The notes under the pieces: model-generated | Database searches by the model: none | The model's input: only the letters and a program-made list of their open reading frames with translations | Told to the model about the DNA's origin: nothing | Assembly: GCA_029784575.1 (NCBI GenBank) | Contig: JAJEUB010000001.1 | Coordinates: forward strand, 29,699-53,698 | Direction of reading: 5' to 3' | DNA: 24,000 nucleotides | Source of the DNA: Wolbachia endosymbiont of Penenirmus auritus | GTDB lineage: Bacteria; Pseudomonadota; Alphaproteobacteria; Rickettsiales; Anaplasmataceae | Shown here: positions 1 through 24,000 of the stretch, one piece after another | Position numbering within the stretch: position 1 is the first letter of the stretch | Layout: each line of letters begins with the position of its first letter | Translations under genes and position numbers: made by a program

Positions 1-159
1 AATATAAAAATCTTCAGTATCGAGCTGAAAATGGTTATCCAAACCACTAAACTCGCCTAAATTGCGGAGGAAATTCTTACTTTCTTCGGTGAGCAATAAG
101 TTTGCAGAATGGTAATATTCATTGATTTTCTCACCTTTTTTTATGTAGAAGTGCAGCAT
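1..159 (-). CDS. hypothetical protein, N-terminal part only (gene runs off the left edge)
   Basis: ATG at 157-159 (minus) opens a frame that stays open to base 1 (MLHFYIKKGEKINEYYHSANLLLTEESKNF...). Absent from the ORF track because there is no stop in the window. No domain recognised. Confidence 0.3.
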   Translation of the reverse strand, partial: MLHFYIKKGEKINEYYHSANLLLTEESKNFLRNLGEFSGLDNHFQLDTEDFYI

Positions 160-186
160 ATTAATAGATTTTTGAATTTGTGGATC

Positions 187-411
187 TTATTTTCCGCTAG
201 AAATTTGGGATTTGAAGTCGTCTAATTCTTCAGAAAGACTTTTCACCCGTTCTTCAAGACGATATACCGTGACAGTTAAGCCGTTGTTCTGCTCTATGAG
301 TTTTTCGTGCATGTGTACTCGTAAGTCAAGTTTAGCGAGCCACCAGATTGTCGCTACAGTTTGCAGCGCTATCGTGACTATTACCGTTATCGGTACTTTT
401 TGATTTTGCAT
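187..411 (-). CDS. small membrane protein (N-terminal TM helix plus charged coiled-coil tail)
   Basis: 74-aa ORF. Hydrophobic PITVIVTIALQTVATIWWLA is followed by the heptad-like LEERVKSLSEELDDFKSQ. No family asserted. Confidence 0.5.
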   Translation of the reverse strand: MQNQKVPITVIVTIALQTVATIWWLAKLDLRVHMHEKLIEQNNGLTVTVYRLEERVKSLSEELDDFKSQISSGK

Positions 412-464
412 AATGTAATAATTTATTGTGGATAATTATTGAAACTGTTTGTTGTCAGTATGGC

Positions 465-1091
465 TTATTGCTCTTGCTTATACTGTTTTTCCGCCTTGTC
501 AAGCAAGTCTATGATTTCTTTATAAGGCTTATTGCTACTTTCATTATTTAACGACATTACAATTACTCGGCCTTTAGCTAAGTCCCTTGGTGTCTTTCCC
601 CTAAATTCTTTAGCATTTGGATTTGCGCCACTCTGTAACAAGAATTTGACAATTTCTAAATTACCTTGCTCTGCAGCGTAGTGTAAAACTGTTCTATTAT
701 TTAGGCTACCGTTTGTAGAATTGATATCAACTTTTTCTTCTATCAAAAATTGAACAGCTTCCAAACATCCTTGTTTTGCAGCATACCGTAATAACATTAT
801 CCCGAAATCTCGAGTATCATTAATATTTACTAAGTTTTTTACCAAGAACTTCTCAACTTCTACATTGCAGTTCTTAGCAGCAATCCATAATATCGATTCA
901 TAATTTTTAGCAGCTCCAGCATTTGCCGAGTTAATTTTCTCTTTATAACTATTAAAAAGGCTGACGATCCAAAAAAAGAGGAGTATTATCGCTACCAAGA
1001 TAATACTAACACCTGATTGTATATAGCTTGGACTTGGACTTGGGCCTGGGCCTGAAGTTGTGCGAAGAAACCGTCTTAAATGCTTATTCAT
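465..1091 (-). CDS. ankyrin-repeat protein with N-terminal membrane anchor
   Basis: Probable ATG at 1091 (MNKHLRRF). GPGPSPSPS linker, TM helix VSIILVAIILLFFWIVSLF, then ANK repeats (LLRYAAKQGCLEAVQFLIEEKVDIN; TVLHYAAEQGNLEIVKFLLQSGANPN; KTPRDLA). Confidence 0.85.
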   Translation of the reverse strand: MNKHLRRFLRTTSGPGPSPSPSYIQSGVSIILVAIILLFFWIVSLFNSYKEKINSANAGAAKNYESILWIAAKNCNVEVEKFLVKNLVNINDTRDFGIMLLRYAAKQGCLEAVQFLIEEKVDINSTNGSLNNRTVLHYAAEQGNLEIVKFLLQSGANPNAKEFRGKTPRDLAKGRVIVMSLNNESSNKPYKEIIDLLDKAEKQYKQEQ

Positions 1092-1145
1092 ACACACCTA
1101 TATCGCTTCTACTCAACATTAGACTATTATTGAATTAAGTTTCCC

Positions 1146-2095
1146 TTAATTAAATTTGCTTATTGCTGCTTCTACCGTAGTTTGGTATCCCTTGCTATCT
1201 AGAGTATGTCCTGCTTTATCAATTACCCACTCACCATCTATATCCTGATTGAACCCTACAAGATTAAGTTTTGCCTCTGCACATAACTCTGGATTTCCTG
1301 GTATTGTTATCTCTAAAGTCTCATTATTACGTTGTAGTTGTTTGAATCTGGCTTTTGCTGCACTAATTGCTGATTCTGCATTTGGATAAATTGTCTGTAT
1401 AGCGTAACTTGGTTCACCGCTGCCTACTGTTTCTGATATCTGTTCTCCCTTTTCATAGCTTTGCCATTTTGCTATCACTGAATTGTATTTATCACGTACA
1501 GTAAAATGCACTTTCCAATTGATTGTGTCTTGAGGTCTGATAGTCGTTGTTCCTAAAACCTTTCCTGTTGCTGATTTTGCTGCACCTTTTGGAATAAATA
1601 ATATATATCCTCCTGCTAATTTTGCCATGGCTTCTCGCTCTATAGCTATTCTAGTCAACAAATTTATGTCACTTTCTTCAGTCTGATCAATGTGTGGTAT
1701 TAATATATCTTTAAATTCTTCAACAACTTTGTATCCATATCCGTGCTTATTTGCTATTTCTTTAACTAAATCACCCAGTGTAATCTGGTCCCATGCCCTA
1801 GATACTTTTTCCTTTAGTGATATCATCAAGTTTGTCGCATGAGCTTTGATTGTTAAGATTTGTGGTGGCTCTGTAATGTAATTTCATTGACTGTATATAC
1901 ACCTATGGGTAGTACTCCTGTTTCTTTATATCCCAAAGAAACTTTGAGCTCTTTTGGAATCTTTATGTTATCATCCCTGTAATCAATACATACTTCAGCT
2001 ACGTCTTCTATAGTTCCTGATTGATCAGTAATGTGCATTGACACTAAACGATCTTTTGTTAATCTATACCCTTCAATGACAAACTCTGGTTGCAT
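1146..2095 (-). pseudogene. gpD: P2 gpD-like late control/tail protein D, split by a 1-nt frameshift
   Basis: Two adjacent ORFs in different frames (2095->1853, 80 aa; 1829->1146, 227 aa). The second frame is open upstream of its listed start and reads EPPQILTIKAHATNLMISLKEKVSRAWDQITLGDLVKEIA, which continues naturally from ...GVYTVNEITLQ of the first ORF. Joined, they have gpD-like length and motifs. The shift is near 1868-1873. Confidence 0.75.
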
Positions 2096-2096
2096 T

Positions 2097-2306
2097 TTAC
2101 CTCCAAATCTTTAGGGTTGATTTCTGTAGAGGTTTTTCAATTACAGGCAGCTTGATTTTCAGTCCTGCCGGCAAAAAGCTTCCATATTCCGCAAGTCCAG
2201 GGTTTTCTTCTAATACTATTTCTACTGCTCCTGAAGTAAATCCATAGTGCTTCCAGCAAATATAGTCCAACATGTCATTTTCTTTTGTTGAGTAATATAT
2301 AGTCAT
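2097..2306 (-). CDS. gpX: tail protein X (P2 gpX-like, LysM-type)
   Basis: 69 aa. DMLDYICWKHYG...VLEENPGLA...LPAGLKIKLP matches the gpX pattern. Overlaps the upstream gpU stop by 4 nt. Confidence 0.8.
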   Translation of the reverse strand: MTIYYSTKENDMLDYICWKHYGFTSGAVEIVLEENPGLAEYGSFLPAGLKIKLPVIEKPLQKSTLKIWR

Positions 2307-2647
2307 GAATAAAGCTTCAAACTTAAATTAAATTCAACTTTTTTTGGTAACCCACAAGGGAAAAATGACGTTCGCTTTTCTTCAAAACGAGTAATTACAA
2401 ATCGTCCTAAAACATTTCCCATGCCATCAACTAAAGTGCGGGGTATTTGATTTGCTTCTGCTTCTTTCATATTCTTTAATTCACTTAAATTATTAAGATA
2501 AATAACCCCTTCTAGGTCTATATTTTCTGCCCCTCTACCAATGTTCTGTAGTGACTGCTTGCCAATACACTCAACCACACTCCAACGCTTCTCTTTGCTG
2601 TACTTTAAACTCGTTGGAGAAATTTTATATGGACCAAGGGATAACAT
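2303..2647 (-). CDS. gpU: tail protein U (P2 gpU-like)
   Basis: 114 aa. The C-terminal GRFVITRFEEKRTSFFPCGLPKKVEFNLSLK resembles gpU. Sits between tape measure and X/D as in P2-type tails. Confidence 0.8.
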   Translation of the reverse strand: MLSLGPYKISPTSLKYSKEKRWSVVECIGKQSLQNIGRGAENIDLEGVIYLNNLSELKNMKEAEANQIPRTLVDGMGNVLGRFVITRFEEKRTSFFPCGLPKKVEFNLSLKLYS

Positions 2648-5085
2648 TAGTAAATTGGATCTACGGTATCAAACATAACATCTCTTGATTTTTCTCTTAT
2701 TCTTTTTATTACTTCATCTGCAAGGCTACGGACATCTTGATTTGGCTCTGCTTTAATATTGATATGATAATTATTAGTGATGTGTTGAGTTTTATTTAAA
2801 ATCTTTTGTTCTTTATTCTCAAATTTGCTCTTTGCAAAATCTGCTATTATCTTATCATTTTCTGTAGACTTTTTCTCCCCAATAAGGCTTTTATTATTCT
2901 TTCTTCTTTCAGCCATTTCTTTCATTATACTGCTACTTAGCAAAGGATTTCCATTACTGAGAATGTTGCTATTTATGGGAGTATGGACCGCCTTTATTTT
3001 AGTAACAACACTTTCTCTTTTTTCAAACTCTTTAACTGGGCTATTTTCAGATACTTTTCCAAATATACTGCCGACAATATTTCCCATCCATGAGAACATC
3101 TCTCCAATGGGTTTTATTATCGATTTTATATACTCCCAAATACTAGAGAAAAAGTTCTTCACCTTCTTCCAGTTAGCTATCACAACTGCTGCACCAGTGA
3201 CCAGCCCGGCAATTAAAAGCCCTATAGGGTTACTGATTACAGCAAGTGTTACTGCTCTGAGTCCTGTTACCACTGCAGGTAAAACTGATGATAGCATAGG
3301 AAAAGCTCTTGTTGCTAAACTCAAAGTTGTAGCTTTTAAAAAACTCAGTCCAGTAATTACCGCTGGAATAGCATATGTTGACAATGATATTATTGTCGGC
3401 AGAAATCCGTGCAAAGCAACTGAGAAAGCGAGCATTCCCCCTCTAATTAAATTCCATGCATAACCACCACTCACTATTAGAACTTTAAGACCTACTAGTG
3501 CTGTTATGATACTCATTATTGTTGTAGTAATAAACGGACACTTTTCCGCAAGCCAAGCTATGGGTTGGGTTATCTTTCTTAAAAGACTACTTACCCATTT
3601 TAAAGGAGGTAGCATTACTGAGCCCAGGTTCATTCCCACCTCTGCTATCGCATTCCTAAGTAACCGTAAATTATTTGCTGTAGTTGCTGCACGGTTGTTA
3701 AACTCTTTTTGCATGGACTGTTTAAATTCTTCCTCATCAGCTAAATTCTTTATGGCATCTTTATAATTCTTTAAGCTCCCAACTAGTAACGCAATATCAT
3801 CCTGATATTCTTGACCAAACAGATCTAGAAGAATTTGCGAACGTTCCTGTTTATCTACTTTTTCCAGAGTTTCAAAAAAATAAATTAGTGCATCTTGGCC
3901 ATTTTGGCTAATTCTTTGGGTCATCTCTTCTGCGGTTATTCCCATATCTTCCAGTGCTGCTTTGAACTCTTTGCCTTGTCCCTCAGCGGTCTGAAGTTTA
4001 CTAAGTAGAGCATTTATTGCAGTTGCTGCTTTTGCTGGTTGTTTGCCTAGGCTAATGAAGGCATTTACTAAACCACTTGTTTCCTTGATATCAAGACCAA
4101 ACTGTTTTGCAGTACCACCAACTATAGCAAGCGCTTTAACCATATCTCCTGCCTTAGCAGCACTATTATCTGACAGGTGATTTATAATGTCACCCACTCT
4201 TTCCATTTCTGCTACTTCAATTCCATAAACATTGGCAAGTTTAGCTATAGAATCACCTGCTTCTTCTGCAGACATATCAAACGCTGTAGCCATTTTAGAT
4301 ACTGTTTCTGTAAATGAAAGCAGTTTCTCTTTATTAATACCAAGTTGGCCACCACTTGCAGCTATTTGTGCTAACTCTGCAGCCGATAGTGGTATTGTAC
4401 GAGACATTTCCTTTAATTTCTGGCCAAATTCTGCGGCTTTTTCATTATGAATTGCATCATCCTTATCAAATTGCACTACTTTTTTAACATCAGCCATAGC
4501 ACTTTCAAAGTCAATCGCAACTTTAATTGGAGCTGCAAGTGTTAATGCAAGTCCAGCCGTCTCCAACATTTGCGATTTAAAGTGCGCTTTTCTCCCCAAA
4601 AACATGTCCCGTTTCTTGATAGCGGAATCTAACTTGGTATATTGACTTCTCAGCTTTTCTGCAGAAGCACCAAGTTTATATTGATCCTTTATCAGGGACT
4701 GAATATTTTTTCCACTTTTCCTTACTTCTTCACTGAATGCATGTAGAGCATCTCTCTTCTGCAAGTACGCTGCTTTGGCCTTCATTGCCGATTCTTTAGC
4801 TTTATCAAACTTGGCCTTCAAAGTTTTGCTTGGCTTTTCTGTGCTCTTTATCTGTTTAACTAAAGATGTTACTTGCTTTTCTAATTTGTTCCAGGATACC
4901 TTTGCTGTTAAAGCTCCATGTTTTAATTCCTTAAATTTTGATACCGATTTCATTGAGGCATCAAGTTGCTTTACTGTACTTCCAAGACGGGAAAGTTGAG
5001 CACTACTACCAGTCATTGTACTACTAAAGCTACCATCTAGTACCGCACCTATTTTTATTAATAATGATGGTTTGGTAGAAGTCAT
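2647..5085 (-). CDS. gpT: tail tape measure protein
   Basis: 812 aa with a coiled-coil N-terminus. Tape-measure core (SRTIPLSAAELAQIAASGGQLGI...MATAFDMSAEEAGDSIAKLANVYG) and long hydrophobic Gly/Ala/Leu segments. The listed ATG (5083-5085) lies inside the intron 3' helix, so the true start is uncertain. Confidence 0.9.
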   Translation of the reverse strand: MTSTKPSLLIKIGAVLDGSFSSTMTGSSAQLSRLGSTVKQLDASMKSVSKFKELKHGALTAKVSWNKLEKQVTSLVKQIKSTEKPSKTLKAKFDKAKESAMKAKAAYLQKRDALHAFSEEVRKSGKNIQSLIKDQYKLGASAEKLRSQYTKLDSAIKKRDMFLGRKAHFKSQMLETAGLALTLAAPIKVAIDFESAMADVKKVVQFDKDDAIHNEKAAEFGQKLKEMSRTIPLSAAELAQIAASGGQLGINKEKLLSFTETVSKMATAFDMSAEEAGDSIAKLANVYGIEVAEMERVGDIINHLSDNSAAKAGDMVKALAIVGGTAKQFGLDIKETSGLVNAFISLGKQPAKAATAINALLSKLQTAEGQGKEFKAALEDMGITAEEMTQRISQNGQDALIYFFETLEKVDKQERSQILLDLFGQEYQDDIALLVGSLKNYKDAIKNLADEEEFKQSMQKEFNNRAATTANNLRLLRNAIAEVGMNLGSVMLPPLKWVSSLLRKITQPIAWLAEKCPFITTTIMSIITALVGLKVLIVSGGYAWNLIRGGMLAFSVALHGFLPTIISLSTYAIPAVITGLSFLKATTLSLATRAFPMLSSVLPAVVTGLRAVTLAVISNPIGLLIAGLVTGAAVVIANWKKVKNFFSSIWEYIKSIIKPIGEMFSWMGNIVGSIFGKVSENSPVKEFEKRESVVTKIKAVHTPINSNILSNGNPLLSSSIMKEMAERRKNNKSLIGEKKSTENDKIIADFAKSKFENKEQKILNKTQHITNNYHINIKAEPNQDVRSLADEVIKRIREKSRDVMFDTVDPIY

Positions 5086-5132
5086 AATCCTGTCCCCCTT
5101 GCTTGGGTTTTATTTTTATGACTCCCCCACAA

Positions 5133-5165
5133 GAACCGTGCTTGCAACTTTCTTGCACACGGCTC
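5133..5165 (-). ncRNA. group II intron domain V (outer intron)
   Basis: GAGCCGTGTGCAAGAAAGTTGCAAGCACGGTTC. AGC triad, 8-bp lower stem GAGCCGUG/CACGGUUC, 2-nt AG bulge, upper stem UGCAA/UUGCA. Confidence 0.85.
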
Positions 5166-5184
5166 CACAATAATAGCGTGTCTG

Positions 5185-5833
5185 GTAGAGATCATAACTT
5201 TTAAATCCTCCTATTAGGTTTCACTGCTATGATCCCCCCAACAGAACCGTGCTTGCGATTTTCCCGCACACGGCTCTTCAGTGTAGCATTCACAGCATTT
5301 TTTTTAACTTCTGCTATTTGGTTTACTTTTCCTTGTCTCATATTCCAACCTCTGTTGTGATGGTGTAACAACCCATAAGCCAGTTTCTACACTGCTGACC
5401 ACTTCCCCTTGCATGTGGCTTTCCCACACTCTGAGTACTATCAACCAGTCCGACTTCCTTTATATCTTTCGTCAGTTCTCGCCTTTGTTGACTTGTCCCA
5501 ACGTACCTTAACAGGAATACAAAGGATCTCCCAAGTTTACGTAAACTCCATCTCAACACATGACACGGCCTCAGATCCCGATAGAGTGAATGATAACTTG
5601 CCTTATCGTTATCCTTCGTGCTGTCTTCCACTCCATGAAAAGTGTCGACCTCCATGATGTTGGTAATTTCGGGACTCAATACCTTCACTTTCGTTGCATC
5701 CTGTATTGTCCGTTCCATTAGCTTTACTACGCTCGTTACCTTACGTAGTATAATGGTCTGTTCTAGGCTGTTGGCTAGACTTTGCCTAGGTTGGATTTTC
5801 ACCAACTGAATTTACGCACTTTGCTTGGCGCAC
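5185..5833 (-). mobile_element. ORF-less group II intron derivative nested in domain IV of the outer intron
   Basis: A second GTGCGCCAAG 5' end at 5833, 14 nt after the RT stop. Second copy of the 5' domains, very similar by eye to 7646-7150. RT ORF reduced to a remnant (MRQGKVNQIA vs MQRKLNQIA). Own domain V at 5244-5276 and terminal helix ending ...ATGATCTCTAC at 5185. Confidence 0.65.
5244..5276 (-). ncRNA. group II intron domain V (inner intron)
   Basis: GAGCCGTGTGCGGGAAAATCGCAAGCACGGTTC. Same fold as the outer copy, with a compensatory A-U to G-C change in the upper stem. Confidence 0.85.
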
Positions 5834-5847
5834 TCACGATATACCTC

Positions 5848-7149
5848 CTATGTATATAAAGAAAAACATATTTTTGGCTTTGGTAGTGGATTGACTTGTG
5901 CGTAATGCTTAAATTGTTCCCAATTCATGCTCTTTTTCTGGCTACGCCGGTTTATCCACTTAAACGTTAGCTTCCTTACCGCCAGCTCGAACTTACTGAG
6001 CCATCGATAATTTCCGCTAATCCCGAAGTAGTTATAGTGTCCTCTTAGTTTAGCTTTTAGTATTTGCCACCAGTCTTTAAGACGAATATGATTACGAATC
6101 GTTTTTAACCATTCTTTGATTTCTTTGAGTTTCCTAGCTAGGCTCACTTTTGAGGTTTTATGCCCCATAATTAGCCTACCCTTACGACTCTTTGCACTGT
6201 AGTGTGTAAATCCTAGAAAATTGAAACTTTCTGTTTTCTTCTTCTCTCTCTTTGCCTGGTACCACTCCTTCTTGCCAAACTTTACTATCCTTGTTTTATT
6301 TTCAGCTACTTCCAAACCAAACTTGGCTAGTCTTTGTCTCAGTGCTTCTAGAGATTCTTTAGCGTCCTCCTCACTTTCACAGCACACCACAAGGTCATCT
6401 GCATACCTGACCAGCTCCATATATCCTTTAGACTTTGGTTTTACTTTCTTTTCAAACCATAGATCTAGTACATAATGTAGATATATGTTAGCTAATACTG
6501 GGCTTACTATTCCTCCCTGAGGTGCTCCTTGTGTAGTTGCCTCATAACGTCCAGCTTCCATAACTCCAGCTTTAAGGAATTGCTTTATTAACCACAATAG
6601 ATTTGGGTCAGATATTCGTTCCCTTAAACACCTCATTAGCCATTTATGCTGAATATTATCGTAGAACTTCTTTATGTCCACTTCCACAATGTAGTTTGTT
6701 GGCTTGTACATAACTGCTTTATCTAATGCTTTAACCGCTTGGTGACAACTTCTACCAGGTCGAAAACCATATGACTGGTCTAGAAAATTTGCCTCATATA
6801 TATTTTCCAATATTTTCTTTAGCACTATCTGTACCAGCTTATCCTCTGTCGATGGTATTCCGAGCCCGCGTTTTTCTTCGCTTCCAGCTTTTGGTATATA
6901 TACCCTTTTCACTGGTTGCGGTTGATATTGCTTTCTCTTCATACTATCCACCAGAATTTTAAGCTTCTCTTCAAGATTTTCTCCGTAGGCTTCTACTGTC
7001 ACCTGGTCTATACCGCAAGCCTTATTGCGTTTTAGTTCTTTATAACATAAGGCGAGATTTTCTGCATTTATCAGATGAACTAGTGATGTAAATTTCACTC
7101 GTTTATCCCGCTTCGCTCTTATCGCTATCTGGTTTAGTTTTCTTTGCAT
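5848..7149 (-). CDS. group II intron reverse transcriptase/maturase (no endonuclease domain)
   Basis: RT motifs GIPSTEDKLVQ, FRPGRSCHQA, QGAPQGGIVSPVLANIYL and YADD (VRYADDLVVCC), plus maturase X region (RGHYNYFG). Start taken at ATG 7149, preceded by GGAGGA. The protein ends right after the X domain. Confidence 0.92.
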   Translation of the reverse strand: MQRKLNQIAIRAKRDKRVKFTSLVHLINAENLALCYKELKRNKACGIDQVTVEAYGENLEEKLKILVDSMKRKQYQPQPVKRVYIPKAGSEEKRGLGIPSTEDKLVQIVLKKILENIYEANFLDQSYGFRPGRSCHQAVKALDKAVMYKPTNYIVEVDIKKFYDNIQHKWLMRCLRERISDPNLLWLIKQFLKAGVMEAGRYEATTQGAPQGGIVSPVLANIYLHYVLDLWFEKKVKPKSKGYMELVRYADDLVVCCESEEDAKESLEALRQRLAKFGLEVAENKTRIVKFGKKEWYQAKREKKKTESFNFLGFTHYSAKSRKGRLIMGHKTSKVSLARKLKEIKEWLKTIRNHIRLKDWWQILKAKLRGHYNYFGISGNYRWLSKFELAVRKLTFKWINRRSQKKSMNWEQFKHYAQVNPLPKPKICFSLYT

Positions 7150-7646
7150 ATTCCTCCAACCTCTGTTGTATTGGTATTGCAATCCCTATTCCAGTTGCTA
7201 TATTGCTGATCGCTTCCCCTTGTATGCGGCTTTCCCGCACTCTGAGTACTATCAATCAGTCCGACTTCCTTTGTATCTTTCGTTAGTCCTCGCCTTTGTT
7301 GACTTGTTCTCACGTACCTTAATAGGAATACAAAGGATCTCCCAAGTTCATTTAGAATCCATCTCAATACATGATACGGCCTACGATCCCGATGGAGTGA
7401 GTGATAACTTGCCTTGTCGTTATCCTTCATGCTGTCTTCCACTAAAATGCAAAATGTCGACCTCCATGATGTTGAAAATTTCGGGACTCAATACCTTCAC
7501 TTTCGTTGCACCCTGTATTGTCCATTCCATTAGCTTTACCACGCTCGTTACCTTACGCAGTATAATGGTTTGTTCTAGGCTGTTGGCTAGGCTTTGCCTA
7601 GGTTGGATTTTCACCAACTGTGTTCTCAACGCTTCTCTTGGCGCAC

Positions 7647-7790
7647 ACATTTAAATTTCTCCGCAGCTTTGGTCCACAAAATAAACTCGTCTATTTCCAT
7701 TTCAAGTATGTGTCCAATGCCACCTCCTGTTACGGAACTTAACATTAACACATTTAGTCTCAAATCCTTTATGTAACCGATGGAAAAAAA
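7647..7790 (-). other. -1 frame E' extension of gpE (gpE+E' frameshift product, exon-1 part) including T7 slippery run
   Basis: Seven consecutive T (minus strand, 7784-7790) in zero-frame GA T TTT TTT, four codons before the gpE stop. The -1 frame stays open for 46 codons (SIGYIKDLRLNVLMLSSVTGGGIGHILEMEIDEFILWTKAAEKFKC), exactly up to the intron 5' junction at 7647. Confidence 0.55.
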
Positions 7791-8017
7791 TCTTTCAACG
7801 CTTCCTGTATTTTTATGTAGTCTGTAAAGTATAATTCTAAAATGGTTTCTTTTGTAACCAATGCTAGATTAGCTATTAACCCTACCTCTTTTTCAAAGTC
7901 ACTACTACCAGCACGTTCCATTGCTAAGCAGTCTCTCACTTTAACTGGTCTAAAAGTTAATTCTGAAACCTCAATTCCATCTACTGTTATTGGGTGTTCA
8001 AGTTTTACTGTTTTCAT
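7769..8017 (-). CDS. gpE: tail assembly chaperone (P2 gpE-like)
   Basis: 82 aa. HPITVDGIEVSELTFRPVKVRDCLAMERAG...LIANLALVTKETILELYFTDY fits the gpE pattern. Located between the tube and tape measure genes. Confidence 0.75.
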   Translation of the reverse strand: MKTVKLEHPITVDGIEVSELTFRPVKVRDCLAMERAGSSDFEKEVGLIANLALVTKETILELYFTDYIKIQEALKDFFPSVT

Positions 8018-8140
8018 GTGTTTTTCTCCTAAAAAGTTAATTAAATAAAAGTCTACATTGGCCTTTTACATAACTAATTTTTTTTACTTGAATTGTAGAA
8101 GTTGTGTTTTATTGAAGTAGTAACGATTTTACATCTGAAT

Positions 8141-8158
8141 TTTTTCAATAAAAAAGTG
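8141..8158. repeat. direct repeat flanking the TA cassette (downstream copy)
   Basis: TTTTTCAATAAAAAAGTG here versus TTTTTCAATAAGAAAAGTG at 8721-8739 (one extra G). The two copies bracket the toxin-antitoxin pair. Confidence 0.6.
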
Positions 8159-8167
8159 AAAATATGT

Positions 8168-8458
8168 TTAGTGTATATTAAGTATCTTTTTAGCCTTCTC
8201 GTAAATGGTCCCTCTATGTCCTACTGTAACTATGGTTACTTCATATTTTGAAGTGTTTACATCATATAGAACACGGTAATCACCAACCCTCAGTCCTTTA
8301 TACCCTTTAAGGCTATGGTCCAACGTTTTACCAAGATTAATAGGGTCAACCGTAAGCCGCTCGTTTATTGCTTTTATAATCCTTTTCCTTACTGTTTTCG
8401 GAAGACTTGGAAGATCTTTTTCGAGAACATTGTCTAGGTAGATAATAGTGTATCCCAA
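8168..8458 (-). CDS. type II toxin, RelE/ParE family
   Basis: 96 aa. ...KRIIKAINERLTVDP...LKGYKGLRVGDYRVLYDVN...VTIVTVGHRGTIY is the classic RelE/ParE signature. TTG start overlaps the antitoxin 3' end by 25 nt. Confidence 0.85.
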   Translation of the reverse strand: MGYTIIYLDNVLEKDLPSLPKTVRKRIIKAINERLTVDPINLGKTLDHSLKGYKGLRVGDYRVLYDVNTSKYEVTIVTVGHRGTIYEKAKKILNIH

Positions 8459-8670
8459 TCTACATCCTCACTTTTAGTCTTTTTTGCGCCTTCAATATCA
8501 TACTCATCAGCAACTGCAGATAATAGAATATCTTCCTCTTCAAGCTCAATTGCTTCTCTGATTAGCCTTTCTGCTAATTCTTGAACAGACTGCTTAGTAA
8601 GTTCAGCGAGTTCAGCAAGTTGATGTGAAGTTTCTCTGCTAAGAGCTATGCTAGTTCCCAAGTTTGCCAT
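8434..8670 (-). CDS. ribbon-helix-helix type antitoxin
   Basis: Start taken at ATG 8670 (MANLGTSIALSRETSHQLAELAELTKQSVQELAERLIREAI), giving a beta-strand plus two helices, then an acidic C-terminal tail. Directly upstream of and overlapping the toxin. Confidence 0.75.
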   Translation of the reverse strand: MANLGTSIALSRETSHQLAELAELTKQSVQELAERLIREAIELEEEDILLSAVADEYDIEGAKKTKSEDVDWDTLLST

Positions 8671-8699
8671 ATACTTTACCAAAATTTACCACCGTAACT

Positions 8700-8728
8700 A
8701 TTGTATAGCGTCTTTCTAAGTTTTTCAA
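8700..8728 (-). promoter_or_regulatory. sigma70-like promoter of the toxin-antitoxin pair
   Basis: Minus strand has TTGAAA (8728-8723), a 17-nt spacer, then TACAAT (8705-8700), about 30 nt upstream of the antitoxin ATG. Confidence 0.5.
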
Positions 8729-8739
8729 TAAGAAAAGTG
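8721..8739. repeat. direct repeat flanking the TA cassette (upstream copy, contains the -35 box)
   Basis: See the 8141-8158 copy. Confidence 0.6.
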
Positions 8740-8790
8740 TCCAATATACACACGCTATCCCTTACATTTTAACATTTTTATTTAATTTTG

Positions 8791-9297
8791 TCAAATCCCT
8801 AAAATTGCTTGTAATTTAGCCATCTGATCGACTCCGTTAATCTTGCGAATCATATTTTCAGCATCGATTTCTATTAGCTCATTTCCACCTATGGTAAGTT
8901 TGTAATAATGAGCATCAACTGTACACTTCAGCGTTGCTTTTTCCGCTGGCTTCCAACTGCCAAAATCTAGCTCTTTAAATATTCCCCTAAGGTTGATAAT
9001 TACTCCTTCAATCTCATTGCTGCCACTACCTTGTATTCCACCCCTTAGTGTCAAAGAAACCGAATTTCCATCAATCAAGCCAAAGAGTCGAAAGAGCTCT
9101 GAATCATATTCTGCAAACGTAAAATCAGCTTCAAGTTTTTCCATTCCCATATCTATGCTGACTGGAATATCCATACCGCCAGCTCTGTATTCTTCTGTTT
9201 TGATGGTAAGCTTTGGCAGAGTGATTTCGTCTATTTTTCCTGCATAACCTCGGCCATCTACGAATACGTTGAAATTCTTTAAAATTTTTGGTAACAT
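8791..9297 (-). CDS. FII: major tail tube protein (P2 FII-like)
   Basis: 168 aa. MLPKILKNFNVFVDGRGYAGKIDEITLPKLTIKTEEYRAGGMD closely parallels the P2 FII N-terminus. Confidence 0.9.
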   Translation of the reverse strand: MLPKILKNFNVFVDGRGYAGKIDEITLPKLTIKTEEYRAGGMDIPVSIDMGMEKLEADFTFAEYDSELFRLFGLIDGNSVSLTLRGGIQGSGSNEIEGVIINLRGIFKELDFGSWKPAEKATLKCTVDAHYYKLTIGGNELIEIDAENMIRKINGVDQMAKLQAILGI

Positions 9298-9344
9298 TTT
9301 TTCTCCTGTATTTGCTGGGTTTTGTGGGTGCTTAGAAAGTTTTT

Positions 9345-10547
9345 CTAAAGTATTTCACTGTTAACTAAATGCGAACGGAAGGTAATCTTTTCCGCTGGAT
9401 ATGGTGGCGTAAACTCAAAGTCAAAATACATTTTGCCGTTTGCAATATTTGCCGGTGTATTTAACTCTGATGTCGCATAACATCTTCCACTGATTATTGC
9501 TCCTTGAGCTTTTAAATTAGCCAGATAGGAATTCACACTCTCAATTACATCATCTATGTAAGTTTTGGTAATATTTCGATCAACTGCCCATAAATGAGCC
9601 CTGAGCAGGCTATCATTGATTAAATCAGCCGTTCTCCTCACCGATAGAAAAGCCCATCTTTCATCGTTTGAACATGTTCTATTTCCCCAGAGTCTGTAGC
9701 CGTTTTGATGAATTATCGTCGTTACTTCATTTTCATTGAGATAATTTGCTCGAGAGCTTGTATCACCTAGCGTAAAATCAATAGGTCGGCTTGTTCCTAT
9801 AATACCATTTATTTCTTTATTTGATGGGGATTGCCAAAATCCTTCCTCACTATCTATTTTTGCTATTAAACCAGCTACAAATGGACTAGGTGGTACAGTT
9901 TTTTCTTTTCCATCACTGAATATTTTCACCCAAGGATCTACAACGTAAACTCTTGAACTACCTACACTTTTCCTCCATTTTATTGCTTCTTCATCGTTGG
10001 TATTTGGTCCATCGGCAACTACTATTGCTCTTAGTTTTTCCGCTATTACAATTAACTTTGCAATTACTGGGTTTTGTACTATACTGTTGCTACTGCTCTC
10101 ATCTGCGGGTAACTGATGAGTAAAATGAGGAGCTATTAGTATTCTTGGTGCAACATGAGCCACACTCTCGCTACTTAAGAATGCTTGTATGCCCTCATAT
10201 TCTCCTGTTTCTTCATCAACTCCGCCAATGACGTTTGCAGTTGTTTCTTCTTCTTTTAATTTTAAATCGCTGTTTTCACTTTCCTCAACTCGGATAACTA
10301 CTACTGTTGCACCTATTTGGGAAAATATTCCATTTACTGAAGGGGGAAGAGTTCCACTTCTCCCAAGCTTTGCCGCTTCTTTTAAGCTTCCTGCTATTAA
10401 TACTGGCTTATTTAGTGGAAATTTTTGCTTGTCAGCTTCAGGTGCAGTACCAATTACTCCTATTACTGATGATTTGGCTGTACGTATTGCTCGTGATCCT
10501 GAGGTAACTTCTATAACATTTACCCCATGTAGAAATTGTTCTGTCAT
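9345..10547 (-). CDS. FI: contractile tail sheath protein (P2 FI-like)
   Basis: 400 aa. FLHGVNVIEVTSGSRAIRTAKSSVIGVIGTAPEADKQKFPLNKPVLIAG parallels the P2 FI N-terminus. Sheath-tube gene order. Confidence 0.9.
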   Translation of the reverse strand: MTEQFLHGVNVIEVTSGSRAIRTAKSSVIGVIGTAPEADKQKFPLNKPVLIAGSLKEAAKLGRSGTLPPSVNGIFSQIGATVVVIRVEESENSDLKLKEEETTANVIGGVDEETGEYEGIQAFLSSESVAHVAPRILIAPHFTHQLPADESSSNSIVQNPVIAKLIVIAEKLRAIVVADGPNTNDEEAIKWRKSVGSSRVYVVDPWVKIFSDGKEKTVPPSPFVAGLIAKIDSEEGFWQSPSNKEINGIIGTSRPIDFTLGDTSSRANYLNENEVTTIIHQNGYRLWGNRTCSNDERWAFLSVRRTADLINDSLLRAHLWAVDRNITKTYIDDVIESVNSYLANLKAQGAIISGRCYATSELNTPANIANGKMYFDFEFTPPYPAEKITFRSHLVNSEIL

Positions 10548-10592
10548 GATGATTGGTCGATTAGAGAATTTTGTTTGCTACGTGAGTAGCGT

Positions 10593-11162
10593 TTATAAGC
10601 TTGTTAGAGAGTCTCTTACTTGTTCTTTAAAGTTGTTAAGAAAACTCTGTAATTCTTCTTGGTCCTTGATTTCCTTAATTTTTTTCTTGGCTAAATCTTC
10701 CAGTTCTTCACATTTGATTATGGCTTTTACTGCTTTTTGTGCCTTTTCTTGGATCATTTGTGCCATTTCTACTACTGAAATCCCTCTCACTCTTGCCAGT
10801 GGCTCTATAATTGCTGCATCTTTTTCATCTATAGATTCTGGTGCTGCTAAAATACTCTCTGCGGCTTCCGCTTGTATCGCATACGACCTAGCTTTTTGAT
10901 GAGAATATCCTGCGTATTTGTGAGTATAGTTATCATAATAAGTGCGAAGACTAGAAAATGCAGAAAGTTTCGCATTTTGCAGTAATTCCAGCTCAATATC
11001 TTCTTTACTCCTTTCAACAATTTTTCCTCCTTCAGTTAAACGATAACTCTTTTGCCAGTCAAAATTCTTTGGTGCTTCGTACCAGTCTCCACCTTCCGGT
11101 TTATTTTCAACCACTATCACTTCTATTTGTTTGTTATTCTCAAATCTTATGTAATTTGGCAT
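10593..11162 (-). CDS. hypothetical protein, possibly tail-fibre assembly chaperone
   Basis: 189 aa with a coiled-coil acidic C-terminus. The only functional argument is its position directly after the fibre gene. Confidence 0.6.
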   Translation of the reverse strand: MPNYIRFENNKQIEVIVVENKPEGGDWYEAPKNFDWQKSYRLTEGGKIVERSKEDIELELLQNAKLSAFSSLRTYYDNYTHKYAGYSHQKARSYAIQAEAAESILAAPESIDEKDAAIIEPLARVRGISVVEMAQMIQEKAQKAVKAIIKCEELEDLAKKKIKEIKDQEELQSFLNNFKEQVRDSLTSL

Positions 11163-11173
11163 AAATCCTTTCC

Positions 11174-12643
11174 TTATTTGGCAGTGCAGATGTTAAAAAC
11201 AACATTGCCTACTGAAGATCCAGTACCACTCACCTGAACGCCTCGCAAAGCAACTCCAGAACTGACGGTTGTTGTACCACTGTGTCTAGCTATATAAATA
11301 ATCTTATTTCCTGTAAGCAACGAATTCACACTAAAATCTGTGTCATTATCATCATAGCAACCCACTGGAAGATAAATTGTTGCGCTACCTCTACCACTTT
11401 CTCTAGTATCTGTTCCATTTCCCACTGTTATGCTATATTCTCTTCTAAATAGTGATGGAAAAGCATCTACCACGCTTACTACTGTTGACCGGTAATTTTG
11501 AATATTTGCTTCAATTGCTTTACATGCTGCCTCTGACTTAATAATCATGTGTAATATTTTACCATTGCTTACCATTGCTCTTACGGCTATTGATGAAGCT
11601 GCCATTATGGTTATTGCAGATGCCGAAGCTATTATAGTTTTCATCATTTCTTCTGAACTTGCTAATACATCGATGGCGGTTGTATGAGCTACGATATTTA
11701 GTGCAACACTGCTTTTTATTAATTCCTGTATTGCCTTTGGACTTCTAATTAATTTACTTAATGCTGAAGTGTGGCCTGTTATATTCAGCACAGCATTTGC
11801 ATTACTCAGCATTTTACTAAATTTTCTACGATTTTCGGTATTGTTTAGCCAGGTTTCTAGGTTGTTATTGTTTATTGTATTTAATAATATTTCTGGATCA
11901 CTAATAATCTCAAAAGTATTTTTTAATTGATCATCTCGAGTCTTTACCTCACTTACAATGGATGTTTTTAATTGATTATCCCAAGTTTTTACTTCATTTG
12001 TAAGGGATGTTTTCAATTGCTCATCTCGAGTTTTTATCTCCTTCATAATCGATGAACCATCTGGCACATCATTCACAGCACGAAAATCTTCTACTAAACC
12101 TTTTAGACCATCTTTATGAGTATTGCTGACACTGTTTATTGCCGCGATGTTTGCATTCTTTCTTGTATCAAGTAGCGATACATATGAATCTGATGATGCT
12201 TTTAAAGTATCCAAGGTGTTAGTTTTTAGCGTATTGATTTCATTTACAGACTCTGTCTTTGCTGTAGTTATTGCTGATATTGAATTTTCCTTATTGCTGT
12301 TTATTTCATTCAAGTGTAATCTTGCAGCGCTCAGAAGTTCTTTCAGCTTACCATCTGTCATCTGTACAATTTCAGATACTGAACTTTTGTCAACTATTGA
12401 TTCCAGTGCTTTAGCAAGATATGCTAATTGATCAGGAGTACTACTTACTGCTAAATCTTTAAGCCTTTTCTGTATTGCATCAATTACCTCTTTTACTTCA
12501 GTCATCTGTTCAACGCTGAAAGTAGCTTTTTTATCTATTATCGATTCTAATGCCTTAGCAAGGTAAGCTAATTGATCAGGCGTGCTACTTGCCGCTAAGT
12601 CTTTAATCCTTTGGTGCAGTGCATTTATTGCTTCCATGCTCAT
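11174..12643 (-). CDS. tail fibre-like protein with internal tandem repeats
   Basis: 489 aa. Repeat-rich helical N-terminal two thirds and a beta-rich C-terminal domain (YSITVGNGTDTRESGRGSATIYLPVGCYDDNDTDF...). Lies between structural genes and the sheath. Confidence 0.7.
   Translation of the reverse strand: MSMEAINALHQRIKDLAASSTPDQLAYLAKALESIIDKKATFSVEQMTEVKEVIDAIQKRLKDLAVSSTPDQLAYLAKALESIVDKSSVSEIVQMTDGKLKELLSAARLHLNEINSNKENSISAITTAKTESVNEINTLKTNTLDTLKASSDSYVSLLDTRKNANIAAINSVSNTHKDGLKGLVEDFRAVNDVPDGSSIMKEIKTRDEQLKTSLTNEVKTWDNQLKTSIVSEVKTRDDQLKNTFEIISDPEILLNTINNNNLETWLNNTENRRKFSKMLSNANAVLNITGHTSALSKLIRSPKAIQELIKSSVALNIVAHTTAIDVLASSEEMMKTIIASASAITIMAASSIAVRAMVSNGKILHMIIKSEAACKAIEANIQNYRSTVVSVVDAFPSLFRREYSITVGNGTDTRESGRGSATIYLPVGCYDDNDTDFSVNSLLTGNKIIYIARHSGTTTVSSGVALRGVQVSGTGSSVGNVVFNICTAK
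11900..12034 (-). repeat. 3 x 45-nt (15-aa) tandem repeat inside the fibre gene
   Basis: KTRDEQLKTSLTNEV / KTWDNQLKTSIVSEV / KTRDDQLKNTFEIIS. Confidence 0.9.
12347..12634 (-). repeat. 2 x 144-nt (48-aa) tandem repeat inside the fibre gene
   Basis: EAINALHQRIKDLAASSTPDQLAYLAKALESIIDKKATFSVEQMTEVK / EVIDAIQKRLKDLAVSSTPDQLAYLAKALESIVDKSSVSEIVQMTDGK. The DNA motif ttagcaag recurs at offset 144. Confidence 0.9.
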
Positions 12644-12840
12644 TTATTGCCCCAAAAATTCAAGAAGGTTTCAAAATTAAATCTTTCAAATTCTTCTTTA
12701 AGATTTTTATGTTTATTTTCTCCATTAGTCATATCTTCATCTACTTTTTCTATAGCTCTTCGAATACGTACTACATCCTCTGCAGCGATGTTCTCTGGAT
12801 GCGGCAAAGGATATCCACGACTTGTTTCATCATTTGGCAT
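12640..12840 (-). CDS. small fibre-module protein
   Basis: 66 aa. ATGA stop/start overlap with the fibre gene. Contains GYPLPHPENIAAEDVVRIRRAIEKVD. Confidence 0.6.
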   Translation of the reverse strand: MPNDETSRGYPLPHPENIAAEDVVRIRRAIEKVDEDMTNGENKHKNLKEEFERFNFETFLNFWGNK

Positions 12841-12850
12841 TCTTTTTGAC

Positions 12851-14050
12851 CTATGTGATAGTTACTCTTAAATTTCTCACCTTTGGACGATAAACAACTG
12901 TCCCACTCAAAACTAATTTTACCCTTGTCTCACTAGCATTAAAGTTTGTTAGTACATGCGTTCTTTCTACCCAATTTTCTCCAATAGGTTTTCCTGTGGT
13001 TAAATTTACTAATTGCCATTTTTCTCCCCCTTCCACGTTTTTCTCTACATAAGTTTTAACGTCCGCAGTACCAGGTGTTAGCGCATCATAGATAATTGTT
13101 ATTTTAGTGTTGGAACCGGCTGTAATACTCCTTGTGACATAATCTCCAGACTCTGAAAGATTCCCTAAAACTAGCTGCAGACCAGGATAAAGTACCGGAC
13201 TTCTCTTTTCCCCTCCTTTTAGGTTTGCTTGCACTGTTACCTCTCCAGAGAGTCTTTCACGCAATGCTAACGGCAAATTATCAGACAGAAAATTTTCTTT
13301 TCCTTCCTTATCGGTTAAAATAAATTCTACATTGGTATCAAACGCTACTTTTTCAACATTTGTCAAAACTATTAAATCTGATACGTTATCTGCTGTAACT
13401 TTGCCCAGATTAAAAACGTGAAAAGTTTCTGTAAATTTTGCAGCTAGTAGTCGAAACGTAAGGTCAAAGTTTTGATGCGCAGTCCAAGTGCTTGCATTGC
13501 TCGATGAGAGTAATACTCCTACTTGATAGGGCTGACTCGTTACCCAACGACTATTTACTGCATCATATTTGCCAAGCTCTGCTACTTTTACTGCTGTGTC
13601 TGCATCATCGGTAAGTAATACTATTGCATACTCTTGCCCTGCATGGCAAAATACTGGCGACCAAGTTATACGCGTTGCTGTGCCATTTATATTAATATTT
13701 TCAGGGTTAATATAACTTTCAGCAATTACAATCTGAGAGGGCATGCCAACTGCTGTTTCTCGTATTTGCACAACAACACGTTTTTTGCCTTTATTTGTAA
13801 ACCATAACTCTATACCTCCTATGTGTCTACTTTCATTCAGTGTAAATGTCTGTGCTAATGGATCAACTCGTCTAGCTGCAATTACTCTTCTTCTTTCTTC
13901 TATGGTAATTGTTTTTTTACCAGTATACGTTGTTTCTCCATAGCTTCCCTTATCCCCGTAAAATTGCACTAATTTCGTTCCTGCTGGGATTCTTGGCGGT
14001 ATTTTTATTTTTCCACTTATTTGTCCTTGATTATTTGCTATTTTTTCCAC
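12851..14050 (-). CDS. virion structural protein (host-recognition module), family not asserted
   Basis: 399 aa, beta-rich, motif RRVDPLAQTF. Tightly packed in the structural operon. Confidence 0.7.
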   Translation of the reverse strand: MEKIANNQGQISGKIKIPPRIPAGTKLVQFYGDKGSYGETTYTGKKTITIEERRRVIAARRVDPLAQTFTLNESRHIGGIELWFTNKGKKRVVVQIRETAVGMPSQIVIAESYINPENININGTATRITWSPVFCHAGQEYAIVLLTDDADTAVKVAELGKYDAVNSRWVTSQPYQVGVLLSSSNASTWTAHQNFDLTFRLLAAKFTETFHVFNLGKVTADNVSDLIVLTNVEKVAFDTNVEFILTDKEGKENFLSDNLPLALRERLSGEVTVQANLKGGEKRSPVLYPGLQLVLGNLSESGDYVTRSITAGSNTKITIIYDALTPGTADVKTYVEKNVEGGEKWQLVNLTTGKPIGENWVERTHVLTNFNASETRVKLVLSGTVVYRPKVRNLRVTIT

Positions 14051-14062
14051 TTTTTTTGCCCC

Positions 14063-16015
14063 TCATGCTACAGGTTGGATGGTGATGCCGTCGAATTTTA
14101 TCTCTTTAAGTTTTTCATGAGCTGCAAAGCCTTCAATTTCAAAGTTTTGTACTGCTTCTCTCATAAATTCAGCTTCGTATGACCTACTTGACAGAAGCTC
14201 TGTTTCTCTAGTATTAAATTCCCGGGTTACTGGACTTTTCCAAATTGTAGATACTTCTGTCCAGTGGTCGATGTTCATATTAAGAGTCACTTTTGCCGGT
14301 ACTGGATCAAAAGCTTGATACGGATTGATCTTTTCACTTTTAGTCTGCAAAAGCTGTTCCAATACCGGCTCAAGTTCATACGGCAACAAATAAGGTTTTT
14401 TGCCCTTCTCAGCATCAATAATTTCCACGTCTATCGGCAATATCAGTTCCTTATTTACTATTGCTGCAGACTGAACAATTCCTTGATCACGCATATCATC
14501 ATCAAAGAAGGGATCAACAAATACTCCTTTTTTCGTGGTTGGCTCTCTCGAATTTGCATCATTACGTAGACGTTCCTCTGCAACCAGCGCATAAAGATCA
14601 TTTATGCCCCTTTTCATTGCTTCAAGTTCATTCATCGGCACTGCATGGATAGCATTGTTCACTACTTTTACCTTTTCCCCGTTTTTCCACGTTTGACGAA
14701 TGTAACAGAGTAAAAGTTGTCCGCTAGGCGCTTTTGGCATCGATGGCTTCCAAGGATGTGCTATACCTTTTATTCTCCTCACCACCCCTTTTGCATCTAT
14801 GGTGATTAAATCATAGCGAGGCATTTTCCAAGTGTAATCAACTAGTACTAAACTACCATCAACCGCACCTTTGATTTTACAACCTTCTTCACTTACATTC
14901 TCAGGGCTTATATGAGTGCGAGAGCGGTAGGTTATTTGATAACTACTTCCTGGTGCTGGTTCTCTTCCTGGTAATGACCAATCAACATTTCCGCTACTTA
15001 GCTTATAATCTGTACCGTTTTCATAAATAACATCTCCTTGTTTGATCTGAATAATTTCAAGTATTGCAGAGTCAGGTATAGGGTCTATAGCTCCAGAATA
15101 TGAACCATGGGTCATGGTAATAGTCTTTTGGACAGTTATATCTACCCTTTTAATTTCGCGGACTGGAAAGTCATGAACTTTAAGCTCCATTACTTTTTGG
15201 CTATTTGGCTGAAAAGTATGGGATTCTGATGCAACTGTCTTTATGTCTGGATCTTCATCAAAATAAGCTCGAATACTGTGGGATAATTCTATTTCATAGC
15301 CATCAACACGAGCTTTACCTCCATTAACCACAAATACCTGTTTTTTTGCCCCTCTTTCCCCTCCTTCGCCTTTTTCTTCTTCTGTCTGCAAAAACATTAC
15401 TTCTAGGCCACTTACAACGTAGGAACCATTTGCCTCTTTATCGTAACGAGCAAGAGCTGTGGTGACAATATTTGCTTGGGGTGGCGGTGAATGTTCTATT
15501 AATACCCCATTTTCAATATTGTAAATTGGATAAAATTCCCCATCAGTGGTGGAAAAACGTGGAAAAACACCTTCTGCTTGATATCCCCAAACGGTGGAAA
15601 CTTTAAGTCTTGCTGCCCCTACTTCTTGGTAATTGCGTGTACCAACTGCAGGATCACGAAGATTTTCATCCTCTAGTTCTGTAATGGTAGATTCTACGTA
15701 ATAAACACCTATGCGAACTGTAGTATTCAGTGGAATAGTAAACCTTTTCCCCTCTACTTTTCTCACCGCTCCACGAAGATAGATTTTTCCCGATTCAAGT
15801 GTAACTTCGCCGGTTTCCGCATCTATAATACAATTGCTTCCCGCTATAACATCACCATCGCGGAATATTGCATCACCTATGCCTTTAAGCTTAGAAAGAG
15901 CATACTCTTGGGTTTCATTTAATTCTGCCGATTGCAGACCTCTTCCTGCTAGGAATAAGCTTTTTTCATATTCTTTGTCAGGATCAAAACGATTATAATA
16001 GCCGTTTAGTGTCAT
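14063..16015 (-). CDS. large virion structural protein (possibly DUF4815-like)
   Basis: 650 aa. The N-terminus YYNRFDPDKEYEKSLFLAGRGLQSAELNETQ reminds me of the DUF4815 phage structural family, from memory only. Confidence 0.7.
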   Translation of the reverse strand: MTLNGYYNRFDPDKEYEKSLFLAGRGLQSAELNETQEYALSKLKGIGDAIFRDGDVIAGSNCIIDAETGEVTLESGKIYLRGAVRKVEGKRFTIPLNTTVRIGVYYVESTITELEDENLRDPAVGTRNYQEVGAARLKVSTVWGYQAEGVFPRFSTTDGEFYPIYNIENGVLIEHSPPPQANIVTTALARYDKEANGSYVVSGLEVMFLQTEEEKGEGGERGAKKQVFVVNGGKARVDGYEIELSHSIRAYFDEDPDIKTVASESHTFQPNSQKVMELKVHDFPVREIKRVDITVQKTITMTHGSYSGAIDPIPDSAILEIIQIKQGDVIYENGTDYKLSSGNVDWSLPGREPAPGSSYQITYRSRTHISPENVSEEGCKIKGAVDGSLVLVDYTWKMPRYDLITIDAKGVVRRIKGIAHPWKPSMPKAPSGQLLLCYIRQTWKNGEKVKVVNNAIHAVPMNELEAMKRGINDLYALVAEERLRNDANSREPTTKKGVFVDPFFDDDMRDQGIVQSAAIVNKELILPIDVEIIDAEKGKKPYLLPYELEPVLEQLLQTKSEKINPYQAFDPVPAKVTLNMNIDHWTEVSTIWKSPVTREFNTRETELLSSRSYEAEFMREAVQNFEIEGFAAHEKLKEIKFDGITIQPVA

Positions 16016-16034
16016 TTTATTTTTTAAACGATTG

Positions 16035-16715
16035 TCAAAAAGTTACTACAAATGAAAAAGTTTCCCGGGTTGCTGCAGTTCTGATAAGCGGTACAGTGTG
16101 TTCAAGCACCAACAAAATTCCAGGATTTTCCACATCTTTTGGTTCAAAATATCTCTGCCCAGGGGGTAAATTTTTCTTCAACTTGGTACCAACCATAACT
16201 CCTAGCTCTCTGATCACTTGATTTGCTGCGTCCGTGAAATCGAAAGTAAATGTGAGGAAAAGGTTGTTGGTTGGTACATTTGATGGTTTAAACCGACCAG
16301 AAGGAGTAATTAGTTCGCCATTTTCATCACCACTGCAGAAGAGGACTTCATCAGCAACACGTCTGCCAAGTTCATTGAACAGTTTTTCCGACGTAATTGG
16401 TTCTGGTGGTGTATCTTGAGTATACTCTATAGTAACACCATTTGCAATAGAACTGTTTTCTGTTCGCTGAATAACACCAGTACTACTATCGACTGTATAG
16501 TCTACGCTTGACTGATAAGACGTTTGTCCTGTAAAAACTTTTACGTCTTTGACCGGGTAGTGATCTAGGGTTATTTTGCCATCAGCGGAAAAAATTTTTT
16601 CAACTGTGTGACTACTTCCCCAATTTGCATCACCACTTCCCCAAGCAAGATGTATCGGTTGTTCTTTTATGCTCGCTGCTATTGCTGCTCTTCCCGATTG
16701 GGTGAGAATTGACAT
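16035..16715 (-). CDS. tail-collar fibre-like protein (first gene of the structural operon)
   Basis: SILTQSGRAAIAASIKEQPIHLAWGSGDANWG resembles the N-terminal tail-collar fibre domain (P2 gpH type). Start moved to ATG 16715 (AGGAG upstream) because the listed TTG at 16751 lies inside the conserved promoter-like motif. Confidence 0.65.
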   Translation of the reverse strand: MSILTQSGRAAIAASIKEQPIHLAWGSGDANWGSSHTVEKIFSADGKITLDHYPVKDVKVFTGQTSYQSSVDYTVDSSTGVIQRTENSSIANGVTIEYTQDTPPEPITSEKLFNELGRRVADEVLFCSGDENGELITPSGRFKPSNVPTNNLFLTFTFDFTDAANQVIRELGVMVGTKLKKNLPPGQRYFEPKDVENPGILLVLEHTVPLIRTAATRETFSFVVTF

Positions 16716-16742
16716 TTGAATGTTTGACTCCTGTATATATAT

Positions 16743-16770
16743 ATTCACCAAAATTACAAAAACTGTTCAG
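16743..16770 (-). promoter_or_regulatory. conserved 28-nt motif copy A (CTGAACAG-N13-GGTGAAT), upstream of the structural operon
   Basis: Minus strand AAAAAAACTGAACAGTTTTTGTAATTTTGGTGAATATATATATACAGGAG. Ends 27 nt before ATG 16715. Confidence 0.55.
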
Positions 16771-16863
16771 TTTTTTTGCAGGAAAGTGCTTCTTTTTTTG
16801 CAATAAATTTTTGTTGACTAATTTTTAATCTACTTTAGACATAATATATTTACTTTTAAGCAT

Positions 16864-18114
16864 ATGCTAAATCTTCACCCTAGCAGGGACTTTTGGGAAA
16901 ATAATCTAGAAATGCCTATATCTTCTTTGCTCAAGGACTTCCAAAATCCAATTTTACGTGAAAGTTGGCTGAATTCCCTTTCTGGTAGGCAATTAAACGT
17001 TATTTTTAACCATTGTTTTCAGGATAAGCAAAATGGACAATTGTTTAAAGATTGTGAGCTTTGGAAATGCGATGACCTCTCAACTCAACAAAAGCGTAAA
17101 ATGCTTATCAACATTTCCGAATCTTTGTTTCATTATTATTTAATCAATTGTTTTAGTCGGGCAAAATTAGAAACAACTGTAGTTGAAGTGGCACAATCTG
17201 TGTTGGCTCAAGATCTTCTCAAGTCATTTCTGCTGCAAAATAACAAATATGATAGAAAATCTTTGCTGTTCATTCTTTTTGTAACTAATCATAACTTACT
17301 GAAACAAATTTTCTGCTTTAACCAAGTACACAAAAAAGGATTTTTACCTTTTGTATTAAAGAATCCTCCAAGACAAAAGACTACTTCATTTAAGGATTTT
17401 TTATCAGAAGATATAATACAGACAATATTAAACCAACATGACCTATCTGAAAATGATAGTTTTGAAAGTCAGTTTCAAGAACTTTTCTACTGCCAAGATA
17501 GTATTTACTTATTTATACGTCGTGCTAGTAAAGATGAAGATTTATTAATGAGTTCAAATAAAGTTATACATGGCTACAAACCTAGCAGAATTATTATTGA
17601 ATTTGCTTTAAATGCTAATCAAGCAAATTTATCTATTCAAAACTTTGATCAAGGACTAAAAATAGCAAATAGGATAGCTAGCTGTTATTTTGAACGTGAA
17701 TGCTCATTTATTAACATGCATAGCCGAAATACAGCAGCACAAGTAAGTACTTTTTTGCATGGGTGCATAAAACAATATGTATCAGATATTCACTTATTTG
17801 AAATGAAATTTGGTTCACCTAAATCTAAAACTAGTCTTACGTTAAACACAGATAACATTGAAGAGTGGTTACAAAAAATAGAGCCTTCTATCGGTAGTGT
17901 ACTACATGATGTTTCTCTTATCCAACATATAAAGGTATTGTTCAAAAATAAAAAAGTTACCCTATCCTTCCAGCAAGATGCAAATTATATAGCAGTTGAT
18001 TACTCAGAACATGTCCTCAATAAAAAAGAACGGGATGATTTTAAGTCTTTAATTAGAGATAGTTATGGAATTAACGTCTTGTCAAGAACTCTCTCAAGAC
18101 AGAGAAATAATTAA
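16864..18114 (+). CDS. hypothetical protein (cassette gene A)
   Basis: 416-aa ORF on the opposite strand to all neighbours. No motif I can assign. Confidence 0.8.
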   Translation: MLNLHPSRDFWENNLEMPISSLLKDFQNPILRESWLNSLSGRQLNVIFNHCFQDKQNGQLFKDCELWKCDDLSTQQKRKMLINISESLFHYYLINCFSRAKLETTVVEVAQSVLAQDLLKSFLLQNNKYDRKSLLFILFVTNHNLLKQIFCFNQVHKKGFLPFVLKNPPRQKTTSFKDFLSEDIIQTILNQHDLSENDSFESQFQELFYCQDSIYLFIRRASKDEDLLMSSNKVIHGYKPSRIIIEFALNANQANLSIQNFDQGLKIANRIASCYFERECSFINMHSRNTAAQVSTFLHGCIKQYVSDIHLFEMKFGSPKSKTSLTLNTDNIEEWLQKIEPSIGSVLHDVSLIQHIKVLFKNKKVTLSFQQDANYIAVDYSEHVLNKKERDDFKSLIRDSYGINVLSRTLSRQRNN

Positions 18115-19186
18115 TACTATTTTAGTAAATAGGTCCTGGGTAAGTCCTAACGAAGATTACATAAGAGCTGCGGAGTATTTAAGTCGGCTTGGCTTTATTA
18201 AACTTGAAAAGTATTACTTTGTTATCTGTGCTAATGATTTAGACCTTGATTTCCCAAATGTACAAAATCCTTATTGCAAAAATGAGATTATCATTCCTTA
18301 TGATTTCAATGAAAACTTTGATGATAATCTAGCTTGCGAGGATTGCGGTCGTGATGTTTTTCCTGATACTTACAAAAAACAACGTTATCTTGTGCTTTCA
18401 ATTAAGTTAGATCCAGAAAGAATAATAAATTGGTTTGAAAACATGTTGATCGGACTTATTTGGGAGAAGGCAACAGAAGGAATATATTATATAAGCTTTA
18501 AAAGTAAGATAGTAACCGTTATCATACCAGCTTTATCCATTGATAAATCATATTTAACCATAGACAGATTAAGAACCAATGCTACTGTTCTTATAACTCT
18601 TGGAAAGGTAGATCTTAAGCTATTATTAGACCTGTATACTGTTCCTATGGCTGATTTAATTTGTGGATATCGGGCTTTAAATGAAATGCTAAGTAAGGCA
18701 GTTGAAAAAGGAGTACCAAAGCTATTACCTAATGTTTCTTTTCAGGCGTTAAGTTACTATCCTTATGTTCCACTACAGAAAACAGTTCATCAGGAGAAAA
18801 GAATATTAAGGTTAAAAATTATAGATAATACTGTTTATGTTAATGATGTTGAAGTTATAAGCAAACAGGCAACTTCAAGTATCCGCATTTTTAGAGTATT
18901 ACTTAAACAATTTTTACGTGATTTTGAAGCGGCTGAAGAATATAAATTTCTTAGTGTAATTGAAATAGCAGACAGTTTAGGTATTGAGGATCCAGAACAA
19001 CAAGTACGTAGACCGCTTAATAGAATGCAAAAAGCAATAGCTGAAAAGCTAGCTAGCACCTTGGGACTAAATATTAAACGCGATGACGTGATACAAGCGT
19101 GTAACTGGTCAGGTATAACATGTCAAGAATACGGCTACCGACTTAACCCATCTACCATTAACCTAGCTAGCTCACAACCCCTCTAA
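18065..19186 (+). CDS. hypothetical protein with Cys cluster and C-terminal wHTH-like region (cassette gene B)
   Basis: 373-aa ORF overlapping gene A by 50 nt. Its frame is closed by TAA at 18050-18052, so ATG 18065 is the first possible start. Cys55/71/91/94 (..LACEDCG..). The C-terminal IRIFRVLLKQFLRDF...LSVIEIADSLGI...VRRPLNRMQKAIAEKL looks like a winged helix. Confidence 0.8.
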   Translation: MELTSCQELSQDREIINTILVNRSWVSPNEDYIRAAEYLSRLGFIKLEKYYFVICANDLDLDFPNVQNPYCKNEIIIPYDFNENFDDNLACEDCGRDVFPDTYKKQRYLVLSIKLDPERIINWFENMLIGLIWEKATEGIYYISFKSKIVTVIIPALSIDKSYLTIDRLRTNATVLITLGKVDLKLLLDLYTVPMADLICGYRALNEMLSKAVEKGVPKLLPNVSFQALSYYPYVPLQKTVHQEKRILRLKIIDNTVYVNDVEVISKQATSSIRIFRVLLKQFLRDFEAAEEYKFLSVIEIADSLGIEDPEQQVRRPLNRMQKAIAEKLASTLGLNIKRDDVIQACNWSGITCQEYGYRLNPSTINLASSQPL

Positions 19187-19629
19187 TGTTTTCTCGTCAA
19201 GTATACTGGCAACTCCATAACTTTAACACGCAATAGCGTTGGTACTTCTTCTTCGCGGAATTTAATATAACCTTCAGTAGCTAAAACATTAATATGTTTA
19301 CGAATAGAATGATGACCCTTAAGACCAAACTTATCTTCAAAAAAATAGCAAAATTGGGTTTTAGTAAAAAAGCGTTCCTTACTCGCTTCTTCATCAATCA
19401 GCTGTAGAATTGTATCGTATTCTCTTTTCCAGAACTTCTTAGCGGCTCTTTTATGTTTAGTAAGTAATTCTTTAATTAGGTTTATGTCACTTATAATTGA
19501 AGTTAAAAGCTTGGCTATGTTTTTATCTTTAGAGACCTGTTGTTCAACGTTATTAGTATCATCAGGAGATAAAGAAGACAGGCACTCTTTAAGATTGTTG
19601 TGTTTTATTTCTTTTTTAGATTTGTTCAT
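19183..19629 (-). CDS. winged-helix DNA-binding protein (last gene of replication operon)
   Basis: 148 aa. FTKTQFCYFFEDKFGLKGHHSIRKHINVLATEGYIKF is HTH plus wing-like. Its stop codon overlaps the stop of cassette gene B. Confidence 0.65.
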   Translation of the reverse strand: MNKSKKEIKHNNLKECLSSLSPDDTNNVEQQVSKDKNIAKLLTSIISDINLIKELLTKHKRAAKKFWKREYDTILQLIDEEASKERFFTKTQFCYFFEDKFGLKGHHSIRKHINVLATEGYIKFREEEVPTLLRVKVMELPVYLTRKH

Positions 19630-19667
19630 ATATATCCTATAAAAATTATTTTAAATAAACGTGGTAT

Positions 19668-20156
19668 TTAGAATGGGATCCAACCATCCCTCTGAGGCTC
19701 GTTTGGGGTAATGACCGTATCAATTCTATTCCTGTTTCCGTACTTACTATCAGCCTCAATTCCCACTTTTGCCGTAAACTCTAGTCCATTTAAATCTGCA
19801 ATGGAGTTGAGCTTTCTGGCAAGTACTGCTTTTTCTGAAGTGTCATGTGGATGAATATTGCGTGCCGACTCCAAAATACTTCGAATCATAGAACGACCCA
19901 TTTCTCCCCAGACATCTTCTCTTTCAACGTTTGCTTTACCACTTTTAATACCAATGACTTGATAAATCTTACGTTTAGCATATGGCCCTTCAACCACGGT
20001 AAATTCAGCGTTTAAATAGATGCTGCCAGTAGCATAGCTTTTAGTGTACCAATCTTCATAACCACCAGGTTTGATGGCCATTTTGGCTTTTACTATCGTA
20101 TCTTTCGGTATTAAGTTACTTTGTGATTTTGCAGTATTAAAATCAGTGTGTAGCAT
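19668..20156 (-). CDS. DUF669-like phage protein (putative ssDNA-binding partner of the AAA_24 ATPase)
   Basis: 162 aa. LIPKDTIVKAKMAIKPGGYEDWYTKSYATGSIYLNAEFTVVEGPYAKRKIY fits the DUF669 pattern (from memory). AGGAGA SD upstream. Same operon as an AAA_24-type ATPase. Confidence 0.55.
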   Translation of the reverse strand: MLHTDFNTAKSQSNLIPKDTIVKAKMAIKPGGYEDWYTKSYATGSIYLNAEFTVVEGPYAKRKIYQVIGIKSGKANVEREDVWGEMGRSMIRSILESARNIHPHDTSEKAVLARKLNSIADLNGLEFTAKVGIEADSKYGNRNRIDTVITPNEPQRDGWIPF

Positions 20157-20353
20157 AAGTATCTCCTAAGTTTTAAAGTAAAAAAAAATTAGCTGTTCCA
20201 GTGGTCCACAATTTGATGGCCATTTTGGCTTTTACTATCGTATCTTTCGGTATTAAGTTACTTTGTGATTTTGCAGTATTAAAATCAGTGTGTAGCATAA
20301 GTATCTCCTAAGTTTTAAAGTAAAAAAAAATTAGCTGTTCCAGTGGTCCACAA
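20070..20353. repeat. perfect 142-bp tandem duplication (20070-20211 = 20212-20353)
   Basis: Base-by-base identical by my reading. Each unit holds the last 23 nt of the RepA-like gene, the intergenic SD region and the first 87 nt of the DUF669-like gene. Confidence 0.9.
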
Positions 20354-21140
20354 ACTGCCAGTAGCCATCTATCTTATCGACAAACTTGTTTGGCACACGT
20401 TCACCATTACGCAATTCAAAGACTATTTGACGAGCAGTACTTTCTTCGTCCTGACTAAACATCACCATGCCAGTACTGTAAAATCCCCTTAAAGACCCAG
20501 CACCACTTAAGCCTTGAAATGGATCTTCCTCTAACATCTTTTTGGATAGTTTTTTCGTATGATGGGTCAAGATTATTCCAGCATCTGGATTGATAACATT
20601 TCTCAGTCTTTCAAGCGTTCTTTGCAAGAAAAATAGCATAGCACTGTTGTCGTTTTCACTGCCATACTCACCTGGGTTAAAAATGTTACGCAGAGGATCA
20701 ATCGCAATAATGTCGGGTTTAAAACGCTCTTTAACGGTGTTTTTAATTTCATCTATTTCTTCACTACTGAAAGATAATTGCACTCTTGGCGTGATAATTA
20801 AGTTATTGGCAGCTATATCTAAAAGCTCTTGATCAAGTTGAAGCTGTTGCAAACGTTCTTTCATATAGTCATACTCGATTTCGGTTTGCAGGTAGAAAAT
20901 TTTCATGGGCTTACTTGGAACCATACCAAGGAATGAAACACCGGCAGCCATGTGTACTAACTACGAAATTAGAAAATCACTTTTACCAATTTTAGGTGGG
21001 CCACCAAATACCAATAGGCCTCTTTTCGTCAAAATTCTCGGTGAGATTATATCCTCTGGTATTGGCGTTTGGTCATTTAAATATTCCTTCATGCTGAAAA
21101 AAGGAATTTTTCGACTAATAGTAAAAAAGCTTTGTTCCAT
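20331..21140 (-). pseudogene. RepA-like (AAA_25-type) ATPase/helicase paralogue interrupted by an in-frame TAG
   Basis: ATG 21140 (GGAGAA SD) gives MEQSFF...PIPEDIISPRILTKRGLLVFGGPPKIGKSDFLIS, then TAG (20961-20963), then LVHMAAGVSFLGM... continuing in frame as the listed 206-aa ORF. The paralogue at 22737+ has TGG (Trp) at that position (ISWLIHMAAG). Confidence 0.8.
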
Positions 21141-21160
21141 ATTGTTCTCCGATTTTTAAA

Positions 21161-21970
21161 TTAAGCAGCAGTAGCCAAAACTTTGGCTTTAATTTTTGTG
21201 AGCAATTTACCCAGATGCGGTTCTTCAACCATATCAAGGCAGCCACTTCGATCTTTAGCCGGGTATCCCCAAGAATTAATGGTCTGACAGACAAAAGAAC
21301 GTACTTCTGTACCATCATCTTTCTTGATGCCAACCATGCTAATTACTTCATCAACAATCCCGGGAATTTCACTGGCAGTTTTGGCCCCTTCGCATTGAGG
21401 TAGCCATGTTGAACGATTGAGATCATCAAGATACTGACCTAGTGTGCCAACTATGATGATGTCTTTATCCGGAATATGTTGAAACTGATTAAGCCAAGCC
21501 ATCATCTCTTGAGCAAGCATGCCGTAAGCAGCTCTTTTATCTTCTCTCCCTGATCGATCAGAAAAAGCTTCAGGTTGCATTCTTGCCCAGGAAAGACATA
21601 AACGTGATGCAACAGTTATACTGTCGATAAAGATGTAACGGTACTTAGAAACCTCAGAGAGAAGATCTTTATGCTTGCCAGATACATGCTCATAGTGTCT
21701 TTGGCTATATGCTTGATCAGATTTCAGTGCTGGATTTGGCCCACCAATAAGACAAGCAATATCTCTTGCCTCATTCCAAGTGCGCATCTTGATTGAATCT
21801 CCTTTCCAGTCTTGGACGGCAAGAAGTCCTGCTTCAAAATCAAGACAGAGTGTTTTCGACTCCTCAAGAGTTTTTAGCAGACTGGTCTTGCCGATTCCAT
21901 AAGGTCCAAAGATTACTATCTTCACACCTGTTACCATTTTTACTCTTTCTTCGCTGTTCATTATTTTCAT
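21161..21970 (-). CDS. AAA_24 / Sak4-like RecA-fold ATPase
   Basis: Walker A VKIVIFGPYGIGKTSL and Walker B YRYIFIDSIT. Start moved to ATG 21970 (AGGGGG SD) because the listed TTG at 22000 lies within motif copy B. Confidence 0.8.
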   Translation of the reverse strand: MKIMNSEERVKMVTGVKIVIFGPYGIGKTSLLKTLEESKTLCLDFEAGLLAVQDWKGDSIKMRTWNEARDIACLIGGPNPALKSDQAYSQRHYEHVSGKHKDLLSEVSKYRYIFIDSITVASRLCLSWARMQPEAFSDRSGREDKRAAYGMLAQEMMAWLNQFQHIPDKDIIIVGTLGQYLDDLNRSTWLPQCEGAKTASEIPGIVDEVISMVGIKKDDGTEVRSFVCQTINSWGYPAKDRSGCLDMVEEPHLGKLLTKIKAKVLATAA

Positions 21971-21991
21971 ATTTTTACCCCCTATATATAA

Positions 21992-22019
21992 ATTCACCAA
22001 ACTTCAGAAAACTGTTCAG
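21992..22019 (-). promoter_or_regulatory. conserved 28-nt motif copy B, upstream of the replication operon and overlapping the sigma-gene stop codon
   Basis: Minus strand AAAAAAAACTGAACAGTTTTCTGAAGTTTGGTGAATTTATATATAGGGGG. The TGA of the sigma gene is inside CTGAACAG. Ends 21 nt before ATG 21970. Confidence 0.55.
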
Positions 22020-22519
22020 TTTTTTTTGTGTTTTTTTCCGTAAATAGGTGCAAATTTAGGTCGCACCCTCTTGATAATGTTGTGTAAAGTAGTTCGTGAC
22101 ATATTGTTCATCTCTGCAACTTCAGCAATGCTTTTGTGTTTTAGCTGTTCAAATAAAATTCGCTGTTTCTTTGGTAGCTTTGAAATAATTTGCTCAACGT
22201 CAACACGTAGTATCGCTTCATCTTCAAAGCAATAACTTTCCTGTTGCATGTAGTTTTCAAGGTTGGGAGTATTACGTGAGTGGTCACGGACTAGATTGTT
22301 GATATGATTTTTAATAACTTGTTTAGTAAAAGTCGAAAGACTGCCCTTAGTTTTATCGTATTGATCTAAACATGAAAAAAACTTACAGAAAAGGTCTTGC
22401 TCTATGTCTTCAATATCTTGATCAGCAAAGCATTTAAGTGACTTGTAATATCTTGCATAAAATTTTATTAAATTAGTAACTTTAGGGTCGATGCCTGAAT
22501 AAGAGTTTCGAGATTTCAT
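22016..22519 (-). CDS. sigma-70 family (ECF-like, regions 2 and 4) RNA polymerase sigma factor
   Basis: 167 aa. Region 2-like DIEDIEQDLFCKFFSCLDQYDKTKGSLSTFTKQVIKNHINNLVRDHSR. Region 4 HTH LPKKQRILFEQLKHKSIAEVAEMNNMSRTTLHNIIKRVR. Confidence 0.85.
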   Translation of the reverse strand: MKSRNSYSGIDPKVTNLIKFYARYYKSLKCFADQDIEDIEQDLFCKFFSCLDQYDKTKGSLSTFTKQVIKNHINNLVRDHSRNTPNLENYMQQESYCFEDEAILRVDVEQIISKLPKKQRILFEQLKHKSIAEVAEMNNMSRTTLHNIIKRVRPKFAPIYGKKHKKN

Positions 22520-22669
22520 ACCTTAATGAAAGACTTAAGAATGAAACTTTTTTGGTAAGCATTGTAGGACATGGAAAAAATGCTTCAGACAACTGCAAAG
22601 TTTTTACCCCGGAAAAACCTGGGTTTTTTGTCAACCTTCAGACATTAAAAATTTCGATCAGACAATAAA

Positions 22670-22697
22670 CTGAACAGTTTTTTGAAATTTGGTGAAT
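22670..22697 (+). promoter_or_regulatory. conserved 28-nt motif copy C, upstream of the primase-helicase gene
   Basis: Plus strand CAATAAACTGAACAGTTTTTTGAAATTTGGTGAATGTATTAGTAAGGAA. Ends 39 nt before ATG 22737. Confidence 0.55.
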
Positions 22698-22736
22698 GTA
22701 TTAGTAAGGAAATCGCTCCGAATTTATAGATAATCT

Positions 22737-24000
22737 ATGGATGATGTTGCAAAAATTAAAGCACAACTATTATTAAACTTAAGGTCTTGTCTTTCTTATC
22801 TCTTTCCCAGAGGTACCTTCCATGGTGATGAATTTCGTATAGGTAATATTCAAGGCGAAAGAGGACAAAGTTTAAAAGTAGCATTAACTGGTGAAAGAGC
22901 TGGACTCTGGCAGGATTTTGCCACTGGAGAAAAAGGAGATGTTATTGCTATTTGGGCAGCTACACAAGGAAAAGATACAAGAAGGGATTTTCGTGAAGTA
23001 ATGGCTTCGATAAGTGAATGGCTCCAGTATGATAAAAAATGTCCAGAAGAAAAATACAGTGATAAAAAGTTTGATGAAATAGCTACGTATAGTTGGAATT
23101 ACTATGATGAAAATGGTCAGGTAGTAGTAAAAATGTACCGCTATGATCCTCCTGGTAGAAAAAAAGAATATAAGCCATTTGACGTAAAACGATCCAAATT
23201 TGCTGCACCAGAGGGTTTAAGACCACTATACAATATTCCAGGAATTTTAAAGTCTGATAAGGTTATTTTTGTAGAAGGAGAAAAATGTGCTGAAAGCTTA
23301 ATAGAACAAGGGATAACAGCTACAACTGCAATGTTTGGATCGAATGCATCTCCTGACAAAACGGACTGGTCGCACCTTAAAGGTAAACATATTATTATTT
23401 GGCCAGATAACGATGAAGCAGGAAACAAATATGCTAAAAATGCTGAAAAGAAGCTTTTGGAACTAGGAGTTGCATCACTGGTTACGCTCAGTATTCCACA
23501 AGATAAACCAAAAGGTTGGGATGCTGCTGATTGTACTGAGGACGTTGAAAAATTTTTAGCTTCAGCTACTCAAATTCACCATATAAAAAACATCATCTCA
23601 TTTCCTGCAAGACAATACTTCAACGATAAATCACCAATGCCAGAGGATATAATTGCTCCACGAGTTTTAACGCCGAGCGGTCTTTTAGTGTTTGCTGGAG
23701 CGCCTAAAGTAGGAAAAAGTGACTTTCTAATCTCATGGCTAATTCATATGGCAGCAGGAGTTCCATTTCTTGATATGGTACCAACAAGACCTTTAAGGAT
23801 TTTTTACCTTCAAACTGAAATTGGCTACCACTACATGCGTGAACGTATACAGCAACTTAAACTCGATGAAAAACTTCTTGAGATTGCTCTGGATAACTTG
23901 ATCATTACACCACAAACAAAGCTACTCTTAAATGATAACAGTATAGATGAAGTTCTTGATGAAATAAAAAAATCATTTGGTTCAAATGCTGTTGATGTTA
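22737..24000 (+). CDS. Toprim primase fused to RepA-like helicase/ATPase (3' end beyond window)
   Basis: Not in the ORF track (no stop in window). ATG 22737 follows an in-frame TAA and the frame is open to base 24000. Toprim motifs VIFVEGEKCAESL and IIIWPDNDEAGNKYA, then Walker A GLLVFAGAPKVGKSDF. Confidence 0.9.
   Translation, partial: MDDVAKIKAQLLLNLRSCLSYLFPRGTFHGDEFRIGNIQGERGQSLKVALTGERAGLWQDFATGEKGDVIAIWAATQGKDTRRDFREVMASISEWLQYDKKCPEEKYSDKKFDEIATYSWNYYDENGQVVVKMYRYDPPGRKKEYKPFDVKRSKFAAPEGLRPLYNIPGILKSDKVIFVEGEKCAESLIEQGITATTAMFGSNASPDKTDWSHLKGKHIIIWPDNDEAGNKYAKNAEKKLLELGVASLVTLSIPQDKPKGWDAADCTEDVEKFLASATQIHHIKNIISFPARQYFNDKSPMPEDIIAPRVLTPSGLLVFAGAPKVGKSDFLISWLIHMAAGVPFLDMVPTRPLRIFYLQTEIGYHYMRERIQQLKLDEKLLEIALDNLIITPQTKLLLNDNSIDEVLDEIKKSFGSNAVDV

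Follow-up and report, generated by a model that had tools for sequence, protein, structure and literature searches.

Bacterial group II twintrons, in which one intron lies inside another, are already known, Wolbachia included, and the arrangement is rare. In Thermosynechococcus elongatus ORF-less introns sit in domain IV (DIV) of RT-encoding relatives and their mobilisation in trans has been demonstrated (Mohr, Ghanem and Lambowitz 2010, PMC2882425). In Methanosarcina acetivorans related introns, ORF-less ones included, use other group II introns as site-specific homing targets (Dai and Zimmerly 2003); as far as the account in PMC4424553 goes, they reach up to five levels of nesting and have no coding flanking exons. 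In Trichodesmium erythraeum a host gene holds a bacterial group II twintron for which experiments showed sequential splicing (Pfreundt and Hess 2015, PMC4649490). Nesting is on record for a 'Wolbachia endosymbiont' as well (a twintron, PMC8919778). Group II introns with the RT family treated here are known from the same host genus (Leclercq, Giraud and Cordaux 2011; Zbase entries). The IIB1 start/stop-codon lineage (Michel et al. 2007) specialises in insertion at the translation start codons of real genes and has, in domain I, a 5'-subterminal insertion of 300-700 nt.

Here we describe a locus in a Wolbachia WO prophage, within a window of 24,000 nt (the whole stretch of DNA that was analysed), which is very probably a group II twintron that arose through two separate retromobility events. 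In this reading a full-length, RT-encoding group II intron holds an ORF-less one in its domain IV. Three independent lines of sequence comparison support this reading: precise empty sites, solo copies of the inner element, and the fit of its EBS1 and EBS2 to the DIV site. All three agree with the nested arrangement that an earlier note on this DNA had proposed. One intron is wholly within the other, with exact boundaries, and the uninterrupted outer intron was found in four relatives (L001, L003, L115, L116). Ribozyme stems and loops were taken from Rfam and RNAalifold structures. The features, in positions of the window, are as follows.

7769..8017, minus strand: tail assembly chaperone gene (P2 gpE-like); Pfam Phage_TAC_7, E 2e-15
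7662-7647, minus strand: exon 1 elements, namely Shine-Dalgarno GGAG 7662-7659, IBS2 GAAA 7659-7656 and IBS1 AAATGT 7652-7647
7647..7650, minus strand: ATGT, which closes exon 1 and consists of the tape measure start codon and 1 further nt; WOVitA1 alignment
5070..7646, minus strand: outer group II intron, 2,577 nt, RT-encoding, 5' GTGCGCC; Rfam matches and WOVitA1 junction
7474..7477, minus strand: outer EBS2 (UUUC), pairs with GAAA at exon -13 to -10
7445..7450, minus strand: outer EBS1 (GCAUUU, hairpin loop), pairs with AAAUGU, G.U at -1
5848..7149, minus strand: RT/maturase ORF, 433 aa, in outer DIV; YADD motif intact, without an endonuclease domain
5834..5847, minus strand: inner 5' flank in outer DIV, GAGGTATATCGTGA, contiguous with 5179-5166 in four uninterrupted relatives; it holds IBS2 GGTA 5845-5842 and IBS1 TCGTGA 5839-5834 (pairing table)
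5180..5833, minus strand: inner ORF-less group II intron, 654 nt, with DI-DIII, a DIV stub, DV 5276-5243 and DVI
5662..5665, minus strand: inner EBS2 (UACC), pairs with GGUA in outer DIV
5633..5638, minus strand: inner EBS1 (UCAUGG), pairs with UCGUGA in outer DIV, 6/6 pairs (4 Watson-Crick and 2 G.U)
5310..5341, minus strand: RT ORF remnant in inner DIV, an ATG and about 10 homologous codons, then the deletion junction; outer-ORF alignment
5166..5179, minus strand: inner 3' flank, the end of outer DIV (ACGCTATTATTGTG), colinear with uninterrupted relatives
5070..5165, minus strand: outer DV and DVI, with DV 5165-5132; Rfam RF00029, 50.5 bits
2647..5069, minus strand: exon 2, tail tape measure protein gene body; Pfam PhageMin_Tail, E 4e-43, and WOVitA1 alignment

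A covariance-model scan, which the earlier note had suggested, returned ribozyme matches in two complete sets, both on the minus strand. Full-length group-II-D1D4-6 matches (RF02005) lie at 7611-7377 (132 bits, E 1e-37) and 5799-5566 (137 bits, E 3e-39, model positions 1-225 of 225), and DV/DVI matches (RF00029) at 5278-5180 (55 bits) and 5167-5070. The two GTGCGCC 5' ends were correctly placed at 7646 and 5833. The 3' ends had been put at 5185 and 5075; the Rfam alignment, the empty site and the intronless allele move both 5 nt further, to 5180 and 5070. The CUAC motif that had been taken for the terminus contains the bulged branch-point A of each intron. The inner intron ends ...CUACCAGAC and the outer one ...CUACCAAAC. 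Because the 3' ends sit 5 nt further on, the distance from the inner 3' end to the outer DV is 14 nt and not 19 nt.

The termini of the outer intron, GTGCG at 7646 and ...AAAC at 5070, follow the GUGYG/AY pattern, with the junction fixed by intronless WOVitA1. Its DI core, DV and DVI are all present. The bulged branch A, at 5076, precedes the last base by 6 nt, a position scored as agreeing with the 7-8 nt from the 3' end expected of group II introns. Domain IV contains the RT/maturase ORF, which is full length and, as first described, the only intact RT ORF. The protein matches Pfam RVT_1 (E 9e-43) and the TIGR04416 equivalog (384 bits; cutoff 300), and its best PDB match is LtrA. Its identity to annotated Wolbachia group II RTs is 79-95%, with one such RT at 95%. 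The outer intron is also found at the same tape measure site in the Wolbachia of Atemnus politus (wApol), at 96-99% identity and without the inner intron. In wApol the copy is one base short at the 3' junction, so that its 3' splice site is ambiguous.

The outer EBS1 and EBS2 are complementary to the 5' exon at 10/10 pairs, at positions defined by covariation in nine lineages. The 4-nt EBS2 block covaries with exon -12 to -9 or -13 to -10, with 4/4 pairs in seven of these lineages and 3/4 in two. The EBS1 loop covaries with the exon in relatives: GCATTTT with AAAATGC (L072), ACATTT with AAATGT (L001, wStri) and TCATA with TATGA (L004). ACATTT at 7457-7452 had been proposed as the outer EBS1, and its complementarity to AAATGT is real. 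However, the relatives identify the homologous EBS1 as the loop GCATTT at 7450-7445. ACATTT sits directly 5' of this loop and partly within the stem; of the two neighbouring candidates it is probably the wrong one. No partner was identified for EBS3/IBS3.

The element starting at 5833 had been open to the objection that it might lack a complete DI-DVI set. The set is complete, and the element has its own termini: it starts GTGCG, ends ...AGAC and has its branch A at 5186. The RT remnant of about 10 codons was correctly recognised, and consists of N-terminal codons kept from the ATG at 5341. The second copy of the 5' domains also stands: the two 5' halves run in the same order for about 490 nt and share about 88% of positions. 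Over the whole element, inner and outer introns are about 87% identical, and seven of their differences are double changes that keep a pair. The compensatory changes noticed earlier recur in the alignments, A-U to G-C in DV and G-C/A-U to A-U/G-C at two stacked pairs in DVI. Consensus DI-DIVa pairs are kept at 145/152 in the inner intron and 149/152 in the outer, compared with 143-152 in RT-bearing relatives. Both ribozymes look intact, and the RT ORF is intact.

The 14-nt inner 5' flank separates the RT ORF from the inner intron, so that the second 5' end is 14 nt past the RT stop, as had been observed. The empty inner site, TATCGTGA/ACGCTATT (the slash marks the insertion point), is present in the same four relatives, where the uninterrupted context reads ...AGGAGGTATATCGTGA/ACGCTATTATTGT.... 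The uninterrupted flanks indicate that the 654-nt insert neither duplicated nor deleted flanking bases. At its own DIV site the inner EBS1 and EBS2 make 10/10 pairs, versus 5/10 at the exon of the outer intron; the outer EBS elements make 6/10 pairs with the inner insertion site, versus 10/10 with their own exon. Together with the preceding TAG, the inner 5' flank reads AGGAGG-N7-GTG-A, a mimic of a gene start.

The order of events that we propose is as follows. The outer group II intron (7646-5070, minus strand), whose RT has no endonuclease domain, came first and sits 4 nt into the tail tape measure gene, at ATGT/CA. The inner intron (5833-5180), 654 nt long, ORF-less and from a sister lineage, would later have reverse-spliced into domain IV of the outer one, landing 14 nt past the RT stop codon and 14 nt ahead of domain V. 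The site, AGGAGGTATATCGTGA/A, is complementary to the inner EBS1 and EBS2, and resembles the usual sites of the lineage, which consist of a Shine-Dalgarno sequence, a start codon and 1 nt.

Two copies of similar introns in tandem could also arise by rearrangement at the DNA level, through unequal crossing-over or through duplication and deletion of one ORF. Wolbachia genomes do carry many similar intron copies that could serve as recombination substrates (nine loci in the wStri assembly, for example), and long identical stretches are common to both copies here. Yet the copies differ by about 13% along their entire length, and the junctions fall at the exact first and last intron nucleotides rather than inside shared sequence. 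The rejoined flanks are the uninterrupted sequence of four relatives, the ORF-less element also occurs alone in other genomes, with an identical deletion junction, and the inner EBS1 and EBS2 match the insertion site. Rearrangement is thus strongly disfavoured. The joining of reads from a separate ORF-less intron into the RT-encoding one during assembly is equally improbable. Short-read assemblies do break at introns, which are repeats, and most contigs with related RTs reach only about 2 kb. The nested state is present in one assembly only; a 99.8%-identical contig (L103) stops inside the RT ORF. Chimeric joins, however, arise in shared k-mers, whereas both joins here are exact intron termini and lie in outer-specific DIV sequence without a counterpart at that position of the inner copy. 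It is exactly this DIV flank with which the inner EBS sequences can pair, and the window is part of a 55.6-kb contig.

Two DV/DVI modules 14 nt apart on one strand also bring to mind a single intron with repeated modules and alternative 3' splice sites, as in C.te.I1 of Clostridium tetani, and hybrid use of the outer 5' and inner 3' splice sites is conceivable. This explanation is extremely unlikely, given that a complete DI-DIII and a separate 5' GUGCG accompany the upstream DV/DVI and that the same 654-nt unit is an independent intron elsewhere. No alternative ORF follows downstream of 5180. In the C.te.I1 type the DV/DVI repeats lack DI-DIII and each comes with an alternative exon ORF; the locus here has a complete second intron.

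The insertion of one mobile intron into another remains the preferred reading, and the solo copies bear on where the inner one came from. Homologues covering the full 654 nt are present in two isopod Wolbachia genomes, in L117 (positions 8-649, 91.9% identical) and L118 (2918-3568, 91.5%). The ORF-deletion junction is identical in these and in the window copy. Both solo copies are located at ordinary gene starts, one of them the start of an inorganic pyrophosphatase gene. Their EBS1 sequences, CCATAT and TCATAT, fit TTATGG and ATATGG at their own sites, and their EBS2 UGCC pairs with GGUA. EBS1 therefore varies among copies of the inner lineage, fitting each target. The earlier note had called the inner element an ORF-less derivative; a nested ORF-less intron it is, but it does not derive from the outer copy. 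It belongs to a dispersed ORF-less sister lineage, about 13% diverged. Among the copies of this lineage that were found, none exceeds 92% identity, and an RT-bearing parent was not identified. The target of the wider intron lineage follows a Shine-Dalgarno sequence, a start codon and 1 nt, and insertion after the start codon plus 1 nt was seen at all sites read.

The closest parallel is with TeI3 and TeI4 of T. elongatus. There too an ORF-less deletion derivative of a related intron (TeI3) retrohomed into domain IV of an RT-encoding intron (TeI4), and the ORF-less lineage dispersed with a single deletion junction and EBS sequences diverged to fit each new site; both the common junction and the per-site EBS match are found here. 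In both cases the RT is expected to act in trans, which for the Wolbachia locus is suggested by the absent ORF and the retained DIVa. The systems differ in that the Wolbachia insert lies 14 nt past the stop codon and leaves the ORF untouched, and in that the T. elongatus introns are of another class, with an endonuclease domain that the RT here lacks. Trans-mobilisation was demonstrated in T. elongatus and is a prediction for the Wolbachia locus. The Wolbachia composite also lies in a phage structural gene, which it interrupts.

The inner intron has no RT and would thus rely on an RT/maturase supplied in trans, for which the outer one, encoded 14 nt upstream, would be the obvious candidate. 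The DIVa stem and the ORF start region are retained in the inner intron. This is where RT/maturase proteins bind in introns that have been studied for it.

The preference for start codons is shared with the IIB1 start/stop-codon lineage, but the structures differ. The introns here have no extra domain: DI pairing begins at intron position 6, and DI-DIII take up about 450 nt. The RT also differs in lacking the endonuclease domain.

The outer intron splits the tape measure gene just after its start. The ligated exons, ATGT/CATCATT, align gap-free with the intronless phage WOVitA1, in which the tape measure CDS is annotated, and translate as MSSLLIKIGAVLDG..., opening the tape measure ORF at the ATG. 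The upstream chaperone gene has a T7 slippery run at 7790-7784, and its -1 frame (E') extends to the intron insertion site. In the three-frame translation the E' frame of the ligated exons ends ...KFKC/HHY and a stop. The insertion point also falls in the last codons of the chaperone frameshift extension, and clean removal of the outer intron would restore both the tape measure start (MSSLLIK...) and this extension. DVI carries a Shine-Dalgarno-like AAGGGGGA and an ATG (5085-5083); this ATG shares the frame of exon 2 and precedes the 3' splice site by 16 nt. In the ORF list an 812-aa tape measure ORF starts at 5085. The Shine-Dalgarno and ATG at -16 are conserved in relatives, and an in-frame pair of this kind within domain VI was observed in most sublineages.

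Sequential splicing was shown for the T. erythraeum twintron, whereas the Wolbachia locus is a sequence-level case; it likewise differs from the M. acetivorans nests in having two levels and lying in a protein-coding gene. Its anatomy does not imply stepwise splicing. The insert shares the DIV loop with the ORF, and for this reason the outer intron should probably be able to fold and splice with the inner one present or removed; the DIV position suggests that there is no obligatory order of splicing. The locus is a tidy, real case of a rare, previously known bacterial arrangement.

The window is a portion of a Wolbachia WO prophage with a P2-like tail module on the minus strand, and the tape measure gene of this module carries two nested group II introns.

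Features of the tail module and its introns (window positions)
10547-9345, minus strand, tail sheath
9297-8791, minus strand, tail tube
8458-8168, minus strand, ParE-family toxin ORF of a ParE-type toxin pair between tube and tail assembly chaperone
8017-7769, minus strand, tail assembly chaperone
7646-5070, minus strand, outer intron, 2,577 nt (from Rfam and the intronless allele)
5833-5180, minus strand, inner intron, 654 nt (from Rfam and the empty site)
end at 2647, minus strand, tape measure gene
following the tape measure gene, minus strand, gpU and gpD
last in the module, minus strand, ankyrin-repeat gene

In the stretch 8168-8682 a small ORF (8682-8434) lies upstream of the ParE-family toxin ORF (8458-8168) and overlaps it; the small ORF has no Pfam hit, and both are placed within the tail module, with the tail tube on one side and the tail chaperone on the other. 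The gpD-like (tail late control D) ORF at 1146-1829 encodes 227 aa and its Pfam match is C-terminal only (positions 81-302 of 305), so it may be truncated. In a public contig (L103, GCA_902646985.2) the stretch corresponding to window 17296-6500 is 99.8% identical, and the contig then breaks off within the RT.

An earlier note, made from the sequence alone, described the locus as a group II twintron with a single RT. The covariance-model scan that it proposed bears this out. Rfam returns two full-length group-II-D1D4-6 matches on the minus strand, at 7611-7377 (132 bits) and 5799-5566 (137 bits), and two DV/DVI matches, at 5278-5180 (55 bits) and 5167-5070 (50.5 bits). The one intact RT ORF (7149-5848) matches RVT_1 and TIGR04416 (384 bits) and shares 79-95% identity with annotated Wolbachia group II intron RT/maturases. 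As that note had seen by eye, the inner intron repeats the 5' domains of the outer: the two 5' halves run colinear, about 88% identical and interrupted by single-base indels only, and of the RT the inner copy retains the start and about 10 codons. Also present in the alignment are the compensatory changes that the note reported, with one pair changed from A-U to G-C in DV and two stacked pairs from G-C/A-U to A-U/G-C in DVI. The inner intron has the RT stop codon 14 nt upstream and the outer DV 14 nt downstream.

The 3' ends, which had been placed at CTAC, are shifted by 5 nt. In the Rfam alignment the A of CUAC is the bulged branch point and the intron ends 5 nt later, giving ...CUACCAGAC (5180, inner) and ...CUACCAAAC (5070, outer). 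In the Wolbachia of Atemnus politus (wApol, L001) this tape measure site is occupied by the same RT-encoding intron, 96-99% identical and with a single set of Rfam hits. Its domain IV reads ...GGTGTATCGTGAACGCTATTATTGTGGAGCC, which is window 5847-5834 fused to 5179 onward with zero bases gained or lost, and the uninterrupted site is also found in three further loci with relatives of the outer intron (L003, L115, L116). Joining 7647 to 5069 gives ...GGAGAAATTTAAATGT followed directly by CATCATTATTAAT..., which aligns without gaps to the intronless phage WOVitA1 with its annotated tape measure CDS. The ligated exons open the tape measure ORF as MSSLLIKIGAVLDG; a boundary at 5075 instead of 5070 adds 5 bases and shifts the frame. 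Because the wApol empty site and the WOVitA1 comparison fix the 3' ends, the outer intron is taken as 7646-5070 and the inner as 5833-5180. The corrected boundary also improves the earlier comparison of the flanks of the insertion, now GTGA joined to ACGCTA versus GTGAATGCTA, with 9 of 10 positions matching and no gap. At the outer 3' junction wApol (L001 1694-1700, minus strand) lacks one C relative to window 5070-5075 (CTACCAAA-CATCATT). The tail of its intron is then 1 nt shorter, or else splicing at ...AAAC would put the tape measure out of frame; decay of the copy or a sequencing error may account for the missing base.

The inner intron has the features of a complete ribozyme. An RNAalifold consensus of eight lineages (the outer and inner copies of the window and six relatives) has the standard DI/DII/DIII/DIVa layout with 152 pairs, 47 of them with compensatory changes. 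The inner copy keeps 145 of the 152 and the RT-bearing relatives 143-152, and seven differences between inner and outer are double changes that preserve a pair. With its GUGCG start, a branch A at 5186 and a DV/DVI match of its own, the element that the earlier note had delimited as 5833-5185 thus holds a full DI-DVI set.

Alignment of the 5' parts and flanks of 17 intron copies identified two intron segments that covary with the 5' exon, a DI hairpin loop (EBS1) and a 4-nt block after GAAAU (EBS2). An EBS3 or delta partner for the first base of the 3' exon was sought in the columns that vary between copies, and no covarying one emerged.

EBS1 segments and their exon partners
L072 (Tribolium confusum Wolbachia assembly), GCATTTT with AAAATGC
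wApol and wStri, ACATTT with AAATGT
L004 (another sublineage), TCATA with TATGA
L118 (solo ORF-less copy), CCATAT with TTATGG

The inner EBS1 UCAUGG (5638-5633) is matched by UCGUGA, and the inner EBS2 UACC (5665-5662) by GGUA, both in outer domain IV, where the target reads AGGAGGTATATCGTGAACGCTA. Scored by sequence complementarity, the inner intron pairs at 10 of 10 positions with its own site versus 5 of 10 at the outer intron's exon, and the outer intron at 10 of 10 on its own exon versus 6 of 10 on the inner site. The DI differences between the two window copies are concentrated exactly in the EBS1 and EBS2 segments. The EBS1 first proposed for the outer intron, ACATTT (7457-7452), is indeed complementary to AAATGT, but the loop next to it, GCATTT (7450-7445), holds the position homologous to the EBS1 of all relatives; its pairing with the exon includes one G.U.

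Three other explanations of the duplicated domains were weighed. Recombination at the DNA level between intron copies is very improbable, an assembly chimera equally so, and a single intron that merely repeats its DV/DVI is less probable still. These judgements follow because both junctions are exact intron termini within outer-specific sequence, the 654-nt unit is found independently elsewhere, and the guide sequences of the inner intron fit the domain IV site. Insertion of one intron into another is therefore preferred. Going by the sequence, two retromobility events in succession would account for the anatomy, both by introns with an RT that lacks an endonuclease domain; reverse transcription by such introns is primed from replication forks (review PMC4424553). 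The inner intron would use an RT in trans, most simply that of the outer intron just upstream, and the outer intron would be able to fold with an extra 654 nt in its DIV loop. An obligatory splicing order would not follow from such a structure, and hybrid splicing of the outer 5' splice site to the inner 3' splice site is possible.

The earlier note took the insert for an ORF-less derivative of the outer intron. The empty sites and solo copies uphold the insertion into DIV but not the descent: inner and outer differ by about 13%, spread over the whole length, and the inner intron is therefore not a copy of the outer. Its DIV/DV/DVI end is nearest to a different sublineage (L004, 83%). Gene callers place a spurious ORF over DI, and this was used as the search handle for ORF-less relatives. 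Two solo copies were recovered, from the Wolbachia of Cylisticus convexus (L117) and of Armadillidium vulgare (L118), with 91.9% and 91.5% identity to the inner intron over all 654 nt and an identical ORF-deletion junction. The latter lies directly after AAGAGGTAATTTATGG, at the start of an inorganic pyrophosphatase gene, and its ligated ORF has 168 aa. Because the junction is common to both and to the window copy, a single loss of the ORF took place, after which the ORF-less lineage moved among sites and strains. The TeI3 introns of T. elongatus have the same pattern of a single ORF loss and dispersal among sites (PMC2882425).

Megablast of 4900-7800 against the phage collection found no match, and every tblastn match of the RT there was below 47% identity. 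An exact IMG/VR scan with the 28-nt inner EBS1 hairpin was likewise empty. Scanning IMG/VR with the junction ATCGTGAGTGCGCCAAG gave 21 loci, rejected as chance matches in high-GC phage coding sequence without intron similarity. The genome scan with the RT gave 79 loci, with none nested among the Wolbachia loci, and an exact-protein look-up found neither the 433-aa nor the 444-aa form of the window RT on record. A Rickettsiaceae MAG locus (L013), with a target like the domain IV site, was considered as a second twintron; Rfam finds one intron only, and the resemblance is that of a common gene-start-like target. Domain I of the wStur copy is longer by about 132 nt (L003 224-355), through an insertion that is absent from all other copies and looks like a small inserted element. 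In L116 (273-1610) an IS110-family transposase gene adjoins the RT start, and the intron copy is broken by mobile DNA. The copies in L072 and L073 (beyond 4208), both of the T. confusum Wolbachia assembly, are also broken by mobile DNA; their similarity to the RT stops after about 208 nt.

Twintrons are rare but established in bacteria, with examples in T. elongatus (PMC2882425), Trichodesmium and the nested arrays of M. acetivorans, and PMC8919778 places a nested intron in a 'Wolbachia endosymbiont' on record in Zbase. Since bacterial and Wolbachia twintrons are already known, the window locus is a further case and not a new class. It stands out in that the insert follows the RT stop codon and is not inside the ORF, in that the host gene is a phage tail gene, and in that both empty sites and solo copies are at hand, which makes its history unusually clear.

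Every copy of this lineage examined lies downstream of a purine-rich Shine-Dalgarno-like tract, a start codon and 1 nt, the start codons being ATG, GTG or TTG of real genes. The survey covered the Wolbachia copies, 11 metagenome sites and the ORF-less pyrophosphatase copy; the loci behind the gene-start and DVI-start observations are window 7662-7647 and 5100-5070, L003, L004, L006-L014, L072, L104-L114, L117 and L118. One identical intron occupies the 11 sites, in a Rickettsiales-like metagenome assembly, including the nuoB start and a tra operon site. The genes invaded at their start include the tape measure gene, nuoB, tra genes and the pyrophosphatase gene. In all sublineages examined except wStri/WOLB0025, DVI itself has a Shine-Dalgarno-like tract together with an ATG that precedes the 3' splice site by 16 nt (in the outer intron, AAGGGGGA with the ATG at 5085). 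Since 16 and 4 are congruent modulo 3, reading from this ATG continues in the frame of exon 2. It is where gene callers begin the genes that follow, in the window an 812-aa tape measure ORF from 5085. An invaded gene would thus be translatable in frame from the intron-borne start, with 4 additional residues, even if the intron never spliced. In the unspliced state the chaperone E' frame would end, as read from the sequence, ...KFKCVRQEKR versus ...KFKCHHY, and would lose its last 3 residues only.

The site entered by the inner intron (AGGAGG-N7-GTG-A), which comes immediately after the RT stop codon, is built like the gene-start sites. A tentative and rather doubtful reading is that a specialised Rickettsiales/Wolbachia intron lineage targets translation initiation regions and that its DVI start replaces the invaded one. 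The twintron would then be a by-product, and the DIV site a gene-start mimic or a real re-initiation site. When 5850-5834 is joined to 5179-5082, the AGGAGG-N7-GTG after the RT stop opens a frame of about 33 codons through DV and DVI, ending at a TGA that overlaps the DVI ATG (ATGA). The joined sequence is uninterrupted in L001, L115 and L004, and comparable open frames ending at or just before the DVI ATG occur in L004, L013 and the ORF-less lineage. This frame could be a translational relay; it could also be due to chance, since every frame of DV is free of stop codons. Gammaproteobacterial relatives (41% RT identity) are inserted after GCGTTA without start-codon targeting, which is therefore not general to the whole RF02005-type group. 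Celerinatantimonas yamalensis (L024 1226-1433, 3518-3774 and 7645-7932) has two group II introns, both distantly related and inserted after GCGTTA, and about 2 kb from them a match to a group I intron (RF00028, 59 bits). PMC12584367 refers to a known IIB1 lineage found at start and stop codons (Michel et al. 2007), whose defining trait is a large 5' insertion in domain I; the introns described here have none.

The locus presents an ORF-less lineage that spreads between Wolbachia strains and has landed in domain IV of a relative encoding the RT that it needs. It is a datable, clean case, with the outer copy 96-99% identical to an insert-free copy. The preference of the lineage for gene starts, together with the in-frame Shine-Dalgarno tract and ATG of DVI, is possibly the more interesting result, if not already described. 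For the prophage, 2.6 kb of nested ribozymes break both the tape measure gene and the end of the tail chaperone frameshift product that overlaps it, and tail assembly would therefore depend on splicing or on the intron-borne start codon.

Follow-up and report, generated by a model that had tools for sequence, protein, structure and literature searches.

A candidate phage WO promoter set, probably read by a prophage-encoded ECF-like sigma factor

Phage-encoded sigma factors with promoters of their own are a known kind of system. In coliphage phiEco32 and Salmonella phage 7-11, a phage sigma factor serves its own middle/late promoters, which share the consensus TAATGTATA and consist of a single 9-bp extended -10-like element; both phages are lytic, with an anti-sigma factor that shuts off the host (PMC4331800). 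In temperate phages of Gram-positive bacteria, the RinA/ArpU activators, which are small phage proteins, are needed for the late morphogenesis operon (PMC3152322). They serve one promoter, located upstream of terS. Cellular sigma factors of the ECF type (group 4), e.g. Escherichia coli sigma-E, Bacillus subtilis SigW, and Mycobacterium tuberculosis SigH and SigL, are built from the domains sigma2 and sigma4. The promoters of E. coli sigma-E take the form GGAACTT-N16-TCAAA. Phage P2 switches on several late operons via one phage factor (Ogr/Delta); Ogr, a zinc-finger protein, activates sigma-70 promoters from a dyad near position -55.

Mosquito control makes use of cytoplasmic incompatibility, the genes for which reside on phage WO. 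This phage is also the leading candidate for a vector with which to transform Wolbachia. How its transcription is controlled is almost entirely uncharted. A genomics paper from 2011 ventured the guess that a WO sigma factor might steer the polymerase to replication genes (PMC3173496), a review from 2020 described it as undetermined what the small sigma factors of Wolbachia target (PMC7397232), and a WO genomics paper from 2022 mentions sigma factor and promoters nowhere. A Cappable-seq study from 2025 reported sigma-70-type motifs only (PMC12558409). Our literature search found no description of a phage WO sigma/promoter set.

The stretch of DNA analyzed here (the window, 24,000 nt) is a phage WO prophage; the Wolbachia that carries it lives in the louse Penenirmus auritus. 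A preliminary description had noted three identically spaced copies of a 28-nt motif, and an exact pattern scan bears this out: CTGAACAG-N13-GGTGAAT matches the window exactly three times with no mismatch, at 16743-16770 (-) (copy A), 21992-22019 (-) (copy B), and 22670-22697 (+) (copy C). No fourth site appears in the window even at up to two mismatches. The chance expectation, derived from dinucleotide shuffles, is 0.04, and none of 100 shuffles reaches three copies. All copies are intergenic and directed at a nearby gene start, with 27, 21, and 39 nt (copies A, B, and C) between the end of the motif and the next ATG, in accordance with the 21-39 nt given before. In copy A, the -35 box TGAACA occupies 16769-16764 (-) and the -10 heptamer GGTGAAT 16749-16743 (-). 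None of the three sites passes a sigma-70 consensus scan.

The A-rich upstream tract and the T-rich spacer noted earlier are present at all three copies; at copy B, the A-tract belongs to the sigma gene, where it encodes the lysine-rich C-terminus (..KKHKKN*). The described overlap of copy B with the sigma stop codon is likewise real, as the TGA within CTGAACAG (22018-22016) is the stop of ORF 22016-22519 and falls inside the -35 box. Two TTG starts had been regarded as spurious, correctly so: the motif itself supplies the TTG (TTG GTG AAT ...) of ORFs 16035-16751 and 21161-22000, whose real starts are ATG 16715 and ATG 21970. An exact-pattern scan of IMG/VR was discarded; it returned 90 stretches, with one match in each of the 80 listed, and is uninformative because this number is about that expected by chance for 15 specified bases in a collection of that size.

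The three targets named in the preliminary description were also recovered. Copy A is the candidate promoter of a structural operon (187-16715, (-)) that opens with the gene of a BW3TFN tail-fibre-network protein (16035-16715, (-)) and also encodes DUF4815, sheath, tube, tape measure, gpU, gpX, and gpD-like genes as well as an ankyrin protein. The operon is broken up by group II intron sequence and contains no additional motif copy. Copy B would serve the replication operon (19183-21970, (-)), consisting of an AAA24 (Sak4-like) gene (21161-21970, (-)), an AAA_25 gene with an in-frame stop in the window (20331-21140, (-)), and two genes with no assigned function (19668-20156 and 19183-19629, both (-)). 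Copy C precedes the primase-helicase gene (Toprim plus AAA_25; 22737-24000, (+)), which diverges from the sigma gene and runs past the end of the window; its full size, 685 aa, is seen in contig L098.

Between copies B and C, and thus between the replication and primase genes, lies the gene of the phage WO sigma factor (22016-22519, (-); 167 aa). Its initial characterization as ECF-like agrees with both sequence and fold, which describe a two-domain sigma. The protein belongs to the sigma-70 family and harbors regions 2 and 4 only, with neither region 1.1 nor region 3, and its size falls within the roughly 160-200 aa expected of ECF sigma factors. It scores 36.7 bits with Pfam Sigma70_r2 (cut-off 24), a borderline 24.8 bits with Sigma70_r4_2 (cut-off 25.7), and 55.4 bits with NCBIfam TIGR02937 (cut-off 42.9), matches phrog_1740 ('RNA polymerase sigma factor'), and is 100% identical to an annotated sigma-70 family factor in Wolbachia of Penenirmus auritus. 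The AF2 model (pLDDT 80.6; alignment built from database proteins only) shows two helix bundles, seven helices in all, with a low-confidence linker (residues 84-97) between them. Among solved structures and in Foldseek alike, the best matches are ECF sigma factors throughout, the top Foldseek hits having probabilities of 0.97-1.0; no NCBIfam ECF subfamily or equivalog model scores close to its threshold. In a Pfam scan (E up to 0.01), only sigma-70 and generic HTH families were obtained, and RinA/ArpU families were absent.

The WO protein thus shares the sigma2 plus sigma4 build with the cellular ECF sigma factors, which are its best matches in sequence and fold, but it is phage-borne, is predicted to control phage modules, and has no co-encoded anti-sigma factor. 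No anti-sigma gene was found beside the sigma gene, whose neighbors are the AAA24 ATPase gene (downstream) and the divergent primase-helicase gene (upstream); the same anti-sigma-free neighborhood was observed in 10 related loci.

A motif search in related prophages had been proposed as a check, and the sites do recur: 49 bipartite sites were found at the same positions in 14 WO-type prophage loci, gathered via profile protein searches and contig look-ups (a single-protein scan of genome contigs gave two wStri loci among the matches listed). Downstream of 42 of the 49 sites, within 150 nt and on the same strand, an ORF of 50 aa or more opens with ATG, at a median distance of about 28 nt. The spacer measures 13 nt in 42 sites, 14 nt in six, and 12 nt in one. 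Placement is kept as well, with sites ahead of the tail-fibre gene, in the gap between the sigma and AAA24 genes, and at the primase gene or a RuvC-like/methylase/terminase module. In seven other WO lineages, the position orthologous to copy A is occupied by the motif in the form peculiar to each lineage, and the wStri orthologue of copy C has kept both boxes while its flanks diverged. In the complete WOVitA1 genome and in an 87-kb wMel record, every lytic module has a single copy, exactly three in each sequence, and the eukaryotic association module has none. Two loci yielded no sites: the Andrena locus (P0038), full of IS elements and with an extended sigma ORF, shows no clean motif, and the contig of P0039, whose sigma factor has a wFol-2-like helix, stops just past the gene, leaving its promoter unreadable.

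The -10 heptamer is uniform in nine of the 13 phages having more than one site and differs between phages. It reads GGTGAAT in the window and in four of the five wStri copies, CGTGTAT in WOVitA1 and wCfeF, CGTACAT in wMel, CGGGTAT in wFol-1, GGTGTAT in the P0030 locus, TTTGTAT in the P0033 locus, and CTTGTAT in the P0027 locus; WOVitA2, wFol-2, Mesenet, and wCfeT each have more than one version. Prophages of one host cell also differ, as seen for WOVitA1 and WOVitA2 in wVitA and for wFol-1 and wFol-2, which indicates that the determinant comes from the phage genome, not from the host.

It is in this -10 heptamer that phage-specificity is clearest. For the -35 box, the relation to the sigma factor (33-44% identity between WO lineages) is looser. 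With TGAACA as the sigma-adjacent -35 box, the region-4 helix has the sequence MNNxSRTT; with GGACGA in that place, it has (I/M)T(G/K)(I/V)(P/S)K(T/A)(T/S). The box predicted beforehand from the helix proved correct in wCfeF and, in the P0027 locus, at the site adjacent to the sigma gene. A strict one-to-one covariation was nevertheless rejected, since the P0027 locus, WOVitA2, and Mesenet carry TGAACA together with TGGACA or TGGACGA while having one sigma factor. The WOVitA2 record has class-A sites, yet its sigma factor is only 44% identical to that of the window. Shared descent confounds the covariation, and any phage-encoded DNA-binding protein would covary likewise.

At orthologous copies in wMel and wAlbB, the sites are promoters. 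Published Cappable-seq data (PMC12558409, Tables S1-S3) place primary transcription starts at four orthologous sites, 9, 9, 10, and 13 nt after the heptamer. The start of wMel WD0590, the orthologue of copy B, lies 9 nt past the heptamer with GGACGA at -35 to -30, that of wMel WD0593 13 nt past it, and those of wAlbB DEJ70_RS04885 9 and 10 nt past two tandem copies (PMC12558409). These distances put the boxes at -35 and about -10. The promoter geometry suggested in the preliminary description (TGAACA, 17 nt, GAATNT) fits with them, the starts lying 7, 7, 8, and 11 nt past the -10 hexamer at the orthologous sites. The dataset, in which both wMel starts come from uninduced cell culture, has no entry for a start at the tail-fibre copy of wMel or at the sigma gene (PMC12558409). 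In the window, starts are predicted near A16734 (copy A), A21983 (copy B), and A22706 (copy C).

We consider it likely, with a probability of roughly 70%, that the copies are promoters of the phage WO lytic cycle, read by the host core RNA polymerase together with the ECF-like sigma factor encoded at 22016-22519. The sites are non-random, have promoter-like position and orientation, and correspond to primary start regions in orthologous loci; from the comparative sequence data, we strongly infer that they would depend on the phage sigma factor. Domain 4 of the sigma factor would bind the -35 box TGAACA and domain 2 the -10 region inside GGTGAAT(AT), with transcription beginning about 9 nt past the heptamer and leaders of 13-31 nt. 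Once the sigma factor is switched on, the replication operon, the primase-helicase gene, and the 16-kb tail operon would fire together, and in relatives the head-packaging module would join the same switch.

WO would thereby add one more example to the phage sigma factors with promoters of their own. As in phiEco32 and 7-11, a small divergent phage sigma factor is combined with a short motif repeated before replication and structural operons (PMC4331800), and host core polymerase would be redirected. The -10-type consensus TGTATA of these phages resembles the WO heptamer plus the following tract, (C/G)(T/G)TGTATATA, in several WO lineages. In contrast to the two lytic phages and their single-element promoters (PMC4331800), WO is temperate, has no anti-sigma gene beside the sigma gene, and shows a clear -35 box at a fixed 13-nt spacing. 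The RinA/ArpU activators differ from the WO protein, which has sigma-70 regions 2 and 4 and would serve 3-5 promoters including those of replication genes. The WO tail genes are P2-like (gpU, gpX, gpD, sheath, and tube), and as in P2 a single phage factor would turn on several late operons, but the conserved WO elements lie at -35 and -10, unlike the dyad bound by Ogr, and the proposed factor is a sigma. The arrangement GAAC-N17-TGAAT in the window, with GAAC contained in the -35 box TGAACA, is similar to that of E. coli sigma-E. Promoters of ECF sigma factors typically combine an AAC-containing -35 box with a CGT-type -10 box; GGTGAAT lacks the CGT triplet, which relatives carry (CGTGTAT or CGTACAT).

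An unlikely alternative is that the housekeeping sigma factor of the host (RpoD) reads these promoters and that the conserved positions are an overlapping repressor or activator site of another phage protein gating the lytic operons. The -35 box matches TTGACA at four of six positions, and an AT-rich, TATATA-like sequence follows the heptamer, with a TG preceding it, so weak recognition by the host housekeeping sigma factor is possible. Both wMel starts were detected in uninduced cell culture (PMC12558409), and the WD0593 start, 13 nt past the heptamer, would suit a TATATT -10 box further downstream. However, the sites fail the sigma-70 consensus scan, and the conservation of both boxes with a fixed 13-nt spacer goes beyond the need of a housekeeping promoter and is unlike a dimeric operator. 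The near-palindrome CTG-NN-CAG had raised the alternative of an operator for an HTH protein; this reading was rejected because the equivalent boxes of other lineages (TGGACGA, CGGACGA, TAGACAC, and TCAAATA) are not palindromic. The conserved sigma-AAA24 neighborhood, moreover, contains no other DNA-binding gene.

Far less credible is a role of the sites as heat-shock promoters (RpoH, sigma-32) tying phage WO induction to temperature stress. The Wolbachia heat-shock starts (groES, dnaK, grpE, and rpoH) have a CTTGAA-like -35 and a GTATATAT-like -10 element, a superficial likeness; at 34 °C, however, these starts rise in wMel (log2 +1.4 to +1.7) while that of WD0590 falls at all time points (log2 -2.2 to -2.9) and that of WD0593 at 4 h and 24 h. 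The sigma-32 reading was rejected on this opposite response, and phage-specific boxes inside one host argue against it as well. The idea that the motif is a boundary or recombination sequence repeated between phage modules, or a chance repeat with no promoter function, we regard as the least plausible of all: although the copies lie at module boundaries, where mosaic phages recombine, and the WOVitA2 and Mesenet loci mix motif versions, primary starts occur just downstream of orthologous copies, orientation towards the gene start is strict and the distances are short, and the site counts exclude chance.

If the ECF-like sigma factor indeed reads the sites, this would yield the first promoter code for phage WO. 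A defined code would make the lytic switch testable, with the sigma factor as its likely master activator, would allow intact and decayed prophages to be separated by their matched sigma/promoter set, and would provide compact promoters with a cognate activator for expression constructs. More tentatively, one sigma factor may read 3-5 promoters for the whole lytic programme (replication, packaging/head, and tail) throughout phage WO, the lineages having diverged into separate sigma/promoter codes that avoid cross-activation of co-resident prophages, with a separate, lineage-specific operator array at the sigma gene as the lysogeny-lysis switch. If true, such diverged codes would be ready-made orthogonal expression parts for Wolbachia, which has been recalcitrant to genetic manipulation.

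The control region of the sigma gene itself (22561-22664, (-)) comprises three TGTCTGA direct repeats (22658-22664, 22638-22644, and 22585-22591) and a TACAAT -10-like box (22566-22561). No copy of the 28-nt motif lies upstream of the sigma gene in the window, and the positive autoregulation of ECF sigma factors, in which the target motif stands in the promoter of the sigma gene itself, is therefore not seen here. Since the control region is separate and free of the motif, activation of the sigma factor would fire all three targets together. On the + strand, a hairpin followed by a T-run was observed upstream of the sigma gene (22608-22633); it is not conserved in wStri and was dropped as a component of the system. 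Other lineages carry three to four repeats upstream of the sigma gene at equal offsets but with different sequences. An exception to the lack of the motif upstream of the sigma gene is wCfeT, where the first of two tandem sigma genes is preceded by TTGAACAA-N13-CTTGTAT, while the three downstream promoters of this prophage have ATTGTAT.

Judging by its DNA, which is 80-84% identical to Wolbachia phage WO records, the window is a phage WO prophage. The pattern CTGAACAG-N13-GGTGAAT has three exact matches in these 24 kb, at 16743-16770 (-, copy A), 21992-22019 (-, copy B) and 22670-22697 (+, copy C), compared with 0.04 expected from dinucleotide-preserving shuffles; no further site appears in the window with up to two mismatches allowed. 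These are precisely the three copies listed in the preliminary description, which had also taken them to point at gene starts. All are intergenic and face a start codon at 27, 21 and 39 nt, respectively, and the two spurious TTG-started ORFs ascribed to the motif both begin within it. Copy A would drive the tail operon (16715 to 187, -), encoding a tail-fibre-network protein (BW3TFN), DUF4815, sheath, tube, tape measure, gpU, gpD-like and ankyrin proteins. Copy B would drive the replication operon (21970 to 19183, -) with the ATPase gene AAA24 (Sak4-like), AAA_25 and two unknown genes, and copy C the Toprim-AAA_25 primase-helicase gene (22737 onward, +). The three copies are probably promoters read by the phage's own sigma factor, an explanation in which we place an overall confidence of about 0.7.

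Mapped transcription starts show that orthologous copies function as promoters. A Cappable-seq study of wMelPop-CLA and wAlbB gives every primary start with its 50 upstream nt, and four of these starts fall at such copies (PMC12558409). For wMel WD0590 (AAA24), the sequence reads CGTACAT ATATATTT A(+1), placing the start 9 nt after the heptamer, and for WD0593 (RuvC-like) CGTACAT is followed by 12 nt and G(+1), 13 nt after the heptamer. The two copies at wAlbB DEJ70_RS04885 read CTTGTAT ATATATGT A(+1), again with 9 nt, and CTTGTAT, 9 nt, C(+1), at 10 nt. The 9-nt geometry puts the -35 box at -35 to -30 and the heptamer at -15 to -9, which matches the promoter reading TGAACA-17-GAATNT proposed from the sequence. 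Applied to the window, it puts the predicted starts at A16734, A21983 and A22706, each an A, and would give leaders of 19, 13 and 31 nt with Shine-Dalgarno sequences present. The Cappable-seq lists hold no start for the wMel tail-fibre copy or the wMel sigma gene. Since the motif search of that study yielded sigma-70-type boxes only, the WO sites went unnoticed there (PMC12558409).

All 14 WO-type prophage loci compared, whose sigma factors are 33-82% identical to that of the window, have sites of the same build: two 7-nt elements, the -35 box and the -10 heptamer, are separated by a spacer and usually followed by an ATATA tract. Among the 49 sites, the spacer measures 13 nt in 42, 14 nt in six and 12 nt in one; an ATG-started ORF of at least 50 aa follows on the same strand within 150 nt in 42/49 (median about 28 nt). 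Conserved positions are the region upstream of the tail-fibre gene (by alignment), the interval between sigma and AAA24, and the front of the primase or of a RuvC-like/methylase/terminase module. Five copies lie within 20 kb in the closest relative, wStri, where the additional two precede an ATPase/Bro-N pair and a RuvC-like/methylase block. The complete WOVitA1 genome and the 87-kb wMel record hold exactly three copies each, one per lytic module, and none in the eukaryotic association module or near cifA/cifB. In MN180251.1, the wMel version of the motif is absent, with up to two mismatches, near the large genes in the cifA/cifB position (21615-26966) and from the rest of the eukaryotic association module. 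On this distribution, the predicted sigma regulon does not appear to include the genes at the cifA/cifB position. Beyond the genus Wolbachia, a WO-like prophage in a Candidatus Mesenet endosymbiont (OZ026454.1) shares sigma, gene order and promoter build with WO, with GTGAACAA-N13-CTTGATT twice and TGGACAA-N13-CTTGTAT at the tail-fibre site.

The heptamer is phage-specific: of 13 phages that carry several sites, nine have a single version in all copies. GGTGAAT stands in all three copies of the window and in four of five in wStri (GGTGAAA in one), CGTGTAT in WOVitA1 and wCfeF, CGTACAT in wMel WO-B, and CGGGTAT in wFol-1. Three loci labelled by their sigma proteins carry GGTGTAT (P0030), TTTGTAT (P0033) and CTTGTAT (P0027). 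In wCfeT, ATTGTAT marks three downstream promoters, and CTTGTAT and CTTATAT two further sites; Mesenet has CTTGATT twice and CTTGTAT once, wFol-2 three heptamers (CTAGTAT, AATGTAT, AGTGAAT), and WOVitA2 CTTGTAT near sigma and three GGTGAAT-type sites elsewhere. The latter (TGAACAG-N13-GGTGAAT or GGTAAAT; HQ906663.1, 33413-36632) lie about 24 kb from a sigma gene that belongs to another type and has TGAACAA-N13-CTTGTAT as its neighbouring promoter; either this sigma can read both -10 versions, or sequences from two phages are combined in the record. wCfeT (CP051156.1, about 9227-10698) contains two tandem sigma genes, the first preceded by a family-type candidate promoter, TTGAACAA-N13-CTTGTAT, and its downstream operons bear the other version, TAGACAC-N13-ATTGTAT, as a tandem duplicate. 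A two-step sigma cascade may thus operate in this phage.

Since prophages of the same host carry different heptamers (WOVitA1 vs WOVitA2 in wVitA; wFol-1 vs wFol-2), the sequence comparison implies that whatever determines specificity has to lie in the phage genome rather than in that of the host. The sigma proteins vary along with their sites: the region-4 helix MNNxSRTT goes with the sigma-adjacent -35 box TGAACA, (I/M)T(G/K)(I/V)(P/S)K(T/A)(T/S) with GGACGA, and the loop preceding region 2.3 changes with each -10 heptamer. Helix-based predictions, made before the DNA was inspected, were borne out in wCfeF (GGACGA) and, at P0027, by the promoter next to sigma (TGAACAA). TGGACAT stands at the two remaining P0027 promoters, and mixtures also occur in WOVitA2 and Mesenet, so covariation between sigma and the -35 box is loose, and all covariation is confounded by common descent.

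Recognition by the host RpoD together with another phage factor would draw on a -35 box matching TTGACA at four of six positions and on the TATATA-like sequence after the heptamer; the three window sites fail a sigma-70 consensus scan, and this reading keeps a low but appreciable probability. The boxes also bear a superficial likeness to Wolbachia heat-shock promoters. Reading by the heat-shock sigma is nevertheless unlikely, because at 34 °C the starts at the wMel sites drop whereas groES, dnaK, grpE and rpoH go up. The preliminary description had further offered a palindromic operator as an alternative, which is not supported, the equivalent boxes in other lineages being non-palindromic.

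The preferred reader, the phage sigma factor (22519 to 22016, -), comprises 167 aa and shares 100% identity with an annotated protein from a MAG of the Penenirmus auritus Wolbachia endosymbiont. It matches sigma-70 region 2 (36.7 bits), region 4_2 slightly below the cut-off (24.8 bits) and NCBIfam TIGR02937 above it (55.4, cut-off 42.9), and passes none of the NCBIfam ECF subfamily models. Among solved structures, a profile built from 32 WO sigmas picks up ECF-type proteins only (sigma-H, AlgU, RpoE, SigW, SigE). The AlphaFold model (mean pLDDT 80.6) comprises two helical bundles with a low-confidence linker between them, and its best Foldseek matches are ECF sigmas (probability 0.97-1.0). Based on these domain scores, profile matches and modelled structure, the protein is ECF-like in build. 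No anti-sigma gene adjoins it.

In the window, no motif copy precedes the sigma gene, which would be under a control region of its own (22561-22664, -) in which three direct TGTCTGA repeats (-72, -125 and -145 relative to the ATG) are accompanied by a -10-like box, TACAAT (22566-22561). Among the upstream regions compared (window and contig records L091, L093, L094, L095, L099, L100 and L102), the three to four repeats of other WO lineages lie at almost identical offsets but differ in sequence (GTATTATT, GTCTTATTT, CGCAATTA); the array looks like a lineage-specific candidate operator. Once produced, sigma would guide core polymerase to the three promoters, and the primase-helicase gene would be activated along with the replication and tail operons. 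As had been noted, copy B overlaps the sigma stop, the TGA inside it ending ORF 22016-22519; with no terminator between them, transcription of the AAA24 operon would come from read-through as well as from sigma-dependent initiation. This TGA is part of the -35 box, and the preceding A-rich tract also encodes the lysine-rich tail of sigma (..GKKHKKN*; 22019-22045, -). wStri and WOSoc share the overlap, which suggests that one stretch is constrained as protein tail and upstream promoter element. A terminator-like hairpin (CCCGG-AAAAAC-CTGGG) followed by TTTTTT (22608-22633, +), not conserved in wStri, lies just upstream of copy C, antisense to the control region and overlapping a perfect TTGACA (22634-22629, -).

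Phage-encoded sigma factors with their own promoters are a known strategy, SPO1 and T4 providing examples. It is also followed by phiEco32 and 7-11, with a consensus, TAATGTATA, that is similar to the -10 region of WO (PMC4331800). The WO sigma gene has been noted since 2011, its role only guessed (PMC3173496), and a 2020 review called its targets undetermined (PMC7397232). A 2022 WO genomics paper mentions neither sigma nor promoters, and no literature description of the motif was found for phage WO. The predicted regulon should be of real use to those working on Wolbachia and phage WO; for phage biologists the surprise is modest.

Two overlapping genes of unknown function (16864 to 19186, +; 416 and 373 aa; phrog_21102 and phrog_25990) separate the replication module from the tail-fibre module, on the opposite strand and with no motif copy before them; the pair occupies the same place in wStri, wFol-2, Mesenet, the Andrena locus and the P0027 locus. 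AAA_25 (20331-21140, -) has an in-frame stop (W60 to stop) relative to L098, a 99.8% identical contig of the same organism with an intact 269-aa ORF. L098 also lacks a 142-bp tandem duplication that the window carries where AAA_25 meets the next gene (about 20070-20353). Both could reflect pseudogenisation, strain variation or an assembly difference. Inside the tail operon, just upstream of or overlapping the tape-measure gene start (5085), the minus strand carries two sets of group II intron D1-D4 domains (7611-7377, 5799-5566) and two of D5/6 (5278-5180, 5167-5070; Rfam), with a single reverse-transcriptase ORF (7182-5848, -) among them. The domain order suggests an ORF-less intron nested within a full one.

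Follow-up and report, generated by a model that had tools for sequence, protein, structure and literature searches.

The WO-PC1 gene pair of a Wolbachia prophage belongs to a widespread family of coupled phage genes and is a candidate accessory of the lysogeny module

The window analyzed here, a stretch of 24,000 nucleotides from the Wolbachia endosymbiont of Penenirmus auritus, belongs to a WO prophage and carries two overlapping genes, designated A and B, between the tail-fiber and replication modules. Gene A (16864..18114, plus strand) starts with ATG and encodes a protein of 416 aa, and gene B (18065..19186, plus strand) also starts with ATG and encodes a protein of 373 aa. The two share a dual-coding overlap of 50 nt (18065..18114, plus strand) in which B is read in the +1 frame. 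Both genes are intact, and their reading was confirmed in the sequence, with lengths and overlap exactly as the sequence-only reading had given them. That reading had also described A and B as the sole long plus-strand genes before ~22.7 kb, which held: the other ORFs of this strand do not exceed 236 aa, all are antisense to annotated phage genes, and A and B are its only convincing genes. The proposed placement between a structural module on the left and a replication module on the right was likewise correct. The tail and tail-fiber genes (465..16751, minus strand) include tape measure, sheath, DUF4815 and BW3TFN genes, and the replication/early module (19183..22519, minus strand) includes an AAA_25 gene, an AAA_24/Sak4-like gene (21161..22000, minus strand; Pfam AAA_24 3.7e-38; phrog_124) and, at the head of the operon, a sigma-70-like gene (22016..22519, minus strand; Pfam Sigma70_r2 and r4_2). 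Gene B meets this operon head-on, as had been noted, and its stop codon overlaps that of a convergent 148-aa ORF (19183..19186).

Comparison with Wolbachia orthologs gave a dN/dS of 0.14 for A (ortholog 83% identical) and 0.20 for B (ortholog 80% identical); the neighboring core phage genes gave 0.09-0.18, a similar range. The C-terminal tail of A and the N-terminus of B are both conserved across the overlap. These results indicated that A and B are genuine genes kept by purifying selection. In the PHROGs collection, A matched phrog_21102 (E 6e-160) and B matched phrog_25990 (E 4e-136). Scans of A and B against Pfam, NCBIfam and PADLOC returned no match, as did the same scans of 37 A-family and 24 B-family members, and family profiles searched against PDB sequences gave chance matches only. 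A check for anti-phage defense with PADLOC had been suggested; no model matched, and no family of PADLOC-DB 2.0 was reached by A or B at E<=1. Neither protein showed a catalytic signature, conserved catalytic residues, a transmembrane segment or a membrane signature.

The promoter of the pair is presumably located in the intergenic region between the divergent BW3TFN tail-fiber gene and gene A (16752..16863). This region aligned with its counterpart in L042, the nearest Wolbachia relative, including TTGACTAAT..TTTAGACATAATATATTTAC, and was not alignable to upstream regions of the sr3WO type. Positions 16736..16780 were 95.7% identical to WOVitA2, and a megablast search of the region against phage genomes returned a single 45-bp match and nothing else. 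A promoter-like motif of the divergent structural operon had been read about 90 nt from the start of A, a claim that comparison with shuffled sequence did not support: sigma-70-like matches in 16500..19700 numbered 13 versus 13.7 +/- 4.0 in shuffles, and the promoter/terminator scan as a whole did no better than shuffles.

By homology and gene order, A and B are the WO-PC1 pair of phage WO. WO-PC1 is WO protein cluster 1, represented by WOCauB3 gp2-gp3 and used as a WO marker of unknown function (Bordenstein & Bordenstein 2022, PMC9203015). In the literature it is a conserved core cluster of WO, published maps put it beside the recombinase, and sr2WO phages have a recombinase and lack WO-PC1. 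A tblastn search placed the WOVitA2 homologs of A and B at 1951..3147 and 3113..4222, with 47% and 43% identity, and this pair adjoins a 543-aa large serine recombinase (E 1.9e-124 with our own recombinase HMM). Homologs in sr1WOdamA likewise lie beside a large serine recombinase, and WOKue gp10 and gp9 are homologs of A and B. The tie to WOCauB3 gp2-gp3 was made through sr1WO synteny, and the window proteins share only 42-48% identity with the WO phage copies on deposit. Our search of the literature found no expression, binding or functional data for WO-PC1 or any member of the family.

The arrangement of the pair differs among WO phages. Both the window and WO-PC1 have two adjacent, homologous hypothetical genes; the sr1WO copies lie beside the recombinase gene and are divergent from it, whereas in the window and in four other Wolbachia loci (L042-L045) the pair lies between the BW3TFN tail-fiber gene and the replication module, and the window contains no recombinase. 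This synteny variant is common to several other Wolbachia genomes. The position at the structural/replication junction is specific to this WO synteny variant and leaves the homology unaffected. No repressor gene lies beside the pair in the window or in any Wolbachia locus.

The family reaches well beyond Wolbachia. A profile search with A recovered 298 clusters of 50% identity, and 84 of these reached E<=1e-30; the description of the pair as an orphan gave way before this breadth, the PHROG families and the WO-PC1 match. We examined 34 loci from at least eight phyla, with hosts that include free-living Nitrospirota, Acidobacteriota, Planctomycetota and Magnetococcales. B lies directly 3' of A in 31 of the 32 evaluable non-Wolbachia loci. 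Wherever single intact A and B ORFs were present (32 loci), B was in the +1 frame relative to A without exception, and the overlap was 35-59 nt in most. Tight coupling of the two genes, proposed earlier from the window, is supported by this conserved relation, and natural fusions of the two were also found. One (P0233) carries A followed by B (26.9 bits with a broader B HMM), and another (P0138) carries the N-terminal and central part of B followed by A, again by the broader B HMM. In a third protein, P0222, this HMM detected no B part, and no significant match came from aligning the B profile by hhalign with the C-terminal halves of P0222 and P0138. Searches with distant family members by tblastn found only WO among cultured phage genomes and nothing among plasmids, and scans of IMG/VR with single proteins returned nothing.

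Outside Wolbachia, the pair occupies a recurrent place in the prophage. In 20 of 28 loci it lies immediately after an S24 repressor gene or an XRE and M78-protease gene pair. The genes directly upstream on the same strand encode LexA_DNA_bind+Peptidase_S24 proteins in 12 loci and HTH_3 and Peptidase_M78 proteins in 8 or 9 loci, and A and B are co-oriented with these repressor genes and overlapping or near-contiguous with them. A large serine recombinase gene, with or without DUF2924, lies upstream at a distance of 0.5-5 kb in 24 of 28 loci. Because the gene after B is usually convergent, A and B appear to end a transcription unit; the convergent gene family found there in other phyla had no homolog in the window and no Pfam match. 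The adjacent early module of the relatives (sigma-like, AAA_24, DUF669 and helicase genes) is homologous to that of the window. The sigma-like genes found after B in non-Wolbachia loci are homologs (E 2.8e-33) of the sigma-70-like gene of the window, and AAA_24 genes lie downstream of A/B in seven of the loci (L003, L018, L019, L021, L022, L028 and L038). On this gene order, the ancestral place of the pair would be between the repressor/integrase genes and the early module. In the relatives, A and B are thus the downstream genes of ImmR/ImmA-type (HTH_3+Peptidase_M78) or cI/LexA-type (LexA_DNA_bind+Peptidase_S24) repressor operons; they are not themselves homologs of the repressors or proteases, and the WO copies are without linked repressors. 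That related prophages carry the pair directly behind a repressor gene suggests that it may bind DNA as an accessory to the lysogeny switch.

The predicted structure of protein A (AF2 pLDDT 83.6) consists of an N-terminal helical domain followed by an alpha/beta body that resembles RdgC and CENP-N. The top Foldseek match in the PDB was CENP-N (7pkn_N, E 5.9e-6), with further matches to 6eqt, 8ovw_N and 4it3. E. coli RdgC (1.2e-5), P. aeruginosa RdgC (3e-5) and Iml3 (6e-3) were also recovered. The RdgC structures (PDB 2OWL, 2OWY) matched at E 1.2e-5 to 4.7e-5 over ~300 aligned columns with a Foldseek probability of 1.0, a value that the CENP-N and Iml3 matches shared, and the TM-scores of A to RdgC and CENP-N were low, at 0.2-0.3. 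Among viral models in BFVD, the best fold matches were phage proteins named RdgC or recombination-associated (3e-6 to 6e-4). The RdgC family PF04381 was not matched at E<=1 by A of the window or by 37 family members, no sequence profile linked A to RdgC or RexA, and RexA was absent from the top 50 Foldseek matches of A in the PDB and likewise in BFVD. The best reading of the model is that A shares a fold class with RdgC and CENP-N. This class, which includes RdgC, Iml3 and Chl4/CENP-N, has also been reported for lambda RexA, and RdgC-type folds form rings or horseshoes around DNA and are DNA-architectural (PMC11077077). RdgC binds DNA non-specifically, damps RecA activities and lowers RecA-dependent cleavage of LexA (PMC11077077). 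A possible link between KwaB and RdgC found no confirmation and was dropped.

Protein B was modeled (AF2 pLDDT 75.7) as a small N-terminal domain, a Cys4 zinc-ribbon-like segment, an alpha/beta middle and a winged-helix-like C-terminus. The four cysteines that had been read at residues 55, 71, 91 and 94 were confirmed, and their codons, followed by those of Arg96 and Pro100, span 18227..18346 on the plus strand. All six residues are identical in 34 of 34 homologs, a set that extends from Wolbachia as far as Nitrospirota and Acidobacteriota. Compared with the classical CxxC...CxxC ribbon, the spacing (C-x15-C-x19-C-x2-C) is atypical, and model confidence is 53-76 at residues 55-107; the segment is a putative zinc ribbon. 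The winged-helix-like domain (~aa 262-367; 18848..19165, plus strand) ends in GYR(L/I)NP. Its predicted secondary structure (H270-288, H298-305, H310-333, E343-347, E356-360) follows the helix-helix-helix-strand-strand order expected of a winged helix, consistent with the earlier suggestion for this end of B, and conserved residues include R315, N319, Q322, G334, G357, Y358, R359, N361 and P362. Foldseek against the PDB gave weak winged-helix matches only, all at E>0.1, to ScpB, MarR, ArsR (MarR/ArsR E 0.4-2) and the DNA-binding domain of GlnR (TMt 0.57, E 0.8), and no fold match for the N-terminal and middle domains. No named winged-helix family, such as the OmpR/PhoB type, was matched in Pfam by the C-termini of 24 members, and a profile of this domain searched against PDB sequences recovered no DNA-binding protein and no solved winged helix. 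At the medium confidence of the model, the C-terminus of B is winged-helix-like. The highest Kyte-Doolittle 19-residue mean in B is 1.36, and the protein is without a hydrophobic segment. Family members have near-neutral isoelectric points (median 6.7), values that are not usual for strong non-specific DNA binders.

Other known systems resemble the pair in part. Lambda RexA belongs, as reported, to the fold class assigned to A, the A genes of relatives lie directly after a cI/LexA-type repressor gene, and both systems are two-gene units. However, A has no sequence similarity to RexA, is larger (416 versus 279 aa) and carries an additional helical domain at its N-terminus, and RexB is a polytopic membrane protein, in contrast to the soluble B. 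A repressor gene beside the RexA-like gene, as in the Rex system, was present in relatives (12 S24 loci and 8-9 XRE+M78 loci) but not in Wolbachia loci. RdgC (PF04381) is among the best solved-structure matches of A, with CENP-N 7pkn_N marginally better, yet RdgC is a stand-alone homodimer and A has an obligate partner gene. CENP-N and CENP-L (Chl4/Iml3) form a two-protein, DNA-gripping assembly of the same fold (PMC11077077). They are a eukaryotic kinetochore heterodimer, and the match implies no evolutionary or functional link to A; no CENP-L-like fold was detectable in B with Foldseek.

We propose that A and B are a translationally coupled, non-enzymatic pair within the lysogeny module that binds DNA and modulates the switch, a reading to which we give an even chance. 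The pair would belong to a widespread lineage of temperate phages that integrate by a large serine recombinase. The natural A-B fusions make it probable that the two proteins act as a complex. Ancestrally, the pair would have been co-transcribed with the prophage repressor at the distal end of its operon, and from this we infer that it is made in the lysogen, where it may act on DNA to tune the decision between lysogeny and lytic growth. One way would be to restrict the access of RecA-family proteins to DNA, with less RecA-dependent inactivation of the repressor, as RdgC does for LexA; another would be to help silence the adjacent sigma-driven early operon. As with RexA, other phages might be excluded as a by-product. 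Phage WO would have lost the linked repressor gene, with the pair placed under its own promoter beside the replication module; since no repressor gene lies beside the pair in Wolbachia loci, the repressor-operon argument applies to WO by homology only. A bolder version, possible but rather unlikely, makes the pair of RdgC-fold and Cys4/winged-helix proteins an ancient, hitherto unnoticed third component of temperate-phage switches, co-transcribed with RecA-responsive S24 or XRE+M78 repressors in phages with serine integrases from at least eight phyla and setting the induction threshold through RecA-family access or silencing of the early operon. In that version, the +1 overlap would support a programmed +1 frameshift that yields an A-B fusion akin to the natural fused genes, and what Wolbachia retains for the control of WO lysogeny would be this pair.

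Several other roles were weighed against this proposal. As a Rex-like pair for superinfection exclusion or abortive infection, expressed with the repressor, A and B would sense incoming phage DNA or replication intermediates and block growth. The slot directly after a cI/LexA-type repressor gene is the classic site of exclusion genes (lambda cI-rexA-rexB), the fold of RexA is RdgC-like and that of A falls in the same class, and Rex-like pairs of actinophages adjoin CI-like repressors (PMC11077077). The two-gene architecture is also kept across phyla. Yet no PADLOC model matched, the pair has no effector, lacking nuclease, NADase and protease motifs as well as a membrane partner (B, unlike RexB, is soluble), and the pair is a fixed core with constant neighbors rather than variable cargo. 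Wolbachia is moreover intracellular and seldom meets foreign phage, and we regard exclusion as an unlikely explanation of the pair. The constant border with an early module of AAA_24 (Sak4-like), DUF669, helicase and primase-helicase genes would also suit a role in replication or recombination, with B as an origin-binding replisome organizer and A as a clamp of the RdgC type controlling recombination-dependent replication of the Sak4/RecA kind. Phage RdgC and recombination-associated proteins are the best viral fold matches of A, and B joins zinc-ribbon-like and winged-helix-like parts, as many initiators do. This role is improbable: the pair is oriented like the repressor genes, usually faces a convergent gene beyond B and lies outside the early operon, no profile matched a known initiator, loader or RdgC family, and the adjacent AAA_25 gene of the window carries a premature stop while A and B are intact.

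The recombinase genes, often with DUF2924, at 0.5-5 kb in most loci, the divergent sr1WO arrangement and the published WO maps would fit a pair that assists the large serine recombinase and governs in which direction or at which site integration and excision occur, for instance by holding the prophage integrated during repressor synthesis. The known directionality factors of serine integrases are single proteins of small to medium size, produced in the lytic phase, that work by binding to the integrase; in several WO variants, including the window, the pair lies away from the recombinase, and sr2WO phages keep the recombinase without WO-PC1. Even with the DNA-architectural nature of RdgC-fold proteins in its favor (PMC11077077), we hold such a role to be decidedly improbable. 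A moron or host-directed effector, gained by phage WO and acting on the arthropod host, would account for the slightly lower G+C content of A and B (31-33.5% versus 37% in the rest of the window), their opposite strand and their place at a module junction. However, prophages of free-living bacteria from many phyla carry homologous pairs in the same synteny, neither protein has eukaryote-like domains, secretion signals or ankyrin repeats, and within WO the two genes make up a conserved core cluster. Occurrence in prophages of free-living phyla makes a host-directed effector very unlikely, and we consider the idea effectively refuted by the phyletic distribution. The label of moron or variable accessory cargo gave way with it, as the pair is a conserved core under purifying selection and not a hotspot insert. 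Among the roles first proposed, a lysis-lysogeny switch or exclusion gained support from the repressor-operon context in relatives; the host-directed effector lost it through the free-living hosts.

New here are the breadth of the family, the conserved +1 coupling, the repressor, recombinase and early-module context, the RdgC/CENP-N-like fold of A, the Cys4 motif and winged-helix-like C-terminus of B, and the fusions. The pair is a widespread module in the position of lambda rexAB, with a different partner protein, and it may broaden the idea of RdgC-fold proteins as regular accessories of phage immunity regions. WO-PC1 is now tied to the repressor/integrase operons of prophages in culturable, or at least free-living, phyla, and to a DNA-clamp fold class common to RdgC and reported for RexA. 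WO activity bears on Wolbachia density and on the spread of the cif genes, and WO-PC1, so far a mere marker cluster, becomes a testable candidate for control of the WO lysogeny switch.

Gene A (16864..18114, 416 aa) and gene B (18065..19186, 373 aa) are located on the plus strand of the window, each with an ATG start in the ORF list, and overlap by 50 nt (18065..18114); the coordinates, lengths and overlap given in the sequence-only reading agree with the ORF list and the sequence. The pair lies between minus-strand tail and tail-fibre genes (465..16751; tape measure, sheath, head-closure/tube, DUF4815 and BW3TFN) and a minus-strand early/replication module (19183..22519; phrog_38526, phrog_2300, AAA_25, AAA_24/Sak4-like and a sigma-70-like gene), and the stop codon of B overlaps that of a convergent 148-aa ORF. 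B was 100% identical to a protein of the Wolbachia endosymbiont of Penenirmus auritus, upon which the window was concluded to be a WO-type prophage. Assessed against orthologues 83% (A) and 80% (B) identical, dN/dS was 0.14 for A and 0.20 for B, with values of 0.09-0.18 for the flanking BW3TFN, DUF4815, AAA_24 and sigma genes, and both A and B are under purifying selection. A promoter-like motif proposed earlier was not supported, as sigma-70-like matches in the region were no commoner than in shuffled sequence. The G+C content of A (31.0%) and B (33.5%) is lower than that of the rest of the window (37.3%), and the GC skew flips sign across 16864..19186, as expected from the strand switch. The sole stretch of the A/B region that is near-identical in DNA to deposited WO phages, 16736..16780 (45 bp, 95.7% identical to WOVitA2 33406..33451), spans the start of the BW3TFN gene and the bases upstream. 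At this junction the tail-fibre side is conserved at the DNA level and the A/B side is not.

Both proteins matched PHROG families of unknown function (A, 21102, E 6e-160; B, 25990, E 4e-136). By tblastn, an adjacent, overlapping A/B pair was present in three deposited WO phages, WOKue (gp10/gp9), WOVitA2 and sr1WOdamA. The WOVitA2 pair (1951..3147 and 3113..4222) diverges from the gene for a large serine recombinase of 543 aa and converges on that for the primase-helicase, which is the order published for sr1WO phages, "recombinase >> WO-PC1 >> replication", where WO protein cluster 1 (WO-PC1) denotes the "hypothetical proteins WOCauB3_gp2-gp3" (PMC9203015). Homology to these pairs and synteny with sr1WO thus assign A and B to WO-PC1, described in 2026 as a WO marker and a cluster "with unknown function" (PMC13439711). 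With PHROG families and a WO-PC1 identity, the pair is not the orphan it had been taken for. The layout of the window, in which a leftward tail fibre is followed by rightward A and B, a leftward replication module and sigma gene, and a rightward primase-helicase, was shared by several further Wolbachia genomes (L042-L045). The sr3WO-type layout (L004-L007) is different, with a RuvC-like 152-aa gene, a ParB-methylase and the head module upstream. Phages of the sr2WO type lack WO-PC1 but carry a stand-alone protein of 160 aa whose homology to B is confined to the winged-helix-like domain at the C-terminus (41% identity over residues 244-370). This protein adjoins AAA_25 replication genes and is found at L002 528..1007 (KX522565, WOVitA1 gwv_1134) and in HQ906662 and HQ906665.

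Several other features of the window were compared with L045, a sister assembly. The minus-strand AAA_25 (RepA-like ATPase) gene at 20331..21140 has an in-frame TAA right after the Walker A motif (..GPPKIGKSDFLIS*), and its L045 counterpart is intact at 269 aa; in this copy of the prophage, A and B are intact but the replication module may be in decay. A 142-bp unit is duplicated perfectly in tandem at 20070..20353 (2.0 copies, 100% identity) and covers the 3' end of the AAA_25 gene together with the 5' end of a 162-aa ORF. The duplication is missing from L045, which is elsewhere 99.8% identical, and so either arose recently or is an artefact of assembly. A minus-strand gene at 5848..7182, inserted in the tail module and flanked by the tape-measure region and the tail assembly chaperone gene, encodes a reverse transcriptase of 444 aa (phrog_1423) and is probably a group II intron; its counterpart in L045 is RVT_1, and related loci have RVT_1+GIIM. 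A ParE-toxin-like ORF and a small upstream ORF overlapping it (minus strand, 8168..8458 and 8434..8682) separate the tail tube gene from the tail chaperone gene. They resemble a toxin-antitoxin pair that has entered the tail operon, and the L045 gene equivalent to the ParE-like ORF carries PF05016.

Word-indexed searches returned matches only in Wolbachia, Candidatus Mesenet and unnamed metagenome proteins. When the A alignment was used in an exhaustive profile search, 298 clusters were recovered at E<=1e-3, 84 of them at E<=1e-30; most are 400-430 aa long, and their composition spans AT-rich to very GC-rich. GTDB genomes scanned with a degenerate pattern gave 34 loci, which sample one subfamily because a single peptide pattern, PEWI[IV]LDF, was used, and which include close relatives (for example L008/L009 and L017/L024/L029). 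Their titles include Nitrospirota, Acidobacteriota, Planctomycetota, Magnetococcales and other Pseudomonadota, Acidimicrobiaceae, Anaerolineaceae, a deltaproteobacterium and Hydrogenedentales. ORFs were called by a simple script, and the A or B ORF was split in four MAG loci (L013, L024, L030 and L038), which may reflect sequencing errors or decay. One A homologue (P0006, 63% identity), encoded on a 63-kb contig, is deposited under the spider Trichonephila clavata and probably stems either from contaminating Wolbachia or from a lateral transfer that reached the host assembly.

The gene neighbourhood was conserved across these loci. On a 50.9-kb Logan contig (L003, 43% G+C, A homologue 42% identical), DUF2924 and large serine recombinase genes on one strand are followed on the other by overlapping LexA_DNA_bind+Peptidase_S24, A and B genes, with Toprim/AAA_25 and AAA_24 genes convergent to A/B. 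A Pfam scan of 125 flanking ORFs of the 34 loci identified Resolvase/Recombinase/Zn_ribbon_recom (11), LexA_DNA_bind+Peptidase_S24 (6), Peptidase_M78 (5), HTH_3 (3) and DUF2924 (2). Local HMMs were then run on all ORFs, correcting antisense ORF calls in GC-rich DNA. An S24 repressor was the same-strand gene directly upstream of A (gap below about 120 nt, or overlapping) in 12 loci and lay one or two genes farther upstream in 2 more; an XRE-HTH and M78-protease pair occupied that same-strand position in 8 loci and 1 truncated contig. A large serine recombinase was present in the upstream flank of 24 of the 28 loci with enough upstream sequence. After B usually comes a convergent gene, and past it an early operon headed by a sigma-like gene homologous to window 22016..22519 (E 2.8e-33) and continuing with AAA_24, DUF669 and helicases. 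In 19 non-Wolbachia loci (among L008-L039) the gene convergent to B is on the minus strand, divergent from the sigma-like gene, and belongs to a variable family (100-450 aa) that matches no Pfam entry and lacks a homologue in the window; the family could supply a further component of the switch. The shared order across loci and the homology of the sigma gene with the window indicate that integrase, repressor, A-B, sigma-like gene and Sak4-type module are the inherited architecture of a broad temperate-phage lineage including WO, in which A and B lie at the distal end of the repressor's transcription unit. In WO the adjacent repressor has been lost, and what is retained is A/B, the sigma-like gene and the AAA_24 module.

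Local HMM searches placed a B homologue immediately 3' of A in 31 of 32 evaluable loci. In all 32 loci with single intact ORFs, from many phyla, B is in the +1 frame relative to A, and the overlap, 35-59 nt in most, is always 2 mod 3. Two long proteins are natural, in-frame fusions: P0233 (781 aa) comprises A and then the B N-terminal, Cys4 and middle regions (26.9 bits), and P0138 (601 aa) comprises the B N-terminal and middle regions and then A. The conserved order, constant frame and overlap, and fusions argue that A and B work together, and they probably form a complex. The overlap is unusually long and may simply reflect inherited dual coding, or translational coupling; a programmed +1 frameshift giving an A-B fusion is a possible alternative.

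In the AF2 model of A (pLDDT 83.6), approximately residues 1-160 form a helical N-terminal domain, joined to an alpha/beta body that bears long hairpins; the predicted structure resembles the DNA-clamp fold class. Foldseek searches of the PDB matched human CENP-N (5.9e-6), RdgC of E. coli (1.2e-5) and P. aeruginosa (3e-5), and yeast Chl4 and Iml3 (1e-3 to 2e-2). The top matches had probability 1.0 over about 300 columns yet low TM-scores of 0.2-0.3, as expected if domain orientations differ. Among viral models, the best named matches were phage "recombination-associated protein RdgC/exonuclease" entries (3e-5 to 6e-4). RdgC, Iml3 and Chl4 are also the structural relatives reported for lambda RexA, and RdgC is described as lowering RecA strand exchange and RecA-dependent LexA cleavage (PMC11077077). 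A thus shares one set of structural relatives with RexA. Sequence profiles linked A to neither RdgC nor RexA.

The AF2 model of B (pLDDT 75.7) can be divided into four: a small alpha/beta unit at the N-terminus, a segment containing Cys55, Cys71, Cys91 and Cys94, a poorly conserved alpha/beta middle domain, and a helix-helix-helix-strand-strand C-terminus with conserved R315, N319, Q322 and a G-Y-R-(L/I)-N-P motif. The four cysteines, Arg96 and Pro100 did not vary among 34 sequences drawn from different phyla. Foldseek matches were weak and confined to winged-helix proteins. The Cys4 motif, central alpha/beta domain and winged-helix-like C-terminus described earlier were borne out. By sequence, B matched no named wHTH family, and the pair was assigned to neither RdgC nor RexA/RexB. 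Catalytic-type conserved residues and hydrophobic segments were absent from both proteins, and the family pI lies close to neutral.

A coupled, conserved and selected gene pair with fusion forms, seated in the repressor/integrase region of serine-integrase prophages, could serve several roles. The sequence-only reading had offered both a lysis-lysogeny switch and exclusion, and the repressor-operon context fits either. Rex-like exclusion fits the position and fold but appears unlikely, as neither an effector nor a membrane partner was found and A/B matched no PADLOC system. A resembles RexA in fold class, and the pair in its ancestral position in the immunity region; however, a RexB-type membrane feature was looked for in B and was absent, and the partner of A is different, soluble and of DNA-binding type. 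A replication or recombination role with the Sak4 module, suggested by adjacency and the phage RdgC annotations, is less probable still, since the operon structure does not fit. Linkage to the serine recombinase is strong, but an accessory of that enzyme would be atypical in timing and size, and sr2WO carries the recombinase without WO-PC1, making this role improbable. A host-directed effector, also proposed earlier, is essentially excluded by the occurrence of the pair in free-living bacteria.

LexA/cI S24 repressors and ImmR/ImmA-type pairs are inactivated on RecA-dependent DNA-damage signals. Because both upstream repressor types are RecA-responsive and RdgC damps RecA functions, we favour a role for A/B in tuning the lysogeny/lytic decision. 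A and B would be made in the lysogen together with the repressor, form a complex and bind DNA, and could act by limiting the access of RecA-family proteins to DNA. Alternatively, they might silence the adjacent sigma-driven early operon architecturally. We give roughly even weight to A/B being a "DNA-binding accessory of the lysogeny switch", and far lower weight to the RecA route in particular. The WO-PC1 cluster itself was already catalogued; its breadth, repressor-operon context and fold assignment are new as far as the searched literature shows.
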